From the NCBI GenBank assembly GCA_963807405.1, contig CAWEBU010000006.1, forward strand, positions 615,733 through 679,732: a stretch of 64,000 bases of DNA. The letters are read 5' to 3'. The DNA is from an uncultured Acidobacteriota bacterium. GTDB taxonomy: Bacteria > Acidobacteriota > Vicinamibacteria > Vicinamibacterales > UBA2999. Shown here piece by piece: positions 1 through 64,000 of this stretch. The position numbers and the translations under genes are program-made. Position 1 is the first letter of the stretch; each line of letters starts with the position of its first letter. Under the pieces are notes generated by a model. That model ran no database searches. It saw nothing but the letters and a program-made list of their open reading frames with translations, and had not been told where the DNA came from.

Positions 1-2
1 AC

Positions 3-392
3 CGCGAGCGCGGCCCGCGCTCGCCGCTGACGGCCGACAGGCTGGCCGAGGCGTGGGCGGCCCGCGACCAACTGCGGGCCCGCTTCATCCACGAGCTGCA
101 GGGGCGGGTGCTCGTCTGCCCGGTGGCGGCGATTCCTGCCTTCCGCCATGGCGAACGGCGATGGACGGTCGACGGCCGTGAGATCGGCTACCTCGACGCG
201 ATGATCTACACGCAGTGGTTCAACATCCTGGGAGCGCCCGCCGCGGTCGTGAGCGCCGGCCACTCGCCGGAGGGGCTGCCGATCGGCGTCCAGATCGTGG
301 GGGCGCCGTTCATGGAATCCGCGGTGCTCGATGCCGCTGAAGCGATCGAGCGCGCCGTCGGCGCGCTGCCGGTACCGGCTCTCCGGGCATGA
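3..392 (+). CDS. amidase-family protein, C-terminal fragment (5' end outside window)
   Basis: Frame is open from the window edge to TGA 390-392. The tail ...EGLPIGVQIVGAPFMESAVLDAAEAIE resembles amidase-signature enzyme C-termini. The stop overlaps the next start (ATGA 389-392). Confidence 0.55.
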   Translation, partial: RERGPRSPLTADRLAEAWAARDQLRARFIHELQGRVLVCPVAAIPAFRHGERRWTVDGREIGYLDAMIYTQWFNILGAPAAVVSAGHSPEGLPIGVQIVGAPFMESAVLDAAEAIERAVGALPVPALRA

Positions 393-1711
393 GCGCGCCC
401 ACCGCGCTCAGCCGCCGCCTCACCCGCCGGGACCTCATCGTCTACGGGCTGCTGTTCATCGGTCCGCTCGCGCCCGTCGGCGTCTTCGGCGTGCTCGATG
501 CACGCACCAACGGCGCGGTCGCGCTCGTCTACGTGGCCGCCACTCTGGCGATGGCGTTCACGGCCTGGTCGTACGCCCAGATGTCGCGCGTCGTTCCGCA
601 CGCCGGATCGGTGTTTGCCTACGCCAGCCGCGGCATCGGACCCACCGCCGGCTTCTTCGCCGGCTGGCTGGCGATGCTCGACTACGTCCTCATCCCGTCG
701 GTGGCCTATCTCTTCTCGGGCATCGCCCTGCACGCGCTCGTGCCGGCGGTGCCGGCCTGGGTCTTCACGGTCGTGGCCTTCGCCGGCACGACCGCGCTGA
801 ACCTGGCCGGGGTGCGCGTGGCGGCGCGAGCCGGGCTGGTCGTGCTGGTCGCCGAGCTGATCGTGCTCGCCGTGTTCCTCGCCGCCGGCGTCGTCGTCCT
901 GGCCACGAGCGGCGGCGCGCGCCCGTGGCTGTCGCCGTTCACGAGCCTGGCCGTGCCAGACGCCTCGCTCGTGATGAACGCCGTGTCGGTGGCGGTGCTG
1001 TCGTATCTCGGCTTCGACGCCATTGCCTCCTTCGCCGAAGAGAGTGAAGGCGACGCCCGGCACGTCGGCCAGGCCATCGGCATCTGCCTGGCGGTGGCCG
1101 GCGTGGCGTTCGTGGCCCAGACCTGGATGGTGGCGGTCCTGAGCGATCAGGTGCCGGACGCCCTGGCGGCCGCGCCTGCCACCCAGGGCACGGCGTTCTA
1201 CGACGTCACACGAACCGCTGTGGGCGCCTGGCTCGCCGTGGTCCTCGCCGTGACCAAGGCCATCGGCCCGATGTTCGCCGCGATGACCGGGCAGGCCGCG
1301 GCGGCGCGCCTGCTCTACGGCATGGCGCGCGATGGCCGTCTGCCGGGCCAGCTCGCCGCGGTGGACCAGGTGCGCGGCGTGCCGCGGACGGCGCTCCTCG
1401 TCATCGGCGCGGTGACCCTCGTCGTGAGCGTCTGGGCCGCCCGCCGTCCGGATGGCCTCGGTGTGCTCGTCGCGATCGTGGACGTCGGCGCGCTCTCGGC
1501 CTTTCTGCTGCTGCACGTCTCAGTGGTCGGGTTCTTCGTGCTGCGGCGCCGCGCCGCTGCCGGCGCGCGACACACCGTCGTGCCGGCACTCGGCGCGGGC
1601 GTGATCGTCTGGGTCCTCGTCGAGGCGTCGGGCTTCGCGCAGCTGGCGGCGGCCGCGTGGCTGGCGGTCGGCATCGGCGTGTGGGTCGTCATGCGGCGGC
1701 GGCCGGCGTGA
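389..1711 (+). CDS. APC-superfamily amino acid/polyamine permease
   Basis: 440-aa ORF that is hydrophobic throughout (about 12 helices). The N-terminus RDLIVYGLLFIGPLAPVGVFG and overall pattern are typical of APC permeases. Confidence 0.85.
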   Translation: MSAPTALSRRLTRRDLIVYGLLFIGPLAPVGVFGVLDARTNGAVALVYVAATLAMAFTAWSYAQMSRVVPHAGSVFAYASRGIGPTAGFFAGWLAMLDYVLIPSVAYLFSGIALHALVPAVPAWVFTVVAFAGTTALNLAGVRVAARAGLVVLVAELIVLAVFLAAGVVVLATSGGARPWLSPFTSLAVPDASLVMNAVSVAVLSYLGFDAIASFAEESEGDARHVGQAIGICLAVAGVAFVAQTWMVAVLSDQVPDALAAAPATQGTAFYDVTRTAVGAWLAVVLAVTKAIGPMFAAMTGQAAAARLLYGMARDGRLPGQLAAVDQVRGVPRTALLVIGAVTLVVSVWAARRPDGLGVLVAIVDVGALSAFLLLHVSVVGFFVLRRRAAAGARHTVVPALGAGVIVWVLVEASGFAQLAAAAWLAVGIGVWVVMRRRPA

Positions 1712-1741
1712 CGGCCTTCTCGCTTGAAGGGCCGCGCGGGT

Positions 1742-1757
1742 TGGCACGAGTGATGCG
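1742..1757 (+). promoter_or_regulatory. candidate sigma54 -24/-12 element (TGGCACGagtgaTGCG) upstream of the L,D-transpeptidase gene
   Basis: GG-N10-GC spacing is correct and the -12 element has one mismatch to TTGCW. It would give a nearly leaderless transcript if the start is GTG 1770. Confidence 0.3.
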
Positions 1758-3437
1758 GTGATAGTCGATGTGACGATACGTCCGAGGTTCGCCTGGTGGC
1801 TGACGGTGGCGTGGCTCTCCACCTCCGCCTGCGGGCGTGAGGTCGTACCGGCTGCGCCGCCGGCCGCCGTCCAGGCGGGGCCCCAGCGCGTCGTCGCCTC
1901 GGTGACCGGCGCGGTCACCGAGGTGGCGGTGACGCTCGGCGCTTCGAGTGCGGAGGCTGTGAGCGTGGGCGCGCTCTACGACGCACGCGCGGGAGCGCTG
2001 GCGTGGGCGGCGGCCGACGGGGCGCCGCCCGGTGCGGCCGAGGCGATGCTGGCGCGGTTGCACGACGCCGCGCGCCATGCGCTCGCCCCTGCTGCCTACC
2101 TGACGCCCGCCGTGGTCAGCGCCCTCGACGGATCCGCGGGCGATGCCACCAGGCGTGATGTCGCCCTGACGCTGGCAGTGCTGCGTTACATGGGCCACCT
2201 GCATCTCGGCCGGATCGATCCGCGCAGCCTCGGCCGGCGTTTCCAGGTGCGGCCCGAGCCGCACGACTTTCCGCAACTGCTGGCCAGGGCGCTGGCCGAC
2301 GGACGTGTGGTCGAGGTCATCGACGCCCTGGCGCCACCGTTTGCCGTCTACGGTCAGCTCGTGGACGCCCTCGCACGCTATCGCGCGCTGGCGGCGCTGG
2401 CGCTCCCGGCGGTGCCCTCGGCCGTGGAGGCCGTTCGCGCCGGTGACCGCTATCCGGGCGTCCCGGCCCTGGCGCGTCGGCTGGTGGCGTTCGGCGATCT
2501 CGACTCGGCGGCTGCGTGGTCCGCCGGCAGCACCCTCTATGACGCGGCCCTGAGCACGGCGGTGGTCCGCTTCCAGACCCGCCACGGCCTCACGCCAGAC
2601 GGCGTCGTCGGCCGGCGGACGCTGGCGGCCTTGCAGGTGCCGCTGTCGGCGCGGGTCGCGCAGATCGAGTTCGCGCTCGAGCGCCTGCGGTGGCTGCCCG
2701 ATCTGGGCGACCGGCGCCTGGTGCTCGTGAACATCCCGATGTTCCGGCTGTGGGCGTGGGAAGCCGGACAGCTCGTTGCGCCGCCCGTCGTGTCGATGGA
2801 GGTCATCGTCGGCCGGGCGATGCGGAGCGAGACGCCGGTGTTCGTCGAGCAGATGGAAGAGGTCGTCTTCTGGCCGTACTGGAACGTGCCGCGGTCGATC
2901 GTGCTCGGGGAAGTGCTGCCGGCGGTGGACCGCGACCCCGGCTACCTGGCGCGCCAGCAGATGGAGATCGTGCGGGGATGGGGCGACGACGCCCCGGCGG
3001 TCGCGCCGGACGCGGCGGCGCTGACAGACCTCGCGGCCGGCCGGCTGCGCCTGCGGCAGCGGCCGGGGCCCCACAATTCGCTCGGCCTGGTGAAGTTCAT
3101 GTTCCCCAACAACGACAGTATCTACATGCACGACACGCCGGCGCCGCTGCTCTTTGCGCGTGAACGTCGCGACTTCAGCCACGGCTGCATCCGGGTCCAG
3201 GACCCGACGGCGCTGGCGGCGTGGGTGCTGGCCGGGAGAGCCGGCTGGACGAAGCCGGTCATCGAGGCGGCGATGGCCAGGAGCACGTCGCGCTCGGTGC
3301 CCGTGGCCGCACCGATCGATGTCGTGCTGTTCTACTCGACCGCCGCCGTCAGCCCCGACGACGGCGCGCTCCACTTCGCGAACGACATCTACGGGCACGA
3401 CGCCACGCTGGCGCGTGCGCTCACGCGCGCGCGGTAG
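1758..3437 (+). CDS. L,D-transpeptidase (YcbB/LdtD-like) with peptidoglycan-binding domain
   Basis: PG_binding_1-like RFQTRHGLTPDGVVGRRTLAAL, then the YkuD catalytic motif RDFSHGCIRV. The true start may be GTG 1770 (lipoprotein-like ...WLSTSAC). Confidence 0.85.
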   Translation: MIVDVTIRPRFAWWLTVAWLSTSACGREVVPAAPPAAVQAGPQRVVASVTGAVTEVAVTLGASSAEAVSVGALYDARAGALAWAAADGAPPGAAEAMLARLHDAARHALAPAAYLTPAVVSALDGSAGDATRRDVALTLAVLRYMGHLHLGRIDPRSLGRRFQVRPEPHDFPQLLARALADGRVVEVIDALAPPFAVYGQLVDALARYRALAALALPAVPSAVEAVRAGDRYPGVPALARRLVAFGDLDSAAAWSAGSTLYDAALSTAVVRFQTRHGLTPDGVVGRRTLAALQVPLSARVAQIEFALERLRWLPDLGDRRLVLVNIPMFRLWAWEAGQLVAPPVVSMEVIVGRAMRSETPVFVEQMEEVVFWPYWNVPRSIVLGEVLPAVDRDPGYLARQQMEIVRGWGDDAPAVAPDAAALTDLAAGRLRLRQRPGPHNSLGLVKFMFPNNDSIYMHDTPAPLLFARERRDFSHGCIRVQDPTALAAWVLAGRAGWTKPVIEAAMARSTSRSVPVAAPIDVVLFYSTAAVSPDDGALHFANDIYGHDATLARALTRAR

Positions 3438-3458
3438 CCGGGCGCGCGGAGCGCGGTG

Positions 3459-3998
3459 TTACCAGCGCCGGACGCGGCCGGTGTCGATGTGTACGAAGTT
3501 CGACGCGGGGTAGTAGCCGACGCCGCCGCCCTGCACGTCGAGGGCGGCCGCACGCAAAGTCGCCAGCGGCACACCGGCCACCCGGACATCGATCGCCTGA
3601 CCGACCATGTGGAGGCTGCGCGCGGCGACACCGCCGCTGCGCTCGCGCAGCGCGGCATTGGTGTGCGGCGAGCGGTAGCCGGAGATGACCTCGAACGCGT
3701 GGCGGGTATCGAGACGCCGCGCGATCTGGTGGAGAAGATCGATCAGGCCCGGATCGATGGGATGGATGTCGCCGGTGCGGAAGTCGCGGAGCAGCCGGTT
3801 CACCGCGCTCAGTGCCTCGGGTAGGTAGCGCTCGCCCTCGGCGTACTCGATGGTGAGTGCCTCGCCTGTGTGGAGGTGCCGGAAGCCGATCGCGCGCGGC
3901 ACCGCGGCGTGGGCCCGCGCCGGGCGGAACGCCAGGGCGCCGCCGGCAATCACGAAAGACTTGAGGAAACGTCGGCGGTTCTGGCGCGGGAACGACAA
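3459..3998 (-). CDS. DUF882 / peptidase M15A family protein (YcbK/MepK-like), Tat signal
   Basis: Has the Tat-type signal RRRFLKSFVIAGGALAF. Also has YRSPHTNAAL...SLHMVGQAIDVRV...NFVHIDTG, typical of DUF882 zinc peptidases. Confidence 0.85.
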   Translation of the reverse strand: MSFPRQNRRRFLKSFVIAGGALAFRPARAHAAVPRAIGFRHLHTGEALTIEYAEGERYLPEALSAVNRLLRDFRTGDIHPIDPGLIDLLHQIARRLDTRHAFEVISGYRSPHTNAALRERSGGVAARSLHMVGQAIDVRVAGVPLATLRAAALDVQGGGVGYYPASNFVHIDTGRVRRW

Positions 3999-4082
3999 GG
4001 TTCCCAGTCTGCCACGGCATCCGCCGCACCGGCAACGCCGCCGGATCCCCGCACCTCACGGCTGGGCCGGGGCCTCTCTCCC

Positions 4083-4214
4083 TCAGGTCCCGCGATTGCC
4101 GGGCCACCAGCTCGGGCGATTCTCGCGCAGCCAGTGAACGCCCCAGGCGCCGATCGACGCGCCAGCGATGGCCCCGAAGAAGGCCATGACGACTACTTGC
4201 GTATCGAGTTCCAT
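4083..4214 (-). CDS. small single-pass membrane protein (43 aa), hypothetical
   Basis: Not in the ORF track because it is under 60 aa. ATG 4214 is preceded by AAGGAGAG. Translation: MELDTQVVVMAFFGAIAGASIGAWGVHWLRENRPSWWPGNRGT, with one hydrophobic helix. Lies directly upstream of the DUF882 gene on the same strand. Confidence 0.4.
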   Translation of the reverse strand: MELDTQVVVMAFFGAIAGASIGAWGVHWLRENRPSWWPGNRGT

Positions 4215-4487
4215 ACCGCTCTCCTTGTGGGCGACGGGGGACGTCCGGTGGCCGTCTGGCCAAGCGCCGCCACCACGTCAGGTGGGAGCAAGCCTCGCGC
4301 CAGCGGCAATGGCACACAGGGTGGACCGCGTGAGCCGTCGTTCCCCCGGAGTGGTGATGAACTCGCAGTCGCGCGAAGAATCCGGCGGGCACGTGGCCTC
4401 GGCCCGCGCAGTCCGCCCCGTTCATTCGCCACCGCAGACGTTCCGCGGCTGTGGCACGGGACGTGGATAGGACCGCCGGGGGGCCGC

Positions 4488-5249
4488 ATGATTCGTGACC
4501 GAAAATGGATGGCAGCACTGGTGGTGACAGGCGTCTTTCTGGCGGCGGACGGCCAGGCACAGACGCAGAGCCGCTGCGCCGATTGTCACTTCGCCAATCC
4601 GGGCTCGGTGTCGCCCGGTCACTTGTCGGAGTGGGATCTCTCGAGCCACGGCCGCCAGAACGTGGGCTGCGAAACCTGCCACGGCGGCGATCCGCGATCC
4701 TTCGAGCCGTTCGTCGCCCACCAGGGCATCCTGGCGCGCACGAATCCGGCCAGTCCCGTGCATCCAACCAATCTGCCGAAGACCTGCGGTGCGTGTCACA
4801 CGGGCCCGTTCCTGGCGTTCCAGCGCAGCAAGCACTACGAGCTGCTGCGGGCGGGCGACAGGAGCGCTCCGACCTGCGCGACCTGCCACGGCGAGGCCGC
4901 CGCGTTCCGGCTGTCGCCGAAAGCCCTCGAAGCGCAGTGCGCGTCCTGTCACGGTGCCGGCAAGATCGCCCCGCGTCCCGAGTACGCGGCGCAGGCGCGC
5001 ATGGCCGATGAAGGCCTGCGCGAGGCGCGCGCGCTGCTCAAGGACGCGCGCAACGCCATCGGGCGGGTGAAGGACACGGCGCGACGGGCGTCGCTCGAGC
5101 AGGCCGCGCAGCAGGCCGAAGTGCCGATCATCGAAGCCACGCAGGCCGGCCATCAGTTCGTCTTCGACCAGCTCGCGGAGCGGCTGAACACCGCGCGCGC
5201 CCGTCTGGCCGCGCTCTTCGAGCGCCTCGCCAACCCCGACGTGCCATAG
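4488..5249 (+). CDS. pentaheme c-type cytochrome, exported
   Basis: Start placed at ATG 4488 (signal peptide MIRDRKWMAALVVTGVFLAA). Five CXXCH motifs: CADCH, CETCH, CGACH, CATCH, CASCH. The 3870-4487 part of the track ORF is Arg/Pro-rich and looks non-coding. Confidence 0.75.
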   Translation: MIRDRKWMAALVVTGVFLAADGQAQTQSRCADCHFANPGSVSPGHLSEWDLSSHGRQNVGCETCHGGDPRSFEPFVAHQGILARTNPASPVHPTNLPKTCGACHTGPFLAFQRSKHYELLRAGDRSAPTCATCHGEAAAFRLSPKALEAQCASCHGAGKIAPRPEYAAQARMADEGLREARALLKDARNAIGRVKDTARRASLEQAAQQAEVPIIEATQAGHQFVFDQLAERLNTARARLAALFERLANPDVP

Positions 5250-5339
5250 CATGCCGCCGACGCCGGGACGCTGACGGCCGGGCCGTTCCCGCTCGACCGC
5301 CTTCGCGCATGCGGCGATGGCGGGTCGTTCAGGCGCGGG

Positions 5340-6278
5340 TCAGACCGGCACGCTGGCCGGGGCGGTTTCCGTGCGGCGGCGGTCGGTCACCTTCGGGTGC
5401 ACCGCCATCACCGGACAGCCGGCGCGGCGGATGACGTCATTGGTCGTCGAGCCGAAGGCCATCAGGTCGATGGCGCCGCGGCCGCGCACGCCCATCACGA
5501 CGACGTCGGCCCGGCCTTCCTGTGCCGCTTCGAGGATGCACTGGCTGGGCTTCCCGAAGGCGACGTGCTCCTTGATATGGCACCACTCGCGCACCTCCGG
5601 CGACACCGCGGCGGCCAGCGTCTCCCGGGCGTGCGTCTCACCCAGCCGGCGATACTCGCCGGTGTCGAGCGCGCCGAACTCGCCCGAGGCCGGCACCGGC
5701 TCGACGACGTAGAGCAGCGTGACCTGGCCGTCGGTCTCCCGCGCCAGTGACAGGGCGAAGGTCAAGGCGTCGGCCGATGCGGCCGAACCATCGACCGGGC
5801 ACAGAATCCGCGAGAAGAGCACGCTCGTCTCCGGATGCGCCGCCGGCGGCACGACCATCACCGGGCAGGGCGCGCGCCGCACCACTTTCTCGGCGACCGA
5901 CCCGAGCAGCAGGTGCTCGACGCCGCCCCGGCCATGCGTGCCGATGACGAGCAGGTCGGCCTCCTGCTCCTCGGCCGCTGCCAGGATCTCCCGTGCGGCG
6001 TGGCCGCCTCGGATCGCCGTCTCGGTGACGACGCCCGTGGCGCGGGCGCGGTCGCGGGCAGCCGCCAGGTCGAGCTGCGCCTGCTCGCGCTGCTCCTCGA
6101 ACAGCCGCACGTCGACGGGGATCTCGCCGTAGGGCGCCATGATCGGCATCGGCGGATCGATGTGCAGCAGGTGCAGCGTGGCGTCGAAGTGGCCGGCCAG
6201 GGCCGTGGCGTAGACCTCGGCCTTGGTCGAGACCTCTGAGAAATCGGTCGGACAGAGGATGCGAGAAAGGCTCAACAT
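5340..6278 (-). CDS. universal stress protein, tandem UspA domains
   Basis: ATG 6278 is preceded by AGGAGG. There are two USP domains, each with a G-x2-G-x9-G-S/T motif (VIGTHGRGGVEHLLLGSVAEKV; VMGVRGRGAIDLMAFGSTTNDV). Confidence 0.85.
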   Translation of the reverse strand: MLSLSRILCPTDFSEVSTKAEVYATALAGHFDATLHLLHIDPPMPIMAPYGEIPVDVRLFEEQREQAQLDLAAARDRARATGVVTETAIRGGHAAREILAAAEEQEADLLVIGTHGRGGVEHLLLGSVAEKVVRRAPCPVMVVPPAAHPETSVLFSRILCPVDGSAASADALTFALSLARETDGQVTLLYVVEPVPASGEFGALDTGEYRRLGETHARETLAAAVSPEVREWCHIKEHVAFGKPSQCILEAAQEGRADVVVMGVRGRGAIDLMAFGSTTNDVIRRAGCPVMAVHPKVTDRRRTETAPASVPV

Positions 6279-6324
6279 GCGCCGACCTCCTGTGTGCCCA
6301 CGACTCTGGGGCCACCTCGTACCG

Positions 6325-6340
6325 AGCAACGGCCGTGCCG
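6325..6340 (-). promoter_or_regulatory. sigma54 -24/-12 promoter (CGGCACGgccgTTGCT) for the USP gene
   Basis: The minus-strand sequence matches TGGCACG-N4-TTGCW except at the first base. The GC of -12 lies about 45 nt upstream of ATG 6278. A sigma54 activator gene is immediately upstream. Confidence 0.55.
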
Positions 6341-6411
6341 GGTGCCGCGCCGGCCATTCTCCGGCCCGGCGCGTGTCACTCGACGGCCGCGGGTAGTTGT
6401 CCGCGTGGGGA

Positions 6412-6427
6412 TGCGGATTCCTCCGCA
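6412..6427. promoter_or_regulatory. palindrome TGCGGA-N4-TCCGCA, candidate enhancer (UAS) for the sigma54 promoter
   Basis: Perfect 6-bp inverted repeat about 75-90 bp upstream of the -24 element, which is the usual distance for enhancer-binding-protein sites. Confidence 0.3.
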
Positions 6428-6455
6428 CGGCGGTGGCAATCCACCCGCCAGCGGT

Positions 6456-7844
6456 CTAGGCCGGTTTGTCGTCGCCCGTCGTACGTCCGTGCTTGTCGAG
6501 ACCGAACTTCTCGAGCCGATAGCGGATCTGATCGCGGTTCATGCCGAGCAGCTGCGCCGCGTGCGTCTGGTTGCCGTGGGCCCGCTGCAGCGCCTGCGCC
6601 ACGAGATCCCGCTCCAGCACTTCGAGGTTCACGCCGTCGGCCGGGAGCGTGAAGCCCGAGGTGATGGGCGTGGCGGCGGCCAGCATCGAGAAGTGCTCCG
6701 GGCCGAGCACTTCGCTCTCGGTGAGCAGCATGGCGCGTTCGACGGCGTTGCGCAGCTCGCGGACGTTGCCTGGCCAATGGTAGGCATCGAGCGCCTTGAG
6801 CGCCGCCGGCGTCACGCTCTTCACGTTCTTCCTGAACTCGCCGTTGAAGAGCCGCACGAAGTGGTCGACCAGCAGCGCCACGTCGCCGGTCCGCTCGCGC
6901 AGCGGCGGCAGCGTGATCGGCATGACGCCCAGGCGGTAGTAGAGGTCCTCGCGGAACTTGCCGTCACGCACCGACTGCGTGAGGTTGCGGTGGGTGGCGG
7001 CGATGACGCGCACGTCGACCTTGAGATCGTTGAGCCCGCCGACGCGCTTGAACGTCTTCTCCTCGAGGAACCGCAGCAGCTTGGCCTGCAGCGCCGGACT
7101 CATCTCGCCGATTTCGTCGAGGAAGATGGTGCCGCCGGAGGCCGTCTCGAACAGGCCGCGCTTCTGCATCCGGGCATCGGTGAACGCGCCGCGCTCGTGT
7201 CCGAAGAGCTCGCTCTCGAGGAGATGCTCGGGCAGCGCCGAGCAGGTGATGTTCAGGAACGGCCGCGCGGCCCGGTCGCTGTTGTAGTGAATGGCCTTGG
7301 CCGCCAGATCCTTGCCGGTGCCGGTTTCACCCTGCAGCAGCACGGTCGAGGCCGGACTGGCGGCCACCTTGGCCATGACGGCCTTGACGGCGGCGATGGC
7401 GGGCGAGCCGCCGATGACACGATCGAAAGCGTGCGGCTCGCGTTCGCGCGCCCGCAGCGCCTTCACCTCGCGGCGCAGCTGACTGGTCTCGAGCGCCTTG
7501 CCGATCGAAATCAGGAGCTGTTCGAACTCGAAGGGCTTCTTCGCGTAGTCGTAGGCGCCCTGCTTGATGGCTTCGACCGCCGTCTGGATGGTGGCGAAGG
7601 CGGTCAGCAGGATCACCGGCACGGTCGGCTGCAGTTCCTTCAGTTGGCGCAGTACCTGCAAGCCATCGGTGTCGGGGAGCTTGAAATCGAGCAAGACCAG
7701 GTCGATGGTGTCCCCGAAGGCCGCCACGGCCTCGGCACCGGACCCGGCTTCGACCACGTCGAAGCCGTTCGCCATCAGCTGCTCGCGGAGCGTCCAGCGA
7801 ATCAGCTGTTCGTCGTCGACCACCAGGATGGTTGCGGCAGGCAT
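6456..7844 (-). CDS. sigma54-dependent response regulator (NtrC family enhancer-binding protein)
   Basis: Start at ATG 7844 (MPAATILVVDDEQ, receiver domain). AAA+ Walker A GETGTGKD. GAFTGA-loop variant ELFGHERGAFTDA. C-terminal Fis-type HTH (HAAQLLGMNRDQIRYRLEKFGL). Confidence 0.9.
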   Translation of the reverse strand: MPAATILVVDDEQLIRWTLREQLMANGFDVVEAGSGAEAVAAFGDTIDLVLLDFKLPDTDGLQVLRQLKELQPTVPVILLTAFATIQTAVEAIKQGAYDYAKKPFEFEQLLISIGKALETSQLRREVKALRAREREPHAFDRVIGGSPAIAAVKAVMAKVAASPASTVLLQGETGTGKDLAAKAIHYNSDRAARPFLNITCSALPEHLLESELFGHERGAFTDARMQKRGLFETASGGTIFLDEIGEMSPALQAKLLRFLEEKTFKRVGGLNDLKVDVRVIAATHRNLTQSVRDGKFREDLYYRLGVMPITLPPLRERTGDVALLVDHFVRLFNGEFRKNVKSVTPAALKALDAYHWPGNVRELRNAVERAMLLTESEVLGPEHFSMLAAATPITSGFTLPADGVNLEVLERDLVAQALQRAHGNQTHAAQLLGMNRDQIRYRLEKFGLDKHGRTTGDDKPA

Positions 7845-7926
7845 CCGGGGCAGTATAGCGGTCTGCCCGCTGCCGCCGACGGGGAGGTAGACTTCCGGGC
7901 GCCGTGCTCTCCCGAAGGGCTGATTC

Positions 7927-9024
7927 GTGACCGACCGCACCCCTGACCGCGACGAAGAGGATCTGGACCAGACGCTGGCCCTTTACAAGGCCGTGGTCGA
8001 GACCATCGTCGACGGCATCGTCGTCATCAGTGCCGGTGGGCGCATGGCGTGGTCGAACCGCGCCGCGCAGAGGATGTTTGGCTACGCCGCCAGCGAACTC
8101 GTGGGCCGCAACGTCTCGATGCTGATGCCACCGCACGATTCGAGTCACCACGACGGCTATCTGAGCCGCTATCTGGAGACGGGTGAGCGCCGCATCATCG
8201 GCATCGGACGCGAGGTGCGGGGACGGCGCAAGGACGGCAGCGATTTTCCGCTCTACCTGGCGGTCGGCGAGACGACCGTCGACGGCGAGCGCAAGTTCAC
8301 CGGGATTCTGCGTGACCTGTCGGAGCAGAAGGGCCTGGAGCGGCTGCTGCAGGAACGCCAGATCCTGGCGCGCATCGGCGAACTGACGGCCATCGTGGCG
8401 CACGAGGTGCGCAATCCGCTGGCGGCGATCCGCGGCGTGGTGGAGGTGATCCAGACGCGCTTTCCGCCTGAATCGGCCGACCGCAAGGTGCTCGGTGACC
8501 TGCTGGCCCGCGTCGGCTCTCTGGATGAGCTGGTCGGCGATCTGCTGGTCTACGCCCGGCCGGCGCCGCCCACCTTCGGCAGGACGTCCGTGCTGGCGCT
8601 GGTGCGCGAGACGACCGCCCTGCTCGACAACGCTCCCTCCTCCTCGCCCCTGCACTTCGAGGTCAGCGGCGACGAGTCCGACCTGTGGCTCGACGCCGCC
8701 CAGATGAGCCGCGCCGTGCTCAATCTGGTGACCAACGCCGCGCAGGCGATGCGCCATCAGGGCGTGGTGCGCGTGACCGGCCAGCAGGCGGGTGACCGCT
8801 ATCAGTTGCGGATCATCGATGGCGGCCCCGGGATGTCCGATGACGTCCGGGCCCGGTGCCTCGAGCCGTTCTTCACGACCAAGACCCGCGGCACCGGCCT
8901 CGGCCTGTCGATTGCCCGGCGCATCGTGGAGGAGCACGGCGGCCGCTTCACCATCGCCAGCCGGCTCGGGACCGGAACGGAAGTGACGATCGACCTGCCG
9001 ACCGCGGCGCGTGAAAGCGCCTGA
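7927..9024 (+). CDS. soluble PAS sensor histidine kinase, FixL-type heme-PAS
   Basis: No TM segment. The PAS segment [42 protein letters not shown] closely resembles the FixL heme pocket ([41 protein letters not shown], recalled from memory). H-box [11 protein letters not shown]. G-boxes DGGPGM and GTGLGLSIA. Confidence 0.85.
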   Translation: [365 protein letters not shown]

Positions 9025-9154
9025 CCGGCCTGCGAAGTTTTTCCCGGCGACGGCGTGGCGCTCGACCTCTGCCCTGGAGATCGCTGGCCGGCGCGGCTAC
9101 CGCCGTGGTACGCGTTTCGCACTCCTCCCTGCGAATCGTGGGGTGGAGGACAAC

Positions 9155-9376
9155 ATGGCGCACGCAATCACCAAAAAGAACGACATCGAGACGCTGGTCG
9201 TCGTCGTACGGCGGGAGTTCGAGGAGATGCCCGGGCTGGTGCTGACCGCCGATCAGGCGCGGCGGCTATGGGCGATCGAGCCACGCATGTGCAGCGTCGT
9301 GCTGGACCGGCTGGTCGGAGCGGGTTACCTGCATCAGACCCCGTCCGGACACTACGTGAAGCCCTCGGCGGCCTGA
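9155..9376 (+). CDS. small hypothetical protein (73 aa), possible winged-helix fold
   Basis: ATG 9155 is preceded by GGAGGA. Same strand as the kinase and just downstream of it. No family recognised. Confidence 0.5.
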   Translation: MAHAITKKNDIETLVVVVRREFEEMPGLVLTADQARRLWAIEPRMCSVVLDRLVGAGYLHQTPSGHYVKPSAA

Positions 9377-9422
9377 AGGCCGCCTGGCGGCTGCGGCGAT
9401 CCGGCGCCGCCAGGGCGGAGCC

Positions 9423-9956
9423 TCAGGAGACCGGCCGCGCCATCAGCAGTCCCACCACCAGCGCCACGCCCGCGGCAATGGCCCAGCCGAGCAGGCTCAA
9501 GGCGATGGCGCGTCCCGTGCTCGTGAAATCGAAGGCCTGACGGATGGCGATGACCATCGCCAGGACCATCCAGACCGACGTCAGGGGCAGCACGAACCAG
9601 CGCGTGTCGCCGAAAATCTCGAAGGCGCGGAAGATGCCCGGCGCCGCCGCGAACCCGAGCGTGCGCAGCACCTCGCCGAGGTCGACCGAGGTGGTCGGTT
9701 CCGGCAGGATCTTCGCGCCGATCAGGTAGATCAGCGAGGCCCAGGCGGCCCACGCCACCACCGACCCCAGGGCGGCGACCGCGACCACCGTCGCCGCGCC
9801 ATCGCCGATTCCGCCGAAGCCGATGCCGGCACCCACCGCGGCCGCGAGCACCACGAGGAGGGCCTGGCCGGTGGCGTGCCGATCGGCCTCCACCTCTTCG
9901 AACACCTTCGGGTCGAGCGCCAGCGCGCCCAGCAGGCGGCGAAGGAACGTCGTCAT
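9423..9956 (-). CDS. Yip1-family membrane protein
   Basis: N-terminus LDPKVFEEVEADRHATGQALLVVLAAAVG followed by about 5 hydrophobic helices, as in YIP1-domain proteins. Confidence 0.7.
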   Translation of the reverse strand: MTTFLRRLLGALALDPKVFEEVEADRHATGQALLVVLAAAVGAGIGFGGIGDGAATVVAVAALGSVVAWAAWASLIYLIGAKILPEPTTSVDLGEVLRTLGFAAAPGIFRAFEIFGDTRWFVLPLTSVWMVLAMVIAIRQAFDFTSTGRAIALSLLGWAIAAGVALVVGLLMARPVS

Positions 9957-10070
9957 GGCAGTGCCTCCAGCCCGAGAGTACTGCAGACGCCGTGCCGCCC
10001 GCTGCGGCCAGGGCGAATCAGCGGTCCACCGGGCACGACACCTGTGCGTGCTGCCGGGGCCTCAGGCAGC

Positions 10071-11312
10071 TCACCAGACGAACAGCAAACCCGCCAGCAC
10101 GGCGCACACCGCGGCCAGCGCGGCGCCCGTCACGGCGCGGAACACGCCGCGGCCGATGACGACGGCCACGAAGAACTTCAGCACGGTATTGGCGAGAATG
10201 CCAATCGCGATGGCGCGCGCCGCGTCGTCGAGGCCGGTCCGCGGGCTGACCCCGCGGGCCATGGTGACCGTGAGGGCGTCGACGTCGGTCACACCGAGGG
10301 CGGCGGCCGAGGAGAACAGGCCGGCCTGACCGAACCACGCCTGCGCCGCATCCACCCCGTAGAGCACGATCTGGAAGAGCGCCGCCATCTGCAGCGCGGC
10401 GCCGATGCGCAGCGGGTTCTCGGTCGGGGCGCTGGGCTGGTGACCGGCCGGTGTGCGCCAGACGCCCCAGGTGGTCAGCAGGGCCAGCACCAGCAGCGGC
10501 GGCACCAGCCACGTCAGGAGGGCTCCGGCCAGGGGCCAGTTCAGGAGTGCCGTGGCCGCCAGCACGCGCGGGAAGAGTACGAGATTGGCCGCCAGCGCAC
10601 CTGCGACGAGCGCACGTCCGGGCGCCAGGCCGTCGCGGCTGGCCCGTGCGAACGTGACGGTGACGTTGGTCGACGAGACGAGACCGCCGAGCGCTCCCGC
10701 CACCCACAGCCCGTGGCGAGCGCCCACGGCCTTGCGCGCGATGTGTCCGGTGAAGCTCAGGCCGCTGAAGAACAGCACGAGTGCCCACAGTTCCTGCGGG
10801 CGGAATCCCGGCGCGGGCCCGAACGGACCGGCCGGCAGCAGCGGGAGCACGACCAGCGCCATGGCCGCGAAGCGGAGGCCGGCACGCAGATCGTCGCCGG
10901 CCAGGCGCGCCGCGAACGCATGGAGGCCCGACTTCTCGACGAGCAGCAGACCCGTGAAGGCCGCCAGGCCACTCGCGAGGCGCAACTGCCCGGAGCCGGC
11001 CAGGATGCCGGCGCCGAGGACCACGAACGCGGCCACCTCGGTCGTGCCGTCGATGTCGCTGCGGCTGGCCGAGACGTAGGCCGCCACGACCAGCGCCGCC
11101 GCGCCGCCAGCGAGCATGACCGCGAGGCCAGGGGCACTGGCCGCCAGGATGCCGGCGATCCCGCCAACGAGGCCGAGCAGGGTGAACGTCCGCAGGCCGG
11201 CAAAATGCGCCGCCGGGCCGTCGGCGTGACCGGACCATTGACGTTCGAGCCCGATGACCGCCCCGGCCAGCACTGCGATCGCGAGGCCCGGCGCGTGGTC
11301 GAGTGCGGTCAC
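10071..11312 (-). CDS. MgtC/SapB-family membrane protein with DUF4010-like extension
   Basis: MgtC-type N-terminus AVLAGAVIGLERQW, then a long polytopic hydrophobic region. Confidence 0.8.
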   Translation of the reverse strand: MTALDHAPGLAIAVLAGAVIGLERQWSGHADGPAAHFAGLRTFTLLGLVGGIAGILAASAPGLAVMLAGGAAALVVAAYVSASRSDIDGTTEVAAFVVLGAGILAGSGQLRLASGLAAFTGLLLVEKSGLHAFAARLAGDDLRAGLRFAAMALVVLPLLPAGPFGPAPGFRPQELWALVLFFSGLSFTGHIARKAVGARHGLWVAGALGGLVSSTNVTVTFARASRDGLAPGRALVAGALAANLVLFPRVLAATALLNWPLAGALLTWLVPPLLVLALLTTWGVWRTPAGHQPSAPTENPLRIGAALQMAALFQIVLYGVDAAQAWFGQAGLFSSAAALGVTDVDALTVTMARGVSPRTGLDDAARAIAIGILANTVLKFFVAVVIGRGVFRAVTGAALAAVCAVLAGLLFVW

Positions 11313-13031
11313 GTCAGCGGCGTTCCCTTCAGGTCGTAGCGCTCGCTGATGACGCCGACGATGGCGCCGGCGGCATCCGGCGCCCGCCCGGACAGCCAGG
11401 CACGCTCCACCTCACGCACCGCGTGGGCGAGCGCGTCGTCGCGGAAGACGTCCGACAGCCAGCGCGACAGGTCGTGATGGCGCAGGTGATGCCGCAGGGC
11501 GCTCGGCGGCAACTGCCGGAGAATGGCGGCGAGGCCGGCGAGTGAGGCCGCGGCCGGCACGCCCGCGGCCTGGCTGAAGACGAACTGCTGCGATCGCGGC
11601 ACCGGCAGATCGGCGTACTTGTGGCGATGCCGGACGTGGGCCGTCAGTCGTGGTGCGACCTTGAAGCGGATGAGCTCACCGCCGGCCTCGTCCGCGTTCG
11701 GCAGCAGCACCGCCTCGGAGACGCTGAGCGAGGCGAGAACCTCGGCCAGCCGCGTCGCGTCCACCGGGGCCAGACGGGCGAGCGCGGCGGCCTCGCGCGG
11801 GTCCGAGTGCCGCGTGGCGATGACGATGCCGATATGCCGCATCACGGCCTTGTCGAGGTCGGCCGGCCGGTAGGTGACGAGCGTGTAGCCGCCGTGGGCC
11901 AGGTCGTTGATCACCTCGGTGTCGACGTCGCGCAGGAAGTAGTGCGCCTCGTCAACGACGATGCGGTGCGGCAGCCCGCGCAGCCGTCGGAGCCGCGCCA
12001 GCGCCGGAAGGATCGCCCGCATGCTGTCGATCTTCTGCGTGTGCGGGACGTGCGAGAGGTCGACGATCAGGCCGCCGTCGGGGAAGCGGAAGCCCCGTTC
12101 GAGTTCGCCGGGTCCCGGCGCGTGGTCCTCGCCGACGACGCGGACACCCGGCAGGGCCTCGAGCGTGCGGTAGTCGCCTTCGGGATCGACGACCGCCACG
12201 GCGTAGCGGGCGAGCATCAGCTGTTCGCTCAACAGGCCGGCTACCCATGACTTCCCGGAGCGCGGGTCGCCGCTCACGAGGACGTTGCGGTCGCGGACGG
12301 CGAGGGTCAGCGGCTGGTCGTCGACGTGGCCGATGAGCAGCTTGCGCCGCCCGCGGGTGGCCGGGAGGTCGCGCTCGGCCTGTACGGGCGCGCAGGAACG
12401 CCGCGACGTCGGCCGGCCCGCGGCCTTCGATCACGAGATCCGCCGCGCGCGCGAGCGCCGCCGAGCCCCAGCGGACGGCGACCCCGACTTCCGCGGCTTC
12501 GAGCAGCGCATGGTCGTTCTCGGCATCGCCGATCGCCAGCGTGTTGTGGGCCGAGAGACGCATGGTCGCCAGCGCCTCGCGCAGCCCGGTCGCCTTGCTC
12601 ACGGCCTGGGGCAACACCATCAGACGCGAGCGGTTGAACGCGAGCGTCAACGGCAACTCCATCGCGCGGATCACCTCGAGGACGGTGCTGGCCATGTCGG
12701 CCGCCATCTCGATGACGCACTCGCCCTCGGTGATCGCGACGCCGCGCTCCCGCAGTGCCTCGCTGAACGCCGCTGGCGGCGGCGCGTGGAGGCGCATCGA
12801 GCGGCCGCTGGCGGGGAAGGCGACGACGGCGCCGTTCTCGCCGACGATGGCGTCCGCGAGGTCGAGGTCGCCGGCCACCTTCCGCAGGTCGGCGAGCTGA
12901 CGGCCCGTCACGATCACGATCGCCACGCCGGCCGCCCGCGTCGCCTCGAGCGCCTCCCGGACGTCGGTGGACAGACCTCCCCCCTCGGAGAGCGTGCCGT
13001 CGTAGTCCACCGCGAGTACGCCGTAGCGCAT
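11309..13031 (-). pseudogene. HAD-IIB (Cof-type) phosphatase fused to HerA/FtsK-like P-loop ATPase, disrupted by one frameshift near 12385-12395
   Basis: The N-terminal part carries DYDGTLS and GDAENDHALL HAD motifs. The frame then changes, from ...ADVAAFLRA to PVQAERDLPATRGRRKLLIGHVDDQPLTLAVRDRNVLVSGDPRSGKSW (Walker A), followed by IVVDEAHYF (Walker B). Total length is 1723 nt, which is 3n+1. Confidence 0.6.
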
Positions 13032-13177
13032 GCTGACCTCCGGGGTCGGTGTACGTCGAGTCGAACTGCCACTGTAGCAGCGGCGCGGAGTCGGCGGCCT
13101 GGAAGTGAGCCGCGACGCGGCAGCGGGACGCGGCGGTGATGAACGGGAGTAACATGACCGGCTGGAGGAGAACTGTG

Positions 13178-14155
13178 ATGCGATCCGCGGCTTTCATGTT
13201 CGTCTACGCACTGATGCTCGGGACCGTGCCGGTGGCGGCGCAGACGGCTCCGGCCCAGAACGTCATCGCCGCCGTCCGCGCCGAGATTGCCAAGGGCGAC
13301 TTCGCCGCCGGCGAGCGGGTGCTGGCGGCCTACCGCAAGGACAAGGGCACGACGCCGGAAGCCCTCGAAGCGATGTCGTGGCTGGGCCGCGGCGCGCTGG
13401 CCGCCAAGCAGCTCGACAAGGCCAACGCCTACGCCGAGCAGACCTACGACCTGGCCGTGGCGGCGCTCAAGACGCGGAAGATGGACGATGAGCCGCGCCT
13501 GCCGATCGCCATTGGCGCGGCCATCGAAGTGCGGGCCAACGTGGCGGCCGAGCAGGGCGCCCGGGCCGACGCCGTCTACTTCCTGACCGAGGAACTGGCC
13601 ACCTACAAGGCCACCTCGATCCGCACCCGGATCCAGAAGAACATCAACCTGCTCTCGCTCGAGGGCAAGACGGCGCCGGAGCTCGAACTGCGCGAAGCCC
13701 TGGGCGGCGCGCGTCCGCTCGCCCTCTCTTCCCTCAAAGGCAAACCGGTCGTGGTGTTCTTCTGGGCGCACTGGTGCCCCGACTGCAAGGCCATGGGGCC
13801 GGTGCTCGACGAGATGCGCCAGCGCTACGCCGCGCAGGGGCTCACCATCGTCTCGCCGACGCAGCGCTACGGCTACGTGGCGGCGCGCAAGTCGGCGCCA
13901 CCGGCCGAGGAGATGGCCTACATCGCCAAGATCCGCGATGAGGTCTACCCGTGGATGAAGAACGAGACGGTGCCGGTCAGCGAGGAGAACTTCAAGGCCT
14001 ACGGTGCCAGCACCACGCCGACCGTGGTGATCGTCGACCGCAACGGCGTCGTGCGCCTCTACCACCCTGGTCAGATGAAGCTCGAGGAGTTCGCGCCGCT
14101 CGTGAAGGCGGCCGTCGAGAGCAAGGCCGGCAGCGCCGACCTCGTCCGCCGCTAG
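13178..14155 (+). CDS. TlpA-like periplasmic thiol:disulfide oxidoreductase with helical N-terminal domain
   Basis: ATG 13178 follows GGAGGAG. Has a signal peptide and a thioredoxin-fold active site FFWAHWCPDCKAM. Confidence 0.8.
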   Translation: MRSAAFMFVYALMLGTVPVAAQTAPAQNVIAAVRAEIAKGDFAAGERVLAAYRKDKGTTPEALEAMSWLGRGALAAKQLDKANAYAEQTYDLAVAALKTRKMDDEPRLPIAIGAAIEVRANVAAEQGARADAVYFLTEELATYKATSIRTRIQKNINLLSLEGKTAPELELREALGGARPLALSSLKGKPVVVFFWAHWCPDCKAMGPVLDEMRQRYAAQGLTIVSPTQRYGYVAARKSAPPAEEMAYIAKIRDEVYPWMKNETVPVSEENFKAYGASTTPTVVIVDRNGVVRLYHPGQMKLEEFAPLVKAAVESKAGSADLVRR

Positions 14156-14159
14156 CGGC

Positions 14160-14933
14160 TCAGCGGCGGCGCCGCTTGAAGGCGAGCCCGGACCAGGTGG
14201 CGTCGACGCTGCAGACCTTGAAGTCCACGAAGCCGGCCATCAGGCCGGCCTCGCGCACGTCGTTGCCGTTGATGCGCGCCGCCTGCCGCGACACGCCTTT
14301 CGGCCAGGCGAGCCAGACGACCTGCGTGGTGACGAGCGTCGACAGGCGCGCGAGTGCCGAGTCGAGCTGAGCGCGCGAGGTGACGAACCACACGAAGCGG
14401 TCCGCCGTAGTGGTCGCCCCGGCCGTCAGGCGCGCGCCCGTTGGCAGCGCGCCGAGCAGCGTGGCGAACCCGTCAGGCGCCCCCACCACCGCGACCCGCT
14501 CGCCGGCGGCCAGTCCGAGTTTCTGCGCCAGTGTGCGGGCCGCGAACAGCCGATCTGGCGGCACGATCGGCGTGCCCCGGACGGCCTTGAGGGCGCGGGG
14601 CAGTGCCGACCCGATCCGGCCCCAGGTGGCGTAGACGGCATCCGGCAACAGCGCCCGCATCCGTGCGACGGCCTCGGGATCGCCGCCGGCAAAGACCAGC
14701 GGCCGATGCCTGGTGGCCGGACTCGAGGCCAGCGCCACGCCCACCTCGCGCCCGTGCGAGGGGCGGCGTGAGAGATCGACCACAAAGCAATCGGGCGCCC
14801 CGGCACGCAGCGCTCGCATGAGCGGCGTGCCGGTGACGCCCGGAAGATAGACGACGTCGTGCCCCAGGGCTGCGAGCGCGACGACACGCTCACGCGCGTC
14901 GTCGGCGTCCCAGTGCACCAGGTGGACGCGCAT
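14160..14933 (-). CDS. conserved hypothetical protein
   Basis: 257-aa ORF with coding-like composition. The C-terminal half (...VWLAWPKGVSRQ...VDFKVCSVDATWSGLAF) resembles DUF3052-type proteins (weak recollection). Confidence 0.55.
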   Translation of the reverse strand: MRVHLVHWDADDARERVVALAALGHDVVYLPGVTGTPLMRALRAGAPDCFVVDLSRRPSHGREVGVALASSPATRHRPLVFAGGDPEAVARMRALLPDAVYATWGRIGSALPRALKAVRGTPIVPPDRLFAARTLAQKLGLAAGERVAVVGAPDGFATLLGALPTGARLTAGATTTADRFVWFVTSRAQLDSALARLSTLVTTQVVWLAWPKGVSRQAARINGNDVREAGLMAGFVDFKVCSVDATWSGLAFKRRRR

Positions 14934-14942
14934 CGCGTCCGC

Positions 14943-15365
14943 TCAGGACAGCGTGGTCTTCAGCGTGATCTCGGTCGCGGCCAGGGCGCGCGAGATGATG
15001 CAGCCGGACTTGGCCTGCTCGGCGTGGGACTGGAACGTGGCGGCGTCGACGCCCGGCACTTTGGCCGTGCAATCGAGGTCGATGCGGGTGATCCTGAAGC
15101 CGCCGTCGTCCTTGCCGAGGTGCACGCTCGCCGTCGTGGCCACCGAGGTGGCCGGAAAACCGGCCTTGGCCAGCGCGTTGGCCAGCGCCATCGAGAAGCA
15201 GGCGGCATTGGCCGCGCCCAGCAGCTCTTCCGGGTTCGCCCCGGTCTCGTCACCGAACCGTGTGGCAAACGAGTAGGCGCCTTCGAACGCGCCGCTGCCC
15301 AGGGCTACCTTCCCGGTGCCCTCCATCAGATCGCCCTTCCACTCCGCTGTCGCCGTGCGTGCCAT
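14943..15365 (-). CDS. osmC: OsmC-family peroxiredoxin
   Basis: GANPEELLGAANAACFSMAL plus a second Cys in AKSGCIISRAL. The 140-aa length is typical of OsmC. Confidence 0.9.
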   Translation of the reverse strand: MARTATAEWKGDLMEGTGKVALGSGAFEGAYSFATRFGDETGANPEELLGAANAACFSMALANALAKAGFPATSVATTASVHLGKDDGGFRITRIDLDCTAKVPGVDAATFQSHAEQAKSGCIISRALAATEITLKTTLS

Positions 15366-15460
15366 TGCTGCTCCCTTGATGCGTGCGCCAGTACACGAAA
15401 GCCGCGTGGCGCGTCCAAAGGGTTAGCGTAGCACGCGGCCAGTGCCGCGGCGGGGCGTGG

Positions 15461-15808
15461 CTAGCGGCGCGGCGCGGCCGGCAGGTCGCGGATGATGAAG
15501 AGCTTCTCGCCGGGCTTGATGAAGCCGAGGTCGCGGCGGGCGAGTTCCTCGATCGTGGCGGCGTCTTCGCGGTAGCGGCGGGCCTGCTCGACCATCCGCA
15601 GGTTCTCGCGTCGTGCCGCCTCGAGGTCGAGCGCGACGGCGGTCTCCACCTCCTGCGCCCGCTTCAGCGCCAGCAGGCCCTTCTCGCCCATGACGGCGTC
15701 GATCAGCACGACGATCGTGATGATGACGAGCGCCACCCGGAGCAGACGACGACCGCGCGGAGTGATCTCCGGCTTCGGTGTGTCGTGCTGGACTCGTGTG
15801 TCGGTCAT
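15461..15808 (-). CDS. ftsB: septum formation initiator (FtsB/DivIC family)
   Basis: Start at ATG 15808. One TM helix (LLRVALVIITIVVLIDAV), a coiled coil, then ARRDLGFIKPGEKLFI. Confidence 0.8.
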   Translation of the reverse strand: MTDTRVQHDTPKPEITPRGRRLLRVALVIITIVVLIDAVMGEKGLLALKRAQEVETAVALDLEAARRENLRMVEQARRYREDAATIEELARRDLGFIKPGEKLFIIRDLPAAPRR

Positions 15809-15840
15809 GGCCGATGTCAGAATAGCGGCTCGTGCCGCGA

Positions 15841-15901
15841 AGTACAAGGGCTTTGTACTGCGCCAGCCGCAAAAGTACAAGAATTATTTCGAGAGTACAA
15901 G
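15841..15901. promoter_or_regulatory. array of four AGTACAA(G) motifs in the ftsB-cutA divergent intergenic region
   Basis: Direct copies at 15841, 15874 and 15894, plus an inverted copy at 15853-15859. Copies 1 and 2 form the palindrome AGTACAA-gggct-TTGTACT. Confidence 0.5.
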
Positions 15902-16248
15902 TGGAAAACGATTCGCGCCCCTGCCTCATCCTTACCACCTGGCCGGCCGACCGCTCCGTGGCGCCGCTGGCGCAGGCGATCGTCGAGGCCCGGCTGGCGG
16001 CCTGCGTGCACGTGGCCGCGGCCGGCCGCTCGGTGTATCGCTGGGAGGGCGCGGTCGAGAGCGCCGACGAGCACCAGGTCGTCTTCAAGACGACCCGGGC
16101 CCGGGTGGCGGCCCTCGAGGCCCGCGTGCGGGCGGCGCATCCGTATGCGCTGCCGGAATGGCTGGTGGTGGAGGTGAGCGGCGGCGACGACTATCTGGCC
16201 TGGATCGCCGACAGCGTCGCCGCTCCCGAGAGCCCGGACCCCGGCTAG
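15901..16248 (+). CDS. cutA: divalent-cation tolerance protein CutA
   Basis: CLILTTWPA...IVEARLAACVHV...SVYRWEGAVESADEHQVVFKT...HPYALPEW is typical CutA1. The start is probably GTG 15901. The track start at 15832 adds an unlikely extension. Confidence 0.8.
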   Translation: MENDSRPCLILTTWPADRSVAPLAQAIVEARLAACVHVAAAGRSVYRWEGAVESADEHQVVFKTTRARVAALEARVRAAHPYALPEWLVVEVSGGDDYLAWIADSVAAPESPDPG

Positions 16249-16322
16249 CCGAGCGCCTGGGCGACGACGTCGGCTAGCCGAGCGCCTGGGCGACGACGTC
16301 GGCTAGCCGAGCGCCTGGGCGA
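16243..16322. repeat. 29-bp tandem repeat, 2.8 copies (GGCTAGCCGAGCGCCTGGGCGACGACGTC)
   Basis: Copies at 16243-16271, 16272-16300 and 16301-16322 (partial). Copy 1 holds the cutA TAG stop. Copy 3 holds the stop and last 6 codons of the convergent PLP-enzyme gene. Confidence 0.9.
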
Positions 16323-17454
16323 GGTCTTCGATGAGGTCGTCGATGTCCTCGATGCCCACCGAGACGCGCAGCAGCCCGCCGGTAATGCCGAGCTTGGCCC
16401 GGCGCTCTTCCGGCACCGAGGCGTGTGTCATGATCGCCGGGTGCGAGATGAGCGTCTCCACGCCACCGAGGCTTTCGGCGAGCGCCATCAGCCGCACGCG
16501 GCCGAGCACCTCGCGCGACCGCTCGAGTGAGCCGACGTCGAACGAGATCAGGCCGCCGAACCCCTTCATCTGGCGACTGGCCAGGGCGTGGTGCGGGTGC
16601 GAGGGCAGCCCGGGATAGATCGTCCGCTCGACGCGCGGATGCGCGGCGAGATACTCGGCCAGCTGCATCGAATTCGCGTTGGTGCGCTCCATCCGGATCG
16701 GCAGCGTCTTGGTGCCACGCAGCACCAGCCACGAGTCCATCGGGCCGAGGATGGCGCCGGCGGCGTTCTGCACGAAGCGCATCCATTCCACGTCGTCGTC
16801 GTGCTTCAGGATGACGATGCCGCCGACCGAGTCGCTGTGGCCGTTGAGGAACTTGGTGGTGCTGTGCAGCACGATGTCGGCGCCGAGTTCGAGCGGCCGC
16901 TGCACGTAGGGACTGGCGAAGGTGTTGTCGACGACCACCCGCACGTCGTGGCGGTGGGCGATCTCGCTGACCGCGGCGATGTCGGTCACCGACAGCATCG
17001 GGTTGGTCGGCGTTTCGATGAACAGGTACTTGGTCTTCGGCGTGAACGCCGGAGCGATGGCGTCGAGGTCCGAGGTGTCGACGTAGGTGAAGTCGAGACC
17101 GAACTTGCGCCGCACCTTCTCGAACAGGCGGAAGGTGCCGCCGTAGGTGTTGTCGCTGACGACGACGTGGTCGCCTGACTGCAGGCGGGTCAATACCGTG
17201 TCGATGGCGGCCATGCCCGAGGCGAAGGCAAAGGCCGCGCTGCCGCCCTCGATCGCGGCGACGTTGGCCTCGAGGGTCATGCGGGTCGGGTTCTGCGTGC
17301 GCCCGTACTCGAAGCCCTTGTGCTGGCCGAGCCCTTCCTGGACGTAGGTCGACGTCTGGTAGATCGGGGTGATGATGGCGCCCGTGGTCGGGTCCGGTTC
17401 CTGGCCGGCGTGCACACAGACGGTAGCGAAGCGAGCGGAGTCGGTAAGTTTCAC
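16303..17454 (-). CDS. Cys/Met-metabolism PLP enzyme (cystathionine gamma-synthase/beta-lyase family)
   Basis: N-terminus FATVCVHAGQEPDPTTGAIITPIYQTSTY and PLP-lysine motif HSTTKFLNGHSD. Confidence 0.9.
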   Translation of the reverse strand: MKLTDSARFATVCVHAGQEPDPTTGAIITPIYQTSTYVQEGLGQHKGFEYGRTQNPTRMTLEANVAAIEGGSAAFAFASGMAAIDTVLTRLQSGDHVVVSDNTYGGTFRLFEKVRRKFGLDFTYVDTSDLDAIAPAFTPKTKYLFIETPTNPMLSVTDIAAVSEIAHRHDVRVVVDNTFASPYVQRPLELGADIVLHSTTKFLNGHSDSVGGIVILKHDDDVEWMRFVQNAAGAILGPMDSWLVLRGTKTLPIRMERTNANSMQLAEYLAAHPRVERTIYPGLPSHPHHALASRQMKGFGGLISFDVGSLERSREVLGRVRLMALAESLGGVETLISHPAIMTHASVPEERRAKLGITGGLLRVSVGIEDIDDLIEDLAQALG

Positions 17455-17533
17455 AACCTCAAGACGTTACTCTGTTATCATTCCGCGTGGCAATCGGCTG
17501 CGCGGCGCATTCGAGCGGCCGCACTGCCCGCTG

Positions 17534-19747
17534 ATGCCCGACCGCACCCCACGACCGCTCCTGCCGGGTCCGGCCCTCGCGCCCACCGCGCGAGCGCGCG
17601 ACTGGCTGCGCCGTTCGATGCCCGGCCGCATCCTCACGGCCGGTGTCGTCCTCAAGGTCATCGACCTGGCGGCCACTGCGGTCTTCGGCGAGCCGCGGCC
17701 CGGGTGGGTCGAACTCGTCGACACCGTCGGCACGCTGGCCATCGTCCTGACCCTCGCCTATGTGCTGACGCGTGGCCTCGGCTGGATGCGCCGCCGCCTG
17801 CTGTGGCGTGTGCGCCGCAAGCTCATCCTGTCCTACGTCTTCGTCGGCCTCGTGCCCAGCCTGCTCATCGTCACGTTCTTCGTCCTGACGGGACTGCTCC
17901 TCATCCGCAACGTCGCCGGCTACATGGTGCAGACCCGCCTCGAGGCGCAGACCACGCAGGCGCGGTTCCTCGCGCAGACGGTGCTCCTCGATGTGCAGCG
18001 CGCCACCTCCGCGGCGGCCGTCCGCGACACCCTCGAGCGTCAGCAGGCCAACGCCGCGGCACGTTATCCGTTCCTGTCGATCGCGATCGTGCCGGTCGCT
18101 GGCGTCACCTGTGCGGCAGGCGTCCCGGCCACCGACAGCGGACGGACCCCGCAGCTGCCGGCCGCGGCCGGGCCGTGGGCGCACCTGCCGGCGCCGACGT
18201 CGCTGCCGTCCTGGATCTCGACCTGTCAGGGCGTGGCGGAGCTCACCGCCTACGACGCGGCCGAGCCGGCGCGCCGGGCCGGCGGGGAAGCCGACCTCCG
18301 GCTGGTGGCGCGCGCCGTGGCGCTGCCGGCCACGGCGGCGCCGACCTGGGCGGTGGTGCTCGACCTGCCGGTGTCGGCGGTGGTCGAGCGGCGGATCCTC
18401 GACGAGACCGGTATCCAGCTGGGCGCCATCGGCGACCTGCGCACCGACGAATCGCCGGCGGTCGCCGCGCGCGGCGCCGCCCTCGACGCCCGTCCGGTGC
18501 CCGACTACGGCAGCGGGCTCGTCAATCAGGCGATGCGCCGCTGGGTCGTGCTGGTGCAGCACGTGGACTGGACCACCGGCGCGCGCGGCGATCTGAACGT
18601 CATGCTGTCGTTGCACCTGGTCGACATCTACCGTCGCATCGCCTTCGGCGCCGGCCTGGGCAGCGCCTTCAGCGGTGTCCTGCTCGGGGCGCTGGTGGTG
18701 GTCGCCGTGCTGTTCCTGCTCATCCAGGGCGTGGCGCTGGTGCTCGGCCTCACGCTGGCGCGCCAGATCACGGGCGCCGTCCACGACCTGTTCACCGGCA
18801 CCGAGCACCTGCGCAACCGCAACTTCACCCACATCATTCCCGTCCGCGCCCGCGACCAGCTCGGCGAGCTCGCCGACTCGTTCAACGTGATGACCGGCGA
18901 GGTCACGCGCCTGCTGTCGGAAGTCGCCCAGAAGGAGCGGCTCGAGCAGGAGTTCGCGACCGCCCGCGAGATCCAGATGAAGCTGCTGCCCCAGGGGCCC
19001 CTGACCGTCCCGGGGCTGGCCGTCTCGGCCTATTGCGAACCGGCGCGCGAGGTCGGGGGCGATTACTACGACATGTTCCCGGTCGGCGACGACGTCTTCG
19101 GGTTCCTGATTGCCGATGTCTCGGGCAAGGGCGTCGGCGCCGGCCTCTACATGGCGCAGCTCAAGGGACTGGTGTTGTCCCTTGCCCGGCAGTACCCGTC
19201 GCCGCGCGATCTGCTGCTGGCCGTCAATCGCATCCTGGTCGACCATCTCGACGGCCGCAGCTTCATCACCATGAGCTACGTCGTCGTCGACCTGCGGCGT
19301 CAGGTGATGACCTACGCGCGCGCCGGCCACTGCCCGATGATCGTGGCGCCGGGCACCCGTGGCGGCGTCCAGCCGCCGATCAAGGTGCTGGCTCCCGACG
19401 GCCTGGTCGTCGGGCTGTCGCTCGACGACGGGTCGCTGTTCGAGTCGCTGCTCGAGGAAGTGACGGTGCCGCTCGCCCCCGGCGACCTGTTCATGCTCTT
19501 CACCGACGGCATGAGCGAGATGATGAACCCGCAGCACGACTGCTTCGGGGAGGCGCGGCTCGGGGAGCTCGCCGGTCTCCACCGCGACCTGCCGCTCGAT
19601 CAGCTGGCCGATCGCCTGGTGGCCGAAGTGCGCGCCTTCGGCGCCGGCGCCGGCCAGCACGACGACATGACGATGCTGCTGCTGCGCGTCGAGGCGGCGG
19701 CGGCGGGAGAACGGCCGGTCACCGCGGTGGTGCCGGTGGAGGCCTGA
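17534..19747 (+). CDS. membrane sensor PP2C/SpoIIE-family phosphatase with HAMP domain
   Basis: Start at ATG 17534. Several TM helices flank a roughly 240-aa extracytoplasmic region. HAMP domain (ARQITGAVHDL...LGELADSFNVM). PP2C motifs GGDYYD and ADVSGKG. The stop overlaps the rnc start (TGATG). Confidence 0.85.
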   Translation: MPDRTPRPLLPGPALAPTARARDWLRRSMPGRILTAGVVLKVIDLAATAVFGEPRPGWVELVDTVGTLAIVLTLAYVLTRGLGWMRRRLLWRVRRKLILSYVFVGLVPSLLIVTFFVLTGLLLIRNVAGYMVQTRLEAQTTQARFLAQTVLLDVQRATSAAAVRDTLERQQANAAARYPFLSIAIVPVAGVTCAAGVPATDSGRTPQLPAAAGPWAHLPAPTSLPSWISTCQGVAELTAYDAAEPARRAGGEADLRLVARAVALPATAAPTWAVVLDLPVSAVVERRILDETGIQLGAIGDLRTDESPAVAARGAALDARPVPDYGSGLVNQAMRRWVVLVQHVDWTTGARGDLNVMLSLHLVDIYRRIAFGAGLGSAFSGVLLGALVVVAVLFLLIQGVALVLGLTLARQITGAVHDLFTGTEHLRNRNFTHIIPVRARDQLGELADSFNVMTGEVTRLLSEVAQKERLEQEFATAREIQMKLLPQGPLTVPGLAVSAYCEPAREVGGDYYDMFPVGDDVFGFLIADVSGKGVGAGLYMAQLKGLVLSLARQYPSPRDLLLAVNRILVDHLDGRSFITMSYVVVDLRRQVMTYARAGHCPMIVAPGTRGGVQPPIKVLAPDGLVVGLSLDDGSLFESLLEEVTVPLAPGDLFMLFTDGMSEMMNPQHDCFGEARLGELAGLHRDLPLDQLADRLVAEVRAFGAGAGQHDDMTMLLLRVEAAAAGERPVTAVVPVEA

Positions 19748-20689
19748 TGACGGACACCGAAGTCGTCTTTCGCACGCAGTCGGAGATCGAAGCGTCGGTC
19801 GTGGAGGGGCTGCTCGTCAGTCAGGGGCTGCACGCGGTGCGCCTGTCGGGACCGCCGGCCAACGTGTTCGCCTTCGCCGTCACGACGCTCGGCGAGATCC
19901 GGATCGGCGTGCCCGAGGACGAGGTGGCCGACGCCCGGCGCGTGCTGCTCAGCCACGGCGATGCCGGCGGCGCCGGCCTGGTCGTGCCGGCGCTGACGCA
20001 GCTGCGCGACGTCGAGGCGCAGCTGCACTACGTGTTCCGCGACCGCGGCCTGCTCGAACACGCGCTCACGCACAAGTCGCGTACCGCCGAGGACCCGAGC
20101 GGCGGGGTCGTCGACAACGAGTCGCTCGAGTTCCTGGGCGACGCGGTGCTCGGATTCATCGTCGCCGACCTGCTCTATCGCGAGTTCCCCGACTACTCGG
20201 AAGGCCCGAAGTCGAAGGCCAAGGCCGCGCTCGTCTCGACCGCCACGCTCGCCGGCATCAGCCGGCGGCTCGGCCTCGGCGACAATCTGCTGCTCGGCCG
20301 GGGCGAAGCCAAGACCGGCGGCCGCACCAAGCCGGCCCTGCTCGCCGACGTGCTCGAAGCGGTGATCGCCGCCATCTACCTCGACGGCGGCATCGACGCC
20401 GCCCGGCCAGTTCATCGAGCTCGCCTGGCGACCGCTCGTCGACACGGTGCGCGAGACGGCCACGTTCGGCGGCGACCACAAGTCGGCGCTGCAGGAGTGG
20501 CTGCAGGGCACCGGGCGACCGCTACCCGGCTATCGCATCGCGCTCGAAACCGGCCCCGATCACGAAAAGCATTTCCACGTCGACGCGGTGGTGGACGGCG
20601 TCGTCATCGCCTCCGGGACTGGCCGCACGAAGAAAGAGGCGGAGCAGGAAGCGGCCCGCCTCGCGATGGTGGCGCTGACGCGCCGCTAG
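19747..20689 (+). pseudogene. rnc: ribonuclease III with N-terminal DUF2007-like extension; one frameshift near 20411-20420
   Basis: Catalytic NESLEFLGDAVL is present. After ...YLDGGIDAAR the frame changes to QFIELAWRPLVDTVRETATFGGDHKSALQEW... (dsRBD, ORF 20447-20689). Length is 943 nt, which is 3n+1. Confidence 0.8.
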
Positions 20690-21834
20690 TCAATCTCGAT
20701 GATGCCCCACGGCTTGCGCTCGGCTGCGCTTGCCGTGCCGGCGGCGGCCAGGTCGCGCTCCGGCCGCGGCAGGCGTCCGAGCGCGTAGTGCTGCACCTCG
20801 CGCGCCACGTCGTCGACGCCGGGCGGCATCGGTCTCGCGTGCAGCCGCACCCACAGGCGCAGCACCGGGTCGGCGAAGCTGTAGCGCTTCTGCCGCGCCG
20901 AGACGAGGTCGACGTCCTCGAGCCACGACAGGTAGTCCTTCGTGGAGCCGGGCGTCCGCCGCAGGCGCTGCGCGATCTCGGTGAGGGTCAGCGGTTCTTC
21001 CTCGGCCAGGATCTCGAGGATGGCTTTGAGCGCGCCGTAGCCGCGCGCCCGATGCAGGCGCAGCTCGTAGCGGTAGCCGCACCACGCCGTCAGCGCCCCG
21101 TCGGACGTCAGCAGCGCCGTCAGCGCGCTGATCGGATCGCCGCCGCGCTGGTTCATCGACGCGCACATCTCGCCGAGCGCGTGCACGTAGGCGGCGCGGC
21201 CGTCGGCGAGGGCGTGCACGGCGGCGGCCAGCTCATCGCGGTCGGTGGCGCCGGCGGCGTCCGACGGCGGCAGCATGCCGGCGACGTCGGCCAGGGCGAG
21301 CGGCGGCAGGTGCACCACCTCGAAGCGGGCCGCGGCATCGCGCAGCACGCGATGGGCGCGAGCCACGTAGCGGCTGGAGCAGACGAAGCGGTTCGGGCTG
21401 TCGGCGATGGCCTCGACCAGCTCGCGCAGGACGTGACGCAGGCCGGGGAAGTTCTCGAAGGTGCGCAGTTCGAGCACTTCGTCGAGCAGGAAAATGGCGG
21501 CCTGGCCGTCCGTCGTGCGGGCGCGCTGCAGGAAGGCCAGCGTGCGGTCGAAGGCGTCACGCGCACTGGTCGGCGGCGCGGCCTCATCCGGCCCGGTCGC
21601 GGGATCGACGAACGGCGAGGCCGCCAGCACGGCGCCGTGGAAGCGCTCGGGCGTACTGGCTGAGCGCTCGACGTCGACGTACTGACAATGCGTGCGCCCG
21701 AAGCGGTCGGCGAGCGCGTGGAGCAGCGTGGTGCGGCCGGTGCCGCATCCGCCGAGCACCACCGGAACGCGCGACGGCGTCGCGTCGAGCGAGGCGGTGA
21801 TGCGGCGTTCCAGCCCGGCGTGAGGAGCCATCAT
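20686..21834 (-). CDS. P-loop ATPase (archaeal-ATPase/ATPase_2-like) with C-terminal winged-helix region
   Basis: Walker A GGCGTGRTTLL and Walker B-like AIFLLDEV. C-terminal LTLTEIAQRLRRTPGSTKDYLSWLEDVDLV looks like a wHTH. Confidence 0.75.
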   Translation of the reverse strand: MMAPHAGLERRITASLDATPSRVPVVLGGCGTGRTTLLHALADRFGRTHCQYVDVERSASTPERFHGAVLAASPFVDPATGPDEAAPPTSARDAFDRTLAFLQRARTTDGQAAIFLLDEVLELRTFENFPGLRHVLRELVEAIADSPNRFVCSSRYVARAHRVLRDAAARFEVVHLPPLALADVAGMLPPSDAAGATDRDELAAAVHALADGRAAYVHALGEMCASMNQRGGDPISALTALLTSDGALTAWCGYRYELRLHRARGYGALKAILEILAEEEPLTLTEIAQRLRRTPGSTKDYLSWLEDVDLVSARQKRYSFADPVLRLWVRLHARPMPPGVDDVAREVQHYALGRLPRPERDLAAAGTASAAERKPWGIIEID

Positions 21835-21954
21835 GAATCGAGACCTCGCCGCACGCGCAGGCCCGAGGGGGCCGCGCGGTCGTGACTCATGAGAGCGAGT
21901 GTGACGGCGATGGTCATAGGCGACGCGAAGCGCGGGGGACGCGCGGAGTTCTAG

Positions 21955-23469
<1,515 letters not shown>

Positions 23470-23502
23470 CCTCGGTCCGGCGCCGGCCCGCGGAGGCCCG
23501 CG

Positions 23503-24147
23503 CTAGCCGCGCCGGTGCATTTCCCAGAACTGGCTGAGCGCCTCGGCGTTGGTGCCGTTGAACTCGATGCCCGCGCGGTAGCGGGGGGACAGGTTCTTCG
23601 GCATCTCGAACGACGCCCACGCCACCGACCCGATGCAGCGCACGACACCGCGCGCGTCGGCGAACGACACCCGCACGCGCTGGTTGGGCTTGAGCGCGAA
23701 CGGCGCCACCACCTGCGCGCCGAGAATCGACAGATCGATGAGCAGGGCCGGATCGCCGTCGACGAGGACTTCGATGCCCTCGGAGATACGCACGCGGGCC
23801 GCTCGCCGCACGCCCTGCTGGAAGGGGGTGACGGGCGCCCCGTCGTCGGGCGACGGCGGCCGCCGCACTCCTGAGGGCCGCGGGCCGGCCTCGTGAGCCA
23901 CCACCCGCACCTCGCACTCCGCCAGCGTCGGATCGTCCTTGACGCGTCCGATCAGCGCGACGCCACGCGAGGTGCCAGAGAACTCGCTCTCGACCGCCAC
24001 GATGCGCGGCCGATGCCGGAAGATGTGCTCGAGGGCCTCGATCGCTTCGGCGTCGGTGAAGCTGTGGACGCGGCCGCCTGATTCGAACCTGGCGCGCAGC
24101 GTCGGCAGCGTGCGCTCCGGACCGATGACGACGATGGTCGCTGACAC
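23503..24147 (-). CDS. PilZ domain protein with receiver-like N-terminal domain
   Basis: The C-terminal half has PilZ motifs RRAARVR and DLSILG. The N-terminal roughly 90 aa has a CheY-like pattern but no obvious phospho-acceptor context. Confidence 0.65.
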   Translation of the reverse strand: MSATIVVIGPERTLPTLRARFESGGRVHSFTDAEAIEALEHIFRHRPRIVAVESEFSGTSRGVALIGRVKDDPTLAECEVRVVAHEAGPRPSGVRRPPSPDDGAPVTPFQQGVRRAARVRISEGIEVLVDGDPALLIDLSILGAQVVAPFALKPNQRVRVSFADARGVVRCIGSVAWASFEMPKNLSPRYRAGIEFNGTNAEALSQFWEMHRRG

Positions 24148-24203
24148 GAGAGGCTCAGTCTACGGCAGCGTCCGCACCGGCGCAACGCGCATACAATTCC
24201 CTG

Positions 24204-25136
24204 ATGCCGCCCGAAGTCGCGCTCGCCTGCCGCGCGGTCGTCAAGCGCTACGGGGCGGTGGTGGCCGTGGACGGCCTCGACCTGCACGTCTACCGTGGCG
24301 AGTGCTTCGGGCTGCTCGGCCCGAACGGCGCCGGCAAGACCACCACCATCGAGATGCTCGAGGGACTGGTCACCCCTGATGCCGGCGAGGTCGAGGTGCT
24401 GGGCCAGCGCTGGAGCGAGGCCGGCAACTCCCTGCGGTCGCGGCTCGGCATCCAGCTCCAGGAGACGCAGCTGGCCGACAAGCTGTCGGTCGCAGAAACG
24501 CTGCGCCTGTTCCGCTCGTTCCATGCCACCGGACGGCCGGTGTCCGAGGTGCTGGCGCTGGTCGGACTCGAGTCGAAGGCCGGGGCCTGGGTGGGGAAGT
24601 TGTCGGGCGGGCAGCGCCAGCGTCTGTCGGTGGCGTGCGCGCTCGTCGGCGACCCCGAAGTGCTGTTCCTCGACGAGCCGACCACCGGCCTCGATCCGCA
24701 GTCGCGGCTCCAGCTGTGGGATGTGTTGCGGCGGTTCAAGGACGGCGGCGGCACCATCCTCCTGACCACCCACTACATGGACGAGGCCGCGACGCTGTGC
24801 GATCGGGTCGGGGTCGTCGACCGCGGCAAGCTGATTGCCCTCGGCACGCCGGAATCGCTCGTGCAGTCGCTCGGCACCGCCCATGTCGTCCAGGTGACGT
24901 TCGACGGGGGCTCGCTCCCACCCGTCGAGCGCTTCGCCGCGCTCGCCGGCGTGGCCGAGGCGCGCCTCGAAGCCGGCGTCGTCACGCTCGGCAGCGCCGC
25001 CATCCACGAGACGATTCCTTCCGTGCTGGCCGAGCTGGCGGGGGCCGGCGCCGCCGTGCAGGAACTGCGCACGCACAGCGCCACGCTCGAAGACGTCTTC
25101 GTGGCCCTCACCGGGAGGCATCTGCGCGATGGCTGA
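24204..25136 (+). CDS. ABC transporter ATP-binding protein (ABC-2/DrrA-like)
   Basis: Walker A GPNGAGKTT, signature LSGGQRQR, Walker B LFLDEPT. Confidence 0.9.
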   Translation: MPPEVALACRAVVKRYGAVVAVDGLDLHVYRGECFGLLGPNGAGKTTTIEMLEGLVTPDAGEVEVLGQRWSEAGNSLRSRLGIQLQETQLADKLSVAETLRLFRSFHATGRPVSEVLALVGLESKAGAWVGKLSGGQRQRLSVACALVGDPEVLFLDEPTTGLDPQSRLQLWDVLRRFKDGGGTILLTTHYMDEAATLCDRVGVVDRGKLIALGTPESLVQSLGTAHVVQVTFDGGSLPPVERFAALAGVAEARLEAGVVTLGSAAIHETIPSVLAELAGAGAAVQELRTHSATLEDVFVALTGRHLRDG

Positions 25137-26184
25137 TCGGCATCGTTCCCGCGCCTACATGACGGCGTTGTCTGAGCTGACGCTGGCGCGCATTCGCGAG
25201 TTCCTGCGCGAGCCAGAAGCCATCTTCTGGGTGTTCGGCTTTCCCGTCATCATGACGATCGCCCTCGGCATCGCGTTCCGGACGCGCGCCGACGAACCGG
25301 TGGTGGCCGGTGTCGAGCGCGGCGCCGGCGCCGCGGCGGTGGTGGCCACCCTCGAGACGGCGGGTGGGTTCATCGTGCGCGAGGTGCCGGCGACCGGCGT
25401 CGAGACGGCGCTGCGCGACGGCGCGGTGCAGGTCGTCATCGTGCCGGGCACGCCGCCGACCTACCGCTTCGATCCCGACCGCGCCGAGAGCCAGCTGGCG
25501 CGCCTGGCCGCGGACCGGGCGCTGCAGCGGGCCGCCGGCCGTGAGGACGCGTTCGTCGCGCGCGAGGACGCCGTGCGGGCGGTCGGGTCGCGGTACATCG
25601 ACTGGCTGGTTCCCGGATTGCTCGGCCTGAACATCATGGGCACCGGCATGTGGAGCACCAGCTTCGCCATCGTGACGGCGCGGACCAGAAAGCTGCTCAA
25701 GCGCTTCGCCGCCACGCCGATGCCGCGCTCGGCGTACCTGCTGTCGTTCGTCGGCAGCCGCCTGGCGTTCCTGGCGGCCGAGGCCATCGTGCTCGTGGGC
25801 TTTGCCTGGCTGGCGTTCGATGTCGGCGTGCACGGCAGCCTCGCCGCGCTGGCCGTGGTCTCGCTCGTCGGGGCGCTCGCCTTCGGCGGCATCGCGCTGC
25901 TGGCCGCCAGCCGCGCCCGGACCGTCGAGGGCGTGTCGGGCCTGCTCAACCTGGTCATGTTGCCGATGTGGGTGTTCTCGGGCGTCTTCTTCGCCTCGTC
26001 GAATTTTCCCGAGGCCATGCAGCCGTTCATCCACGCCCTGCCGCTGACGGCGCTCAACGACGCGCTGCGGGGCGTGATGAACGACGGCCAGCCGCTCGCC
26101 GCCCTGTGGCGCGACCTGGCCGTGATGACGGCCTGGGGCGGCGCGTCATTCGCGGCCGCGTTCAGGTACTTCCGCTGGACCTAG
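25129..26184 (+). CDS. ABC-2 type transporter permease
   Basis: Overlaps the ATPase stop. An N-terminal helix, an extracytoplasmic loop, then 5 further hydrophobic helices, as in ABC-2 permeases. An alternative start is ATG 25159. Confidence 0.8.
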   Translation: MADRHRSRAYMTALSELTLARIREFLREPEAIFWVFGFPVIMTIALGIAFRTRADEPVVAGVERGAGAAAVVATLETAGGFIVREVPATGVETALRDGAVQVVIVPGTPPTYRFDPDRAESQLARLAADRALQRAAGREDAFVAREDAVRAVGSRYIDWLVPGLLGLNIMGTGMWSTSFAIVTARTRKLLKRFAATPMPRSAYLLSFVGSRLAFLAAEAIVLVGFAWLAFDVGVHGSLAALAVVSLVGALAFGGIALLAASRARTVEGVSGLLNLVMLPMWVFSGVFFASSNFPEAMQPFIHALPLTALNDALRGVMNDGQPLAALWRDLAVMTAWGGASFAAAFRYFRWT

Positions 26185-26191
26185 CGGACGT

Positions 26192-28423
26192 TCACGCGCC
26201 CTGTTCGTCGCGGGCGCTGGCGGCGTAGGACTCGATGAGCAGACGCTGCGCGTCGACCGACTCGCCGGTCGTGGAGGCCCGTTCGTAGCGCCCGCCGGGC
26301 GTGAGCACCCAGGTCCGCTCGGTGTCCTTCAGCAGCGGGCCGAGCACCACCTCGCGCAGATGGGTGCGCAGACCGGGATCGCCGATCGGGAACAGCACCT
26401 CGACGCGCCGATCGAGATTGCGCTCCATGAGGTCGGCGCTGCCGATGTAGAGCTCCGGATCACCGGCGTTCTCGAACCAGTAGAGACGCGAATGCTCGAG
26501 CAGGCGGCCGACGATCGAGCGGACATGGATGCGGTCGCTGACGCGCGGAATGCCCGGACGCAGGCAGCACACGCCGCGCACGATGAGATCGATGGCGACC
26601 CCGGCCTGCGAGGCGCGGTAGAGCAGCTTGATGGTGGCCAGATCGGCGACGGCGTTGTTCTTGATGATGATGCCGGCGGGACGCCCGGCCACGGCGTGCT
26701 CGATCTCGCGCTCGATGAGCGCGCGGATGCCCTGGCGCAGGCCGACCGGCGCCACCAGCAGCGCCCGGTAGCTGCGCTTGTTCGAGTAGCCGGTCAGCGT
26801 GTTGAAGACCTCCGTCACGTCGTCGACGATGGCGTCGTCGGCGGTGAACAGACCGATGTCGGTATAGACGCGCGAGGTCACGCGGTTGTAGTTGCCGGTG
26901 GCCAGATGGGCGTAGCGGCGGATGCCGCCGGCTTCCTTGCGGACGACCAGGCACAGCTTGCAGTGCACCTTGATGTTGACGAGACCGTAGACGACGTGGA
27001 TGCCGGCCGCCTCCAGGCGCGTCGCCCAGGCGATGTTGTTGCGTTCGTCGAAGCGCGCCTTGAGCTCGACCAGGACCGCCACCTGCTTGCCCTGCTCGGC
27101 GGCCTGGATGAGCAGGTCGACGAGGGGGGAGTCGGCGCCGATGCGGTAGAGCGTGATCTTGATGGCCACCACGTGCGGGTCCGCCACGGCCGCCCGCAGG
27201 AACGTCTCCACCGAGGTGAAGGAATCGAACGGGTGGTGGACCAGCACGTCCTCGTCGGCCACCTGCTCGAACACCTGGTCGGCGTCGTCCGGCCCCCACA
27301 GCGTCCGCGGGTGGAACATGGCGTCCTTGAGCGCCGGGCGGTGCAGGGCCGAGATCTGGTTCCAGTCGCCGAGACCCATGCGCGCGCTGGTGCGCACCAC
27401 GACGTCGTGGTCGACTTCGAAGTTCTCGATCAGGATGTCGAGCACCCGCCGCGGCATGTCGGCTTCCACCTGGAGCAGTGACGGCGCGCCGTAGCGCAGT
27501 TGCTTCAGGCCGCGGTCGACGCTCTCGAGCAGGTCGTCGGCCTCGTCTTCCTGGATCACCATGTCGGTGTCGCGGATGACGCGGAAGAGATGCGCGCCTT
27601 CGACCGTCGTGCCGGGGAACAGCGCCCGGATGTTGCGGCGGATGATGTCCTCGAGGAACACGAACGTGACGCCAGCGTGCGGCGAGAGGCCGGCCGGCAG
27701 TGTCACGAGACGCGGCAGCATGCCCGGGACCTTGACGCGGGCGAACTTGGTGCGGCCGCCGTGGCGGACCCGCACGGCCAGGTTCATGCTGAGGTTCGAG
27801 ATGAACGGGAAGGGATGTCCCGGATCGAACGCCAGCGGCGTCAGCACCGGAAACACCTGCGCTTCGAAGTACTCGGTCAGCCACTCGTCGAGCGCGGGCG
27901 AGTAGTCGCCGGGGTCGAGGAAGTGGATGCCCTCGCCGGCCAGCTGCGGACGCAACTGGCCCTGCCAGCAGCGGGTCTGCTCGGCCATCTGCTCGCCGGC
28001 GTGCATGCGGATGGCGTCCAGCTCGTCCTCGGTGCTCAGGCCGTCGATCGACGTGTCGTCGATCCCGGCGCGCAGCTTCTTGAGCAGGGTCGCCACCCGC
28101 ACCATGTAGAACTCGTCGAGATTGGTGGCGGAGATGGCGAGGAACTTCACCCGCTCGAGCAGCGGATGCGAGGCGTCGGTGGCCTGGGCGAGCACCCGGC
28201 GGTTGAACTCGAGCCAGCTCAGTTCTCTATTGATATAGAGCGCGGAGTTGCCGAGGTCGTCCGGGTCGAGCGTCGACCAGTCGGCCGGCAGCGGCTCGGC
28301 CGGCGCCGGCGCCGGCGCCGGCACTGCGCGGCGGCCGCGGCTGCGGCGCTGGGGAAACGGGAGCGGGCCGCCGGGGCGGGACGGCTCGGGAGAGGCGTCG
28401 GCCATGGGATTGCCGTCCAGCAT
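26192..28423 (-). CDS. ppk: polyphosphate kinase 1
   Basis: Conserved throughout, for example NRELSWLEFNRRVL, HCKLCLVVR and both PLD-like C-terminal domains. The start may be ATG 28405. Confidence 0.95.
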   Translation of the reverse strand: MLDGNPMADASPEPSRPGGPLPFPQRRSRGRRAVPAPAPAPAEPLPADWSTLDPDDLGNSALYINRELSWLEFNRRVLAQATDASHPLLERVKFLAISATNLDEFYMVRVATLLKKLRAGIDDTSIDGLSTEDELDAIRMHAGEQMAEQTRCWQGQLRPQLAGEGIHFLDPGDYSPALDEWLTEYFEAQVFPVLTPLAFDPGHPFPFISNLSMNLAVRVRHGGRTKFARVKVPGMLPRLVTLPAGLSPHAGVTFVFLEDIIRRNIRALFPGTTVEGAHLFRVIRDTDMVIQEDEADDLLESVDRGLKQLRYGAPSLLQVEADMPRRVLDILIENFEVDHDVVVRTSARMGLGDWNQISALHRPALKDAMFHPRTLWGPDDADQVFEQVADEDVLVHHPFDSFTSVETFLRAAVADPHVVAIKITLYRIGADSPLVDLLIQAAEQGKQVAVLVELKARFDERNNIAWATRLEAAGIHVVYGLVNIKVHCKLCLVVRKEAGGIRRYAHLATGNYNRVTSRVYTDIGLFTADDAIVDDVTEVFNTLTGYSNKRSYRALLVAPVGLRQGIRALIEREIEHAVAGRPAGIIIKNNAVADLATIKLLYRASQAGVAIDLIVRGVCCLRPGIPRVSDRIHVRSIVGRLLEHSRLYWFENAGDPELYIGSADLMERNLDRRVEVLFPIGDPGLRTHLREVVLGPLLKDTERTWVLTPGGRYERASTTGESVDAQRLLIESYAASARDEQGA

Positions 28424-28504
28424 ACCAAAGGCCGGCGTCTCGAACCACTTGTCGTCCGCGTAAACTATTGATATCAGGCCAGATATTGGCCCTTGCCGCG
28501 GTTG

Positions 28505-29257
28505 TTAGAAGTCGAACCAGAGCAGCACGGCGAAGACGATCACCGTGGCGGTCACGACTCGCTGAATCCACGCGTGTCCCTGCGTCACGGCCAGCCGCAC
28601 GCCGACCATCGCGCCGGCGATGTTGCCGGCGCCGAGCGCCAGGCCGTAGCCCCAGCGGACCACGCCGCCCGACGCGAAGATGGCCAGCGACAGCACCGTC
28701 AGCAGCAGCACCGAGAGCAGCTTGACGGCGTTGCCCTTGACGAGGTTCATGCCGGCGGCGCTCGTGGCGGCCAGCACGGCGAAGCCGACCCCCGCCTGAA
28801 TCAGGCCCCCGTAGACGCCGATGCCGAAGAACGCCAGCATCGTGCCGGGATGCCACGGCGAGCCGACTTCCTCCTCGCCCTGCGGCCGTGGCGAACGCGT
28901 CACCGTCCACAGCGTCATCGCCAGCATGGCAATCGACAGGAGCCGGCGGAAGCCGAGGTCCGACATCTGCAGCGCCCACCACGACCCGAGACCGGCACCG
29001 ATGAGGGCGGGCACGCTGACGGTCAGGCCCCAGCGCCAGTCCATCGCCCGTGACCGGTGGAACCCGACGACCCCGGTCACGTTCTGCGCCAGCACCCCGA
29101 CACGATTGGTGCCGTTGGCTTCGGCGGCCGGCAAGCCGAGGAAGAGCAGCGCCGGCAGCGTGATGAACGAGCCGCCGCCGGCCACCACGTTGAGGGCGCC
29201 GGCAACGAGACCAACGACGAAGAGACCTGCCAGGGGCAGGAGATCGGTGACCAGCAC
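28505..29257 (-). CDS. TauE/SafE-family anion exporter
   Basis: 250 aa with about 8 hydrophobic helices and glycine-rich motifs (VAGGGSFITLPAL; GIGVYGG). Confidence 0.8.
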   Translation of the reverse strand: MLVTDLLPLAGLFVVGLVAGALNVVAGGGSFITLPALLFLGLPAAEANGTNRVGVLAQNVTGVVGFHRSRAMDWRWGLTVSVPALIGAGLGSWWALQMSDLGFRRLLSIAMLAMTLWTVTRSPRPQGEEEVGSPWHPGTMLAFFGIGVYGGLIQAGVGFAVLAATSAAGMNLVKGNAVKLLSVLLLTVLSLAIFASGGVVRWGYGLALGAGNIAGAMVGVRLAVTQGHAWIQRVVTATVIVFAVLLWFDF

Positions 29258-29267
29258 GGGCCGCTAG

Positions 29268-29273
29268 TATAGT
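29268..29273 (+). promoter_or_regulatory. -10-like hexamer TATAGT 6 nt before ATG 29280 (possible leaderless transcript)
   Basis: There is no Shine-Dalgarno sequence between the hexamer and the ATG. Confidence 0.35.
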
Positions 29274-29279
29274 GGCCGC

Positions 29280-30173
29280 ATGCAGCAACGGATGCTCGGC
29301 CGTGCCGTGACGATCGCGATGACGCTCGTGGCCGGCGCGGCCACCGTGGCGGCGCAGACACCGCCGCCGGCGACCGACATCTTCCTCGCGCCGATCCGGC
29401 TGCTGGCGTCCGCGCCCACGATGGGGCCGGCGCGCGTCGCGTCGGAGAATGCCAGGGGCTATGACAACCAGCCGTTCTTCGGGCCGGACGGCCGCGCCAT
29501 GCTGTTCACGTCCAACCGCGACGGCAAGCAGTCCGACATCTACTTTCTCGAGCTGCAGACCCGCCAGATCCGCCAGTTCACCGACACGCCCGAGTCCGAG
29601 TACTCGCCGAACATCATGCCCGACGATGCCGGCATCTCCGTCATCCGCGTGGAAGCCGATGGCACGCAGCGCGTGTGGCGTTTCGACGAGGGCGGCGGCG
29701 CGCCCACGGTGGTCGCGCCCGCCATCAAGCCCGCCGGGTATCACCTCTGGATCGACAGCGGGCGGCTGGCCGTCTACGTGCTGGGGACACCCGCCACGCT
29801 GCAGATGGTGGACATCGCCAAGGGCTCGGCGCGGGTGATCGCCACCGATGTCGGGCGCTCGCTCCAGCGCCGACCCGGCGGCGGGCTCTCGTTCGTGCAG
29901 CGCGAGGGAGAGACCTGGCGGATCAAGGAATGGCTGCCCGCGACCGGCGAGATCCGCGACCTGGTGCCGGCGCTCTCCGGCAGCGCCGAGCGCGACACGG
30001 CCTGGGCGCCCGATGGCACGCTGTTCATGACCAGGGACGGCGACGTCCACTGGTGGCGGCCCGGCCAGGAGGGCTGGACGCTGCTGGCCGAGCCCGGAAT
30101 CGGGGCGCTGTCGCGTCTGGCGGTCTCGCCTGACGGGCGCTGGCTGGCCCTGGTGGCGGCGGAGAAGCCGTAG
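29280..30173 (+). CDS. exported PD40/TolB-like beta-propeller repeat protein
   Basis: Signal peptide present. NQPFFGPDGRAMLFTSNRDGKQSDIYF and LAVSPDGRWLA are PD40-type repeats. Confidence 0.7.
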   Translation: MQQRMLGRAVTIAMTLVAGAATVAAQTPPPATDIFLAPIRLLASAPTMGPARVASENARGYDNQPFFGPDGRAMLFTSNRDGKQSDIYFLELQTRQIRQFTDTPESEYSPNIMPDDAGISVIRVEADGTQRVWRFDEGGGAPTVVAPAIKPAGYHLWIDSGRLAVYVLGTPATLQMVDIAKGSARVIATDVGRSLQRRPGGGLSFVQREGETWRIKEWLPATGEIRDLVPALSGSAERDTAWAPDGTLFMTRDGDVHWWRPGQEGWTLLAEPGIGALSRLAVSPDGRWLALVAAEKP

Positions 30174-30293
30174 CCCCGAGGCGGGCCGAAGGGAGAAAGG
30201 GGTGGCGTGAGCCGGACCGAGACGTTAAACTCTTCGGGTATCGATCATATTCACTGTTGACATCGACGCCGTGAAGGCGCAGGAGGACACACT

Positions 30294-31469
30294 ATGTCGC
30301 TGACACGACGGCGACTCTTCGCCGGGATGTTCGAGCCCTCGCAGAACGAGTGGCTCTCGGCCCGAGGCCGTGAAGCCATGGTGGCTGGCCACTCCGAGGC
30401 CCAGATGGGCGCGCCCGGCGCGAAGTTGATTCGCATCTCGAGTAACGAAAACCCGCTCGGTCCCGGGAAGCACGTGGTGGACGCCATCACGGGCACCTTC
30501 GACGAGGCGGCCCGCTACCCGTTCAACGCCAGCAAGACCGAGGCCGCCCTCGTCGGCGGCCTGGCCAAGATGTACGGCGCCAAGAACGAGCAGATCGTGC
30601 TCGGGCCGGGGTCGGGCGAGATCCTGACGCACTCGGTGCGTGCCTTCACCTCGCCAACCCGTCCGCTCGTCACCGCCTGGCCGTCGTTCGAGAATCCGCG
30701 CGACACGGCCAAGAAGCTCGGCACGCCGGTGCGCGAGGTGGGCTTCGACGCGGGGCTCAAGATCGACCTGGCGAAGATGGTCGAGGCGTCCAAGGGCGCC
30801 GGGCTGGTCTTCTTCTGCAATCCCAACAATCCGACGGCGACGGTGCACGGCAAGACCGCCGTGGCCGACATGGTGAAGGCCATTCGCGCGGCCTCGCCCG
30901 ACACCGTCATCCTCATCGACGAGGCGTATCACGACTATGTGACCGACCCGTCGTACAGCTCGGCCATCGACCTGGCCCTGTCGACGCCCAACGTCTTCGT
31001 CGCCCGCACCTTCTCGAAGGCGTACGGCATGGCGGGGCTGCGCGCCGGCTACGCCATCGGCCACGCCGACGCGATCAAGGCGGTCCGCGCCTTCAAGATG
31101 CCGTACGGCCTCGGCACCCTGACGCTCGCCGGTGCCGTGACGGGGCTCGCCAACCAGGCGCACATCGACGCCGAACGCGCCCGCAACACCGAGGTGCGCG
31201 CCTTCACGACCAAGGCGTTCGCCGACATGGGCGTGACCGGCACCGATTCGCAGACCAACTTCCTGTTCATGGACATCAAGCGGCCCGCCGCGGGATTCCG
31301 TGACGCCTGCCGCGAGGCTGGCGTGCTGGTGGGCCGCGACTTCCCGCCGTTCGAGAAGAAGTACTGCCGCGTGTCGATTGGCACGATGGACGAGATGCAG
31401 CGTGCGGTGGCCGTGTTCAAGACCGTGCTCGGAGGCGCCACCAGCACCTCCAGACAGGCGGGGCGCTAA
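30294..31469 (+). CDS. HisC-like class-II PLP aminotransferase with RR-containing N-terminus
   Basis: SSNENPLGP, FCNPNNPT and the PLP-lysine motif RTFSKAYGMAGLRAGY. The N-terminus MSLTRRRLFAGMF has a twin-arginine motif but a weak hydrophobic region. Confidence 0.85.
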   Translation: MSLTRRRLFAGMFEPSQNEWLSARGREAMVAGHSEAQMGAPGAKLIRISSNENPLGPGKHVVDAITGTFDEAARYPFNASKTEAALVGGLAKMYGAKNEQIVLGPGSGEILTHSVRAFTSPTRPLVTAWPSFENPRDTAKKLGTPVREVGFDAGLKIDLAKMVEASKGAGLVFFCNPNNPTATVHGKTAVADMVKAIRAASPDTVILIDEAYHDYVTDPSYSSAIDLALSTPNVFVARTFSKAYGMAGLRAGYAIGHADAIKAVRAFKMPYGLGTLTLAGAVTGLANQAHIDAERARNTEVRAFTTKAFADMGVTGTDSQTNFLFMDIKRPAAGFRDACREAGVLVGRDFPPFEKKYCRVSIGTMDEMQRAVAVFKTVLGGATSTSRQAGR

Positions 31470-31498
31470 CCGTGTCGACGACCAAGGAGGTTTCAACC

Positions 31499-32659
31499 AT
31501 GTCGCTCTCGCGACGTTCATTCGTGCACACGGTCGGCGCCGGTGCCGCCGGACTCTGGATCGCCGGCCGCGGCCGTGAAGGCTCGCTCTTCGGCGGGCAG
31601 ACGCTCTCCGCGCAGGGGATGTCCCCGTCCATCATCCTGTCGAGCAACGAGAACCCGCTCGGCTGTCACCGCGACGTGCTGGCCGGTGTCTCGGACAGCA
31701 TGAGCTCGGCCGGGCGCTACGCGTTCTCGGTCGCCGATGAGGTTCGCGGCATCGTCGCCAAGAAGCACAACGTCAAGCCCGAGAACGTGCTCCTCGGCGC
31801 CGGTTCGACGCAGATCCTGCGCACCTCCACGCACGTCTTCACCTCGAAGACGGCGGGGCTCGTGGCCGCGATTCCGGCCTACGAAGAGTGTGCCGACTAC
31901 GCGCGGCTGATGGGCCACCCGATCACCGGCGTGAAGCTCAACTCCGAGCTGAAGATGGACCTCGACGCGCTGCAGCAGGCGTCGAAGGGCGCCGGGCTGG
32001 TGTTCTACTGCAACCCCAACAACCCGGTGGCCACCGCCATCAGCGGCTCGGATACGAAGATGTATCTGACCACGCTGATGAAGCAGTCGCCGTCGACGAC
32101 GGTGCTGGTCGACGAGGCCTACTTCGAGTACGGCACGATGCCCGGCTACGAGACGATGATCCCGCTGGCCATCGAGAACCCGCGCGTCATCGTGGCGCGC
32201 ACCTTCTCGAAGTGCTTCGGCATGGCCGGGCTGCGCATCGGCTACGCCATCGCCCACAAGGACACCATCGCCAAGATGGCGGCCTGGGACGGCATCGACC
32301 AGATCAGCGTCATGGCGCTCTCCGGCGCCAAGGCGGCCCTGGCCGTGCCCGACAGCTGGGTCAAGGCCGAGCAGAAGCGCAACGCCGAGGCGCGCTCCTT
32401 CACCATGAAGTGGTTCTCGGATCACGGCTACACGCCGACCGACTCGCAGACCAACTTCATGTTCGTGGACATCAAGCGGCCGTCGCGCGGCTTCCGCGAG
32501 GACTGCCTCAAGGAAGGCGGCGTGCTCGTGGCCCGCGACTTCCCGCCCTACGAGAAGACGCACGTGCGGATCTCGGTGGGCACGATGGACGAGATGCAGA
32601 AGGCCGTGCAGGTCTTCGACCGCGTGCTGGCGAAGCCGGCGCGCGCCGCGGCCGCATAA
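31499..32659 (+). CDS. HisC-like class-II PLP aminotransferase with Tat signal peptide (paralog of the previous gene)
   Basis: ATG 31499 follows AAGGAGG. Tat signal MSLSRRSFVHTVGAGAAGLWIAG. Also SSNENPLGC, YCNPNNPV and RTFSKCFGMAGLRIGY. Confidence 0.85.
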   Translation: MSLSRRSFVHTVGAGAAGLWIAGRGREGSLFGGQTLSAQGMSPSIILSSNENPLGCHRDVLAGVSDSMSSAGRYAFSVADEVRGIVAKKHNVKPENVLLGAGSTQILRTSTHVFTSKTAGLVAAIPAYEECADYARLMGHPITGVKLNSELKMDLDALQQASKGAGLVFYCNPNNPVATAISGSDTKMYLTTLMKQSPSTTVLVDEAYFEYGTMPGYETMIPLAIENPRVIVARTFSKCFGMAGLRIGYAIAHKDTIAKMAAWDGIDQISVMALSGAKAALAVPDSWVKAEQKRNAEARSFTMKWFSDHGYTPTDSQTNFMFVDIKRPSRGFREDCLKEGGVLVARDFPPYEKTHVRISVGTMDEMQKAVQVFDRVLAKPARAAAA

Positions 32660-32777
32660 CCACCGATTGACAAATCGGCCCCACCGGCCGATAGTCCCGA
32701 CTGTCAACACCGGGCTTCTTTTCAACGCGCGAGCGAGGGAAGGAAGCCCGGTTGTCTTTTCCGGGGAGGATTCGGGC

Positions 32778-33608
32778 ATGGGCATGGGCAACATGGACAT
32801 TGACCGGCGCGCGTTCATCGCGAGCCTGGGCGGGTTGGCTGTCGTCGAGGCCATGGACCCGGAGTCGAAGGCGGAGGCGCTCGAGCACTACATGGTCGAG
32901 AAGCTCGACGCCGGTGCGACGAGCCCGCTGACGCTGGCCGAGGAGCAGGTCGTGCCGGCGCCGCCCGAGGCCACCGTGCGGCGCGGCGCGGGCAGCCTGT
33001 TCACCCCGCGCGGCCCCGCCGACGACCGCCGGATGCCGGTGCTGGCGCCGATGTCGAACAACGCCACACTGCTCGAGTTCTTCGAGAAGCGCTTCGCGCC
33101 CGCCAACCACGTGCTGCAGAGCGCGACCCGCGCCCTCAAGACCGGGATGAGCGAAGAGATCGTGATGGCCTGCCTGCTGCACGATGTCGTGCAGAACCTG
33201 GTCAAGGTCGATCACGGCTGGTGGGGCGCGCAGCTGGTCGAACCCTACGTGTCGGAGAAGGTCACCTGGGCCATCAAGTATCACCAGGCCCTGCGCTTCT
33301 ACCCTGACTCGGCACACGGCTACGAATACCCCGAGCTCTACACGCGCATCTACGGCAAGGACTACGAGCCGCAGCCGCACATCAAGGCGGCCTATGAGTT
33401 CGCGCGCAACCATAAGTGGTACTTCGAGGCCCGGATGGTGACGGTGAACGACCTCTACGCGTTCGACCCGAACGCGAAGGTGTCGATCGAGCCGTTCATC
33501 GACATCATCGGACGCCAGTTCAAGCAGCCGAAGGAAGGGCTGGGGAACGACAACAGCGGCACCGCGCACATGTGGCGCACGATGATGTTCCCGGACAACC
33601 CGCTGTAG
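32778..33608 (+). CDS. HD-domain protein, MIOX-like, with Tat signal peptide
   Basis: ATG 32778 follows GGGGAGGA. Tat signal MDIDRRAFIASLGGLAVVEA. H...HD motif (NHVLQSA...CLLHDVVQ). IKYHQALRFYP and VNDLYAFD recall myo-inositol-oxygenase-type HD proteins (weak). Confidence 0.65.
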   Translation: MGMGNMDIDRRAFIASLGGLAVVEAMDPESKAEALEHYMVEKLDAGATSPLTLAEEQVVPAPPEATVRRGAGSLFTPRGPADDRRMPVLAPMSNNATLLEFFEKRFAPANHVLQSATRALKTGMSEEIVMACLLHDVVQNLVKVDHGWWGAQLVEPYVSEKVTWAIKYHQALRFYPDSAHGYEYPELYTRIYGKDYEPQPHIKAAYEFARNHKWYFEARMVTVNDLYAFDPNAKVSIEPFIDIIGRQFKQPKEGLGNDNSGTAHMWRTMMFPDNPL

Positions 33609-33664
33609 GTGGCGCGGACCGGCAACGGCCGGGCGGCCCTGGGCGGGAACGCGATACGATATCT

Positions 33665-33692
33665 ACGGGCGGGGGCCGCGGCCTCCGCCCGT
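33665..33692 (+). terminator. GC-rich hairpin downstream of the HD-protein gene
   Basis: ACGGGCGG-(ggccgcggcc)-CCGCCCGT. There is no clear U-tract. Confidence 0.3.
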
Positions 33693-33706
33693 TGCCGTAT
33701 CCACCC

Positions 33707-35032
33707 ATGAACGTTCCTCGCATCGTCCCGTTCTTCGCCGTCGCCGCGGCGCTCTGGCTCGGCGCCACCGGCATGGCGCTCCAGCGCTCGGACGCCTTCC
33801 CGGATTCGCGGCACCATCCCGCCATCAAGTACGGATCGACGGCCCCCTCCGACGTCGTCGCCAGGCTGAACGCGCGGCTCGAGCGCGGCGAGCTGAGCGC
33901 TCGCCTACGAGGCCGGCGGCCGCGGCTACCTGAAGGCCGTGCTGGCGGCGCTCGGCATCGACGAGAGCTCGCAGACCCTCGTCTACTCGGGCACCAGCCT
34001 GCAGGCGTCCTACATCTCGGCGGCCAATCCGCGCGCCATCTACTTCAACGACAACGTGTCGGTGGCGTGGATCCGCGGCGCGCCGCTCATCGAGCTGGCG
34101 GCGCAGGACGCGCGGCTCGGCACCGTCTTCTACCAGCTGTCGCAGACCGAGAGCGCCACCCCGCGGCCGTCGCGGATGGAGACGTGCCTGTCCTGCCACC
34201 TGTCGTGGGACACGCGGGCCGTGCCCGGGCGTGTTCGTGATGACGACGTTCCCGCGCAAGTCCGATCGCGACTACGCCAACGGCGGCGTCAGCGATCACC
34301 GGGAACCCGTCTCGACGCCGCTACGGCGGCTGGTACGTGACCGGCGCCAGGGTGCCGCCACGCCACATGGGCAACCAGCCGCTGATCGGGCCGCACGCGG
34401 CCGCCCCGGAGGCCACGCCGCCGCCGGCGGCGCTGACGACCCTGAAGGGGACCGGCCTGGTCCGCGACATCGACGACTACCTCACGCCGACGAGCGACAT
34501 CGCCGCCCTGGTCGTGCTCGAACATCAGCTCCACGCCATGAACCTCATGACCCGCACGGCCTGGGAGCATCGCCTCGTGGCCGGCGCCGACGCCGAGGCG
34601 GAGGTGGCGCCGGGACGCGAGCCGGCGCTGACGCCGCGCGTCGTCGAGGCGGTCGAGGAACTCGTCGACTACCTGGTGTTCGTGGATGAAGTGCCGCTCG
34701 GCACCGTGCGCGGCAATTCCGGCTTCACCGAGTGGTTCGCCGCGCAGGGGCCGCGCGACGGTGCCGGGCGGTCGCTGCGGGAGCTGACGCTCGACGGCCG
34801 CATGATGCGCTATCCGCTCAGCTACACGATCTACTCCGTGGCCTTCGAGGGCATGCCGCCGGCGGTGCGCCAGGCGACCTATCGCCGGCTGTGGCAGGTG
34901 CTCTCGGCGGCGCGCCCCGGCCCCAGATACGCGCACCTGACGGCAGCGGATCGCAAGGCGATGCTCGAGATCCTGCGCGCGACCAAGAGCGACCTGCCCG
35001 ACTACTTCTCGTCCACGCTGGCCCCGCGCTGA
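33707..35032 (+). pseudogene. exported CXXCH-motif protein (conserved hypothetical), three frameshifts
   Basis: Reading frames 33707, 33939, 34231 and 34337 in turn gives one coherent protein: ...LERGELS/AYEAGGRGYLKAVLAALGIDESSQ...CLSCHLSWDTRAVPG/VFVMTTFPRKSDRDYANGGVSDHREPVST/RYGGWYVTGARVPPRHMGNQ... Shifts lie near 33897-33905, 34224-34231 and 34315-34322. Confidence 0.6.
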
Positions 35033-35134
35033 GGCGGCCGGCGTCCCGCGACGCCGCCGTACAGACGACGGGCCGCAGCAGCGCTGTGGCTGCCGCGGCC
35101 CGCGTGATCGGACGGTCCAGACGCCGCGTGGCGG

Positions 35135-36296
35135 CTAGGCGATCATGACGCGCCGCACGTGCTGTGCGTTGTGCTCGAGGAACGACTTCTTGTTCTCGAG
35201 TTCCTTCTCGGTGGGCTGCACCAGGCCGGTGGCGTCGGTGACGCGCGAGACGATGGTGTGCTCGCCGGGCGTGGCGCCCTTCCAGTCGTAGTGGAACAGC
35301 TTCCACGAGTACTTCGTGTTCTGCTTGTCCATGGTCGCCGGCTGCCACGGGCCGTCGTCGACCTTGACCTCGACCGACTTGAGCGCCGTGCCGTCGTTGA
35401 GGACCACGCCGACCACCTTGTGGGTGTCGCCTTCCTTGGTGATGCGGGCCACGTAGGACTTGAGCTGCAGGTGGGTGACGGCGCTCTCCATCCACTTCAT
35501 CTCGCCGTTGATCATCTCGCCGCGGACGGTGCGGTACCAGCGCGCCTGGTACTTGCCGAGATACGGGTCCCGCTGCGCGACGATGTCGGACAGCCACTTG
35601 ACGTTGGCCACGCCGTACCAGCCGGGCACGATCAGGCGCACCGGGAAGCCCTGGTGACGGGTGAGCGGCTCGTCGTTGTAGGCGTAGGCCACCAGCGGCT
35701 CGGCCGACATGGCCTTGTCGCGCTGCAGGCTGCGGCCGAACTGCTGATCGAGGCTGTACTTCTGGGTGCGCCACTCGACCTCTTCGGTGCCGTGGTCGGC
35801 GCCGAGGAACACGATCTCGCGCGCGTCGGCTTTCACGCCCACGCTCTTCAGCAGCGTCGCCAGCGGCACGCCCGTCCACTTGCCGTTGCTGGCCAGGCCC
35901 TGCACCGGCGCGCGGTTGCCCGAGCACTCGAAGCCGAACATCACATCGCCCTTGGGCATCTTCTTGAGGTCGGCCACCGTGAACGCCTGCGGCGTCGCCG
36001 ACCAGGCCAGAGACGTTCAGCTTGAAGGTGGCTTCGTCGAGCACCGGGTGGCCGTAGTGCTGCGTGGTGAAGAACTGATCCCGGGGCGTCGCGAACGACG
36101 TCAGCGTGCGCGAGTCGAACAGCCGGCGGTCGGGCGCCGGGGTGGCGTTGAAGGTCTCCGGGAAATCGAGGAACGGCACGACCGCGGCGCCCTGGGCGAG
36201 CGCCGGCAGCACCCACTCGGGCACGCCAAGAACGCCGAGACTGGCTGCGGCCAAGCCGCCGCGAAGAACTTCACGCCTTGTGTGCTGCTCGCTCAT
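35135..36296 (-). pseudogene. sulfite-oxidase-family molybdopterin oxidoreductase (Tat signal), one frameshift near 35995-36003
   Basis: N-terminus MSEQHTRREVLRGGLAAASLG...FKLNVSGLV, then a frame change to ATPQAFTVADLKKMPKGDVMFGFECSGN...VPGWYGVANVKW. Length is 1162 nt, which is 3n+1. Confidence 0.75.
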
Positions 36297-36407
36297 GGTT
36301 CATCCCTTTCGCAGGCCGCATCTGCCGCCCGAATCGCCCATCAGGGTAGCTCGGCCGCTCGCGGCGCCGCAAGGCGAATCCAGCGCCGGTACAACCTGAT
36401 ACAAGGC

Positions 36408-37151
36408 CTACAGGTTGCTCGCCCGCACCTTCAGCTCCGCCCGGCGCGGGTCCGACAGCTGGCGGGGCCGCGCCGCGCCGCCGGCGGTGGTGGCGAGGCG
36501 CACCAGGGTTTCGAGCGTGCAGTAGATGGCGCCAATCCAGACCGGCGGGTTGGTGGTCGTGAGCCCGAACCACGGCTCCACCGTGTAGTAGCGCCAGCCG
36601 CCGAGCGCGGTGCCCTAGGCTTCGATGGCGAAGGCGAACAGGAAGAGCGTGGCGCACAGCCGCGGGTTGGCGCTGAAGCGGCAGGTAGGCCGCGAAGGCG
36701 GCGAACCACACGCAGCCCGAACGTGTCGTAGCCGCGCCAGGCGCCGTAGGCCACGACGGCCCCGAACAGGATGCGCCACCGCCCGCGGCAGCCAGGCGGG
36801 GGCGGCGCGGCTCATGCGGGCGGCGGCCGCGAAGACCAGGGCGTGGCCGGCGGGGATGAAGAGCGGGAGGTTGCCGAGCCGGTAGTCGTAGAGCCCCCAC
36901 ACGTCCTTCAGGAAGACCTCGCCGGCCGTGGCCAGCACCACGCAGGCGGCCAGCTCCATCCGGTGGCGGGGCGCCGAGTGGGCGGCGATCCACAGCAGCG
37001 CCGCCCAGCTCCAGGCCGAGACGACCGGCTGGGCCCAGGGCAGGGCAGTGGCGTCGAGCGCGATGCCGAGCGCGAGGGTGGCGACGACGAGGACCACGAC
37101 CCGGTGCGCGTGCGCCGCGACGGCCGGCGCCTGGTTCAGGGCAACCGGCAT
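36408..37151 (-). pseudogene. polytopic membrane protein, heavily disrupted (about 3 frameshifts at 36675-36790 plus in-frame TAG at 36615-36617)
   Basis: The frame-X product turns Arg-rich (RAVAHPVRGRRGLRRLARLRH). The alternative frames read LFGAVVAYGAWRGYDTFGL and CVWFAAFAAYL. After the TAG the same frame continues as GTALGGWRYYTVEPWFGLTTTNPPVWIGAIYCTLETL. Confidence 0.5.
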
Positions 37152-37179
37152 GCAGGCAGAATAATACGGAGGACCCGCC

Positions 37180-37596
37180 ATGGCCACCTTCACCGACTAC
37201 CTCTGGTTCACGACCGCCAACCGTCAGGAGTTCGTGCGCATCACCGACCAGGTGCGCGCCATCGTCGAGAAGAGCGGCATCCGCGACGGCATGGTGCTCG
37301 TGTCGGCCATGCACATCACGGCCGGCGTCTACGTGAACGACTGGGAGGACGGCTTGATCCACGACTTCCAGGTCTGGCTCGAGAAGCTGGCGCCGGCCGG
37401 GCTGCCGTATCGCCATCACCAGACCGGGGAGGACAACGCCGACGCCCACCTGAAGCGGACGCTGATGGGGCATCAGGTGATCGTGCCGATCACCAACGGC
37501 GACCTCGACCTCGGGCCGTGGGAGCAGGTGTTCTACGCCGAGTTCGACGGCCAGCGGAAGAAGCGGGTGGTCGTCAAGGTGATGGGCGAGCGGTAG
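37180..37596 (+). CDS. YjbQ/UPF0047 family protein (secondary thiamine-phosphate synthase-like)
   Basis: [36 protein letters not shown] and [14 protein letters not shown] are typical of the YjbQ family. Confidence 0.9.
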
Positions 37597-37694
37597 CGCG
37601 CGGGCGGCGCCTGGTGCCGATCCGTCGTGTCTGGCCCGGGGCACTCCCGACCGAGGGCCCGCCCATGTTACGATTCGTGGTTCTCACCACTCGC

Positions 37695-37769
37695 GTCCCC
37701 GTCGTCCAGAGGTCAGGACGTGGCCCTTTCAAGGCTAAAACACGGGTTCGAATCCCGTCGGGGACGCCA
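37695..37769 (+). tRNA. tRNA-Glu (anticodon TTC)
   Basis: 75-nt cloverleaf: acceptor GTCCCCG/CGGGGAC, D-stem GTCC/GGAC, anticodon stem TGGCC/GGCTA with loop CTTTCAA, T-arm ACGGG-TTCGAAT-CCCGT, encoded CCA. Close to E. coli tRNA-Glu. Confidence 0.9.
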
Positions 37770-37780
37770 ACTCCCTCGCA

Positions 37781-38125
37781 AGCTCGGTCGTTGGCCGTCC
37801 CGCGACGGTCTTCAGGCACGCCGCGTCAGGCAGGCCTGACGCGAGCGGGCACGAATCCCGCGGTCGGCCCACACGCCCTGTTAGAGCTCGGTCGTTGGCC
37901 GTCCCGCGACGGTCTTCAGGCACGCCGCGTCAGGCAGGCCTGACGCGAGCGGGCACGAATCCCGCGGTCGGCCCACACGCCCTGTCAGAGCTCGGTCGTT
38001 GGCCGTCCCGCGACGGTCTTCAGGCATCGCCGCGTCAGGCAGGCCTGACGCGAGCGGGCACGAATCCCGCGGTCGCACACGCCTTGTCATATCTCGGTCG
38101 TTGGCCGTCCCTCGACGGTCGACGG
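37781..38125. repeat. about 104-bp tandem repeat, 3 full copies plus a diverged partial copy, each with three GC-rich hairpins
   Basis: Unit starts at 37781, 37885, 37989 and 38091. Copies 1 and 2 differ at one base. Hairpins: GGCCGTC-ccgc-GACGGTC, CGCGTCAGG-cagg-CCTGACGCG and GCGGG-cacgaat-CCCGC. Confidence 0.9.
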
Positions 38126-38235
38126 GCACGACCGGATTGCCGTCTCTGCCGTGAGGGACGGGCTCCCGAATCACCGCTTGTCCTCATAGTCCGGGGTTGC
38201 CGCATGGTGGTCCCGGCCTGAAAAGGGGACGAGTG

Positions 38236-39465
38236 ATGCTGCCCACGACTAGCCCAACCGAGATTCTGGACCAACTGGATCCCTGGGGATTCGGCGCCAG
38301 CGGCGGCGACGACCAGTCGGCTGTCATCGCGCGCTACGAGCCGATCGACGAACCCGTGGATGACGACGAGCCGTTCCTCGACGCCCTGCCGGAACTGGCG
38401 GCCGTGGCGGCCGGCGTCCCGGCGGCCAGTGCCTTCCCCATGCCCCTCCCAGCGGCCGACAGCACGCAGGGACTAGGGTTGCCGTTCCCACGTCACATGG
38501 CGGCCGTGCTGGCCCTCTTCGGCGCCGTCATCGTGGCGCAGGGCTTCTACATCGGCTTCTCGCTGACCGGCGAGGCCTCGGCCCGGCCGGATGTGGGCGA
38601 AGTGGTGGTCTCGTCCCACCCCACGGGCGCGCAGGTGCGCGTGGACGGCGACATGCACGGCACCACGCCCCTCGTCCTGCCGCTCGTCGCTGGCCGCCAC
38701 CGCGTGGAGCTGGTCGGCGCGTCAGGCGACCCCACCTTCCTCGAGGCTGACGTGGTGGCCGGCGAGCGCTGGACCCGGCACGTCGTGCTGGCCCCGGCCG
38801 CCGTGGAGACGCCCCAGGCCGGCGCGCTCCGCGTTGACACCGGCCGGACACCGGCGCAGGTGCTCATCGACGGCGAGCCGGCGGGCGCCGCGCCCGTCAC
38901 GCGCGCCAACCTTGCTGCTGGTGCCCACGCCGTGCGCGTCGAGTTCCGTAACGGCACGTCGATCGAACGCACGGTCACGGTGCCGGCCAGCGAGACCCTG
39001 TCGCTCGTGCTGGACGCGCCGGCCACGCGGCCGGTCGCGCCGGCCGCACCCGCCTCGGGCTGGCTGCGCGTGGACGCGCCGTTCGAGGTCCAGGTCTTCC
39101 GCGCCGGTGACCTGGTGGGCTCGAGCCTCAGCGAACGCATCATGCTGCCGGCGGGCGGCCACGACCTCGTACTGGTCAGTGCCGCGCTCGGCTACCGTGC
39201 CACCGTCAAGGCCAACGTCGTGACCGGCAAGCTCGTGCCGCTCGTCATCGACACCCCGCGCGTGCCGGTGGCCGTCAACGCGCAGCCGTGGGCCGAGTTG
39301 ATCGTCGATGGCCGCGTGCACGGCGACACGCCGCTCGCCAACGTGATGCTGCCGATTGGCGTCCACGACATCGTGCTGCGCCATCCCGAACTCGGGGAGC
39401 GCCGGCAGACCGTGACCGTGCGTGCCAGCGGCGCCAACCGTGTTTCGGCCGACCTGCGCCGATAG
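38236..39465 (+). CDS. PEGA-domain membrane-anchored protein
   Basis: Start at ATG 38236. Acidic cytoplasmic N-terminus, one TM helix (AAVLALFGAVIVAQGFYIGF), then about 4 PEGA repeats (for example SSHPTGAQVRVDGDMHGTTPLVL and VNAQPWAELIVDGRVHGDTPL). Confidence 0.8.
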   Translation: MLPTTSPTEILDQLDPWGFGASGGDDQSAVIARYEPIDEPVDDDEPFLDALPELAAVAAGVPAASAFPMPLPAADSTQGLGLPFPRHMAAVLALFGAVIVAQGFYIGFSLTGEASARPDVGEVVVSSHPTGAQVRVDGDMHGTTPLVLPLVAGRHRVELVGASGDPTFLEADVVAGERWTRHVVLAPAAVETPQAGALRVDTGRTPAQVLIDGEPAGAAPVTRANLAAGAHAVRVEFRNGTSIERTVTVPASETLSLVLDAPATRPVAPAAPASGWLRVDAPFEVQVFRAGDLVGSSLSERIMLPAGGHDLVLVSAALGYRATVKANVVTGKLVPLVIDTPRVPVAVNAQPWAELIVDGRVHGDTPLANVMLPIGVHDIVLRHPELGERRQTVTVRASGANRVSADLRR

Positions 39466-39469
39466 GACC

Positions 39470-40510
39470 ATGTCCATGCTGGGCCGGATCACCATCGCCG
39501 CCGCCCTGGCGTGGACGCTGGCCGCGGTGCCGCCCGTCCTCGCGCAGCCAAAGGCCCCGCCGGCGTCGCGCCTGCAGGCCGGCATCGCCCTCTACGCCGC
39601 GGCGTCCTACGACGAGGCCCTCACGGCGCTCGACGCCGCCCGCGCCGTCGACCTGCCGCTCGACGATCGCGTGACGCTCGACCGGCACCGCATGCTGTGC
39701 CTGCTGGCCCTCGGCCGCATGGCCGCGGCCGACGAGGCCGCCGCCAGCCTGCTCGAAAGCAGGCCCGACTTCGTGCTCACCGCGCACGACGCCGCCCCCC
39801 GCGTGCGCGCGATGTTCGACGAGACGAGGCGGCGCGTGCTGCCGGCCGTGGTCCGGCGCGTCTACAGCGAGGCCAAACGGGCTTACGACAACGGCCGGTA
39901 CGCCGAGGCGGGCGACGGATTCACGCGCCTCGCCGGGTTGCTCGCGGATCCGCACGTGGCGGCGGCCGACCCCGCCTTTGCCGACCTCGGCACGCTGACC
40001 GAGGGCTTCCTGCAGTTGACCGCGGCGGCGATCGAGCGCCAAGCCGCCCAGCGCGACTACGACACGGTGCAGGCGGCGCTCGCGGTGTTGCAACCGAGTG
40101 GCGCGTTCGCTGCCGTCGCGGCGCCGGCTCCGGCCGTGATGTCCGCCCCGGCGCTCGAAGCGGCGCCGTCGGCCGCATCTGCGGCCGCAGCGCTGCCGTT
40201 CACCCCGCTCGGCATCTTCACCTACGACTGGCGCGACAAGGACGTGGTGCCGCCGGTGGCCGTCGACCAGGGCGTCTCGGGCTGGTGGGGCTCGATGGGC
40301 GCGCCCGCCGCTGGCGCCCCGCTCGGCGCCATCGAGGTGGTGGTGGACGAGGATGGCCGGGTGGTGGACGCGCGCATCTACCAGTCGGTCAACCGCATCT
40401 ACGACACGGTGCTGCTCGAGTCGGTCAAGCAGTGGCGCTATCAGCCGGCGACGAAAGACGGGCGTCCGGTGAAGTACCGCCGCATCACCGGCGTCGTCGC
40501 GGGACGCTGA
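39470..40510 (+). CDS. exported protein with TonB C-terminal-like domain
   Basis: Start at ATG 39470 with a signal peptide. The C-terminus VVDARIYQSVNRIYDTVLLESVKQWRYQPATKDGRPVKYR resembles the TonB_C fold. Confidence 0.65.
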   Translation: MSMLGRITIAAALAWTLAAVPPVLAQPKAPPASRLQAGIALYAAASYDEALTALDAARAVDLPLDDRVTLDRHRMLCLLALGRMAAADEAAASLLESRPDFVLTAHDAAPRVRAMFDETRRRVLPAVVRRVYSEAKRAYDNGRYAEAGDGFTRLAGLLADPHVAAADPAFADLGTLTEGFLQLTAAAIERQAAQRDYDTVQAALAVLQPSGAFAAVAAPAPAVMSAPALEAAPSAASAAAALPFTPLGIFTYDWRDKDVVPPVAVDQGVSGWWGSMGAPAAGAPLGAIEVVVDEDGRVVDARIYQSVNRIYDTVLLESVKQWRYQPATKDGRPVKYRRITGVVAGR

Positions 40511-40547
40511 GGTACGACGGCGGCCCGAGCCGCGTATACTCGCTCGC

Positions 40548-42041
40548 GTGTTTCGCCTGCTCGCGGCGGGGAGCGTCGTTCTCTGGGGCGTGCTCATCGC
40601 TGCCACGGCCCTGGCTCAGGAACCCGTGCTGCGGTGGGGGGCCGACGCCGAAGGCGGCGCGCCGTTCGTCGAGGCCGACCCCAACGATCCGTCCACCTAC
40701 CGCGGCTTCGACGTCGAGATCGCGGAACTCCTGGCGGCCGCCCTCGGGCGCCGGCCGGTGTTCGTGCAGGCCGCCTTCGCGTCGCTCGACCAGTCGGTCA
40801 AGCGCGGCGACTTCGACATCGCCATCAACGGCCTCGAGGACTCGCCCGCCAAGCGCGCGGCGCTCGCGGTCAGCGTGCCGTACTACGAGTTCAGCGAGGT
40901 GCTCACCGTGCGGACGGCCGACGCCGGCCGGTTCCGCACGCTGGCCGACCTCGAAGGCCGCCGCGTGGCCACGCTCAGCGCGACGCTGGCGTGGGAGATT
41001 CTCACGAAGGCTGAACGTGAGCACGGCGTGCAGCCGGTCTCCTACGACGACGACGTCCATCCCTACGAAGACCTGCTGCTCGGCCGCGTCGACGCCGTGC
41101 TGCTCGACAACGTGCTCGCGGAACGCTCGATGCGGCGGCACGAGGGCATGGTCACCCATCCAGACCCGGTGACCACCGGCTACTACGTGGTGCTGATGGC
41201 GCCGGACGACACGGCACTGCGTGATGCGGTCAACGCCGAGTTGCGTGCCGCGATGGCCGACGGGCGCCTCGAGACGATCTTTCGCCGCTGGCAGGTGTGG
41301 AACACGGACCAGCCGCTGATGTACGCCCGCGTGCTGGCCGGTGCCGACTCCCTGCTGGAACAGCCCGGCGGCGGCCTGTCGGCGCGACCCGACGTGTGGA
41401 CGCTGACGTGGCGCTACCTGCCGGCGCTCTTCCGCGCCGCGCTGCTCACGCTGGTGCTGTCGTGTGCGGCCATGGCGCTGGCCGTGGCGCTCGGGGTGGC
41501 GATCGCCGTCGGCCGCGTCTACGGGCCCGGCTGGGTGCGCATGCTGCTCACCGTGTTCGTGGAGGTCGTTCGTGGCACGCCGGTGCTGCTGCAGCTCTTC
41601 GTCCTCTACTACGGCCTGGCGGCGGTGGTGCGGCTGCCGCCGTTCCTGGCCGCTCTCCTCGGCCTCGGCCTGAACTACGCGGCCTACGAGAGCGAGATCT
41701 ACCGCGCCGCGCTGATGGCCGTCTCGCGTGGTCAGCTCGAGGCCGCGCGCACGCTTGGCTTCACGGCAGGGCAGACGCTCAGGCTCATCCGCGGGCCGCT
41801 GGCGTTCCGCTACGCCCTGGCCCCGATGACCAACGACTTCGTGGCCCTGCTCAAGGACTCGTCGCTCGTCTCCGTGTTGACGGTGGTCGAGCTGACGAAG
41901 CAGACGCAGATCTTCGCCGCCAACCTCGGGAGCTGGGCCGTGCCCGGCGCGCTGTGCGCGGTGATGTACCTGGCGATGTCGTGGCCGCTGGCACGGCTGG
42001 CAGCCCGGCTCGAGCGGCGGTGGGGAGCGCCCACGCCGTGA
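40548..42041 (+). CDS. polar amino acid ABC transporter, fused substrate-binding and permease protein
   Basis: The N-terminal SBP_bac_3-like half (GFDVEIAELLAAAL...DIAINGL) is fused to a HisM/GlnP-type permease (EVVRGTPVLLQLFVLYYG, EAARTLGF). Confidence 0.85.
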   Translation: MFRLLAAGSVVLWGVLIAATALAQEPVLRWGADAEGGAPFVEADPNDPSTYRGFDVEIAELLAAALGRRPVFVQAAFASLDQSVKRGDFDIAINGLEDSPAKRAALAVSVPYYEFSEVLTVRTADAGRFRTLADLEGRRVATLSATLAWEILTKAEREHGVQPVSYDDDVHPYEDLLLGRVDAVLLDNVLAERSMRRHEGMVTHPDPVTTGYYVVLMAPDDTALRDAVNAELRAAMADGRLETIFRRWQVWNTDQPLMYARVLAGADSLLEQPGGGLSARPDVWTLTWRYLPALFRAALLTLVLSCAAMALAVALGVAIAVGRVYGPGWVRMLLTVFVEVVRGTPVLLQLFVLYYGLAAVVRLPPFLAALLGLGLNYAAYESEIYRAALMAVSRGQLEAARTLGFTAGQTLRLIRGPLAFRYALAPMTNDFVALLKDSSLVSVLTVVELTKQTQIFAANLGSWAVPGALCAVMYLAMSWPLARLAARLERRWGAPTP

Positions 42042-42813
42042 CGACGACTCCGGTGCTGACCGTGACGCGGGCTCGAGCTGGCGCGCGGCGAGCGTCAGAT
42101 CCTGCGCGGCGTCGATCTGGCCGTCGACCACGGCGAGATCGTGGCCTTGATGGGCCTCTCGGGTTCGGGCAAGACGACCGTCCTGCGTGCGATTGCCGGC
42201 CTCGAAGCCTTCGGCGCCGGGCGCATCGAGGTGGACGGCCTCGTCCTCGACGGCTCGGCGAGCCATCACCGCGACCTGCACCACAAGGTCGGCATGGTGT
42301 TCCAGTTCCACTGCCTGTGGGAACACCTCACGGCCGTGGAGAACATCTGCCTGGCGCCGGTCCATGTCTACGGCACCGCGGCCGCGGACGCCGCCGTGCG
42401 GGCGCAAGGAACTGCTCGCCGACCTCGGCGTGGCGCATCGCGAGCACGCCCTGCCGCGCGAGCTGTCCGGCGGGGAAGCGCAGCGGGTGGCCATCGCACG
42501 CGCCCTGGCCGCCGACCCGCGCCTGCTGCTCCTGGATGAACCGACCGCCTCGCTCGATCCGGCGCGGCGAGCCGAACTGGGCCAGACCCTGCGCGAGCTG
42601 TCGACCCGCGGCCGCAGCCTGCTCGTCACCAGCCACGACGACGACTTCGTGCGCGACTACGCCACCCGCGTGGTGGTCCTGGCCGGCGGACGGGTGGTGG
42701 AGGAGGGGCTGCCGGGCACCGTCCTCACGACGCCGGCGCACGAGGCCACGCGGCGCCTGCTCGACATGAAGGGCGAAGCCGCGCTGCCGAGCCCGCCCAC
42801 GTCCTTGGACTGA
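42038..42813 (+). pseudogene. polar amino acid ABC transporter ATP-binding protein (GlnQ-like), two frameshifts
   Basis: GTG 42038 overlaps the permease stop. VTTTPVLTV / GLELARGERQILRGVDLAVDHGEIVALMGLSGSGKTT...AAVRA / KELLADLGV...LSGGEAQRVAIARAL...LLLDEPTASLD. Shifts lie near 42058-42066 and 42395-42405. Length is 776 nt, which is 3n+2. Confidence 0.75.
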
Positions 42814-42901
42814 CGCGCCGCCGCCGCGTCCGCGCCCGAACTTCGCCGCCGGGCCGCTCCGGGTGGGTCAGCGCCGTGCGGAGCAGGTAGAATTGAAACG
42901 C

Positions 42902-42976
42902 GGGCCGCTAGCTCAGTGGTAGAGCATCTGACTTTTAATCAGGTGGTCCTGGGTTCGATCCCCAGGCGGCCCACCA
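42902..42976 (+). tRNA. tRNA-Lys (anticodon TTT)
   Basis: 75-nt cloverleaf: acceptor GGGCCGC/GCGGCCC, D-arm GCTC-AGTGGTA-GAGC, anticodon loop CTTTTAA, T-arm CTGGG-TTCGATC-CCCAG, encoded CCA. Confidence 0.9.
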
Positions 42977-43092
42977 CGCTCTGACCCGCACCAGCGGATC
43001 GCACCGACCCTGCGACGCACTGAGCCCATCGACGCGCGAGGCGCCTGGCGCCGATCTGCGAGCTGGCGCGCGCCTGTACGTTGATGCGTGCT

Positions 43093-43980
43093 CTAGCGCG
43101 GCTCTGCTGCTGGCAACTGCTGGCGCTTGTCGAGCGCCGTCCGCAGCAGCGACACGCCCGCGTAGAGCACCACCACCACGACCAGCCAGCGGATGGCCTC
43201 GAGCGGCAGCGACTTCACGACATAGGCGGCCACCAGCACGCCGGGAATGCCGCCGAGCGCAAGACCCAGCGCGGCCCGGCCGTCGAACTTGTCCATGCGC
43301 GCGAACTTGATCCCGGCCAGCGGCAGCCCGTAGGCGGCCGAGCCCATCATGATCGGGAAGGCCGAGCGCGGGCTCATGCCGAGCAGGCTGAACACGATCA
43401 GGCTCGGCGCGTAGCTGCCGATGCCGAGCGCGTTGAAGGCGCAGAAGGTGAAGTTGAGGAGCGTCGCCACGACCAGCGTGGCGCCCGTGAAGCCCAGAGC
43501 CTCGCCGCCGCCCGGAATCCACTGCAGGTTGGTCATGGTCATGAAGATGGCGCCGACCACGAGCGCGATGGCCATCCCGAACTGCACCTGCCGGCGGGGC
43601 AGGCGCGACACGATGCCGGCGCCCACGTAGCCGCCGAGCGCGCCCACCGGCACCATCAGGCCCAGCGTGAGCGGATCCACGGCGATGGCGGTCACGAACG
43701 CGAACGCTTCGAGCGCCACGGGCACCGAGGAGCCGACGTTGAGCGTGCCGGGGATCCACTCGTCCTTGACGATCCGCAGGAAGCGGAAGGCGGCGGTGGT
43801 CGGCGCGTAGTTCCCGATCCCGAGGGTATCGAAGAACAGGCCAACGGCGCCGAGGCCGAACTGCGTCGGCGTCGGCATGCCGTGCGGATGGCCACGCCGC
43901 GCGCTTTGCCACCAGGTGGCGACGAACCAGAGGACGACGAGCACGAGGCCCGTGAGGAGGACGGGGATGGGGGACAGCAT
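43093..43980 (-). CDS. TauE/SafE-like (DUF81) membrane transporter
   Basis: 295 aa and polytopic, with two internal repeats containing LGIGNYAP and LGIGSYAP. Confidence 0.7.
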   Translation of the reverse strand: MLSPIPVLLTGLVLVVLWFVATWWQSARRGHPHGMPTPTQFGLGAVGLFFDTLGIGNYAPTTAAFRFLRIVKDEWIPGTLNVGSSVPVALEAFAFVTAIAVDPLTLGLMVPVGALGGYVGAGIVSRLPRRQVQFGMAIALVVGAIFMTMTNLQWIPGGGEALGFTGATLVVATLLNFTFCAFNALGIGSYAPSLIVFSLLGMSPRSAFPIMMGSAAYGLPLAGIKFARMDKFDGRAALGLALGGIPGVLVAAYVVKSLPLEAIRWLVVVVVLYAGVSLLRTALDKRQQLPAAEPR

Positions 43981-44055
43981 GCGGCGGGGGCTATCTTGTG
44001 CCGCAATCGCGCGGGCGGCAAGGCCCCGTTGCGAGGCCCTGCCGCCGCCAGGTCT

Positions 44056-44592
44056 TTACATGGTGGTGAAGGGGACGCTCGCCTTGGTGGTGTCCCACTG
44101 CATGACGATCATGCCGCCCTTGCCGGCCGGGTTCTTCTCGATGGTGATGGTGAACTGCTCGACCGGCTTGGCGAGCGTCTCCGTCTTCATCGGCACGCGA
44201 CCGACGTCCTGCGCCTGGGCGTACTCGGTGCCCCACTGGCCGGTCTGCTTGTTCACGAGGAGCCGCCAGCCCTTCTCGTCCACCAGGGTGTAGAGCGAGA
44301 CCTTGCCGGGGTTGACGTGGAGGGGCCCGATCATGAGCGCCTTGTCGGTTTCGAGAATCGTGGCCTCGTCGGCGCCGGTGCGCCAGACCTGGCCGTAGGG
44401 CACGATGCCTCCGAAGACCTTGCGGCCCTTCATGTAGGGACGGCCGTAGGTCACGCTGATGGCGGCGCCATCGATGGTGGCCTTCACGGTTTCGTGCGGG
44501 CTGGCCCGCTTTTCCTGGGCGGCCACGAGGCCGGCTGGGACGGCCAGAGCCGCCACGATGGCCGAGGCGACGAATGCACGACGCTGAATCAC
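44056..44592 (-). CDS. DUF2911-domain exported protein
   Basis: Signal peptide present. ISVTYGRPYMKGRKVFGGIVPYGQVWRTGADEAT and WRLLVNKQTGQWG match my recollection of DUF2911. Confidence 0.7.
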   Translation of the reverse strand: MIQRRAFVASAIVAALAVPAGLVAAQEKRASPHETVKATIDGAAISVTYGRPYMKGRKVFGGIVPYGQVWRTGADEATILETDKALMIGPLHVNPGKVSLYTLVDEKGWRLLVNKQTGQWGTEYAQAQDVGRVPMKTETLAKPVEQFTITIEKNPAGKGGMIVMQWDTTKASVPFTTM

Positions 44593-44701
44593 TGGACTAC
44601 TCCTTGAGGAACGACAGATGCGATCCGGCGCGTCAGCGCCGGGGCAAACAGCCTTTGGACTATAGCAGCCGCCTGCTGGTTTCCGCCCGGGCGGCAGGGC
44701 C

Positions 44702-45612
44702 TCACAGGATGCGCTTGCCGAAGGCCGACAGCACCAGCTCGGTGGCCAGTTCCGCGGTGGCGTTCCGGAGGTCGAGGGCGGGATTCACTTCCACGACGAT
44801 CGAGGGCCACGAGGAGGCCCGACTCCGCCACCGCCTCCATCACGAAGTGCGCCTCCCGGTAGTCGAGGCCGCCCTTGACCGGGGTGCCGACGCCGGGCGC
44901 GATCGCCGGGTCGCAGACATCGAGGTCGAACGACACGTGCACGCCGCCGGTGCCGGCCGAGGCGGCCGCCAGCGCGCGGTCCATCACCTCGGCGATGCCG
45001 AGGCGGTCGATGTCCTTCATCGTGAACGCATGCACGCCCGAGGCCTTCACGATCTCCTTCTCGCGATCGTCGAGGTTGCGGATGCCGACGAGCACCGTGT
45101 GTTCGGGGAGGATGGCCGGTCCGGCGCCCGAGATGCGCGCCAGCTCCGCCGGCTCGCGGCCGAGGAGGGCGGCCAGGGGCATGCCGTGGACGTTGCCCGA
45201 GGGGGAGGTGGCCGGCGAGTTGATGTCGGCGTGGGCGTCCACCCAGATGAGGCCCAGGGCCTGTCCACGGCCCTTCAGCCAGGCGGCACTGGCCGCCACC
45301 GACCCGGCGCCGAGCGAGTGGTCGCCGCCGAGCACGATCGGCAGTGCGCCCTCCTCGAGCGACGCCAGCGCCGTCGTGAACAGCTCCTGGCAGACCTGGG
45401 CGATTTCCTCCACGTAGCGCTTGGCCGGGATCCCCCGGGCCCTTGGTTTCGGGCAGCGGGGTGTCGATGTCGCCCTTGTCGGTGACGGGGAAGCCGAGGG
45501 CGACGAGCCGCTCGGCCAGATTCGAGATGCGGATGGCGGACGGGCCCATGTCGACGCCGCGGCGATTGCCACCAAGGTCGAGGGGCACGCCGATCAGGTG
45601 GGCGGGCTTCAT
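44702..45612 (-). pseudogene. arginase/ureohydrolase family enzyme, two frameshifts
   Basis: MKPAHLIGVPLDLGGNRRGVDMGPSAIR...PETKGPGDP / AKRYVEEIAQ...LGGDHSLG...WVDAHADIN...SFDLDVCDP...AESGLLVALD / VVEVNPALDLRNATAELATELVLSAFGKRIL. Shifts lie near 45425-45435 and 44797-44803. Length is 911 nt, which is 3n+2. Confidence 0.8.
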
Positions 45613-45724
45613 GCCGAGATTGTATGCGGCGACGTTCGCCGCCACGATAATCGCGGCTGTCATGCCCACGATGTAGGGCTGGCCTCGCACCGGCGTGCTA
45701 TATTATGGGGTTTGTTTTCACAAC

Positions 45725-45740
45725 CGCTACTTTAGTAGCG
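45725..45740. promoter_or_regulatory. perfect palindrome CGCTACT-tt-AGTAGCG upstream of the hypothetical operon
   Basis: 7-bp arms, lying 18 nt upstream of GTG 45758 and just downstream of an AT-rich TATATTAT stretch. Confidence 0.4.
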
Positions 45741-45757
45741 ACTGCCGCGGAGGCATC

Positions 45758-46192
45758 GTGCCCATCCTCGTCCGGCCCGTGCGCGAACAGCTCGAGCACG
45801 ATCGCATCATCCGATTGCTCCAGGCGCGCTACCAGAAGAAGCACGACCCGGTCATCAACATCGGCCACGAGCCGCCGACGTCGATCGTCATCGGCACCGC
45901 GGAATTCGTGCCCGATCTGATCCTCGTCGCCAACGACAAGGCCCGCAAGCTCGAGGGCGTGGTCGAAGTCGAAACGGGCGAGTCGGTCAACTCGCTCGAG
46001 GCCCTGGCGCAGTGGAGCCCGTTCAGCCGGCTGCGCGTGCCGTTCCACCTCTACGTGCCGCCGAACTCGCTCGACACCGTCCGCCGGCTGTGTCGCGACC
46101 ACAACGTGACGGTCGCCGAGCTCTGGACCTACCACACCAACCTCGATCAGGTGCGCTTCACCCTGGTGCAGAAGGCCCCGATGCCGCCCTGA
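45758..46192 (+). CDS. hypothetical protein, possible PD-(D/E)xK nuclease-like fold
   Basis: GTG 45758 follows GGAGG. FVPDLILVAND...GVVEVETGES resembles a PD...ExE/K core. No family firmly recognised. Confidence 0.5.
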   Translation: MPILVRPVREQLEHDRIIRLLQARYQKKHDPVINIGHEPPTSIVIGTAEFVPDLILVANDKARKLEGVVEVETGESVNSLEALAQWSPFSRLRVPFHLYVPPNSLDTVRRLCRDHNVTVAELWTYHTNLDQVRFTLVQKAPMPP

Positions 46193-46212
46193 ACGCGGCC
46201 CGGAAGGCCGGC

Positions 46213-46833
46213 TTGAGCGGCACGCCGAAGCTGAAGGTGGCGCCACCGCCACCGCCCCCGCCGCCGCCCCTGCCGCCGCCGCCACCGGTGTCGGTGCGTG
46301 GCAATCAGGACACCAAGGCGCCGACCCGAACGGCCGCGCAGAAGGCCTCGTTCGGCAAGTTCGTGGCCGCGGCCAAGGCGTCGGCGGCCAAGCACGCCGG
46401 CGCTCCGGCCATGCCGCCGCCTCCACCGGCCGTCAAGACGAAGCCGGCCGCCCAGAGCCAGCCGGCGAGCGCCGGTCAGGCCGCCGCCGTCTCCACCGGC
46501 AAGGCGAGCAGCCCGGCGCCGACCAGCAAGACGCCAGCGGAGGCCACGCCCGTCACCGCGGCGCCGCCGGCCAGGACGTCGGCGAAGGCCAAGTCCGCCA
46601 GTCCGGCGCCCGCGGCGAAGACCTCCGCGAAGGCCCCGGTCAAGGCCGCGGTCAAGGCCGCGGCGAAGGGCAAGGCGAAGCCGGCCAAGGCGGCGGGCAA
46701 GCCAGCCGCGAAGGCGGGCTCTCCCGGCAAGTCCGCCGCTGCGGCGCGCCAGAAGAGCGCGGCCAAGCCGGCGGCCAGGAAAGCGTCAACCGGCAAGGCC
46801 GCGGCCCGGGGCCCGGCCGGAAAGCGGCGCTAG
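46213..46833 (+). CDS. Pro-rich / Lys-Ala-rich low-complexity protein (histone-H1/AlgP-like tail)
   Basis: The frame is open from 46012 and the start is uncertain. TTG 46213 follows GGAAGG. Contains PPPPPPPPPLPPPPP, then repeated AKxxAKPAAK-type basic segments. Confidence 0.4.
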   Translation: MSGTPKLKVAPPPPPPPPPLPPPPPVSVRGNQDTKAPTRTAAQKASFGKFVAAAKASAAKHAGAPAMPPPPPAVKTKPAAQSQPASAGQAAAVSTGKASSPAPTSKTPAEATPVTAAPPARTSAKAKSASPAPAAKTSAKAPVKAAVKAAAKGKAKPAKAAGKPAAKAGSPGKSAAAARQKSAAKPAARKASTGKAAARGPAGKRR

Positions 46834-46839
46834 TCGGGC

Positions 46840-47496
46840 GTGCCGTATCTGCGACTGACCGCCGACCGGCGGGGCGTGGAGCACACGTTCCTGCTCCACG
46901 TGGCCGCTCCGGGCGAGCGGCCGAAGATCCTGTATTGGTACCGCACCGTACCGGGCGTGAAGATCGGACGGCCCGCGCTCGACGACGCCGCGATGCGCTC
47001 GCTCGAGGAGCAGTATCCCGACATCGACTTCGACTGGCCGTACATCCTCGACGTCGGCGCGATGACCCCGGTCGAGGTCGAGGCCGCCATTCCGCCGCGC
47101 AAGCGCAAGCCGCGACGTCCCGAGGCCGAGGAGGACGGCAGCGCGCCGCCCGAGGCCGCGCCTCGTCAGGCCGCGCCCGGCGAGCCCGTCGCGGCGCCGA
47201 GAGAGTCGGAAGATGCGTCGGCCCCGCGCGAGAGCGACCTCCGCCCGGACCTGCTCGGCGAGTTGCTCGGCCGCGGCATCGCGGCCAGCCTCCGCAGCCA
47301 GTTCGATGCGCTGGCGGAGAGCATCGAGACGGCGGCGGTCAGCTCGGACGTGAAGGTCGCGTGGCGCGGCCGCCTCGCCCGGATGGACCCGGACGGCTGG
47401 GAATCGCCCGAAGCGGTGATGGCCGGGATCGCCACGGTCCAGCAGGACCTCGACGCCCTCACGGACGAGCTCGACAGCACCCCGCCCGGCCTCTGA
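46840..47496 (+). CDS. hypothetical protein
   Basis: GTG 46840 lies 4 nt after the previous stop. It has a structured N-terminal region (YLRLTADRRGVEHTFLLHV...ILYWYRTVPGVKIGR), an acidic/Pro-rich linker and a helical C-terminus. Confidence 0.55.
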   Translation: MPYLRLTADRRGVEHTFLLHVAAPGERPKILYWYRTVPGVKIGRPALDDAAMRSLEEQYPDIDFDWPYILDVGAMTPVEVEAAIPPRKRKPRRPEAEEDGSAPPEAAPRQAAPGEPVAAPRESEDASAPRESDLRPDLLGELLGRGIAASLRSQFDALAESIETAAVSSDVKVAWRGRLARMDPDGWESPEAVMAGIATVQQDLDALTDELDSTPPGL

Positions 47497-47538
47497 TCCG
47501 GCCGCGCTTTGTCGAGCCGACGGGCGGAGCCGTGCGTC

Positions 47539-47544
47539 TATACT
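47539..47544 (+). promoter_or_regulatory. -10-like hexamer TATACT 7 nt before ATG 47552 (possible leaderless transcript)
   Basis: There is no Shine-Dalgarno sequence between the hexamer and the ATG. Confidence 0.35.
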
Positions 47545-47551
47545 GAGACCC

Positions 47552-48850
47552 ATGGGAAACCGCCGCCTCGCCGTCGTCGGAGCCGGGCTCGCGCTCACCG
47601 CCGTCCTCGGCCTCTCCGTAGCGACCGATGCTCGTCAGGCACCCGCGGGACAGCCCCCGGCGCCGGGCGTCGAGCAGCAGCCGGGCCGCCCGGCCAATCC
47701 CGACGGCGTCTTCCGCAGCGCCGTCGACCTCGTGACCACCGATGTCATCGCCCGCGACGCCCGCGAGCAGTTCGTCGCCGACCTCACCAAGGACGAGATC
47801 GAGATCTACGAGGACGGCGTCCTGCAGGAACTCGCGTCGATGACGCTCGTCCACGGCGGCCGGGTGCTGAATCTGCAGGCGCCGCCGCCCCCGCCGCAGC
47901 AGGAAGGCATCATCCTGCCCACGGCCCGCCCGCGCAACGACGCGGCCGGACGCATCTTCCTCATCATCGTCGACGACCTGCACCTGGATTTCCGGAACAC
48001 CGGCCGGATCCGCGACCTGTTCAAGCGCATCTCGCGCACGCTGGTGCACGAAGGCGACATGTTCGGCATCGTCTCGACCGGCCCGTCGTCGCTGGCCATC
48101 GATCTCACCTACGACCGCAAGATCCTCGACGAAGCCATCAAGCGGATCACCGGCAACGGGCTCAAGCCGTCGGACATCATCCAGGGGCAGGACGGACCGC
48201 AGGGGCCGAGCGAAGTGCGCTACCGGGCGCACGTGGCGTTCTCGACCGCCCGCGACATCGTCACCCAGCTCGAACGGATCACCAACCGCCGCAAGGCGGT
48301 CGTGTGGGTGAGCAACGGCTTCGACTTCAACCCCTTCGAGAACCAGCGCCTCGGTGAGGACCCGATCTACGGGGGGCGGATGGGTCAGACGCGTGAGGAA
48401 GGGCAGGAGATGAACCGGACGATGAATCAGGGCACCCAGTTCGCCGACGCCGATCTGGCGCGTGAACTGGCCGACCTGACGCGCTCGGCGAACCGCGCCA
48501 ACGCCACCTTCTACACCATCGACCCGCGTGGCCTGGTGGCGGGGCAGGACCTCGACGAAACCGTCGACCCCAGTGACTTCCAGCAGCACCTGCGCAAGAC
48601 GCAGGACAGCCTGCGCGTGCTGGCCGACGAAACGGGCGGCATCGCCATCGTCAACCAGAACAACTTCGACAAGGGCCTGAAGCGGATCGACGCCGAGACC
48701 AGCGACTACTACGTGGTCGGCTACTACTCGAGCAACCCCGACCCGCTGAAGCGCACGCGGAAGATCGAAGTGAAGGTGAAGCGCGAGGGGCTGAACGTGT
48801 GGTCGCGCACGTCTTACACGCTGCGCCAGCCGACCCCGCCCAGCCAGTAG
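47552..48850 (+). CDS. VWFA-related (Acidobacteria-type) von Willebrand factor A domain protein
   Basis: Signal peptide present. FRSAVDLVTTDVIARDAREQFVADLTKDEIEIYEDGV and IFLIIVDDLH match the TIGR03436-type architecture as I recall it. Confidence 0.8.
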   Translation: MGNRRLAVVGAGLALTAVLGLSVATDARQAPAGQPPAPGVEQQPGRPANPDGVFRSAVDLVTTDVIARDAREQFVADLTKDEIEIYEDGVLQELASMTLVHGGRVLNLQAPPPPPQQEGIILPTARPRNDAAGRIFLIIVDDLHLDFRNTGRIRDLFKRISRTLVHEGDMFGIVSTGPSSLAIDLTYDRKILDEAIKRITGNGLKPSDIIQGQDGPQGPSEVRYRAHVAFSTARDIVTQLERITNRRKAVVWVSNGFDFNPFENQRLGEDPIYGGRMGQTREEGQEMNRTMNQGTQFADADLARELADLTRSANRANATFYTIDPRGLVAGQDLDETVDPSDFQQHLRKTQDSLRVLADETGGIAIVNQNNFDKGLKRIDAETSDYYVVGYYSSNPDPLKRTRKIEVKVKREGLNVWSRTSYTLRQPTPPSQ

Positions 48851-48858
48851 GCGCCGCG

Positions 48859-49029
48859 CTAGGCGCGGTTGCCCGAGGCGGAATCGCCGCCGGTGCCGCG
48901 TGCCTGCTCGATCGACTCGAGGATACGCGTCCGCAACCACGACACCGGCTCGGGCTGCAGTTCGGTGAAGGCACGCCACACGTCGTGGTCGAGGGCGATG
49001 CTGATGACGCGGTCGGGAGTCTGTGGCAT
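48859..49029 (-). CDS. small hypothetical protein (56 aa), possible ribbon-helix-helix
   Basis: Not in the ORF track. ATG 49029 lies 8 nt after GGAGGG, with an AT-rich stretch upstream. Translation: MPQTPDRVISIALDHDVWRAFTELQPEPVSWLRTRILESIEQARGTGGDSASGNRA. Confidence 0.4.
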   Translation of the reverse strand: MPQTPDRVISIALDHDVWRAFTELQPEPVSWLRTRILESIEQARGTGGDSASGNRA

Positions 49030-49210
49030 TGGGCTGGCCCTCCAGGAAGATGTGACCGAGCGATCCTAGCGGCCCGCCATCCAGTTGAAAAATAGAATGA
49101 TCGAATTGCACCGATGCTCAGCGTGCATCAGCCGCAGGGGTCACGGAATGCGGCTGGAATGAGACGCGTCGGCGCTGCATAATCAACCCCACCCCTGCGA
49201 GGCACTGAAG

Positions 49211-50410
49211 ATGAGCGTGTGGACCCCGGCCCGTCGTTGTGAGCGCATGCAGCCGTCGATTTTGCGCGAGATCCTGAAGGTCGCCGAGCGTCCCGGCATC
49301 CGGTCGATGGCCGGCGGACTGCCGTCGCCGGAGACCTTCCCGGTCGAGGCGATTGCCGCCGCCTGCGACGCCGTGCTGACGCGGCAGCCCAAGGCCGCGC
49401 TGCAGTACGCCGCCAGCGAGGGCTTTGCGCCGCTGCGCGAGTGGGTGGCAGCGTCTTTGTCACGCCCCGGCTATCAGGTGGGCGCCGACGAGGTCCTCAT
49501 CACGACCGGCTCGCAGCAGGGCCTCGACCTCGTGGGCAAGGTCTTCATCGACGCCGGCGCGCCGGTGGCGGTCGAGGCACCGACGTATCTGGGCGCCCTG
49601 CAGGCGTTCGTCCCCTACGAGCCGGCCTTCGTGCCGCTCGACGGCGACGACGAAGGCCCGACGGCCGCGTCCCTGGCGGCGCTGCCGACGCGGGCGCCGG
49701 GAACGCGCTTCGCCTACCTGCTGCCGAACTTCCAGAACCCGACCGGCAGCCAGATCTCGCACGACCGCCGGGACGCGATCGTCGCGGCGGCGCAGTCGGC
49801 GGGGGTGCCGATCATCGAGGACAACCCCTACGGCGACCTGTGGTTCGACGAGGCGCCGCCGCCGTCGATGACGTCGCGCTGGCCGGAGGGCGTCATCTAT
49901 CTCGGCTCGTTCTCGAAGGTGCTGACGCCGGGGTTCAGGCTGGGGTTCCTGGTGGCCCCGCGCGACCTCTATCCGCGGTTCCTGGCGGCCAAGCAGGCCG
50001 CCGACCTCCACACGCCCGGCTTCAACCAGCGGGTGATCTTCGAGGTCATCAAGGACGGCTTCCTCGACCGGCACGTGCCGACCATCCGCGAGCGCTACCG
50101 TCAGCAGCGCGATGCCATGGCCAAAGCCCTGGCCGCCCACATGCCCCCGGGCACGACCTACCAGGTGCCACGCGGCGGCATGTTCTTCTGGTTACGGCTG
50201 CCTGAAGGCTTCGACACCCTGCCGCTGCTGCAGAAGGCGATCGACGCCGGGGTGGCGTTCGTGCCGGGCGCGCCGTTCTACACCGCCGCGCCGGACGTGC
50301 GAACGATGCGGCTCAGCTTCGTGACGCTCTCGACCGACGAGATCGCGGACGCGGTGGCGACGCTCGGGAAGGTGCTGGCGGAAGCCGGTGCGCCGGCGTC
50401 GGTCGGCTAG
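49211..50410 (+). CDS. class-I PLP aminotransferase (2-aminoadipate/aromatic aminotransferase-like)
   Basis: MQPSILREILKVAERPGIRSMAGGLPSPETFP, LLPNFQNPTG and GSFSKVLTPGFRLGF (PLP lysine). Confidence 0.85.
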   Translation: MSVWTPARRCERMQPSILREILKVAERPGIRSMAGGLPSPETFPVEAIAAACDAVLTRQPKAALQYAASEGFAPLREWVAASLSRPGYQVGADEVLITTGSQQGLDLVGKVFIDAGAPVAVEAPTYLGALQAFVPYEPAFVPLDGDDEGPTAASLAALPTRAPGTRFAYLLPNFQNPTGSQISHDRRDAIVAAAQSAGVPIIEDNPYGDLWFDEAPPPSMTSRWPEGVIYLGSFSKVLTPGFRLGFLVAPRDLYPRFLAAKQAADLHTPGFNQRVIFEVIKDGFLDRHVPTIRERYRQQRDAMAKALAAHMPPGTTYQVPRGGMFFWLRLPEGFDTLPLLQKAIDAGVAFVPGAPFYTAAPDVRTMRLSFVTLSTDEIADAVATLGKVLAEAGAPASVG

Positions 50411-51309
50411 GGCGCCAGACGCAGGCGCGGGCGGACCTTCTCGAACGCCTTCATCACCTCGTCCACGGCCCGCGGGGTGCGGCTCATCTTCGGATAGACC
50501 CAGCCGGTCTCGCGGATGAGCGGGCGGCCTTCGATGCGCGCGCAGTAGAGGTGGCCGCTGGCGACGTCGCGCGCCACCGACTGGTAGGAGACGATCGTGA
50601 TCCCGAGGCCGTGACGGACCAGCGCCTTCAGGATCTCGACGTTCTCCGTTTCCATCACGATGCGCGGCTCGATGCCCGCCGAGGCGAAGAACTCGTCGAC
50701 GACGCGGCGCGTGTTCGAGCCCGACTCGAACAGCACGAACGGCTGCGCCGCGAGATCCTGGGCATTGACCTTCCGCTTCTTGGTGAGCGGATGCTTGGCC
50801 GAGGTCACGACCAGCAGTTCCTCCTGCAGCACCGGCACCGCCACCATGTCGGCGTCCTTGATCGGCAGCGTCAGCATCGCGATGTCGCCGCTGCCGGCCC
50901 GCAGATGCTGGACGCAGCGCTCGGCGCTGTCGCTCATGATCTTGACGTCGATGCCGGGGTGCTGGCGGGTCACTTCTGACAGCAGCGTCGGGAAGACGTA
51001 GAGACAGACCGTCATGCCGCCCAGGATGCGGACCGTGCCGCGCAGCGTCTCCTGGCTGTCGCTGATGAGGGTGACGGTGTCGGTCAGATCCTGGAAGACG
51101 CGGTGGCTGAGCTGGAGGAGCGCCTCGCCGGCCGGGGTGATGCGGATGCGCCGGCCGATGCGCAGGAAGACCGGCGTCTTCAGCTCGTCCTCGAGGAGCA
51201 GGATCTGGCGGCTGATCGCCGACTGCGACACGTGCAGCTTGTGGCCGGCGGCAGTGAACGAGCCGGTCTCGGCGATGGCGCGGATGATTTCGAGCTGGCG
51301 TAGGTCCAA
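50407..51309 (-). CDS. LysR-family transcriptional regulator
   Basis: N-terminal HTH (LRQLEIIRAIAETGSFTAAGHKLHVSQSAISRQILLLEDEL) and a LysR substrate-binding domain. Confidence 0.9.
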   Translation of the reverse strand: MDLRQLEIIRAIAETGSFTAAGHKLHVSQSAISRQILLLEDELKTPVFLRIGRRIRITPAGEALLQLSHRVFQDLTDTVTLISDSQETLRGTVRILGGMTVCLYVFPTLLSEVTRQHPGIDVKIMSDSAERCVQHLRAGSGDIAMLTLPIKDADMVAVPVLQEELLVVTSAKHPLTKKRKVNAQDLAAQPFVLFESGSNTRRVVDEFFASAGIEPRIVMETENVEILKALVRHGLGITIVSYQSVARDVASGHLYCARIEGRPLIRETGWVYPKMSRTPRAVDEVMKAFEKVRPRLRLAP

Positions 51310-51439
51310 CGGGTGACTCCCGCTGGCGAGTATACATGCAGCCGCGAGATGGACCTAGCGAAGTCCGCCGGAAGAAGTTATGTGACGGAGTCGACGGGAA
51401 CGGGCGTCCCGGCCCGGAATGGACCGGGACGCCGCTCCG

Positions 51440-52051
51440 TCACTTCTTCTTGATGAGGGAACAGACGCCCAATGCGCCGCTCGGATCGAGCGCATCGGCC
51501 GCCATATCGATGTGCCGCACCACTCCGGCGTCGTCCACGACGAACGTCACGCGGCGAGCGGTCCCGGAATTCTCGTCGAGGATGCCGAGGGTCCGGGCGT
51601 AGGTGCGCTTGGTGTCGGAGAGCAGCGGGAAGTCGAGTCCCATCTGATCGCGAAATGCCTTGTTGGCCCAGGTGGAGTCGACGCTGACGCCGAAGACGGC
51701 GGCGTTGTTGGCGCCGAACTGCGCGTAGTTGTCCCGGTACCGGGACATCTCGGTCGTTCAACCGGGGGAGAAGGCCGCCGGGAAGAACGCAATCACGACC
51801 GACTGCCGGCCCTTGAACGAGGCCAGGGTCGCCGTCTTCGAGACGGGACGGCCGCCATCGGGCGCCGGCTCGAGGTAGGGCAGCGTGAAGTCGGGCATCG
51901 GCTGGCCCACTTGCACCAGCGGGGGCGGCGGGGGCGGCGGCGGGGTCGGCGCCGCGGTCGTGCCCGGCGTCTGTGCCAGGGCGCCCGGGACGGGCGCCGC
52001 GGCCAGCACGGCGAACACGCTGACCCAGAGGTACAGCGAGCGTGATGTCAT
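51440..52051 (-). CDS. exported PrxQ/BCP-type peroxiredoxin with in-frame TGA (51758-51760) at the peroxidatic Cys position: selenocysteine candidate
   Basis: Track ORFs 51758-52402 and 51440-51748 share one frame. The joined product reads ...VVIAFFPAAFSPG[TGA]TTEMSRYRDNYAQFGANNAAVFGVSVDS...FPLLSD... The start at ATG 52051 gives a signal peptide and a PPPPPPPP linker. Confidence 0.7.
51727..51750 (-). promoter_or_regulatory. SECIS-like hairpin downstream of the in-frame UGA
   Basis: mRNA: UGA-acgacc-gAGAU-GUCCCG-GUAC-CGGGAC-AACU. Perfect 6-bp stem, extendable with one A·A mismatch. The apical loop starts 17 nt after the UGA and begins with GU. Confidence 0.5.
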
Positions 52052-52058
52052 GGCGTGA

Positions 52059-52958
52059 CTATACCGCGGAGCCGCGTCGGCTGCGGGGCGCCGGGCGGGC
52101 GGCGTCGGCGCGGACGCGGGCCACCGCCTCCTTGAGGTAGTGCTCGTCGAGCTCGATGCCGATGCCGTGCACCCCGAGACGGGCACAGGCGACCATCGTC
52201 GAGCCGAGGCCCATGAACGGGTCGGCCACGGTGAGGTCCGGCCCGAGCCCGTGCAGGCGCAGGCAGTACTCGGGCAGGCGCGGCGGGAAGGTGGCCGGAT
52301 GCGGCCGATCCTTCTCGCGATTCTGGATCGTCTCGTAGGGCACGAACCAGGTGTTGCCGCGGCACCGACGGCCGCCCGAGGCGCCACGCCAGCGGGCGAC
52401 ATTCGACGGGTCCTGATACTTCACGCCGAGCGCCAGGCGGTCCAGCCGGGTGGTGCCTTGTGGGGTGAAGTGGAACAGGAACTCGTGGCAGTCGTTGAGA
52501 AAACGCGCCGAGTTGATCGGCTTGTAGTGGCCGACCGCCAGGTCGTCCGCCAGGCCGGCGCGGCTGCCGGCGGCGTCGCGCTCGATGGCGATCGACTTCA
52601 CCCAGTGGATGATGTTCTGGAGGTGCAGGTGCGGCCGCACCGCCTGAGCCACGTCGAGCGCCGTCCACGGGTCGGTGGGTTTGGCCCCGACGTTCAGGAA
52701 CAGCGACCCCTGGGCGGTCAGCGTCCGGGCCACGGCGGCCACCCAGCGGCCGGTCCACTCCAGGTATTCGTGGCGGGGCTGGCCGTCGTCGTAGGTGCGG
52801 TAGCGGATGCCGAGGTTGTAGGGTGGCGACGTGACGACCGCATCGATCCGGTTCTCCGGCAGCGCCGGCAGGACATCGAGGCAGTCGCCGAGGTAGAACG
52901 TGATGGTCGACCGGCCAGTCTGGACGGTCTCGTAGGGGCGGGGAACGCGGGAGGGCAC
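52059..52958 (-). CDS. DNA methyltransferase, N4/N6 beta-class (PF01555-like), no cognate endonuclease seen
   Basis: Motif IV DAVVTSPPYNL lies N-terminal to motif I ADPFMGLGST. The start is probably GTG 52958, because the longer 53165 start would overlap the upstream small gene. Confidence 0.85.
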   Translation of the reverse strand: MPSRVPRPYETVQTGRSTITFYLGDCLDVLPALPENRIDAVVTSPPYNLGIRYRTYDDGQPRHEYLEWTGRWVAAVARTLTAQGSLFLNVGAKPTDPWTALDVAQAVRPHLHLQNIIHWVKSIAIERDAAGSRAGLADDLAVGHYKPINSARFLNDCHEFLFHFTPQGTTRLDRLALGVKYQDPSNVARWRGASGGRRCRGNTWFVPYETIQNREKDRPHPATFPPRLPEYCLRLHGLGPDLTVADPFMGLGSTMVACARLGVHGIGIELDEHYLKEAVARVRADAARPAPRSRRGSAV

Positions 52959-53025
52959 GCGCGCGAATTGTACCGCCTTCAGGCGGTGGCGTACAGCCGG
53001 TTGGCAGCGCCTCGCGGGCGCCGGA

Positions 53026-53247
53026 CTACGACGCGCGCATGGCGACGACCGGCGGGGGATAGCCCTCGGCCGTCCGGCTGTCGCGGAGCGCGGAAATCGT
53101 GTGATTCTGGCGGTGAGAGGCGCTCGCGCACTGCGGCCCCTTCTCCTCGACGTAGACCACTTCACGCGTGCTTCCCACGTCGCGGTAGCGACCGATGACG
53201 CAGCCGCAAGGCATGGTGCCGAACCCGAGGAGCTTCACGACACTCAT
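53026..53247 (-). CDS. small Cys-containing hypothetical protein (73 aa)
   Basis: ATG 53247 follows GGGAGAG. Translation begins MSVVKLLGFGTMPCGCVIGRYRDVGSTREVVYVEEKGPQCASASH... A sigma54-type promoter lies just upstream. Confidence 0.45.
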   Translation of the reverse strand: MSVVKLLGFGTMPCGCVIGRYRDVGSTREVVYVEEKGPQCASASHRQNHTISALRDSRTAEGYPPPVVAMRAS

Positions 53248-53274
53248 AATCACGCTCTCCCGCAATCGCCGCTC

Positions 53275-53290
53275 GCAAGTTCCGTGCCCA
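53275..53290 (-). promoter_or_regulatory. sigma54 -24/-12 promoter (GGGCACGgaacTTGCG) upstream of the small Cys protein gene
   Basis: The minus strand matches TGGCACG-N4-TTGCW except at the first base. TTGC ends 27 nt upstream of ATG 53247. Confidence 0.5.
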
Positions 53291-53475
53291 CCGCATCGCT
53301 AGTCTTGAAGGCGCGATTTGACCGACGACCACCTCACGGCGTATCGAAACTGGTCGCGATTCGTCACAGGCAGGTCAGGAATCGGCCAATAGTGGTGGCG
53401 CATGAGCCACCCGCCCGACGCCGTTCTGGATCATCGTTCGCCGAATTGGATGGCGCGTGACGGCGCGGCGACGAC

Positions 53476-56400
53476 TCAGCGACGAGGCGTGCGGGCCAGC
53501 TCGCGCTCGAAGGCTTCGCGCGCGGCGGCGGCCGTGGGATCGAGCGTGAGCGCCTCGGCCAGCCGCTGCAGACCGGCGGCCGAGTTGCCGCCCTCCAGCT
53601 CCAGCAGTGCGAGGTTGGTGTAGGTCGACGGATCGCGCGGATCGGCCTGGAGGGACGCCAGCAGGGCCTCGCGAGCCTCGTCGCGCCGGCCGGCCGTGGC
53701 CAGGGCGGCCCCGAGAAGGTTGTAGCCCTTGGCGTGAGTGGGGCTGGCGGCCACGAGCGCCCGCGCCTCGCTGATGGCCAGGTCGAGCCGTCCCTCCATG
53801 AAGAGCAGGCTGGCCGAGTAGTAGCGCGTGGCATCAGCCGTCGGGGCGACGAGGCGCATGCGCGCGACGACCGGCACCAGGCGCTCCCGATCCCCCACGT
53901 CGGCCAGCACGGACGCCAGCTGCTCGAGTGCCGGGACGCTCGACGGCTCACGCTCGGCGGCGGCGAAGGCGACTCCAGCGGCATCCTCGATGCGGCCGCC
54001 CGTGGCCAGGAACCGCGACAGCGCCACTTGCGCCGCCAGATGGTCGCGCGGGGCCGCGGCGTTCTCGAGCACGCGCAGGGTCTCGCTCTGCTTGCCGGCC
54101 TGGCCGGCCGCCCGCACCAGGCCTTCGAGCGCCCGCGTGTCGCGCGGGTCGAGGCGGACGGCGGTTTCGAAGTCGGCCCAGGCAGCGCCGGGCGCGCTGG
54201 CCTCGTAGAGCATCCAGCCGCGGTCCCGCCACGAGGCGGCCGAGGCGCGGCGGCGGGCGTCGACCGCGGCCTGCACCGGCCGTTCGGCGGCCAGCGCCCG
54301 CAGCGCGGCCGAGTTGTCCGGGCCGCCGCGCGAGAAGACGGCGCGCGGTCCGGTGAACTCGACCGGGGCATGGTCGTCGGTCTGGATGCGGGCTCCACGA
54401 GAGAACGCCGCGATGCCCGGTCCCTCGGCGATCAGCAGGGAGGTGAGGGCGAAGGCGTCCTGCACGCCGACGCCGGCCAGGTTCTCGGCTGCCCGCGCCC
54501 GGTCCGCCAGCCGCTCCGGCAGCGAGGCCACCTGTGCTCCCAGCGGCTGGTTCGACCCGATGAGCAGCACGTCGCCGTCGCCGACCAGCCACAGGGTGGC
54601 GTCGGGAAAGACCTCGGCGAAGGTGGCGACGATCGACCTGAGGTCGTCGCCGCTGATGTCGTAGGTGTGCGCCCACTGGCACAGCACGCCGCCCGGTGTC
54701 AGGCGCGCCTTCGCGGCCTCGAAGAACTCGCGCGTGAAGAGGGCCGCGATCCCGGCCATCCACGGATTCGACGGTTCCGAGATGATGGCGTCGTACTGGG
54801 TCTGGCCGAGCAGGATGTGGGTCCGGCCGTCGCCGAGGATGAGACGGGTCCGCGGATCGCGCAGGGCGGAGCCGTTCTCGGGCTCGAAGAAGCGCGACGC
54901 CTCCACGACTTCCGGCGAGATCTCGAGCACGTCGGCGTGGTCGATGGGATGAGTGAGGGCGGCCCCCAGTGTCACGCCGCTGCCGAGGCCGAGCACCGCG
55001 ACCCGCTTCGGATCGGGGTGGAGCAGCAGCGGCACATGGGCCAGCAGGCGCTGGGTCAGCATGTCACCGGCATTCGAGGCATCGACCTTGCCGTCGATGG
55101 CCAGCGACGTCGTACCGGCCGCGTCACGGACCGCCACCGTCGCCGTCGCGCCCTCCTTGTAGTACGTCAGGTGCCCGGCGCGCAGGGACACCTCCAGCGC
55201 GTCCCCGGTCATCCCCGCGGCGTACTTGTAGGCGCCGCTCGTGAAGAGCGCCTGGTTCCACTGCGGCATCGCCAGGCTCGCGGCGACGGCCGCTACGCCG
55301 ACGACGGCCGCCACGACGCGGCTGGCACCCCTCGCGCCTCCGGCCACCAGCACGGCCAGGCCGGCTGCCGCGGCACCCGCGCCGAGGGCTCGCAGGCTGC
55401 CGTGCAGGCCGAGCGCGGGAATGATGGCGAAACCGGCCGCCAGCGCACCGGCAATCGCGCCGATGGTGTTGAGCGCGTAGATGAGCCCGAGGTCGGCGCC
55501 GAGCGACTGGTCGTGCCCGGTGCCGGTGCGGATGGCGAACGGGAAGGCGCAGCCGAGCGCCACGGCGAGCGGCAGCAGCCACGCCGTCACGAGCAGCACC
55601 TGGCGCAGCAGCACCGACTCGAACGTCGCGTCCGGCGCCGAGACCGCGGCGGCCATCGCTCCGAGGCCGGCGTCGATCGTCCACACGGCACCGACGCCGA
55701 GCAGCACCGCCACCCCGAGGGCGAGCGACAGCCCGGCCACCGGGTGTGAGGCAGCGGCCGCCAGCCGCCGGCCGGCCGTGGCGCCGATCGCCAGGCCGAC
55801 GATGAAGATGGCGACGACGAGACTGAAGGCGTAGGTGGTCGGTCCAAGCACCTGCGCCAGCAGGCGTGACCAGACGATCTGGAGGCCGAGGGACAGGAAG
55901 CCAGAGGCGGCCATCGCCAGCGCGGCCAGCCACGGACGCGGGACCGCGGCCGCCGCGACGACCATCGGGCGGGCAGCTTTGGTCACCCGCCGCCGCGACG
56001 GGGCCGGGGCCGGGGCGGCAGGGGCAGCCGGGGTCGCGGTCTCGCCGGCCGGAGCGTCGGCGGCCGCGGCGCCCGCCAGGCGCCACGCCACCACCGCCAC
56101 GGTGAGGTTCAGGGCCACGCCGGTCCAGGTCGTCAGGCGTAGACCGATGGCCGGCAGCAGCACGAACCCGCTGAGGAGCGCGCCGAACGCGGCCCCGGCG
56201 GTGTTGGCGGCGTAGAGCGCGCCGGCCTCACGCGTGGCCGCTGCCGCATCCGGGACGTACCAGCGGGCGACATACGGAAACGTCGCGCCCATGGCCACGG
56301 CGGGCAGGGCGACCAGCAGCACGCTCGTGACGAGGCGCAGCAGCGGGAAGGCCGGCTCCGCCGGCGCCATCCGCGTAGGCGCGGCCGAGGAGCGGCTCCA

Positions 56401-56680
56401 TCAGGTGCAGCCCGAGCGGCATGGCGAGCGCCAGGACGGCGATGGCGACCTCGAGCAGGGCGTAGACGCGCATGGCGCGTCCACGCGTGACGCGGTCGCT
56501 GGCCGGGCCGGCCAGGGCGGCGCCGATGGCCAGGCCCCCCATGAAGGCCGCGAGCACGGTGCTGGCGGCCGCCACGCCGTGGCCGAGAGACAGGGTCAGC
56601 AGGCGCGTCCACGCGACTTCGTAGATGAGCGCCGCGGCGCCCGAAAGCGCGTAGACGAGGAGAAACGAGCGCCGTGCCAT
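53476..56680 (-). pseudogene. polytopic spermidine-synthase-like protein fused to C-terminal TPR repeats; one frameshift near 56362-56375
   Basis: ORF 56228-56680 (MARRSFLLVYALSGAAALIYEVAWTRLL...) continues in ORF 53476-56370 after a frame change (...LLGRAYADGA/AEPAFPLLRLV...). Contains a methyltransferase-fold core (VAVLGLGSGVT, DAIISEPSNPW) and TPR repeats. Length is 3205 nt, which is 3n+1. Confidence 0.75.
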
Positions 56681-56703
56681 CGCGAGGAGTGTAGCAGCCC
56701 GCC

Positions 56704-58680
56704 TCAGCGAGGCGACGCGCCGGCCGCCGGCTCACGTCGGCGGTAGAGCACGATTTCGCCGTCTTCGGCCACGCGCTCGAGGTCGAAGGCGCGAATCGCC
56801 ACCGCCTCGAGGCCGGGGGGCGAGACGTCGCGGTGCACGACCACCCACGCCAGTCGCGTGCGCTCCGCGAAGGCCGGCGCCTCGCCCATCAGGACGTCGA
56901 GGTCGACCGCCGCCAGCGGCTGCCCGGCGCTGAGGGCCAGCAGCGAGGCCAGGGTGGGGACGCGCCGGATCTCCCGGAACTGGCGCGACGACACCCGCGA
57001 GAGGTAGCCGCCGATCAGCTTCTTCTGGTGCCGCGTCTGGTTGAACTGGTAGCGGGCGCTGAAGTTTCCCTCCGACGACACGCCGTCGCGGATGCCGAAG
57101 GGCAGTTCGAGCACGCGGACCGGGCGCGGGTCGGCCGCGATGGTGTCGTAGAGCGACGGAATGTGCGCCGAGTAGAGCGGGCGCGGCGAGGGCAGCAGCT
57201 CGAAGGCCAGCAGCAATCCCACGACGACCAGTACCTGGCGGCGGCGGTGCGGCCAGCGCTCGCCGATCGCCTTGAGGGCCATGGCGAACAGCACGCTCGC
57301 GCACAGCGCGGCCACGATCGCGAAGCGGCCGGGCATGCGGGTCAGGTTGACGACCGGCACGTAGCGCAGCAGCGCCCACGGCCCCGGTACGAAGGTGTTG
57401 ACGCCGGCCACGTGGACGAACGGGCCGAGCGACAGCGTCGCGAAGATGCCGAGCGCCCAGAACCAGCCGCGCGCGCGCAGTCCGGCGCGCCACGCCGCCA
57501 CGCCGATGACGGCGAGGACCACCAACCCGAGGGCGGCCGTGAACTCGACGAATACAGTGGGGGCGATCTCCTGCTGAGAGCCGGCCAGCCAGCGCACCAG
57601 CGGATGCGAGGGGTTGGGCGCGAACAAGGCCAGCAGATCGACGCCCCGCGGACTACTGCGCCAGTAGACCGGCGGCGAGACCCAGGAGCCGTCGGCGAAG
57701 AGCTGCGCCGCACCGTAGAGCGTGGGCGACAGCACCAGGACGCCCGCGAGCCCGGCCGCCGCGGCCAGGCCGAGTGCGCGCGGGCGCGGCAATCCCGCGG
57801 GCAGCAGTCGCGGCCTGAGCACGAGCGCGATGCGGGCGAGGACGAGCACCGTCAGCAGGAGCACGGGCGCATGCAGGCCGCGAATGCTGACCGGGATGCC
57901 CAGCAGCTCGACGCGTCCGCCGCGTCCGGCCAGCAGGCCCACGACCAGGCCCGCCGCCAGCACGATCGCGAGATCGAGCATCCACCGGCCGGGCGGCGTC
58001 GTCCACCCCGGCCGCCACTCGAGGCGCAGCAGTCGCGACGTGATGTAGATGGCGGCAATCAGCACGCAGTAGACGGAGTAGTAGGCGTCGCAGGAGGCCG
58101 CCCAGGCAATCGAGACGCCGGCGAGAATCGAATCGCCCAGACGCTGGGAGCGCTCGACGCGGTGGAGGCTCCAGATGAAGGCGGCCAGCGGCGCCGCCGC
58201 CACCAGGCTGAAGTGCCCGGTCGAGCGGGCCACGAGCACGGGTCCCCACGCGAAGGCGAGTCCGGCCAGCCAGGCTTCGACCGTGGCCCCCTCGGTCACG
58301 CGGCGGGCCAGGACGAAGGTCATCCAGGCGGTCAGGACGACGCTGGCGAGGAAGACCAGGTTGAAGGCGGCGATGGTGCCGGTCAGGCCGGCCAGCGGCA
58401 GCGCCACGAGGTCGGCGAACAGCGTGTAGTTGTGCTGGGTGAGATCGACCGGGCGGGAAGTCGTCGAGAAAATGCGATCCGTGGTCAGCGGGTTGCGGCG
58501 TTCAGTCCACGCTTCGTGCTGGAACACCCACTGGTTCCACACATAGACGCCGGTGTCGCCACCGGGATCGCCGGTGAGGTGCGTGGCGAGGCGCGGAGCC
58601 AGGGGCCAGGAGAAGGCCACTGCCATACACGCATACGCCAGCACGGCGGCGAGGTGAGGGGTCCACGCGCGTCGTGTCAT
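56704..58680 (-). CDS. large polytopic membrane protein, possibly GT-C-type glycosyltransferase-like
   Basis: 658 aa with at least 12 hydrophobic helices and a soluble C-terminal domain. The family assignment is uncertain. Confidence 0.6.
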   Translation of the reverse strand: MTRRAWTPHLAAVLAYACMAVAFSWPLAPRLATHLTGDPGGDTGVYVWNQWVFQHEAWTERRNPLTTDRIFSTTSRPVDLTQHNYTLFADLVALPLAGLTGTIAAFNLVFLASVVLTAWMTFVLARRVTEGATVEAWLAGLAFAWGPVLVARSTGHFSLVAAAPLAAFIWSLHRVERSQRLGDSILAGVSIAWAASCDAYYSVYCVLIAAIYITSRLLRLEWRPGWTTPPGRWMLDLAIVLAAGLVVGLLAGRGGRVELLGIPVSIRGLHAPVLLLTVLVLARIALVLRPRLLPAGLPRPRALGLAAAAGLAGVLVLSPTLYGAAQLFADGSWVSPPVYWRSSPRGVDLLALFAPNPSHPLVRWLAGSQQEIAPTVFVEFTAALGLVVLAVIGVAAWRAGLRARGWFWALGIFATLSLGPFVHVAGVNTFVPGPWALLRYVPVVNLTRMPGRFAIVAALCASVLFAMALKAIGERWPHRRRQVLVVVGLLLAFELLPSPRPLYSAHIPSLYDTIAADPRPVRVLELPFGIRDGVSSEGNFSARYQFNQTRHQKKLIGGYLSRVSSRQFREIRRVPTLASLLALSAGQPLAAVDLDVLMGEAPAFAERTRLAWVVVHRDVSPPGLEAVAIRAFDLERVAEDGEIVLYRRREPAAGASPR

Positions 58681-58877
58681 TCGGTGGTTGGCGGCGCCAC
58701 ACTAGCACATCCGCCCGGGGCCACGGCCTCAATTCGCCGCCACCCTCGTGCGGCGACACGCGCCGACGCACGCCTGCCGGAAAAGGCAACGGGCGGTCCC
58801 ACGACCCTCCGACGTCGCTCAGTACCGCTGAGCTGGCCGAAGGGCGGTGGAGCCGCCCGTTGTCGTTCGCGAAGGTC

Positions 58878-58905
58878 TAGCCGCTAGCCCGTAGCCGCTA
58901 GCCCC
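58878..58905. repeat. 14-bp direct tandem repeat TAGCCGCTAGCCC(G/C), 2 copies
   Basis: Lies in the intergenic region between the membrane protein start and the TonB-dependent receptor stop. Each copy carries two CTAG tetramers. Confidence 0.7.
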
Positions 58906-58938
58906 TGAGGGTGGCGCGCGTCGAGCGCGCCCCGCCCA

Positions 58939-61872
58939 CTAGAAGTCCCAGCGGAAGCCGACGCGGAAGATGCGCGGCGCCAGGGTCTCGGTGACCTCGC
59001 GGTAGTTGACCGTGGTCTGGCGGAACAGCGTGATGGCGCTGCTGTTGGCCAGGTTGAAGCCATCGACCTGGAAGGTCACCTTGCCCACGCGGCTCGGCAA
59101 GGTGAACGACTTGTCGAGACGAAGGTCGAGGATCGAGATGTTCGGATAGCGGTTGGCGTCGATCGGCTCCACGCGGAACGTGCGCGCGCCGTCGCCCGGC
59201 ATCGTGACCGTGACCGTGCGGCCGTAGTTCTGGCCGCTCTGCACGCGCCATGAACCCGAGGAGCCGATGCCCCACGGCAACTCGTAGCGGCCGATGACCT
59301 TGTAGTTCCAGGTCGTCGAGGTCTCGCGGCCGAACTCGTCCCCGAACAGGCGATCGACCGGGCGGAACGAATAGGCCCGGGTGTAGCCGGTCGGCGTGGG
59401 CGTCGTGGCGGTGGAGACGTGCTGCATCTTCGACCACGTCATGCCGGCCGAGGTCAGCAGCATCCACTTGCCGGTCATCCGGCGGTTGAGGGCGACCTCG
59501 ACGGTGTTGAAGTCGGCGTCGAAGCCCTCGGGATTGGTGTAGACGCGGTCGAGGCCCACGCCGGGCGCGCGGTCGAAGGTCTGGAACTGCTGGTCGTCAC
59601 CGGTGCCGGCCACGCCGTCCGGACCCGGGTCGTTGACCGTGAACGGCACCGTGAACGAGCCGTTGCGGATGGTGTCGTCCTCACCCCAGATGTCGCGCAT
59701 GTTCTTGTAGACGTAGGAGACGCGCGCCGAGAGGCCGGTCGTGACCTCGCGCTCGAGGCTGGTCGACAGCTCGTTGCTGACCGGACGATTGAGGTTGCGG
59801 TCGATGCGCACGAAGCCGGCGCCGCCGACCGTCGTGTTGAACGCGCCCAGTTCGGCCGGGCCGTCCAGCAGCCGGTTGCCGTTCAGGTCGCAACCGGTCG
59901 TGCGAGTGGCCGTGCAATCGAGGAACGCATAGCGGAGCTGCGCGATGCCGACCGGGTTTTCCTTGTCCGCCAGTTCGTCGGCCGAGTTCCAGCGCGACTG
60001 GCCGAAGTAGGTCTTGACCACCGTGCGGTTGTCGCCCGTGAGGTCATAGGCGAAGCCGATGCGCGGCGACAGGTCCTTGGTGCTGGCGACGGTAGTGGCC
60101 TGGACCGTGCGCGGAGCGACGAACGCCTGGTAGCGAGCGTCGGTCCATCCGGTGAGGGCCGAGATGCCGTTGGGCGCGAAGGTCTGGTCGGGCCATTCGT
60201 CCTTGTAGGCCTCGAAGCGCAGGCCCAGGGTGGCGGTCAGGCGGTTGCTGAGCTTCCAGGAGTCGTTGATCCACAGGGCCTGGTAGTTGACGTCGTTGGT
60301 GCCGGTGACCGAGGTGTTGTAGATGTCCACCTGCGAGAGCGCCGCGCCGTTGTCACGGTAGAAGACGTCGAAGGGCTGGTCGCGGAAGAGCTGGCGGCGG
60401 TCACGCTTGATGTCGTAGCCGACTTTGAAGTCGTGGCTGCCACCCCAGCCGTCCTTGAAGTACGACAGGCTCACGTAGCCCTGCGGCTTCCAGCGCTTCT
60501 GGTCCTGGTAGCCGTTGTTGGCGCCGCCGTCGAAGATCTGGCTGTTGGCCAGGTTGACACGCCCGGGACCCCACGGGCCGTCGTAGAGATTGAAATCCCG
60601 AACCGGGCGCAGCGGGAAGAAGTTCCACCAGTTGCCGGCAATCACGTCGAGGAAGGCCCGGCTGCCGAGCACGCTCGTCCACTCCGCCTTCATCGGCGTG
60701 TTCTCGGACGACTGGTAGTAGGCGGCCGAGAGCGGCGTGGTGACGCTGATGCCGCGCTTGTCCTGCAGCTTCTGGCGCTTGTTGATGAAGCCGATGAACT
60801 GGTTGTTGCGCGAGACCTGGTAGGTCAGCTTGAAGGTGTAGGGGTTGGTCAGCTTCGACTGCTCGATGTTGTCGGGCAGGCCGGTCGTGTACTTGAACTG
60901 GTTGTTGAGGCGATAGCTGTAGAAGCCCCACGCCTTGCCGCGCCAGATCGGGAAGCCGACGTTGCCGTTCAAGTCGTACTGCTTCTGGATCTGGTTGCCG
61001 CGCTGGAGCCCGTTGGCGGCCCGCGTGAAGAAGCCGTCGTCGTTCCGGGTGTTGGCGGTCTGCAGGAACCCCGGAACGTTGTTGGCGATCATGTTCTCGT
61101 TCTGGTAGTCGCTGTACCAGTTGCCCGAGAGTCGATCGCTGCCCGACTTCACGCTGATGCTGAGCACCGCGCCACCAGCGAAGGCCGACGCGTCCGCGCC
61201 GGCGCCGCCGACCTGGAACTCTTCGAAGCTGCCGAAGTCGAAGTAGCCGGCGTTGGCGCTGGTGCCCTCGGTGGTGTCGATGCCCTCGAGGCGGGTCTGG
61301 TTCTGGTCGTCCATCCCGTAGGAGCGGTAGCCGGTCTGGTTGCCCGTGCGCGAGCCGCCGACGTCGTAGGACGTCATCTGCATGCCGGGCGCCTGCGCCA
61401 TGGCCGCCCACACGTCGCGGGCGTTCGGGATCTCGGTGAGCAGTTCCTTGGTGAAGTTGGTGCCCATGGTGGTCGTCGAGGTGTCGACGACGGGTGAAGC
61501 ACCGGTCACCGTGACCGACTCCTGGAGGGTCGCCACGGAGAGCTGCTGGTCGACGCTGAGGGTCTGGTTGATGACGACGCGGATGCCGTCGCGCTTCACC
61601 GTCTGGAAGCCGGTCAGATCGAACTCAACCTGGTAGACGCCGGGGGGCAGGGCCAGGAAGCGGTAGTCGCCGGCGTCGCTCGTGATCTGCACCTGCGGCT
61701 GGATCAGCGCGGGACTCGACACGGTGACGGTGACACCGGGCAGCACCGCGCCGGTGTCGTCGGTGACGGTGCCGTTGATGCGGCCCCGGAAATCCTGGGC
61801 GCTGGCCTGGTGGGCAATGCCCAGCAGCAGCGCTACCAGACACAGGAGCCCGCCTAACGTCTTCAACCTCAT
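58939..61872 (-). CDS. TonB-dependent receptor with N-terminal carboxypeptidase-regulatory-like domain
   Basis: ATG 61872 follows GGAGGAAGAG. Has a signal peptide. GRINGTVTDDTGAVLPGVTVTV...GDYRFLALPPGVYQV is a CarboxypepD_reg domain. C-terminal beta-barrel ends ...RVGFRWDF. Confidence 0.9.
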   Translation of the reverse strand: MRLKTLGGLLCLVALLLGIAHQASAQDFRGRINGTVTDDTGAVLPGVTVTVSSPALIQPQVQITSDAGDYRFLALPPGVYQVEFDLTGFQTVKRDGIRVVINQTLSVDQQLSVATLQESVTVTGASPVVDTSTTTMGTNFTKELLTEIPNARDVWAAMAQAPGMQMTSYDVGGSRTGNQTGYRSYGMDDQNQTRLEGIDTTEGTSANAGYFDFGSFEEFQVGGAGADASAFAGGAVLSISVKSGSDRLSGNWYSDYQNENMIANNVPGFLQTANTRNDDGFFTRAANGLQRGNQIQKQYDLNGNVGFPIWRGKAWGFYSYRLNNQFKYTTGLPDNIEQSKLTNPYTFKLTYQVSRNNQFIGFINKRQKLQDKRGISVTTPLSAAYYQSSENTPMKAEWTSVLGSRAFLDVIAGNWWNFFPLRPVRDFNLYDGPWGPGRVNLANSQIFDGGANNGYQDQKRWKPQGYVSLSYFKDGWGGSHDFKVGYDIKRDRRQLFRDQPFDVFYRDNGAALSQVDIYNTSVTGTNDVNYQALWINDSWKLSNRLTATLGLRFEAYKDEWPDQTFAPNGISALTGWTDARYQAFVAPRTVQATTVASTKDLSPRIGFAYDLTGDNRTVVKTYFGQSRWNSADELADKENPVGIAQLRYAFLDCTATRTTGCDLNGNRLLDGPAELGAFNTTVGGAGFVRIDRNLNRPVSNELSTSLEREVTTGLSARVSYVYKNMRDIWGEDDTIRNGSFTVPFTVNDPGPDGVAGTGDDQQFQTFDRAPGVGLDRVYTNPEGFDADFNTVEVALNRRMTGKWMLLTSAGMTWSKMQHVSTATTPTPTGYTRAYSFRPVDRLFGDEFGRETSTTWNYKVIGRYELPWGIGSSGSWRVQSGQNYGRTVTVTMPGDGARTFRVEPIDANRYPNISILDLRLDKSFTLPSRVGKVTFQVDGFNLANSSAITLFRQTTVNYREVTETLAPRIFRVGFRWDF

Positions 61873-61995
61873 GAGTCTCTTCCTCCACAACAGCGGCTCG
61901 TGCCGCTCGACAACAAATCCCGTTCTGCGACGCAGAGGGAGCGATTCAGCCGACCAGGACGCCTGATCCCGCGCACGACTGGCAGGCGCTACCCA

Positions 61996-62011
61996 CGCAA
62001 GGGCTTTGCCA
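61996..62011 (-). promoter_or_regulatory. candidate sigma54 -24/-12 promoter (TGGCAAagcccTTGCG) upstream of the TonB-dependent receptor
   Basis: GG-N10-GC spacing is correct. It lies 124 nt upstream of ATG 61872 and is preceded by an AT-rich stretch (GTGAAATTAGATATATTTCAG). Confidence 0.4.
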
Positions 62012-62167
62012 GTAGTTGCGAGGCTGAAATATATCTAATTTCACACTCGGAGACACAGTAATACGTGTGCCTACCTCCGCAGGCATCCAAGCGGCCGGGT
62101 TTGGCGATCGTGTAATTCGGGAAGTTGGATCGTGGCCAGGCCGTCGTGCGCCAGCCGTACAAAGGTC

Positions 62168-62193
62168 GAGGGCGGCCCCGCAGGGCCGCCCTC
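62168..62193 (-). terminator. hairpin terminator after the upstream TonB-dependent receptor paralog
   Basis: GAGGGCGGCCC-cgca-GGGCCGCCCTC (11-bp stem), followed on the minus strand by GACCUUUGU. It starts about 25 nt after the stop at 62219. Confidence 0.55.
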
Positions 62194-62218
62194 ACCGTCA
62201 GAAGGTTCGTTCTGGAGT

Positions 62219-64000
62219 CTAGAAGTCCCAGCGGAGGCCGACGCGGAAGATCCGCGGCGCCAGCAGCTCGGTGACCTCACGGTAGTTCACGGTGGTCGTC
62301 CGGAAGCTCGTCGGGACACCGCTGTTGACCAGGTTGAAGCCGTCGAACTCGAACGTCACCTTGCCGGCCGGTCCCGGCAGCGTGAAGGACTTGTCGAGGC
62401 GGAGGTCGAGGATCGAGATGTTCGGGTAGCGGTTGGTGTCGATCGGCTCGACCCGGACCGTGCGGGCGCCGTCGCCCGGGAACGCCACGTTGATCGTGCG
62501 GCCGTAGTTCTGGCCGCTCTGAACGCGCCACGAGCCGGAGCCGCCGATCCCCCACGGCATCTCGTAGCGGCCCACCACCTTGTAATTCCAGGTCGTGGAC
62601 GTCTCACGGCCGAACTCGTCGCCGAACAGCCGGTCGGCCGGACGGAACGAGTAGTCACGCGTGTAGCCGGTCGGCGTGGTCGTCGAGTAGTGCTGCATCT
62701 TCGACCGCGTGTGCCCGAACGACGTCAGCAGCATCCACCTGCCGCGGAAGCGGCGATTGAGGGCGACCTCGAAGGTGTTGAAGTCCGCACCCGTACCGTC
62801 CGGATTGGTGTAGACGCGGTCCTGGCCAATCGCCTGCGGCCGGTCGAAGGTCTGGAACGACTGGTCGTCGGGCGTCCCGGCCACGTTGTCGGCGCCCGGA
62901 TCGTTGACGGTGAAGGGCACCGTGAACGCGCCCGCTCGCAGGGTGTCGCTTTCGGCCCACACGTTGCGCATGTTCTTGTAGACGTACGACACCCGGGCCG
63001 ACAGTCCAGGCAGGAGCTCGCGCTCGAGATTCGTCGAGAGCTCGTTGCTGGTGGGGCGGACGATGCCCCGGTCGATGCGGACGAAGCCGGCGCCGCCGAC
63101 CGTGGTGTTGAAGGCGCCCAGTTCCGCCGGGCTGTCGAGCAGACGGTTGCCGTTCAGGTCGCAGCCGGTCGTGCGGGTGGCGGTGCAATCGAGGAAGGCG
63201 TAGCGCAGCTGCGCGATGCCGACCGGGTTCTCCTTGTCGGACAGCTCGTCGGCGGAGTTCCAGCGCGACTGCCCGAAGTAGGCCTTGACCACCGTGCGGT
63301 TGTCGCCGGTCAGGTCGTAGGCGAAGCCGACGCGCGGCGCCACGGTGTTGGTCCTGGCCACGGTCGTGGCGCCGACCGTGCGCTGGGCCATGAACGTCTG
63401 GTAGCGGCTGTCGGCGAAGTTCTCGAAGCCGGGCAGGCCGTTGGGGGCGAACTGCTGCTCGGGCCAGCCATCGCGGTAGTGCTCGAAGCGCAGGCCGAGG
63501 TTCAGCGTCAGGCGGTTGCTGAGCTTCCAGGTGTCGTTGATCCAGGCGGCCTGGTTGACGACGTCGTTGATGCCGGTGACGTCGGTGTTGAAGAGGTCGA
63601 CCTGCGACAGGGCGGCGCCGCGGTCGCGGTAGAAGACGTCGAACGGCTGGTCGCGGAAGAGCTGACGGCGGTCACGCTTGATGTCGTAGCCGACCTTGAA
63701 GTCGTGGCTGCCGCCCCAGCCGTCCTTGAAGTACGACAGGCTGACGTAGCCCTGCGGCTTCCAGCGCTTCTGGTCCTGGTAGGTGGTGAACCCCCCGCCG
63801 TCGAAGTACTGGTTGTTGGCCAAGTCGATCCGTCCAGGGCCCCACGGGCCATCGTAGAGGCCGAAGTCCCGCACCGGGCGCAGCGGGAAGAAGTTCCACC
63901 AGTTGCCGGCGATCACGTCGAGGAAGGCGCGGTTGCCGAGCACGCTCGTCCACTCGGCCTTCATCGGGTAATTGCGGGAGGCCTGGTACTGCGCGGTGGA
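62219..64000 (-). CDS. TonB-dependent receptor paralog, C-terminal 593 aa (5' end outside window)
   Basis: The frame is open to the window edge. It is collinear with and highly similar to residues from about 390 to the end of the neighbouring receptor (for example MKAEWTSVLG.RAFLDVIAGNWWNFFPLRPVRDF). Confidence 0.9.
   Translation of the reverse strand, partial: STAQYQASRNYPMKAEWTSVLGNRAFLDVIAGNWWNFFPLRPVRDFGLYDGPWGPGRIDLANNQYFDGGGFTTYQDQKRWKPQGYVSLSYFKDGWGGSHDFKVGYDIKRDRRQLFRDQPFDVFYRDRGAALSQVDLFNTDVTGINDVVNQAAWINDTWKLSNRLTLNLGLRFEHYRDGWPEQQFAPNGLPGFENFADSRYQTFMAQRTVGATTVARTNTVAPRVGFAYDLTGDNRTVVKAYFGQSRWNSADELSDKENPVGIAQLRYAFLDCTATRTTGCDLNGNRLLDSPAELGAFNTTVGGAGFVRIDRGIVRPTSNELSTNLERELLPGLSARVSYVYKNMRNVWAESDTLRAGAFTVPFTVNDPGADNVAGTPDDQSFQTFDRPQAIGQDRVYTNPDGTGADFNTFEVALNRRFRGRWMLLTSFGHTRSKMQHYSTTTPTGYTRDYSFRPADRLFGDEFGRETSTTWNYKVVGRYEMPWGIGGSGSWRVQSGQNYGRTINVAFPGDGARTVRVEPIDTNRYPNISILDLRLDKSFTLPGPAGKVTFEFDGFNLVNSGVPTSFRTTTVNYREVTELLAPRIFRVGLRWDF

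What the first reader, a model, noticed from the sequence alone, without database searches (positions are those of the whole stretch)
4310..9376. FixL-type heme-PAS kinase wired to a sigma54 activator instead of FixJ, with a sigma54 promoter on an adjacent tandem-USP gene
The soluble kinase (7927-9024) has a PAS segment ([49 protein letters not shown]...[12 protein letters not shown]). This is very close to the heme-binding PAS of rhizobial FixL as I remember it, including the proximal His in HDGYL. Its divergently transcribed partner (6456-7844) is not a FixJ/LuxR-type regulator. It is an NtrC-family sigma54 enhancer-binding protein (receiver, AAA+ with GAFTDA loop, Fis HTH). Immediately downstream of that regulator, the tandem-USP gene (5340-6278) is preceded by CGGCACGgccgTTGCT (6325-6340, minus strand). 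This is a near-consensus -24/-12 promoter. A TGCGGA-N4-TCCGCA palindrome (6412-6427) lies about 80 bp further upstream and is a plausible enhancer. A pentaheme cytochrome c gene (4488-5249) lies next to it. The inference is an O2/redox-sensing two-component module driving a sigma54-dependent hypoxia/stress response, which is an unusual output wiring for a FixL-like sensor.
Basis: partly seen in the sequence, partly recalled or inferred. Interest (0 to 1): 0.6.

Follow-up and report, generated by a model that had tools for sequence, protein, structure and literature searches.

The report
Heme-PAS oxygen sensor driving sigma54 stress genes
A soil acidobacterium couples a FixL-type heme oxygen-sensor domain to a sigma54 activator that very probably switches on universal-stress-protein genes; the same module occurs in several Acidobacteriota families and one planctomycete, and I found no description of it in the papers searched.

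Summary
The 365-aa soluble kinase is a mosaic. Its PAS domain is FixL-type: 52% and 45% identical to solved FixL heme domains, with the proximal His and both key Arg kept, and the model superposes on BjFixL at 1.0-1.1 A. Its transmitter is AtoS/ZraS-type. The divergent neighbour is a complete REC-AAA+-Fis sigma54 activator, and rpoN is present.

The kinase-activator pair is syntenic in at least 13 genomes of the genus. It recurs in four Acidobacteriota families and in one Planctomycetota MAG.

CGGCACG-N4-TTGCT is invariant in eight orthologous spacers of the genus. The same three-part module occurs once more in this genome, before a receiver-USP-USP fusion and a P-type ATPase.

In relatives the promoter drives receiver, tandem USP, USP and CBS genes. 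The window has lost three of these.

Most likely this is an O2-sensing system driving a hypoxia-type USP/CBS regulon. It is analogous to Myxococcus NmpRSTU and mycobacterial DosRST. Heme binding, signal polarity and phosphotransfer are inferred. It is a new variant of known kinds.

The parts
7927..9024 (+). Soluble sensor histidine kinase (365 aa): FixL-type heme-PAS domain, then an AtoS/ZraS-type HisKA (H159 in AHEVRNPL) and HATPase_c.
   Evidence: Pfam. PDB phmmer hits FixL heme domains at E about 5e-33. NCBIfam run per domain. AF2 model with Foldseek.
7981..8325 (+). Heme-PAS domain (about residues 19-133). His75 (codon 8149-8151) aligns with the proximal His200 of BjFixL, R81 with R206, I90-I91 with I215-I216, and R95 with R220.
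   Evidence: Gap-free alignments to 1d06 (51.8% over 114 aa) and 1dp6 (44.8% over 125 aa). The mutant entries 2cmn and 1y28 fix the numbering. Superposition on 1drm and 1lt0 gives TM 0.92 and 0.95, rmsd 1.1 and 1.0 A.
6456..7844 (-). NtrC/AtoC-family sigma54 enhancer-binding response regulator (462 aa): REC (D53), AAA+ (GETGTGK, GAFTDA), Fis-type HTH.
   Evidence: Pfam. Best NCBIfam hit is AtoC at 470 bits, below its cut-off. GAFTDA is conserved in the orthologues. Adjacency to the kinase is conserved.
6325..6340 (-). Sigma54 -24/-12 promoter CGGCACGGCCGTTGCT, 47 nt upstream of the USP ATG.
   Evidence: Invariant CGGCACG-N4-GTTGCTC in an alignment of 10 sequences: the window, eight congeners and this genome's contig C2. 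The scan found no sigma70-type promoter or terminator.
6389..6404 (-). Element E2, GCGGACAACTACCCGC. Its core G-G-ACAACT-C is invariant across the genus. Probable enhancer half of the upstream activating sequence.
   Evidence: Alignment A1. The composite E1-E2 followed by a sigma54 promoter occurs exactly twice in the genome.
6412..6427 (-). Element E1, TGCGGA-GGAA-TCCGCA. This is the local variant of the GGAAT(C/A)TTCC palindrome found about 85-95 nt upstream of the -24 element in relatives. Probable activator binding site.
   Evidence: The same element precedes sigma54 promoters in other genera and families (G019, G039) and at paralogous loci.
5340..6278 (-). Tandem universal stress protein (312 aa, both domains of the ATP-binding type). 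It is the only gene left in the sigma54-driven unit in this genome.
   Evidence: Pfam Usp at 240.7 bits, two stretches. ATP motifs. Orthologues at 66-81% identity in synteny.
4488..5249 (+). Pentaheme c-type cytochrome with a signal peptide. It is convergent to the USP gene and a conserved neighbour, not part of the USP operon.
   Evidence: Five CXXCH motifs. Pfam. Synteny.
4452..4468 (+). TGGCACGGGACGTGGAT, 20 nt before the cytochrome ATG. It has sigma54 spacing but GG in place of the -12 GC. Function unresolved.
   Evidence: Conserved across the genus: TGGAT in 8 of the 9 genomes compared, TGTAT with a one-base shorter spacer in the ninth. Only 5 such sites exist in the genome.
9158..9376 (+). 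72-aa stand-alone winged-helix protein, conserved directly downstream of the kinase. Possible accessory component.
   Evidence: Alignment A3. AF2 pLDDT 82.5. Foldseek hits the wHTH domains of IclR/MarR/GntR regulators at E about 1e-2.

Best explanation
This is a two-component system in which a FixL-type heme-PAS domain has been joined to an AtoS/ZraS-type transmitter.

Shown: the sensor, the partner genes, the promoter, the upstream elements and their conservation.

Inferred: the kinase binds heme b through His75 and senses O2 through the conserved distal Arg95. By analogy with FixL, it autophosphorylates when deoxy and passes the phosphoryl group to Asp53 of the divergently encoded NtrC/AtoC-type activator. 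The activated AAA+ oligomer binds the GGAAT-TTCC-type palindrome and the ACAACT element about 60-95 bp upstream. It then remodels sigma54 holoenzyme sitting on CGGCACG-N4-TTGCT.

This switches on the tandem USP here. It also switches on a second operon on contig C2 that encodes a receiver-USP-USP fusion and a P-type ATPase. In congeners the same promoter drives receiver, tandem USP, USP and CBS-pair genes, which is a hypoxia or energy-stress type of regulon. The receiver that is encoded with the USP, or fused to it, is probably a second phospho-acceptor of the same kinase.
For: Sensor:
- The PAS domain matches FixL heme domains at E about 5e-33. His200, Arg206, Ile215/216 and Arg220 equivalents are all kept.
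- The best NCBIfam hit for the PAS alone is FixL at 143 bits; the next specific family is DosP at 52 bits.
- The model superposes on 1drm and 1lt0 at 1.0-1.1 A.

Transmitter:
- AtoS 197 bits and ZraS 152 bits, whereas FixL matches only the CA part at 82 bits.
- This fits an AtoC/ZraR-like partner.

Pairing:
- Kinase and activator are adjacent in at least 13 genomes of the genus, in other families of the order, and in 7 of 18 heme-PAS loci sampled across the phylum, spanning four families. All seven keep the His and Arg.
- The pair also occurs in a Planctomycetota MAG beside sigma54-promoted USP-CBS-USP genes.

Promoter and enhancer:
- rpoN is present.
- The promoter and E2 are invariant islands in otherwise variable spacers.
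- The composite E1-E2-promoter occurs only twice in 5.4 Mb, both times before USP genes. It is kept at the paralogous locus of G006.
- An E1 palindrome plus a sigma54 promoter precedes a USP gene in another genus.
- No sigma70 consensus promoter was found.

Other support:
- GAFTDA is listed as a variant expected to keep the ability to activate in Desulfovibrio EBPs (PMC4641369).
- Precedent for heme O2 sensor to NtrC-like regulator to sigma54 promoters of CBS and USP genes: NmpRSTU (PMC11841059).
Against: - No experiment or transcript data supports this.
- Heme binding is inferred from sequence only.
- Signal polarity cannot be read from sequence. It depends on the PAS-DHp linker, which here belongs to a different transmitter class from FixL.
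- Kinase and activator are divergently transcribed, not co-operonic.
- In two order-level relatives the orthologous transmitter-activator pair carries a non-heme PAS. The output module is therefore not tied to O2 sensing as such.
- The window's E1 differs from the genus consensus (3-nt shorter spacer). The locus has lost the receiver, the single USP and the CBS genes, and the kinase has lost its N-terminal GAF/PAS. It could be a decaying copy.
- Only two target operons were found, so the word regulon rests on a small set.
Confidence: 0.72

Rival explanations
1. The components and wiring are the same, but the heme-PAS reports something other than O2 limitation. It could report heme-iron redox state (as in Brucella NtrY) or NO/CO. 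Alternatively the polarity is inverted, with the O2-bound form active as in the globin-coupled kinases AfGcHK and NmpU, so the USP genes would be switched on under oxic or oxidising conditions.
For: NtrY binds heme in a PAS domain and acts as a redox sensor, as stated in PMC7240162. AfGcHK and NmpU are active with O2. The transmitter is not FixL-type, so the coupling logic need not be FixL's.
Against: The residues that make FixL O2-selective are all conserved here and in the orthologues: Arg220, Ile215/216 and Arg206 equivalents. The output content (USP, CBS, P-type ATPase) matches known low-oxygen regulons.
Confidence: 0.17
2. The adjacent activator is not the kinase's main partner. The kinase chiefly phosphorylates the single-domain receiver (here fused to the USP on contig C2) or another regulator. 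The activator would then be driven by a different kinase or by acetyl phosphate.
For: The two genes are divergent and not co-transcribed. A receiver gene is the first gene of the target operon in most congeners and is fused to the USP in two genomes. That receiver shares the unusual alpha1 motif DDExLxRWxL with the activator's receiver.
Against: Adjacency of kinase and activator is kept across families, and the pair also sits in one locus in a second phylum, while the receiver gene comes and goes. The transmitter and the activator both have AtoS/AtoC and ZraS/ZraR as closest families. The shared alpha1 motif argues for both being targets rather than only one.
Confidence: 0.07
3. The locus in this genome is a decaying remnant. 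The truncated kinase and the altered enhancer would no longer function, and only the C2 paralogue is regulated.
For: Compared with congeners the window lacks the kinase's N-terminal GAF/PAS, the receiver, the single USP and the CBS genes. E1 is altered. The sister genome G006 has lost the -12 element at its primary locus.
Against: All remaining reading frames are intact, and the kinase start has a plausible ribosome-binding site. The same minimal architecture (heme-PAS plus transmitter, 370-395 aa) is the native form in other lineages: G263, G282, G019 and the planctomycete. The promoter and E2 are intact.
Confidence: 0.04

Closest known systems
FixL/FixJ of rhizobia (Bradyrhizobium, Sinorhizobium)
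   Same: The heme-PAS sensor domain is the same: 45-52% identity, the same fold, and the same proximal His and distal or propionate-binding Arg and Ile residues. It is a histidine kinase.
   Different: The DHp domain is AtoS/ZraS-type, not FixL-type. The partner is a sigma54 AAA+ activator instead of a FixJ (LuxR/NarL-type) regulator acting at sigma70 promoters. There is no FixK cascade. The targets are USP/CBS genes rather than fixK/nifA. The whole-protein score is far below the NCBIfam FixL cut-off: 230 against 850.
NmpRSTU of Myxococcus xanthus (PMC11841059)
   Same: A heme-based O2-sensing kinase ultimately controls an NtrC-like activator. That activator acts on sigma54 promoters with two upstream palindromic sites. 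The targets include a CBS-domain protein, a USP and a P-type ATPase. The gene content matches the operons found here and in relatives.
   Different: The Nmp sensor is a protoglobin, not a PAS domain. Its signal is inverted through a hybrid kinase (NmpS) and a double-receiver protein (NmpT). Here a single kinase sits next to the activator. The binding-site consensus also differs: GCGCA-N5-TGCGC against the GGAAT-TTCC and ACAACT elements.
DosS/DosT-DosR dormancy regulon of Mycobacterium tuberculosis
   Same: Heme-based sensor kinases switch on a regulon rich in USPs, with a CBS-pair protein, under hypoxia. This rests on established knowledge and the discussion in PMC11841059.
   Different: DosS and DosT bind heme in GAF domains. 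DosR is a NarL-type regulator at sigma70-family promoters. There is no sigma54.
NtrY/NtrX of Brucella and other alphaproteobacteria
   Same: A PAS-heme kinase is paired with an NtrC-family regulator (PMC7240162).
   Different: NtrY is a membrane protein with a HAMP domain, and it is described as a redox sensor. From my own knowledge, not checked here: NtrY's PAS is not of the FixL type, and NtrX of alphaproteobacteria does not act through sigma54 in the classical way. The targets are denitrification and envelope genes.
AtoS/AtoC and ZraS/ZraR of E. coli
   Same: They are the closest curated families for both the transmitter and the activator. The architecture is the same: PAS-HisKA-HATPase kinase plus REC-AAA+-Fis regulator.
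   Different: Scores are below the equivalog cut-offs: 241 against 646, and 470 against 714. The sensor is a heme-PAS, not the AtoS or ZraS input. The targets are unrelated.

Membership tests
FixL (oxygen-sensing heme-PAS histidine kinase) | PAS domain of the FixL/DosP heme-b cluster with a proximal His on the F-alpha helix | tested here: met
   His75 aligns with His200 of BjFixL in gap-free alignments to 1d06 and 1dp6. FixL is the top NCBIfam hit for the PAS alone. Fold match to 1drm gives TM 0.92 and rmsd 1.1 A.
FixL (oxygen-sensing heme-PAS histidine kinase) | Distal and propionate residues that confer O2-specific switching (BjFixL Arg206, Ile215, Ile216, Arg220) | tested here: met
   R81, I90, I91 and R95 are present. 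The numbering was fixed by the mutant entries 2cmn (R206A) and 1y28 (R220A). They are conserved in the orthologues.
FixL (oxygen-sensing heme-PAS histidine kinase) | Whole-protein equivalence to rhizobial FixL, including its DHp | tested here: not met
   NCBIfam sens_FixL_Rhizob scores 229.6 bits against a cut-off of 850. On the transmitter alone FixL matches only the CA part (82 bits), against AtoS at 197 bits.
FixL (oxygen-sensing heme-PAS histidine kinase) | Cognate FixJ-type (receiver plus LuxR/NarL HTH) regulator | tested here: not met
   The conserved neighbour is a REC-Sigma54_activat-HTH_8 protein.
FixL (oxygen-sensing heme-PAS histidine kinase) | Binds heme b, and kinase activity is inhibited by O2 | not testable with these tools
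   This needs the purified protein, UV-vis spectra and autophosphorylation assays.
NtrC-family bacterial enhancer-binding response regulator | Receiver with phospho-Asp, AAA+ Sigma54_activat domain with Walker A, and C-terminal Fis-type HTH | tested here: met
   Pfam: Response_reg 95.7 bits, Sigma54_activat 225.7 bits, HTH_8 50.6 bits. D53 and GETGTGK are present.
NtrC-family bacterial enhancer-binding response regulator | GAFTGA sigma54-contact loop | tested here: inconclusive
   The loop reads GAFTDA. It is conserved in nearly all orthologues. The same variant is listed among those expected to retain activation in Desulfovibrio EBPs (PMC4641369). It has not been tested functionally.
NtrC-family bacterial enhancer-binding response regulator | Sigma54 (rpoN) encoded in the genome | tested here: met
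   Sigma54_DBD scores 215.9 bits in an intact 494-aa frame at G000:C6:882768-883241.
Sigma54-dependent promoter | GG and GC doublets ten bases apart, matching TGGCAC-N5-TTGCW, in an intergenic region facing a gene | tested here: met
   CGGCACGGCCGTTGCT lies 47 nt before the ATG. It is invariant in eight orthologous spacers of the genus and in the paralogue on this genome's own contig C2, and it also stands at G006's paralogous locus.
Sigma54-dependent promoter | Transcription start about 12 nt downstream of the GC, dependent on sigma54 and the activator | not testable with these tools
No transcript data were available.
AtoS/AtoC two-component system | Score above the curated equivalog cut-offs | tested here: not met
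   AtoS scores 240.9 against 646, and AtoC 469.9 against 714.
NmpRSTU-type oxygen relay | Protoglobin sensor kinase, hybrid kinase and double-receiver relay upstream of the NtrC-like regulator | tested here: not met
   The sensor is a PAS domain and not a globin. No hybrid kinase or double receiver is in the locus. The output logic is similar.
Universal stress protein, ATP-binding (UspFG-type) | Usp fold with the G-2x-G-9x-G-(S/T) motif | tested here: met
   Two Usp domains score 240.7 bits. The motifs lie at residues 113 and 263.

The most novel reading that the evidence does not exclude
The heme-PAS kinase and its sigma54 activator define an undescribed oxygen-sensing system family that spans phyla (Acidobacteriota and Planctomycetota) and controls a dormancy-like USP/CBS regulon. 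Within it, the receiver domain that is co-transcribed with the tandem USP, or fused to it, makes the USP itself a direct phospho-target of the O2 sensor. Oxygen would then control USP abundance through sigma54 and USP activity through phosphorylation.
Probability: 0.3. Interest if true: 0.65.

Novelty: new variant of a known kind. Interest (0 to 1): 0.52.

Why it matters
How Acidobacteriota and Planctomycetota sense oxygen is largely unknown. Both are abundant soil and water phyla that are hard to culture.

This locus gives a concrete and testable candidate:
- a minimal 365-aa soluble sensor;
- its regulator;
- a defined promoter and enhancer;
- a small regulon (USP, CBS, P-type ATPase) that parallels the hypoxia regulons of Mycobacterium and Myxococcus, although it is built from different parts.

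It also illustrates modular evolution of two-component systems. The same transmitter-activator pair carries a heme-PAS in some lineages and a non-heme PAS in others. The FixL heme-PAS is thereby shown to feed a sigma54 output.

The receiver-USP fusion hints at post-translational control of a protein family whose biochemical function is still poorly understood.

Tried and rejected
1. **More regulon members.** I scanned the whole genome for E2, for E1 and for the composite motif. Only the two USP operons carry the composite followed by a sigma54 promoter.

2. **E1 as the terminator hairpin of the activator gene.** Rejected. The element recurs at C2 and at G006's paralogous locus. At C2 the upstream gene is divergent and the palindrome would leave a 2-nt loop. 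There is no T-run, and the scan found no terminator.

3. **Cytochrome c as part of the USP operon.** Rejected, because the genes are convergent. Its own conserved TGGCAC-N5-(G/A)TGGAT motif lacks the -12 GC. It is not a general promoter type, with only 5 sites in the genome. The distal copy at 4310-4325 is not conserved. Regulon membership is left open.

4. **Contig C2 as contamination.** Rejected. G006 has an orthologous receiver-USP-USP fusion with the same cis-module, and the GC content is similar.

5. **The window kinase as a truncated pseudogene.** Considered, because congeners carry an N-terminal GAF/PAS. Judged unlikely, because the minimal form is native in other lineages and the frame and ribosome-binding site are intact.

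6. **Membership in AtoS/AtoC or in FixL proper.** Scores are below the cut-offs.

8. **Literature.** Searches for a FixL-type heme-PAS kinase paired with a sigma54 activator found none. The library covers open-access papers only.

Full report
**Observation**

- The region holds a 365-aa kinase at 7927-9024(+) with PAS, HisKA and HATPase_c domains.
- A divergent 462-aa regulator lies at 6456-7844(-) with Response_reg, Sigma54_activat, AAA_lid and HTH_8 domains.
- A 312-aa protein with two Usp domains lies at 5340-6278(-).
- A 253-aa c-type cytochrome lies at 4488-5249(+). It has five CXXCH motifs.
- The minus-strand sequence between the regulator's stop and the USP start contains TGCGGAGGAATCCGCA (6427-6412), GCGGACAACTACCCGC (6404-6389) and CGGCACGGCCGTTGCT (6340-6325). 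The last ends 47 nt before the ATG.
- The exact core GGCAC-N5-TTGC occurs twice in the window against 0.62 expected, so it is not significant on its own.
- rpoN is present and intact elsewhere on the same contig.

**The kinase is a mosaic**

- Against the PDB, the N-terminal 150 residues hit FixL heme domains at E about 5e-33, without gaps.
- Identity is 51.8% over 114 residues to 1d06 and 44.8% over 125 residues to 1dp6.
- The mutant entries 2cmn and 1y28 in the same output differ from wild type at the Arg of SRY and the Arg of GIGR. That fixes BjFixL numbering onto the window protein: His75 = His200 (proximal ligand), Arg81 = Arg206, Ile90/91 = Ile215/216, Arg95 = Arg220.
- An AlphaFold2 model built on 11 orthologues (pLDDT 77.5) superposes on the BjFixL heme domain. 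TM is 0.92 and rmsd 1.1 A for 1drm; TM is 0.95 and rmsd 1.0 A for 1lt0.
- When the two halves are scored separately against NCBIfam, the PAS half is FixL first (143 bits; DosP 52).
- The transmitter half is AtoS first (197 bits), then ZraS (152 bits). FixL matches only the CA subdomain (82 bits).
- The H-box AHEVRNPL is of the AtoS/ZraS/NtrB type.
- So this is not a FixL that changed partner. It is an AtoS-like kinase that carries a FixL-type sensor.

**Partner and conservation**

- The regulator's best curated families are AtoC, NtrC and ZraR, all below their equivalog cut-offs. They are the cognate families of the transmitter's best hits.
- It has D53, Walker A GETGTGK and a GAFTDA loop.
- GAFTDA is conserved in almost all its orthologues. 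A Desulfovibrio survey lists it among natural variants expected to retain sigma54 activation (PMC4641369).
- The genome is a Vicinamibacterales acidobacterium, judging by the record titles of near relatives.
- The kinase is found at 67-79% identity in most of the 18 congeneric genomes.
- The order cytochrome, USP, regulator, kinase, small ORF, membrane protein, MgtC-like is kept wherever the contig allows.
- Kinase-regulator adjacency also holds in other genera and families of the order.
- In a sample of 301 Acidobacteriota genomes, 33 encode a FixL-type PAS.
- Of 18 such loci fetched, 7 place it in a kinase next to a REC-AAA+ regulator that is 54-87% identical in the AAA+ domain. These 7 come from four families, and all keep the His and the Arg.
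- In two order-level relatives (G039, G031) the orthologous transmitter and regulator are joined to a different PAS that lacks the heme segment. That shows the sensor domain has been swapped.

**Promoter and enhancer**

- An alignment of the spacers from the window, eight congeners and a paralogous locus on this genome's contig C2 shows two invariant islands in otherwise variable sequence. One is G-G-(G/A)ACAACT-C. The other is CGGCACG-N4-GTTGCTC.
- A semi-conserved GGAATC(T)TCC lies just upstream.
- The stricter promoter pattern has 42 hits in the 5.4-Mb genome.
- The composite GGA-N4-TCC ... ACAACT has four hits. Two of them are followed 85-96 nt later by a sigma54 promoter.
- Those two are the USP promoter in the window and a site on the 18-kb contig C2. 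There the module precedes a 438-aa receiver-USP-USP fusion and a 617-aa P-type ATPase.
- At C2 the upstream gene is divergent, so the palindrome is not the regulator gene's terminator.
- G006 has an orthologous fusion (75% identity) with the same three cis-elements, so C2 is genuine.
- In another genus (G019), a perfect GGAATATTCC lies 84 nt upstream of TGGCACGGAGGTTGCC, which precedes a USP gene.
- In G039, GGAATAATCC and a sigma54 promoter follow the regulator gene.
- No sigma70 consensus promoter or intrinsic terminator was found in 5250-8000.

**What the promoter drives**

- In most congeners the promoter is followed by a 125-aa single-domain receiver, the tandem USP, a 157-aa USP and a 143-aa CBS-pair protein.
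- The window has lost the receiver, the single USP and the CBS gene. G003 has lost the receiver, and remnants are visible there.
- The window kinase also lacks the N-terminal GAF-like and PAS_4 domains present in congeners.
- The minimal form of heme-PAS plus transmitter is nevertheless the native architecture in G263, G282, G019 and the planctomycete.
- The receiver shares the alpha1 motif DDExLxRWxL with the regulator's receiver. This weak hint, together with the fusion, suggests the same kinase phosphorylates both.

**A second phylum**

In a Planctomycetota MAG (L043), a 369-aa kinase with a FixL-type PAS is flanked on both sides.
- On one side a divergent sigma54 promoter (TGGCACATCACTTGCA) is followed by USP, CBS and USP genes.
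- On the other side lie a tandem USP, a VIT1 transporter and a REC-Sigma54_activat-HTH_8 regulator, preceded by a second sigma54 promoter.
- Both promoters have a TGTGCG/CGCACA palindrome upstream. This is a different enhancer sequence with the same logic.
- A recent computational survey independently reports enrichment of UspA-family genes behind predicted sigma54 promoters in Planctomycetia (PMC12316311).

**Cytochrome c**

- It is convergent to the USP gene and cannot be co-transcribed with it.
- Twenty nucleotides before its ATG lies TGGCACGGGACGTGGAT. This element is conserved across the genus: TGGAT in 8 of the 9 genomes compared, TGTAT with a shorter spacer in the ninth.
- It has sigma54 spacing but GG instead of GC at -12. 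Only five such sites exist in the genome.
- GGAA..TCC-type palindromes lie 72-88 nt upstream in five of the nine genomes compared.
- The distal copy, noted in an earlier first-stage finding, is not conserved.
- Whether the cytochrome belongs to the regulon is open.

**Mechanism**

Shown:
- the domain make-up;
- the conservation of the heme pocket;
- the conserved pairing;
- the presence of sigma54;
- the conserved promoter and upstream elements;
- their restriction to USP operons.

Inferred:
- heme binding;
- O2 as the signal;
- the deoxy form as the active state (by analogy with FixL);
- phosphotransfer to D53;
- binding of the activator to E1 and E2;
- induction of USP genes at low O2.

The main rival keeps the wiring but changes the signal or the polarity. 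The second rival makes the small receiver the main partner. The third treats the window's reduced locus as decaying.

**Comparison with known systems**

- The sensor domain meets the FixL tests. The protein as a whole fails them on transmitter, partner and curated score.
- The regulator meets the bEBP tests, apart from the GAFTDA variant.
- In function the closest system is NmpRSTU of Myxococcus xanthus. There a heme protoglobin kinase controls, through a relay, an NtrC-like regulator that activates sigma54 promoters of a CBS-domain gene, a USP, a P-type ATPase with cbb3 oxidase, and hemN-hemerythrin (PMC11841059).
- DosS/T-DosR of mycobacteria gives a similar USP/CBS output from GAF-heme sensors and a NarL-type regulator.
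- NtrY/NtrX is another heme-PAS kinase with an NtrC-family partner (PMC7240162).
- I found no paper describing a FixL-cluster heme-PAS kinase paired with a sigma54 activator. The library is limited to open-access papers.

**Verdict**

This is a new variant of known kinds, a different assembly of known parts, rather than a new kind of system. Its value lies in four things: a conserved, compact and testable oxygen-sensing module in two under-studied phyla; a predicted enhancer; a predicted small regulon; and a receiver-USP link worth testing. Interest is moderate.

**Limits**

- There are no transcript or biochemical data.
- The relatives sampled are kin, so counts across them are not independent.

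Noticed in passing
window 9158-9376 (+): A 72-aa stand-alone winged-helix protein with an invariant EMPGL..L(T)..QA..L...C..L..LV..G motif. It is conserved directly downstream of the kinase in the genus and lies near the system in G019, G022, G039 and G171. AF2 pLDDT is 82.5. Foldseek hits the wHTH domains of IclR, MarR and GntR regulators at E about 1e-2. No Pfam family passes threshold.
   Followed up: partly
window 4452-4468 (+), upstream of the cytochrome c gene: TGGCAC-N5-(G/A)TGGAT lies about 20 nt before the ATG and is conserved across the genus (TGGAT in 8 of the 9 genomes compared, TGTAT with a shorter spacer in the ninth). It has sigma54 spacing but GG instead of GC at -12. Only 5 such sites exist in the genome. 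The distal copy at 4310-4325 is not conserved.
   Followed up: partly
own genome contig C2 (L120) 5473-8730 (-): A second sigma54 promoter (CGGCACGGGGGTTGCT) with the same upstream elements drives a 438-aa receiver-USP-USP fusion protein and a 617-aa P-type ATPase without an obvious metal-binding domain. G006 has an orthologous fusion.
   Followed up: yes
L043 (Planctomycetota MAG JAJDEE010000041.1) 2400-8620: The same kind of module occurs in another phylum. A heme-PAS kinase is flanked by a sigma54-promoted USP-CBS-USP unit and by a regulator-VIT1-tandem USP unit. TGTGCG/CGCACA palindromes lie upstream of both promoters.
   Followed up: partly
L034 3678-5090 and L036 7061-8470 (G022, G021): Kinases with two FixL-type heme-PAS domains in tandem, both keeping the proximal His and the GR motif. 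No sigma54 activator lies in the fetched flanks.
   Followed up: no
L022 6166-7030 and relatives: Congeneric kinases carry an extra N-terminal weak GAF domain, with or without a PAS_4 domain (about 515-650 aa in total). The window's kinase lacks these, and the kinase-regulator spacer is only 82 bp against 530-1000 bp in congeners.
   Followed up: partly
window 53275-53288 (-): GGGCACGGAACTTGCG lies 27 nt upstream of the ATG (53247) of a 73-aa Cys-rich ORF, which precedes a DNA-methyltransferase-like gene. It is the only other exact GGCAC-N5-TTGC in the window.
   Followed up: no
L032 (G006) spacer between the regulator and the USP gene: In the sister genome the primary-locus promoter has lost its -12 element (CGGCACACCTCTCGGAT), while its paralogous fusion locus keeps a perfect promoter.
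   Followed up: no

Follow-up and report, generated by a model that had tools for sequence, protein, structure and literature searches.

A conserved tandem pair of HisC-like aminotransferases next to a putatively exported HD-domain protein with a PhnZ/TmpB-like fold in an Acidobacteriota bacterium

Gene content of the locus

The window, a stretch of 64,000 nt from the genome of an uncultured soil Acidobacteriota bacterium (GCA_963807405.1, CAWEBU010000006.1:615733-679732), carries three consecutive genes coding for two aminotransferases (AT1 and AT2) and an HD-domain protein (HD). Table 1 gives their positions together with the neighbouring features. The three genes had been pointed out in an earlier note on this DNA, and all motifs quoted there are indeed present (SSNENPLG, NPNNP, FSK..G.AGLR.GY, IKYHQALRFYP and VNDLYAFD). 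The N-terminus of the HD protein reads MGMGNMDIDRR; the MDIDRR given in the note begins at 32793.

The PD40 gene is a conserved neighbour 5' of the aminotransferase pair in the window's family and lies 5' of AT1 in most close loci. A ppk gene is located near the trio in the window, an adjacency that is absent from many related loci. The promoter-like match behind AT2 may be a coincidence. No phosphonate or inositol genes were found near the trio, a point against the interpretation given in the note.

Table 1. Features of the locus. Positions are counted from the first nucleotide of the window.
Feature	Position	Strand	Remarks
PD40 (TolB-like) beta-propeller protein	29280..30173	+	Pfam PD40, 2.8e-11; context only
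AT1 (gene 1; a-type)	30294..31469	+	391 aa; AGGAGG 5' of ATG
AT1 RRR codons (residues 5-7)	30306..30314	+	RR present in 15/15 a-type sequences
AT2 (gene 2; b-type)	31499..32659	+	386 aa; AAGGAGG upstream
AT2 putative Tat signal MSLSRRSFVHTVGAGAAGLWIAG	31499..31567	+	TIGR01409 15.7, PF10518 14.5
Promoter-like match TTGACA-17-GATAGT	32667..32695	+	overlaps small hairpin ATCGGCC..GGCCGAT
GC-rich hairpin (ACCGGG...CCCGGT) of 12 bp or more, then T-rich tract; terminator-like	32709..32762	+	fold z = -3.9
HD-domain protein (gene 3)	32778..33608	+	276 aa; PhnZ/TmpB-like fold, uncharacterised family
HD protein putative Tat leader MGMGNMDIDRRAFIASLGGLAVVEA	32778..32852	+	conserved in ~65 homologues

AT1 and AT2 are intact PLP aminotransferases

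AT1 and AT2 share 46% identity. Both match PF00155 (Aminotran_1_2, class I/II) above the gathering cut-off of 19.7 (AT1: 6.7e-41, 141.1 bits; AT2: 3.5e-37, 128.9 bits) and contain the PLP-binding Lys and Asp, as expected for PLP aminotransferases. The catalytic residues are complete in AT1 (N176-P180, D209 and the Schiff-base K242) as well as in AT2 (D205 and the Schiff-base K238). Throughout the 30 a- and b-type sequences K242/K238, D209/D205 and NPNNP are kept without exception, and 78 positions are identical across both types, including NPNNP, DEAY, the Schiff-base Lys and RR.

The top-scoring NCBIfam model is PRK09105 (NF006580) with 258.4 bits for AT1 and 268.8 bits for AT2, both below its cut-off of 444. 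PtaA (NF051461) reaches 233.4 and 224.5 bits (cut-off 500). The HisC model TIGR01141 yields 227.1 and 206.9 bits, which is below its own cut-off of 276.55 and below the scores of PRK09105 and PtaA. These HisC matches, together with the PDB, where 3ly1 is the closest relative and the nearest entries are annotated as HisC, would be in line with redundant isozymes of histidinol-phosphate aminotransferase in the histidine pathway. We regard such a role as very improbable, since both proteins miss the HisC cut-off while scoring higher on the two other models, both bear RR leaders, no his genes were found near the pair and a dedicated hisC exists elsewhere in the genome within a hisD-hisC-hisB-hisH cluster (G000:C6:3.393 Mb). 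The genome holds two further HisC-like genes with an RR leader. The description of AT1 and AT2 as two HisC-like paralogues thus stands, neither being the sole hisC. Within the HisC family these catalytically intact PLP aminotransferases lie on the Tat-exported side represented by PtaA/PRK09105, and both differ from the hisC encoded in the his cluster.

The b-type proteins form one clade (support 99/99) spanning about 10 families of the order. AT1-AT2 represents an ancient tandem pair in the order a then b, which is conserved across the order.

PtaA (periplasmic transaminase A) of Pseudomonas fluorescens is exported by Tat in a folded state with PLP (Ringel et al. 2017, as summarised in PMC6206403). 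Homologues are also found in species that do not produce pyoverdine, where they may act in different periplasmic pathways (PMC6206403). Tat export of a folded HisC-like PLP enzyme, which the earlier note had proposed here, was therefore already described. Like PtaA and PRK09105, their top named models, the window enzymes are HisC-like PLP aminotransferases of fold type I with a putative twin-arginine signal at the N-terminus. However, they remain far under the respective cut-offs, have no pyoverdine context and come as a conserved a/b tandem, the signal of one member having lost its hydrophobic core.

Twin-arginine leaders and predicted export

The leader of AT2 exhibits an SRRSFV motif followed by 17 uncharged residues after the RR and a small residue in front of a conserved RGRE. 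It scores 15.7 on TIGR01409 against a cut-off of 16.7. Sulfite-oxidase-family molybdoenzymes are usually Tat-exported; the one encoded in the window scores 13.7. What looks like a canonical twin-arginine signal is found in all b-type sequences, with an h-region of 12-21 uncharged residues in each of those read. AT1 starts with MSLTRRRLF and has only 6 uncharged residues between RRR and Glu, leaving no hydrophobic core. The a-type h-region is decayed in most lineages; a long uncharged run was seen in 3 of ~14 lineages read (L083, L084 and L090). The HD leader consists of RR-A-F-I with a 12-residue uncharged core ending in Glu and a possible V-E-A cleavage site. Tat profile models did not match the HD leader of the window, whereas 16-17 uncharged residues are present in clade-B HD homologues. 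TIGR01409 is passed by the distant HD homologue P0124 (17.1) and, at the homologous position, by the aminotransferase of L001 (20.2).

Of the three twin-arginine N-termini proposed previously, all have the RR near the start, but AT1 is devoid of an h-region and the core of HD is short. The distinction between a convincing AT2 leader and a weak AT1 leader is borne out.

Tat machinery is encoded in the genome (TatC with 223 bits; two TatA/B genes with 78.8 and 61.3 bits). To estimate how often such leaders arise by chance, we applied a permissive Tat-start rule of our own to the likely coding frames of the genome. Tat-like starts occur in at most 6.4% of them; AT2 passes the rule, the window HD fails it. 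RR leaders are conserved in ~65 HD homologues and in 30/30 aminotransferase sequences examined, and this conservation is a stronger argument against chance than the genome-wide frequency.

An alternative is that the RR N-termini do not work as export signals at all, i.e. that all three proteins are cytoplasmic and the segments are structural or regulatory. None of the three window leaders reaches a curated Tat-model cut-off, AT1 clearly has no h-region, HD offers just 12 uncharged residues and fails our rule, and RR pairs are common as the genome is Arg-rich at ~70% G+C. Moreover, signal peptides are seldom as well conserved as these leaders. Nevertheless we consider a cytoplasmic location of all three quite improbable. 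The AT2 score equals or beats that of the molybdoenzyme control, paralogues and homologues of the aminotransferases and of HD pass TIGR01409 at the homologous position, and the h-region of the b-type is present in every lineage read. In addition, one enzyme of the closest named families (PRK09105 and PtaA) is a proven Tat substrate (PMC6206403), and the typical neighbours are exported proteins (PD40 and NHL propellers, PQQ dehydrogenases).

Based on these leaders, the aminotransferase pair and the HD enzyme are probably exported. AT2 would leave the cytoplasm via Tat as a folded protein with PLP bound. In AT1 the RR motif has been retained, as has the junction with the mature protein, while the hydrophobic core is lost; hence AT1 would either be co-exported as a heterodimer with AT2, i.e. 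by hitchhiking, or remain in the cytoplasm. That AT1 and AT2 form a heterodimer is something we purely infer. Co-export of this kind is described for the small and large hydrogenase subunits (Rodrigue et al. 1999, cited in PMC13673990) and would explain an a/b pair with a single working Tat signal. In contrast to AT1 with its strictly conserved RR motif, known hitchhikers carry no signal.

The HD protein resembles PhnZ and TmpB

H111, H135, D136, H146, H169 and D225 are the predicted metal ligands of the HD protein. None of them varies among 29 sequences with identities as low as 56%. The H, HD, H, H, D set on which the diiron proposal depended is thus complete. H212, H264, R105 and K143 are invariant as well; the invariant basic residues further include R173, R219, K249 and K252. 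In phmmer alignments H111, H135/D136, H146 and H169 correspond to ligands of TmpB, and H111 and H135/D136 to H34 and H58/D59 of PhnZ.

At sequence level, NCBIfam and the PDB yield matches only to PhnZ, TmpB and PhnZ1 models. They are low, with 25.5 against a cut-off of 214.6 for TIGR03276 (PhnZ) and 24.2 against 300 for NF049941 (TmpB). The HD domain itself (PF01966) scores 20.2 versus a gathering cut-off of 22, yet the H135-D136 dyad is invariant and some close homologues have a precomputed PF01966 match. The HD protein hence lies under every curated family cut-off.

The fold was evaluated using an AlphaFold model (pLDDT 77) and Foldseek. For this predicted structure the top 10 matches are TmpB or PhnZ throughout (E 4e-5 to 3e-3, TM ~0.57 on target length). 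They are followed, with E-values more than 100-fold higher, by the next HD proteins at E>0.6, among them the HD hydrolases RelH, PgpH, HD-GYP and lmo0812 (E 0.7 to 3, TM <=0.43). The note had seen a likeness to both MIOX and PhnZ. It holds for PhnZ, which together with TmpB provides the sole good fold matches, but not for MIOX: although the superfamily and the six-ligand diiron motif are the same, MIOX (PDB 2HUO) is found at E=1.2 with TM ~0.3 and Pfam PF05153 gave no match at E<=0.01. With no inositol genes nearby either, MIOX was rejected as an identity for the HD protein.

The similarity to PhnZ and TmpB comprises the best fold matches and the H, HD, H, H ligands, which align residue for residue, with a later invariant Asp in the window HD. 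The differences are considerable. Identity is only 16-20%. [quoted passage not shown] The window protein is longer by ~95 residues at the N-terminus (leader, conserved helix and linker) and has a conserved C-terminal extension, and it carries a predicted Tat leader while the known enzymes are cytoplasmic. An Fe/2OG hydroxylase partner (PhnY*/TmpA) was not found conserved by ORF clustering in 24 clade-B/stand-alone and 20 clade-A loci. Taken together, the HD protein belongs to a large, unannotated HD-domain family with a conserved RR leader, a complete dimetal ligand set and a PhnZ/TmpB-like fold.

The ligand set is necessary but not sufficient for oxygenase chemistry, because dinuclear HD phosphohydrolases and phosphodiesterases, including YqeK-type enzymes, bind their dimetal site through the same H..HD..H..H..D motif (PMC8177086). 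The HD protein could accordingly be an exported dinuclear phosphohydrolase or phosphodiesterase that scavenges phosphorus, following a logic like that of the Tat-exported phosphatase PhoD. In line with this, R105 is located six residues ahead of the first His, HD phosphatases likewise have a conserved Arg N-terminal to that His (PMC8177086), the PhnZ/TmpB loop is missing and the five basic residues K143, R173, R219, K249 and K252 suggest an anionic, possibly phosphorylated substrate. The ppk gene close by would also fit, but many loci no longer have it there. At E<0.01, however, the fold search yields only the oxygenases TmpB and PhnZ, the matches at sequence level are likewise limited to them, and we judge a phosphohydrolase to be rather unlikely, if a serious candidate.

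Most likely the HD protein would work as a diiron oxygenase outside the cytoplasm, cleaving a C-C or C-P bond beside a hydroxyl group in a probably anionic substrate. HD-domain oxygenases do not need an external reducing system (PMC8177086), and therefore this chemistry would suit the periplasm. We found no published exported HD-domain oxygenase in the literature.

Linkage of the three genes

The adjacency of AT1, AT2 and HD is found in 35/40 clade-A loci, including loci with changed flanking genes, and is restricted to that HD clade. None of the 25 clade-B HD genes has aminotransferases within 7 kb; these copies often adjoin genes for periplasmic PQQ quinohaemoprotein dehydrogenases. Conversely, the aminotransferase pair occurs in genomes without any HD gene (families f5 and f19, genomes G063 and G077). 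In a genome of the same genus (G099) AT2 is directly followed by a CXXCH gene with no HD behind it, and in family f12 genes for a permease and an Amidohydro_2 protein lie directly 3' of AT-b. HD gene and pair are unlinked in three genomes.

An alignment of 15 loci shows the terminator-like hairpin after AT2 to be conserved, with compensatory changes at 3 pairs. An equivalent hairpin is located 3' of AT-b in loci without an HD gene, and it is present whichever gene comes next. In the window it ends just 5' of the HD Shine-Dalgarno, ~25 nt before the HD start. It is a terminator-like element that closes the aminotransferase pair.

The earlier idea of a three-gene module is only partly upheld. 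The adjacency is real, but pair and HD also exist separately and are divided by the hairpin. A stricter version holds that the trio is one periplasmic catabolic pathway in which aminotransferases and HD oxygenase act sequentially on one amino- or phosphono-compound, the product being imported in related genera by an APC permease encoded downstream. An APC/LAT-type permease gene does follow HD in 16 loci, and in locus L030 Amidohydro_2 and pirin genes come after the permease. None of the three enzymes depends on ATP or NAD(P)H, a property in keeping with a periplasmic location, and read-through transcription is likely given the short distance from the hairpin to the HD start. HisC-family enzymes frequently use phosphate-bearing amines and PhnZ-type enzymes cleave hydroxy-phosphonates, a combination that would be compatible with such a pathway. 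We nonetheless find a single pathway doubtful in view of the pairs without HD, the different genes behind AT2 or AT-b in G099 and f12, the clade-B and unlinked HD genes and the intervening hairpin. The supporting syntenic loci are moreover close relatives and therefore not independent observations.

As the pair has its own terminator-like hairpin, and as pair and HD occur independently, we interpret the trio as a lineage-specific juxtaposition. There may be a functional link within the clade-A lineage, where the trio is kept in 35/40 loci despite differing flanks. The three proteins are possibly cooperating in the window's lineage but do not constitute an obligate three-gene pathway. Overall we favour, with moderate confidence, an ancient aminotransferase pair of which AT2 would be exported, placed in this lineage next to a likely exported HD oxygenase.

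Implications

Tat-exported HisC-like transaminases were known before (PtaA). A more far-reaching and tentative interpretation, which we consider unlikely, is that the HD family represents a new class of HD-domain oxygenases. Its members would be mixed-valent diiron enzymes that reach the periplasm through Tat and act on a new substrate; they would be widespread among soil Acidobacteria and occur also in some MAGs labelled Alphaproteobacteria and Nitrospira. In the window's lineage the HD protein would act with a heterodimeric periplasmic aminotransferase, AT1 hitchhiking on the Tat signal of AT2. If this were true, the HD protein and the aminotransferase would break down an extracellular amino compound with no need for ATP or NAD(P)H.

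Gene organisation of the locus

The three reading frames proposed in the earlier note are all present at its coordinates, and every motif it quoted was found in the three proteins. Two tandem HisC/PtaA-like PLP aminotransferases, AT1 (a-type) and AT2 (b-type), are followed by an HD-domain protein, termed HD here. The HD gene itself stands, but the N-terminus quoted for it, 'MDIDRR' (32793), lies inside a longer start. The window has a G+C content of ~70% and its nearest public relatives are MAGs of Vicinamibacterales/Acidobacteriota. Three public MAG records titled 'uncultured Bifidobacteriaceae bacterium' (CAYUAX010000031.1, CAZJBN010000016.1 and CAZLBU010000124.1; L021, L027 and L029) have the Vicinamibacterales-type ppk-TauE-AT1-AT2-HD locus with 81-84% protein identity; these labels are probably wrong.

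Features of the AT1-AT2-HD region in window coordinates
Feature	Position	Strand	Remarks
Polyphosphate kinase	26192-28423	-	Upstream neighbour
TauE/SafE-family membrane protein	28505-29257	-	Upstream neighbour
AT1	30294-31469	+	391 aa; good Shine-Dalgarno
AT2	31499-32659	+	386 aa; good Shine-Dalgarno
Promoter-like match	32667-32695		Overlaps conserved small hairpin; treated as doubtful
GC-rich hairpin with T-tract	32709-32762		Directly 3' of AT2; fold z = -3.9
HD	32778-33608	+	276 aa; good Shine-Dalgarno; N-terminus MGMGNMDIDRR
CXXCH gene and sulfite-oxidase-family gene	33707-37151		Downstream of HD

The aminotransferase pair is the conserved unit

The three genes had been suggested to form one periplasmic catabolic module. 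In favour of this, the order AT1-AT2-HD is kept in 35 loci, even where the ppk, TauE, PD40, CXXCH or sulfite-oxidase-family gene is lost or replaced; an APC/LAT permease gene lies 3' of HD in 16 loci, succeeded in one of them (L030) by Amidohydro_2 and pirin genes. On the other hand, the pair and HD also occur apart. The trio loci all fall into clade A of the HD tree, which includes the window protein (ATs present in 35/40 clade-A rows), and a custom HMM search of the loci detected no AT within 7 kb of the 25 clade-B HD genes. Of 121 genomes sampled evenly across the order, 33 have an AT2-like gene (E<=1e-90), in most cases with a second AT gene directly adjacent, and 26 have HD; the overlap is partial. 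The pair without HD is seen in families f5 and f19 and in genomes G063 and G077. In G099, a genome of the same genus as the window, PD40-AT1-AT2 is followed directly by the CXXCH gene, and in family f12 permease and Amidohydro_2 genes come directly after the downstream aminotransferase gene, AT-b (L096). Moreover, three clade-A genomes carry pair and HD at unlinked sites, and the AT2-HD spacer of the window contains a terminator-like hairpin (see below). What is conserved as a unit is thus the AT pair, with HD as a lineage-specific neighbour.

AT1 and AT2 belong to the PtaA-like Tat transaminases

AT1 and AT2 are class I/II PLP aminotransferases (Pfam PF00155, 6.7e-41 and 3.5e-37) sharing 46% identity. 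The top-ranked NCBIfam model, PRK09105, matches below its cut-off of 444 (AT1 258, AT2 269 bits), as do PtaA, the pyoverdine periplasmic transaminase (233 and 224 bits, cut-off 500), and HisC (TIGR01141; 227 and 207 bits, cut-off 276.55). PtaA is an established example of a HisC-like PLP enzyme that is exported folded through Tat, and homologues were already noted in species without pyoverdine production (reviewed in PMC6206403). AT1 and AT2 add new members to this known type, the PtaA-like Tat transaminases. Their arrangement as an a/b pair in which one signal has decayed seems not to have been described so far.

The lack of any other hisC would have counted against the reading of the earlier note. 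This does not apply, since a separate hisC exists in the window's genome (G000), with hisD upstream and hisB/hisH downstream (locus L005). In this copy (G000:C6:3391584-3395480) hisC runs on into hisB as a single 729-aa ORF, and the HisC C-terminus is matched in another frame (3393961-3394104), to be explained by a frameshift at the hisC/hisB junction or by an indel in the assembly there. Two further HisC/PRK09105-like aminotransferases, L001 (C6:3.532 Mb) and L003 (C6:0.234 Mb), carry the clear RR leaders FSRRRFFGGVAAAVGALG and VSRRRFVGGLAATLGYIG, respectively. The former leader passes the Tat signal model TIGR01409 (20.2 bits, cut-off 16.7), and the latter gene adjoins a LysR regulator. In total G000 has four HisC-like aminotransferase genes with an RR leader.

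The substrate-phosphate arginines of HisC were considered as a sign of a phosphorylated substrate. This idea, based on the E. coli residues, was dropped, the positions being judged too variable among HisC proteins. Some AT matches were flagged for an in-frame 'TAG'; in the one case checked (G012, L096) this is not recoding, as the match range reached the ORF end, including the gene's own stop codon.

An old duplication with diverging leaders

For a tree and leader comparison 15 pair loci were fetched. Since the downstream (b) proteins form a single clade with 99/99 support, the a/b duplication is, judged from this tree, older than the split of ~10 families. The a and b proteins share 78 identical positions, including NPNNP, DEAY, the Schiff-base lysine, the PLP-phosphate arginine and the RR pair, and the sole position fixed differently is E109 (a) versus Q105 (b). 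Based on this conservation, both are predicted to be active enzymes with near-identical active-site residues.

All b proteins examined have RR, 12-21 uncharged residues, a small residue and then a conserved RGRE, which by sequence is a canonical Tat design; AT2 is quite likely exported. The a proteins always keep S-R-R and an xARG(R/L/H)E junction, and their core is broken by charges in most lineages (RRRLFAGMFEPSQNEW in the window; RRRLFQRLATPDYSAQAEW, RRALFRTLAGKKKPVP and RRELFSRLRSGGLLDE in others). It is intact in three lineages (RRGFFRSVGVTGAGTLSGAAIAA in L083 and L084; also L090), and the loss of the core looks derived. Possibly b supplies the export function, which would relax the constraint on the a signal and let a hitchhike as an a/b heterodimer. 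Alternatively, a might now be cytoplasmic. The invariance of the RR pair in a is explained by neither hitchhiking nor a cytoplasmic location.

The HD protein resembles PhnZ and TmpB

The Pfam HD match is sub-threshold (20.2 vs 22), and NCBIfam yields weak matches to PhnZ, TmpB and PhnZ1. The family is large and unnamed, with 6,785 of 8,000 scored candidates matching at E<=1e-3, all annotated as 'hypothetical' or 'predicted HD phosphohydrolase'; in a separate search 1,251 clusters at 50% identity matched at E<=1e-3. Among 29 full-length members with at least 56% identity the predicted ligands H111, H135, D136, H146, H169 and D225 are invariant, and so are H212, H264, R105, K143, R173, R219, K249 and K252. 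Using phmmer, H111, HD135/136, H146 and H169 align to TmpB, and H111 and HD135/136 to H34 and H58/D59 of PhnZ. An AlphaFold2 model (pLDDT 77.4, pTM 0.69) was compared with the PDB, where TmpB (6npa) and PhnZ (4mlm, 4mln, 4n6w, 4n71) were the sole fold matches below E=0.01 (4e-5 to 3e-3). Other HD proteins were found at E>=0.67, and MIOX gave E = 1.2.

HD differs from PhnZ and TmpB in the YxxE loop: Y24 and E27 of PhnZ are replaced here by F101 and K104, with the invariant R105 next to them. HD furthermore has ~95 extra N-terminal residues, made up of the leader, a conserved KAEALE helix and a low-confidence linker, as well as a conserved C-terminal block FKQPKEGLG..AHMWR. ORF clustering of the neighbourhoods revealed no Fe/2OG partner among the conserved neighbours of HD genes. 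Since the H..HD..H..H..D motif is common to dinuclear HD hydrolases as well (PMC8177086), oxygenase chemistry is to be read as the best-supported inference and not as demonstrated.

Several genomes of the order sample are multi-copy for HD (G011, G046, G059, G072, G084 and G096). Family f12 has genomes of 2.0-4.6 Mb with 2-4 matches each, some of them fragments; G011 (family f11, 5.4 Mb) has 5 matches, and G072 a tandem pair (G072:C18:19121-20786). The multiple copies suggest a diversified substrate range.

Probable export of the HD protein

About 65 HD homologues keep the leader x-I-D-R-R-A-F-I-A-S-L-G-G, some of them from MAGs that bear the label Alphaproteobacteria or Nitrospira. Clade-B leaders have a core of 16-17 residues ending in A-V-A or A-L-A; in those of clade A, the window included, the core has 12 residues and is followed by Glu or Asp. 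The window HD leader gave no Tat-model match and is one residue short of our own permissive rule, by which no more than 6.4% of the probable coding frames of G000 have Tat-like starts. The leader of P0124, a distant family member, scores 17.1 bits on TIGR01409 and thereby passes. The Tat HMMs are insensitive on isolated leaders, with even a molybdoenzyme control failing, and were used for comparison only. G000 encodes TatC and two TatA/B proteins. Overall we lean towards an exported HD protein, with less confidence than for AT2.

Transaminases work without ATP or NAD(P)H. [quoted passage not shown] For these reasons a periplasmic location would be chemically plausible for both.

A probable terminator hairpin after the aminotransferase pair

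In 15 aligned loci the hairpin 3' of AT2 has 12 conserved pairs, three of them with compensatory changes. The latter are located in the inner stem, and ACCGGG and CCCGGTT are invariant. A riboswitch reading was dropped after an Rfam search of 28000-38500 at E<=1 had given no match in the AT2-HD spacer. It was replaced by a terminator reading, adopted because loci that lack HD have the same hairpin after AT-b. As an equivalent is also present where a different gene comes next, the hairpin belongs to the AT pair and is probably its intrinsic terminator. The HD Shine-Dalgarno abuts the T-tract, from which we infer that expression of HD probably relies on read-through and is lower.

Neighbouring genes

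Recurrent neighbours of the AT pair are exported beta-propellers, an APC permease and a cytoplasmic Amidohydro_2 protein. The window's PD40 propeller is replaced by one or two exported NHL-repeat propellers in L085, L086, L088, L093 and L095 (families f3, f4, f5 and f19). TauE/SafE and polyphosphate kinase are conserved in the window's family and lost in more distant loci. Downstream of HD, the CXXCH protein matches no Pfam or NCBIfam family; intact copies of its gene (7930-9252, 440 aa) and of the sulfite-oxidase-family gene (9329-10540, 403 aa) are found in L016. Seven of 24 clade-B HD loci contain an adjacent PQQ dehydrogenase with a cytochrome c domain, i.e. a periplasmic quinohaemoprotein (L061:1059-2900, upstream of HD on the opposite strand, and six others), and ORF clustering of the 24 loci showed no partner common to all clade-B HD genes.

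These neighbours are consistent with small organic compounds being processed outside the cytoplasm and then taken up. Speculatively, an aminophosphonate could be transaminated and the hydrated oxo-phosphonate then cleaved in the manner of PhnZ.

Implications

To our knowledge, export has been reported for none of MIOX, PhnZ, TmpB and SmaX, and no exported HD-domain oxygenase was found in the literature searched. The characterised HD-domain oxygenases number these four (PMC12186529). The HD family numbers thousands of proteins in soil metagenomes and combines all ligands of a diiron site with an altered substrate loop and a putative export leader. These features make it a concrete candidate for a new oxidative chemistry, cleaving C-C or C-P bonds outside the cytoplasm, where such an oxygenase could work because an external reductant is not needed. 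Regarding annotation, the name hisC should be avoided for AT1 and AT2, as should phosphohydrolase as a default label for the HD protein. The conserved a/b pair carries the PtaA precedent well past the pseudomonads and raises the questions of how amino acceptors are supplied to periplasmic transaminases and whether a PLP enzyme may be co-exported as a heterodimer.

Follow-up and report, generated by a model that had tools for sequence, protein, structure and literature searches.

The tandem array that follows the tRNA-Glu gene in the 64-kb stretch of DNA analysed here (the window) is best read as a local amplification of a lineage-specific companion element of tRNA-Glu, ~80 nt long. The element is real, conserved and lineage-specific, it is tied to tRNA-Glu, and it is amplified in this genome. 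Comparison of related loci shows its conservation, its exclusive linkage to tRNA-Glu and the variation in its copy number, as well as a covarying hairpin, a strand bias of wobble pairs and integration at the site. We infer that the array is transcribed, that it plays a stop or insulator role, how it was amplified and that it originated from a tRNA gene. The array does not indicate a new kind of system.

Results and discussion

A repeat array directly downstream of tRNA-Glu

Tandem repeat analysis (TRF) detected a single array at 37781-38120, with a period of 104, 3.3 copies, 96% matches and a score of 615, which is by far the strongest repeat of the window. A 41-nt core pattern occurs three times, compared to zero occurrences expected from shuffled sequences. 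The initial annotation had placed a structured array of ~104-bp units directly downstream of tRNA-Glu, and both the array and its linkage to the tRNA are borne out by the ARAGORN and Rfam tRNA calls and by TRF (Table 1). Its four copy starts (37781, 37885, 37989 and 38091) and the single base by which units 1 and 2 differ (GTTAG versus GTCAG) were likewise recovered. The spacing required a minor correction: the units do lie directly downstream of the tRNA, but the gap after the CCA end is 11 nt, with the first unit starting at the twelfth base. The open reading frames that cross the array had been regarded as artefacts. Consistent with that view, they overlap the tRNA, the indels between copies are not multiples of 3, and base pairs within the units evolve in a compensatory manner, all of which mark these frames as non-coding.

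The conserved leader of the PEGA-domain gene begins where unit 4 ends (~38135). Beyond that gene come a TonB-like gene, an ABC transporter and tRNA-Lys; ARAGORN calls no tRNAs other than the genuine tRNA-Glu and tRNA-Lys. Gene tables and Pfam revealed no mobile genes near the array, and no second exact copy of TCGGGGACGCCA, the 3' end of tRNA-Glu, was found in the window.

Table 1. Positions in the window of the array, its structural features and the neighbouring genes
Feature	Position	Strand	Support
Upstream neighbour, UPF0047/YjbQ-family gene, outside the element	37180-37596	+	Pfam PF01894
tRNA-Glu(UUC) gene, CCA encoded	37695-37769	+	ARAGORN; Rfam tRNA (66.7 bits)
Trailer ACTCCCTCGCA, 11 nt, between CCA and unit 1	37770-37780	+	
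Unit 1, 104 nt; conserved core ~37782-37860	37781-37884	+	TRF; covariance model R1 (104.6 bits); alignments
Hairpin H1, GGCCGTC-CCGC-GACGGTC	37793-37810; repeats from 37897, 38001, 38103	+	
Extended hairpin H2, 12 bp, bulged A, CAGG loop	37819-37847 (unit 1), 37923-37951, 38028-38056	+	RNAalifold
H2 as drawn in the initial annotation	37822-37843	+	
T-arm-like motif GCGGGCACGAATCCCGC	37845-37861; also 37949, 38054	+	
Unit 1 spacer, not conserved between genomes	37862-37884	+	
Unit 2, 104 nt	37885-37988	+	TRF; covariance model R1
Unit 3, 102 nt; 1-nt insertion (GGCATCG), spacer shortened by a short deletion	37989-38090	+	Covariance model (100.7 bits)
Unit 4, degenerate; fades out at ~38135	38091-~38135	+	Covariance model (34.3 bits)
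Parts of unit 4: H1 retained; H2 deleted; relic GACGGGCACGACC	H1 38103-38120; relic 38121-38133	+	
Downstream neighbour, PEGA-domain protein (PF08308) gene	38236-39465	+	

The unit is conserved in relatives and stays with tRNA-Glu

We gathered 21 related loci with the PEGA protein as an anchor, a pattern scan of GTDB species genomes, which contributed five loci, and a scan of JGI metagenomes, which contributed one. Conservation in related genomes had been named beforehand as a test of the element, and the ~80-nt core is present in 10 other Vicinamibacterales assemblies, from related Acidobacteria of soil, at one to two copies each. Copy number varies among the loci: ~1.5 in L002 / L017, two in L003, one each in L011, L012 and L015, 1.5 plus 1 in L013, ~1.7 in L014, 1 plus 1 in L016 and two in tandem in L021. 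A relic of the unit was also found in L005.

Without exception among the loci found, each copy lies directly 3' of tRNA-Glu or of a remnant of the tRNA-Glu 3' end. These remnants are 12-22 nt long, apart from 4 nt in the decayed copy L016b. The core starts 11-14 nt past the CCA end, and in all related loci the tRNA or its remnant is followed by a conserved trailer motif, (A/T)CTC(C/A)CTCGC. A covariance model (R1) built from 12 units revealed no further copies away from tRNA-Glu in the 64-kb window and ~170 kb of related loci; we therefore rejected a dispersed REP or MITE, of which copies elsewhere in this sequence would be expected. Searches of IMG/VR viral contigs and of phage and plasmid collections did not find the unit.

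Rearranged loci separate the unit from its other neighbours. The module of promoter, tRNA and unit is inverted relative to the PEGA gene in L012 and L021, and in L012 also relative to the YjbQ gene, and the unit still lies 3' of the tRNA. Since it keeps to this side upon inversion, its association is with the tRNA, not the PEGA gene. Inverted tRNA-Glu genes that have no unit are found in L006, L007 and L018-L020. Empty sites, with no mobile genes nearby, carry the unit as well: there are four copies in the window, one in L012 and two in L021. The units are therefore chromosomal and not cargo. In every array the damaged copy is the one furthest from the tRNA (W4, L002b, L003b, L013a', L014b and L021b).

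An alignment of 14 units defines a core that extends from GCTCGGTCG to GAATCCC and includes 32 invariant columns; neither the spacers that separate the copies nor the outer flanks can be aligned. The neighbouring PEGA proteins are 47-82% identical. We count the contrast between an alignable core and unalignable spacers and flanks as probable selection on the core. A stretch of 52 nt of the core is shared without change by genomes in which the flanking proteins have ~66% identity; this could result from horizontal spread on mobile DNA and not from purifying selection. The invariant blocks are GCTCGGTCG, GTCCCNCGAC, CAGGCAC and GGGCACGAATCCC. They show no covariation, and a simple stop hairpin does not account for them.

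One extended hairpin is supported by covariation

H2 is the sole helix of the unit with covariation support. Its bulged A is present in every unit of the 14-unit alignment, and five of its pairs have changed on both sides while keeping the pairing, with examples that include U-A to A-U or C-G, A-U to G-C, and G-C to A-U or C-G. Over the whole structure that we tested, 95.7% of cells are paired, compared to 25-45% when the partners are slid, and none of 500 shuffles reached the observed covariation score. Three to four independent stem variants of H2 keep both the pairing and the bulged A. Given that the changes trace to about four stem variants among 14 related sequences, they represent a handful of events, each consisting of several coordinated substitutions. 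Taken by itself, H2 has a folding energy of -22.7 kcal/mol (z=-4.7); the whole core, folded one sequence at a time, gives heterogeneous structures of no unusual stability (z -0.2 to -2.1).

Three hairpins per unit had been proposed. The inverted repeats on which that proposal was based are present as written, but when a single unit is folded to minimum free energy, the result is one long imperfect hairpin instead of three. The second of the three hairpins is the one that covariation identifies as a selected structure. The core of H1 (CGTC/GACG) is invariant; its outer pair, 19-34, is GU in 11 units, GC in one and UG in one, and pair 51-71 of H2 is GU in one. The G.U and U.G pairs lie on the tRNA strand and would be A.C mismatches on the opposite strand, and this speaks for an RNA that is read in the direction of the tRNA. 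A predicted closing helix (TCGGTC with GGCACGA) and a 3-bp hairpin never vary, and no covariation was observed in the proposed P1, H1 and H1b helices.

The third hairpin had been likened to a tRNA T-arm. As sequence, the resemblance holds, with 13 of 15 positions matching; as structure, it does not, since the outer pairs of the 5-bp stem are held in only 5/14 and 10/14 units. The 13-mer GGGCACGAATCCC is nearly invariant as sequence, and the first three bases of the motif GCGGGCACGAATCCCGC are part of H2. For the two nucleotides 5' of the 13-mer, pairing with the 5' strand of H2 holds in 14/14 and 11/14 units and has changed on both sides; pairing with the bases that follow CCC holds in 10/14 and 5/14 units only. 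Overall, 77% of cells in the T-like stem are paired. Because its outer pairs hold poorly and the same nucleotides covary with H2, the T-like stem is not the selected structure. On the basis of these pairing counts and of covariation, we replaced the model of three hairpins with a T-arm by one with an extended H2.

A proposed structured trailer of the tRNA-Glu transcript

H2 resembles intrinsic terminators and the 3' stem-loops of tRNA operons in several respects. It is a stable, G+C-rich stem-loop that lies soon after the mature 3' end, and it combines a compensatory stem with a variable loop. However, the stem is followed by GGCACGAAUCCC, no U-tract was found after the hairpin on either strand, and a scan of the array identified no terminator-like site. 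The lack of a U-tract rules out a canonical intrinsic terminator and weakens the earlier suggestion of stacked terminators. The element further differs from terminators in being arrayed and in carrying ~50 nt of invariant flanking sequence beyond what a terminator needs. We also considered GGGCACGAATCCCGC as a sigma-54 promoter and rejected this reading because its -12 GC is not conserved across loci.

Our preferred reading, for which we judge the chances to be about even, is that the unit is a structured 3' trailer of the tRNA-Glu transcript whose hairpin serves as a stop, an exonuclease barrier or an insulator, and that the extra copies arose by unequal recombination and are decaying. Assuming that transcription continues through the array, the element would act as RNA, as the 3' part of the tRNA-Glu primary transcript, and its stable 12-bp G+C hairpin would end or block that transcript. 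Possible modes of action include pausing or termination that is independent of a U-tract, a barrier to 3' exonucleases, and a mark for processing. The downstream gene would thereby be insulated from the strong tRNA promoter; in both the window and L021, the next gene is co-directional with tRNA-Glu. Copy number may be altered by unequal recombination or duplication at a recombination-prone integration site. The tRNA-proximal copy alone seems to be maintained, and the distal copies appear to decay. The ancestral unit was perhaps a tandem copy of the tRNA-Glu gene itself.

The tRNA-Glu locus is an integration hot spot in relatives

Foreign DNA has entered this locus repeatedly in relatives, where tRNA-Glu is an integration hot spot. 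Six different foreign contexts (L002, L017, L014, L015, L011/L013b and L003) abut a remnant of the tRNA-Glu 3' end, which is followed by the trailer and the unit. The remnant that borders the foreign DNA is TCGGGGACGCCA, at 12-15 nt, or 22 nt in L003. In L002, L003, L011, L013, L014, L015 and L017, the distal edge of the foreign DNA carries part of the tRNA 3' end, as expected of an att site. Site-specific integration is documented to leave tRNA gene fragments at the ends of islands, and such fragments are its expected footprint (PMC9897764). The suggestion in the initial annotation that the array might represent scars of recombination at the tRNA thus has a real basis, namely the 12-22-nt remnants that foreign DNA abuts before the units.

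The inserted genes differ from locus to locus. In L002, the remnant has an AAA_25 (primase/helicase-like) gene and HTH genes upstream of it, and in L005 the PEGA gene is preceded by transposase genes. L006, which has no unit, carries a large serine recombinase gene directly against the 3' end of tRNA-Glu, upstream of PEGA, and is the only locus examined in which a serine recombinase adjoins tRNA-Glu. The ORFs in the 6 kb upstream in L015 gave no informative Pfam hits. In L013, a HigB/HigA cassette is bordered by 1.5 units on one side and by a remnant with its unit on the other. L016 has a ~118-nt direct repeat, extending from GCCA to ~20 nt past the unit, whose two copies enclose a MazE/MazF cassette and a small lipoprotein-like gene. 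Toxin-antitoxin cassettes are the only cargo seen between unit copies in relatives, and no integrase was found there. The right ends of the inserts share TCCA(A)CTCG(TG/CA).

These loci lend substance to the main alternative, which we regard as possible, though unlikely, and in which the repeat acts at the level of DNA. The unit would be part of the attB/attP identity block of elements that target the tRNA-Glu 3' end, arrays would be att copies piled up by serial integration followed by island loss, and the conserved blocks would be recombinase sites. The remnants in the six foreign contexts, the unit copies that flank the HigB/HigA cassette and the MazE/MazF and lipoprotein-like genes, the mobile-type genes in L002, L005 and L006, and the shared right ends of the inserts would all fit such a history, as would the well-documented tRNA fragments at island ends (PMC9897764). 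Accretion at the tRNA end also predicts intact proximal and decayed distal copies, as is seen, and a near-identical core in diverged genomes fits horizontal spread.

In its details, however, the array departs from the attL/attR repeats of tRNA islands. Relatives do share with such islands the tRNA-Glu 3' remnants that border foreign DNA and the units on both sides of toxin-antitoxin inserts, but the window repeat lies beyond the tRNA, no tRNA 3' remnant separates its copies (comparison of the spacers with acceptor plus trailer gave p 0.04-0.8), and there is neither integrase nor cargo in or near the window array or in L021. The absence of the unit from IMG/VR contigs and from phage and plasmid collections also argues against this alternative, as does our failure to recover, from the limited flanks of the related loci, an intact element that combines an integrase with a unit-bearing attL. 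Finally, DNA that binds a protein is predicted to conserve its sequence, not to bear a covarying hairpin with compensatory stem changes and G.U pairs on one strand. A trailer with a stop function and an att block are not mutually exclusive. Integron attC sites (CALIN) were rejected: the R''/R' boxes (RYYYAAC / GTTRRRY) are absent, GTT is present at the candidate position in 4/14 units with no AAC partner, and the gene tables of all loci contain no integron integrase.

E. coli RtT repeats are the closest analogue

An Rfam search of 36500-39500 returned no match other than the tRNA, in agreement with the initial annotation, which could assign the unit to no known RNA family. The closest analogue is the set of RtT repeats of E. 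coli tyrT/tyrV (RF00391; rttR/tpr locus), of which the window array is an analogue and not a member. As a positive control, the RtT model produced four matches of 133-137 bits in E. coli tyrT/tyrV; its gathering score is 45 bits, and in 36500-39500 it gave no match even at E<=10. With a period of 178 bp and 3.1 copies, the E. coli array (L022, 905-1463) takes in the final 19 nt of tyrV. In both arrays, about three head-to-tail copies with 95-96% identity begin at the 3' end of a tRNA gene and share its strand. They differ in that the window units show no sequence or structure homology to the RtT model, are 104 nt long compared to 178 nt in E. coli, lack a clear copy of the tRNA 3' end in each repeat and include no small ORF such as tpr. 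In addition, the window array is from an Acidobacteriota genome and follows tRNA-Glu, and most relatives have one copy.

Trailers cut from the 3' side of tRNA precursors can reportedly have functions of their own, as for 3'ETS-leuZ (Lalaouna et al. 2015). By analogy, the units could constitute an undescribed, tRNA-Glu-derived family of structured RNAs in Vicinamibacterales, cut from the tRNA-Glu precursor and acting in trans, whether on the stringent response or as a decoy or sponge for sRNAs or a tRNA-Glu-binding protein, with tandem copies raising and tuning the dose. We consider this improbable. The architecture is that of the tyrT/tyrV repeats, and Bosl and Kersten (1991), as they are cited in PMC4986893, reported that RtT is released as an RNA from the transcripts of tRNA operons. 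The invariant single-stranded blocks would lend themselves to base-pairing or to binding by a protein, and the unit is colinear with the tRNA-Glu landmarks GTCCC, TCAGG(C)ACG and the T-arm-like motif. On the other hand, the units are missed by the RtT model. Dosage is not conserved, given that the majority of relatives carry one copy and additional copies decay; nor is an acceptor-like stem conserved, and tRNA mimicry is therefore not supported. If the units did act in trans, they would be a functional counterpart of E. coli RtT.

We also rejected the repeats of Type III toxin-antitoxin systems (ToxI-like). The downstream gene encodes a PEGA-domain protein (PF08308), not an endoribonuclease toxin, the units of L012 and L021 point away from it, and most relatives carry one copy.

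Possible descent from the tRNA-Glu gene

The sequence of the unit may retain traces of the tRNA that it follows. GTCCC recurs in register at 37695 in the tRNA and at 37797, 37901, 38005 and 38107 in the units, with 102 nt between the tRNA and unit 1. Similarly, the T arm starts at 37742, and the interval from it to the first T-like motif is 103 nt. The match between that motif and the T arm has p~0.03 in shuffles. Colinear blocks shared by tRNA-Glu and the unit (GTCCC, TCAGG(C)ACG and the T arm) gave z scores of 2.8-3.6 for a start chosen post hoc. An unbiased fitting alignment of the whole tRNA-Glu gene gave p=0.05 in the window and 0.025 in L021; the same alignment with tRNA-Lys as a control gave p=0.09 and 0.76. 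The spacers, read as decayed acceptor plus trailer, are persuasive by eye, but their similarity was not significant in shuffle tests (p 0.04-0.8), and we dropped this reading. Overall, these comparisons make descent of the unit from a tandem tRNA-Glu gene copy plausible, but are no more than suggestive (p~0.03-0.05). The initial annotation had proposed that the unit may derive from the tRNA 3' region plus trailer; for this, too, the T-arm match and the whole-gene fit are suggestive at most, and the similarity of the spacers to acceptor plus trailer is not significant.

The units are not tRNA genes today. Neither ARAGORN nor the Rfam tRNA model detects a cloverleaf in them, and the best hit, to tRNA-Sec, scored 18.5 bits (E=3.1) compared to a gathering score of 47; on this ground, and for want of a conserved acceptor stem, we rejected a tRNA or a tRNA-Sec-like gene. 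The units share with tRNAs the T-arm match of the GGGCACGAATCCC motif (13/15) and the phase of GTCCC. They differ in that their CACGAAT loop lacks the T54/Psi55 positions and their T-like stem lacks covariation support. The sequence 3' of the T-like motif is unconserved in the 14 units, leaving no conserved acceptor stem.

A purely neutral history, in which the units are degenerate tandem tRNA-Glu pseudogenes with no present function, is very unlikely. The period of 102-104 nt equals a 75-nt tRNA plus a spacer of 27-29 nt, the tRNA is in register with the array, and the alignment fits favour tRNA-Glu over the tRNA-Lys control. However, decay would not leave a core conserved across genomes next to flanks that are not, or a hairpin maintained by compensatory changes, and ARAGORN and the tRNA model miss the units. 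An origin from tRNA-Glu is, moreover, compatible with later exaptation, so it provides no argument for neutrality. That the copy number is inflated in this assembly is hardly credible: copies 1 and 2 are one base apart, but copies 3 and 4 are sequence-distinct, the whole array spans ~350 bp inside a 3.7-Mb contig, and independent assemblies have tandem copies of their own (two in L021, two in L003 and ~1.7 in L014).

Significance

The array is a second case of structured repeats joined directly to a bacterial tRNA gene at its 3' end, unrelated to the long-known but poorly understood RtT repeats of E. coli, and it provides an example from a barely studied phylum. The covariance model supplies a covariation-supported RNA motif that can be used for annotating Vicinamibacterales genomes. 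Recognition of tRNA-Glu as a hot spot for toxin-antitoxin cassettes and islands should aid the mapping of islands in these bacteria and help to explain assembly breaks at this locus.

Gene cassettes and repeats around the unit copies

Copies of the repeat unit enclose type II toxin-antitoxin cassettes in two relatives, L013 and L016; the HigA end of the L013 cassette was also found in L011. L016 additionally carries two paralogous minus-strand genes, whose 3' ends are reached by a direct repeat of ~118 nt. Since this repeat enters the ends of both genes, the duplicated segment appears to have formerly held a gene together with a unit.

Other tandem repeats were detected. The window contains a perfect 29-nt repeat (x 2.8, 100% identical; CGGCTAGCCGAGCGCCTGGGCGACGACGT) at 16242-16322 and GCC/AAG-rich repeats at 46512-46680, where a 45-nt period (x2.8) overlaps a 12-nt period (x5.9); the latter are probably a low-complexity Ala/Lys/Pro coding repeat. 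In the related locus L003, short repeats of 18-23 nt (3554-3620; AGACCCAGACCCCATGGA) precede by ~150 nt the remnant of tRNA-Glu that lies at the end of the island.

Leader of the PEGA gene

The sequence preceding the PEGA gene, the downstream neighbour of the array, is kept across loci with or without the unit (the window, L001, L011, L014, L018, and L020). This leader had no match in Rfam and may represent a promoter or 5' UTR element.

Features of the window and related loci
Feature	Location	Strand	Remarks
HigB-like + HTH antitoxin	L013 ~1420-2250	minus	between unit copies
MazE-like + PemK/MazF	L016 5401-6122		between unit copies
Paralogous genes sharing direct repeat	L016 4586-5038; ~6250-6340	minus (both)	both ending ...GSC*
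Large serine recombinase gene	L006 4308-5810		gene end exactly at tRNA-Glu 3' end
Low-GC DNA + recombinase-like ORF	L019 1-891		position as for L006 recombinase
PEGA-gene leader	window 38140-38235		5' of PEGA gene; GAGGGAC...CGCTTGTCYYCATAGTCCGGGGTTGCCGCA
PEGA-gene leader, relatives	L001 ~330-400; L011 ~400-460; L014 ~280-360; L018/L020 ~70-160
Inverted tRNA-Glu module	L012 5701-5868; L021 9586-9867; L006 5776-5851; L007 5334-5409; L019 857-932

Rearrangement at tRNA-Glu

Two short metagenome contigs, L018 (1-68) and L020 (1-67), are both broken within the tRNA-Glu gene, which fits population heterogeneity or repeats 3' of tRNA-Glu. The recombinase gene in L006 and the recombinase-like ORF in L019, both located at tRNA-Glu, indicate that a second kind of element, lacking the unit, uses this gene. 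Finally, several relatives have tRNA-Glu, together with its promoter and, where present, the unit, in the orientation opposite to that of the PEGA gene; in L012 it is opposite to that of the YjbQ gene as well. This inverted module suggests recombination between inverted copies of att-like sites, that is, sequences resembling the attachment sites of elements that integrate at the tRNA-Glu 3' end.

Follow-up and report, generated by a model that had tools for sequence, protein, structure and literature searches.

Conserved in-frame UGA and a SECIS-like hairpin in a peroxiredoxin gene of Acidobacteriota point to an exported selenoprotein

A peroxiredoxin reading frame interrupted by a single UGA

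What happens at a UGA that lies in the middle of a peroxiredoxin gene, at the very codon where the catalytic cysteine is expected? This question is raised by positions 51440 to 52051 of the window, by which we mean the whole 64-kb stretch of acidobacterial DNA that was analyzed. Two minus-strand ORFs, 51758-52402 and 51440-51748, share one reading frame, and the gap between them consists of the TGA at 51758-51760 and the codons ACG ACC GAG. Translated on the minus strand from 52051 down to 51440, the locus reads ...VVIAFFPAAFSPG*TTEMSRYRDNYAQFG..., with this TGA as its lone internal stop. The first-pass annotation of this DNA had joined the two ORFs into one gene split by the TGA, and translation verified all of the coordinates on which that proposal was built. 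Its choice of the ATG at 52051 as the start codon, followed by a signal-peptide-like N-terminus and a poly-Pro stretch, also held, as these are common to full-length homologs. On the evidence presented below, we consider it very probable (at a probability of about 0.9) that the locus is a genuine selenoprotein gene, predicted from its sequence to encode an exported peroxiredoxin with selenocysteine (Sec) as the peroxidatic residue. The features of the locus are as follows.

51440 to 52051, minus strand: complete coding sequence of the proposed Sec peroxiredoxin precursor, 203 codons, with the UGA proposed for Sec as codon 98 and the terminal stop TGA at 51440-51442; start and length as in homologs of ~195 to 205 aa.
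51974 to 52051, minus strand: signal-peptide-like N-terminus MTSRSLYLWVSVFAVLAAAPVPGALA, with a basic residue, a hydrophobic core, and A-L-A, then Q; read from the translation.
51920 to 51973, minus strand: Pro-rich linker QTPGTTAAPTPPPPPPPP joining the putative signal peptide to the catalytic domain; the PPPPP stretch is kept in Sec and Cys forms.
51509 to 51910, minus strand: AhpC/TSA thioredoxin-fold peroxiredoxin domain, residues 48 to 181, with PxxxSxxU (P91, S95, U98) and the conserved R167.
51758 to 51760, minus strand: in-frame UGA, the proposed codon for selenocysteine, which alignment to solved peroxiredoxins puts at the peroxidatic (Cp) position.
51730 to 51747, minus strand: apical SECIS-like hairpin, nucleotides (nt) 14 to 31 counted from the U of the UGA; 7-bp stem UGUCCCG/CGGGACA and tetraloop GUAC (51737-51740).
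51716 to 51760, minus strand: extended lower stem, predicted and weakly supported, pairing UGAAC with GUUC(G) plus internal pairs (minimum free energy [MFE] fold).
51461 to 51463, minus strand: codon of Cys197, candidate resolving Cys and sole other Cys of the mature protein.
51403 to 51433, minus strand: strong hairpin 6 nt past the terminal stop, with 10-bp perfect arms at 51433-51424 and 51412-51403.

The UGA occupies the position of the peroxidatic cysteine

With a Cys put in place of the stop, the protein matched the Pfam family AhpC-TSA (PF00578) over residues 48 to 181 with an E value of 1.5e-34 and a score of 119 bits, where the cutoff is 26. HMMER alignments to the BCP-type structures 2ywn and 2cx3 placed the TGA on the peroxidatic Cys (FTQVCTKE and FSPVCTKE, respectively), which is where the first reading of the sequence had put it, and hundreds of full-length homologs have their Cys aligned at this position. 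Among the aligned homologs, P91, S95, and R167 were invariant, and position 98 was either U or C.

The label "PrxQ/BCP" that the first-pass annotation had attached to the protein is only approximate. The best solved relatives are BCP-type proteins (archaeal BCPs), with mycobacterial AhpE close behind. None of the NCBIfam subfamily models (AhpC, BCP, PrxQ, PrxU) reached its cutoff with the window protein; NF006960, for example, gave 61.7 bits where the cutoff is 140, and NF053650 gave 56.5 where it is 260. The active-site peptide UTTEMS has no Cys at +5 and hence lacks the resolving Cys of the BCP-type CxxxxC motif. Another Cys, C197, was invariant in 27 aligned family members and is also present in the Sec forms; it may serve as the resolving residue, converting a selenenic acid to a selenenylsulfide.

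The N-terminus, MTSRSLYLWVSVFAVLAAAPVPGALA|QT, has the n-h-c layout of a signal peptide and an AxA site, and homologs have equivalent N-termini. Neither a twin-arginine motif nor a lipobox Cys was seen when this part of the translation was read by eye. The signal-peptide-like N-terminus and the poly-Pro linker are common to the Cys forms too. These features suggest that the peroxiredoxin is exported through the Sec translocon.

The UGA is conserved across species and the frame beyond it is under selection

We scanned one genome per GTDB species with the degenerate pattern FFPAAFSPG-TGA-T and found it in 38 species-representative genomes, all of them Acidobacteriota. Vicinamibacterales or Vicinamibacteraceae account for most of these genomes, and Solibacteraceae and Terriglobia for a few. 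A profile-guided metagenome scan yielded 80 further loci. Over all loci, the Cp codon was TGA in 52, TGC in 56, and TGT in 3 (i.e., 59 Cys loci). About 105 in-frame codons followed the TGA and ended in the same C-terminus, ...GxCSLLKKK, in the loci that reach the gene end, with the exception of L009, in which a later stop leaves 69 codons after the TGA. Measured against close relatives, the uncorrected pN/pS was 0.2 to 0.4 over the 102 codons that follow the UGA, similar to that of the 50 codons before it, and such purifying selection past the UGA indicates that the region is translated. The first-pass annotation had allowed for the outcome that the orthologs all carry Cys and have no conserved hairpin; instead, there are TGA orthologs with the hairpin and Cys clades without it.

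The expectation that automated annotation would split the gene proved to be correct. Public protein sets contain, among 317 matches, at least 120 clusters of C-terminal fragments of 102 to 106 aa, named "peroxiredoxin" or "redoxin domain-containing protein," one of which matches the window at 100%. The full-length database protein nearest to the window, P0001 (a JGI translation), has W at the Cp position, where its DNA (L003) has TGA.

A hairpin downstream of the UGA has the geometry of a bacterial SECIS element

The palindrome GUCCCG-GUAC-CGGGAC at 51746-51731 (minus strand) begins 11 nt past the UGA, with the loop starting at 17 nt; in its 7-bp form, the stem starts 10 nt past the UGA. A 66-nt fold reached -26.1 kcal/mol (z = -2.44), and 3 of 200 shuffled sequences folded equally well. 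The palindrome, its distance to the UGA, and the position of its loop had been noted from the letters, and all of these coordinates were confirmed. Bacterial SECIS elements, by criteria of the bSECISearch type, have a stem-loop soon after the UGA with an apical loop 16 to 37 nt downstream that contains a G. The proposal that the hairpin fits this geometry was well founded: its loop starts at 17 nt, G21 and U22 of the loop are invariant, and it is a near match to the SECIS of Escherichia coli fdhF. In fdhF, the minimal SECIS is an upper stem-loop of 17 nt located 11 nt downstream of the UGA, with a GU in the loop that binds SelB. When folded in the same way, fdhF gave an upper stem-loop at nt 15 to 31 with the tetraloop GGUC at nt 22 to 25, and the window sequence gave one at nt 14 to 31 with GUAC at nt 21 to 24, so that both tetraloops have a G followed by a U. 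The two differ in that the E. coli stem has a bulged U, whereas the window stem is a perfect 7-bp helix of unrelated sequence, and the latter is a putative SelB site.

The hairpin is a property of the Sec forms. When the first 51 nt, counted from the Cp codon, were folded, the MFE averaged -16.2 kcal/mol in 43 distinct TGA sequences versus -9.0 kcal/mol in 56 distinct Cys sequences (Mann-Whitney p = 1e-13, at equal GC content). RNAalifold, applied to 30 distinct sequences of the main Sec clade, returned exactly the 7-bp helix, nt 14-20/25-31, and 99% of the helix cells in the Sec clade alignment were paired. The pair C18:G27 is changed to U:A in 7 sequences on several branches, and G15:C30 is changed to C:G in 1 sequence by way of coupled Met-to-Leu and Asp-to-Glu replacements. 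The resulting covariation score (2 compensatory pairs, 8 cells) was reached by 0 of 500 shuffles. The number of covarying pairs is modest, and since most stem positions are invariant, the signal is not fully separable from conservation of the peptide SRYRD. RNAalifold found no common structure when all 38 sequences were aligned together. In the distant clades and one subclade, the hairpins are displaced by 1 to 4 nt. The subclade with the peptide MQRYRE has a different hairpin, nt 18-24/32-38, in which one member has C24:G32 and the others have U24:A32, and two distant Sec clades have other stems at a similar distance from the UGA.

Codon usage in the hairpin is constrained by RNA structure. 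In the Sec forms, Arg at +6 is encoded by CGG in 34 of 34 cases and Asp at +9 by GAC in 35 of 35, and TCC/TCT at +5 and CGG/CGA at +8 occur in matching 29:7 counts. Mean synonymous codon entropy was 0.51 for the hairpin codons versus 0.98 elsewhere. The hairpin also imposes the peptide SRYRD on the Sec forms, while the Cys forms are variable there (e.g., AKYQE). Next to the UGA, the preceding codon is GGU in 32 of 36 Sec forms and GGC in 45 of 52 Cys forms, and the following codon is ACG in 35 of 36 Sec forms versus 25 of 52 Cys forms.

We do not claim that the extended lower stem is functional, because the Cys forms conserve its 3' arm (codons Q-F) as well; several relatives fold otherwise in this part. 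The Rfam search gave no family match, and a permissive scan of 51600-51850 gave chance-level matches only.

Sec and Cys forms are orthologs in one gene neighborhood

In the window, a spermidine-synthase/TPR protein (SpdSyn), a small Cys/His-rich ORF, an orphan N4/N6 DNA methyltransferase, the peroxiredoxin, and a LysR regulator are encoded in this order. The same gene order was found around TGA-form and TGC-form peroxiredoxin loci, and this shared neighborhood indicates that the two forms are orthologs. In a neighbor-joining tree, the Vicinamibacterales-type TGA forms make up one clade that is sister to the syntenic Cys clades, and two further TGA clades, one Solibacteraceae-like and one Terriglobia-like, are more distant and are placed elsewhere. 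We considered whether the LysR neighbor might be the "selenium metabolism-associated LysR," and rejected this since its match was below the cutoff and the gene flanks Cys forms too. Because the Sec and Cys orthologs occupy the same syntenic slot, they offer a clean natural pair for the study of Cys/Sec exchange, and the pair also suits a study of how a SECIS element is born inside a coding sequence.

Sec machinery and the meaning of UGA in the window

We found no selA, selB, selD, or tRNA-Sec gene in the 64-kb window by tblastn with E. coli SelA, SelB, and SelD, by ARAGORN, or by Rfam. In the same searches over 119 related loci of 1 to 8 kb, the only hit was a fused oxidoreductase-SelD beside a Cys-form peroxiredoxin (L072). 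About half of the high-GC3 ORFs of the window end in TGA, the peroxiredoxin gene included, and the window held no convincing candidate for a second in-frame TGA with coding signal on both sides. One such site, the TGA at 14943-14945, was discarded as it proved to be two adjacent genes that share a frame. With UGA as a usual stop and no second candidate, genome-wide reassignment of UGA is not the explanation.

The Sec-decoding trait and selenoproteins have been documented in Acidobacteria (PMC1794560, PMC12013277). We used the SelA of Solibacter usitatus, taken from the supplement of PMC1794560, as a query, and each of the best 120 matches was Bryobacterales-like, with an identity of at least 72%. 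SelA is abundant in Bryobacterales-type Acidobacteria. Our literature search found nothing on Sec use specific to Vicinamibacterales.

Alternative readings of the UGA

The UGA could be recoded independently of SelB, a near-cognate or suppressor tRNA reading it as Trp, Cys, or Gly while the hairpin stimulates read-through, which would give an enzyme without selenium. We regard this as very unlikely, even though the 64-kb window has no Sec machinery, one pipeline translated an ortholog with W, and the conservation downstream demands read-through and not specifically Sec. The UGA coincides precisely with the redox-active Cys, as is characteristic of Sec/Cys exchange, and Trp or Gly at the Cp position would inactivate a peroxiredoxin. 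In addition, the geometry of the hairpin and its GU-starting loop match a SECIS of the SelB type, UGA is an ordinary stop in the window, and the literature documents both Sec-peroxiredoxins and the use of Sec for bacteria, Acidobacteria among them. An equally small chance is given to a variant in which Vicinamibacterales may lack SelB and recoding proceeds without the canonical SelA/SelB/tRNA-Sec, with the hairpin driving a lineage-specific read-through or insertion at the catalytic codon.

Slightly less probable again is a split gene, in which the UGA terminates a 97-residue N-terminal fragment and re-initiation at the ATG at 51748 gives a C-terminal fragment of 102 residues. This ATG does lie four codons after the UGA, and gene callers report 102-aa products in at least 120 clusters, but the peroxidatic residue would be missing from both fragments, and the C-terminal one would be without the putative signal peptide of the N-terminal half. 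Since the Cys forms also have this Met (CTxEM), it is a conserved peroxiredoxin residue and no dedicated start; in several TGA orthologs its codon is CTG or CTC (L030, L048, L051, and L055) or TTT (L011 and L015), which would be poor starts. The frame, moreover, is always kept across the UGA. We assign next to no probability to a pseudogene, a nonsense mutation, or a sequencing or assembly error in this genome, the explanation that the first-pass annotation had offered as the alternative. One base change from TGC or TGT suffices to yield TGA, and Cys orthologs exist. However, 52 independent loci, drawn from different assemblies and species, have the identical TGA, the downstream frame is intact except in L009 and is under purifying selection, and the TGA is strictly tied to a specific hairpin and to constraints on codon usage. 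A TGA kept across 38 genomes and metagenome contigs, with the coding sequence downstream intact and constrained, excludes sequencing error and nonsense mutation.

Comparison with known peroxiredoxins

Sec-containing Prx-like proteins had been mentioned in the first-pass annotation as reported in bacteria, and they are indeed an established selenoprotein family (Sec-Prx), defined by a T/SxxU active site and comprising 12 proteins in 2006 (Zhang et al. 2006, PMC1794560) and 91 proteins from 78 organisms in 2016 (Peng et al. 2016, PMC5029168); the family is reviewed in PMC13188914. Repeated Cys-to-Sec conversions have been inferred for it (PMC1794560, PMC5029168, PMC13188914). The window protein shares with this family the PF00578 domain, the UGA at the peroxidatic Cys in PxxxS/TxxU, the existence of Cys orthologs, and a SECIS hairpin directly downstream within the coding sequence. 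It differs in belonging to a separate, large clade of Acidobacteriota, mainly Vicinamibacterales, with a putative signal peptide and a poly-Pro linker. Earlier surveys of Sec-Prx stressed anaerobes (Deltaproteobacteria and Clostridia), and we did not find the Acidobacteriota clade described in our literature search.

PrxU of Eubacterium acidaminophilum (Sohling et al. 2001, NF040737), an experimentally shown Sec peroxiredoxin, has the same fold and the same Sec position. PrxU is cytoplasmic, whereas the window protein bears a predicted export signal, and the latter is not a PrxU equivalog since it scored 61.8 bits with NF040737 against a cutoff of 270. The best solved matches, with E values of 1e-20 to 1e-18, were BCP/PrxQ and AhpE-type proteins (2ywn, 2cx3, 3hjp; M. 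tuberculosis AhpE, 1xvw/4x0x), which share the FxxxCTxE context. All of these are Cys enzymes that are not exported; the window family differs from them further in that it has no CxxxxC and has an invariant C-terminal Cys instead. Cell-envelope peroxiredoxins, such as PprX of Caulobacter, are Cys enzymes reduced via electron transporters of the DsbD/ScsB type. Like the PprX-type enzymes, the window protein, if exported as predicted, would act outside the cytoplasm and depend on a thiol reductant in the periplasm.

Proposed mechanism and significance

As a selenoprotein gene, the locus may work as follows. The UGA at codon 98 would be recoded as Sec during translation, with the hairpin 10 to 11 nt downstream acting as a bacterial SECIS, whose 7-bp stem and GUAC loop, in which the G and U are conserved, would recruit SelB-GTP-Sec-tRNA(Sec) to the ribosome. 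The signal peptide would take the protein, still unfolded, through the Sec translocon and be cleaved off after ALA. In the cell envelope, the U98 selenolate, within PxxxSxxU and activated by R167, would reduce peroxides and become a selenenic acid, which the invariant C-terminal Cys197 would probably resolve as a selenenylsulfide, and a periplasmic thioredoxin-like reductant would recycle the enzyme. Within this scheme, we infer the SelB dependence, the export, the role of Cys197, and the type of the reductant.

The locus is a member of a new, large clade, apparently undescribed, within the already known Sec-Prx selenoprotein family. The family thereby gains members from 38 genomes at the species level and from hundreds of metagenome clusters, and the hosts of the clade, Vicinamibacterales and other Acidobacteriota, are abundant soil bacteria. 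The clade implies that selenium supports the peroxide defense of the envelope in soil bacteria. As its genes are recorded as 102-aa fragments or with the UGA as Trp, annotation and counts of the selenoproteome of soil microbes are biased low. The understanding of selenocysteine decoding is unchanged by the locus, which is mechanistically unsurprising.

A hairpin at the 3' end of the gene

The hairpin past the terminal stop is a strong one, with a fold of -41.9 kcal/mol for 75 nt, and the structure at 51403-51433 is probably that of the transcript end. A scan for consensus terminators was empty at this hairpin because it has no T-tract. The sequences GUCCCGG/CCGGGAC occur both in this hairpin and in the SECIS stem; we considered a kinship between the two and dismissed it as a coincidence, given that the sharing is not conserved in relatives. 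At the same site, the relatives have strong hairpins of unrelated sequence.

Database annotation and codon context of the proposed Sec gene

The in-frame TGA that we propose as the selenocysteine (Sec) codon of the AhpC/TSA peroxiredoxin (Prx) gene leaves a recognizable mark in the public databases. The closest full-length database protein to Prx, P0001, is encoded by a related locus:
L003 384-986: Prx ortholog from JGI 3300060663
There, the public pipeline produced a single 200-aa protein with TGA read as Trp, apparently having used a TGA=Trp genetic code on the short contig. Elsewhere, the public protein sets contain at least 120 clusters (P0241-P0360, defined at 90% identity) of C-terminal Prx fragments of 102-106 residues, one of which, from a 3.73-Mb contig, matches the window at 100% identity. 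These fragments represent a systematic truncation at the Sec codon.

Codon counts were compared between relatives with TGA (Sec forms) or TGC/TGT (Cys forms) at the peroxidatic position:
51761-51763 and 51755-51757, minus strand, and the orthologous positions: codons flanking UGA
The 5′ codon was GGU in 32 of 36 Sec forms, with GGC at the equivalent place in 45 of 52 Cys forms, and the 3′ codon was ACG in 35/36 Sec forms versus 25/52 Cys forms. This GGU/ACG bias may reflect a need for a particular local context in recoding. Approximately 55 codons upstream of UGA lies a proline run, conserved as PPPPP+ across the family:
51920-51943, minus strand: eight consecutive Pro codons (PPPPPPPP)
Efficient translation of such a run would normally need EF-P.

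Surroundings of the Prx gene

Several features flank the Prx gene in the window:
53026-53265, minus strand: small Cys/His-rich ORF of 79 aa, containing …LPCGCVIGRYRDVGSTREV.YVEEKG..C…H..NH…
52059-~52985, minus strand: orphan N4/N6-type DNA methyltransferase
51403-51433, minus strand: perfect 10-bp inverted repeat, 6 nt past the Prx stop codon
50407-51309, minus strand: LysR-family regulator, directly downstream of Prx

The small ORF, which had no match in an NCBIfam search, is kept upstream of Prx in nearly all related loci, Sec and Cys forms alike. The slot between it and Prx is conserved order-wide for the methyltransferase, which scores weakly, and always under the cutoff, against models for CcrM and adenine methyltransferase, and whose stop codon is separated from the Prx start by 8 nt. 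On the other side of Prx, the inverted repeat shares the heptamers GUCCCGG/CCGGGAC with the stem of the SECIS-like hairpin, a resemblance that looks coincidental, since the relatives have strong hairpins at the equivalent post-stop place that are unrelated in sequence. As for the regulator, its second-best NCBIfam match was NF040786, "selenium metabolism-associated LysR," where it scored 172 bits and fell short of the 250 cutoff. A selenium link is not supported given this score and because the gene is conserved to an equal degree beside Cys-form Prx genes.

Other selenium-related candidates

Another TGA, at 14943-14945, splits two adjoining same-frame ORFs:
14943-15422, minus strand: upstream ORF
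14160-14942, minus strand: downstream ORF
The downstream ORF has a Met of its own a few codons from its beginning, and the pair therefore looks like two ordinary neighboring genes rather than a second selenoprotein. A selD fusion was found on a metagenome contig, approximately 0.5 kb from a Cys-form Prx-family member:
L072 228-2495, minus strand: 755-aa protein in which a pyridine-nucleotide-disulfide oxidoreductase domain is fused to selenophosphate synthetase (SelD, Cys form)
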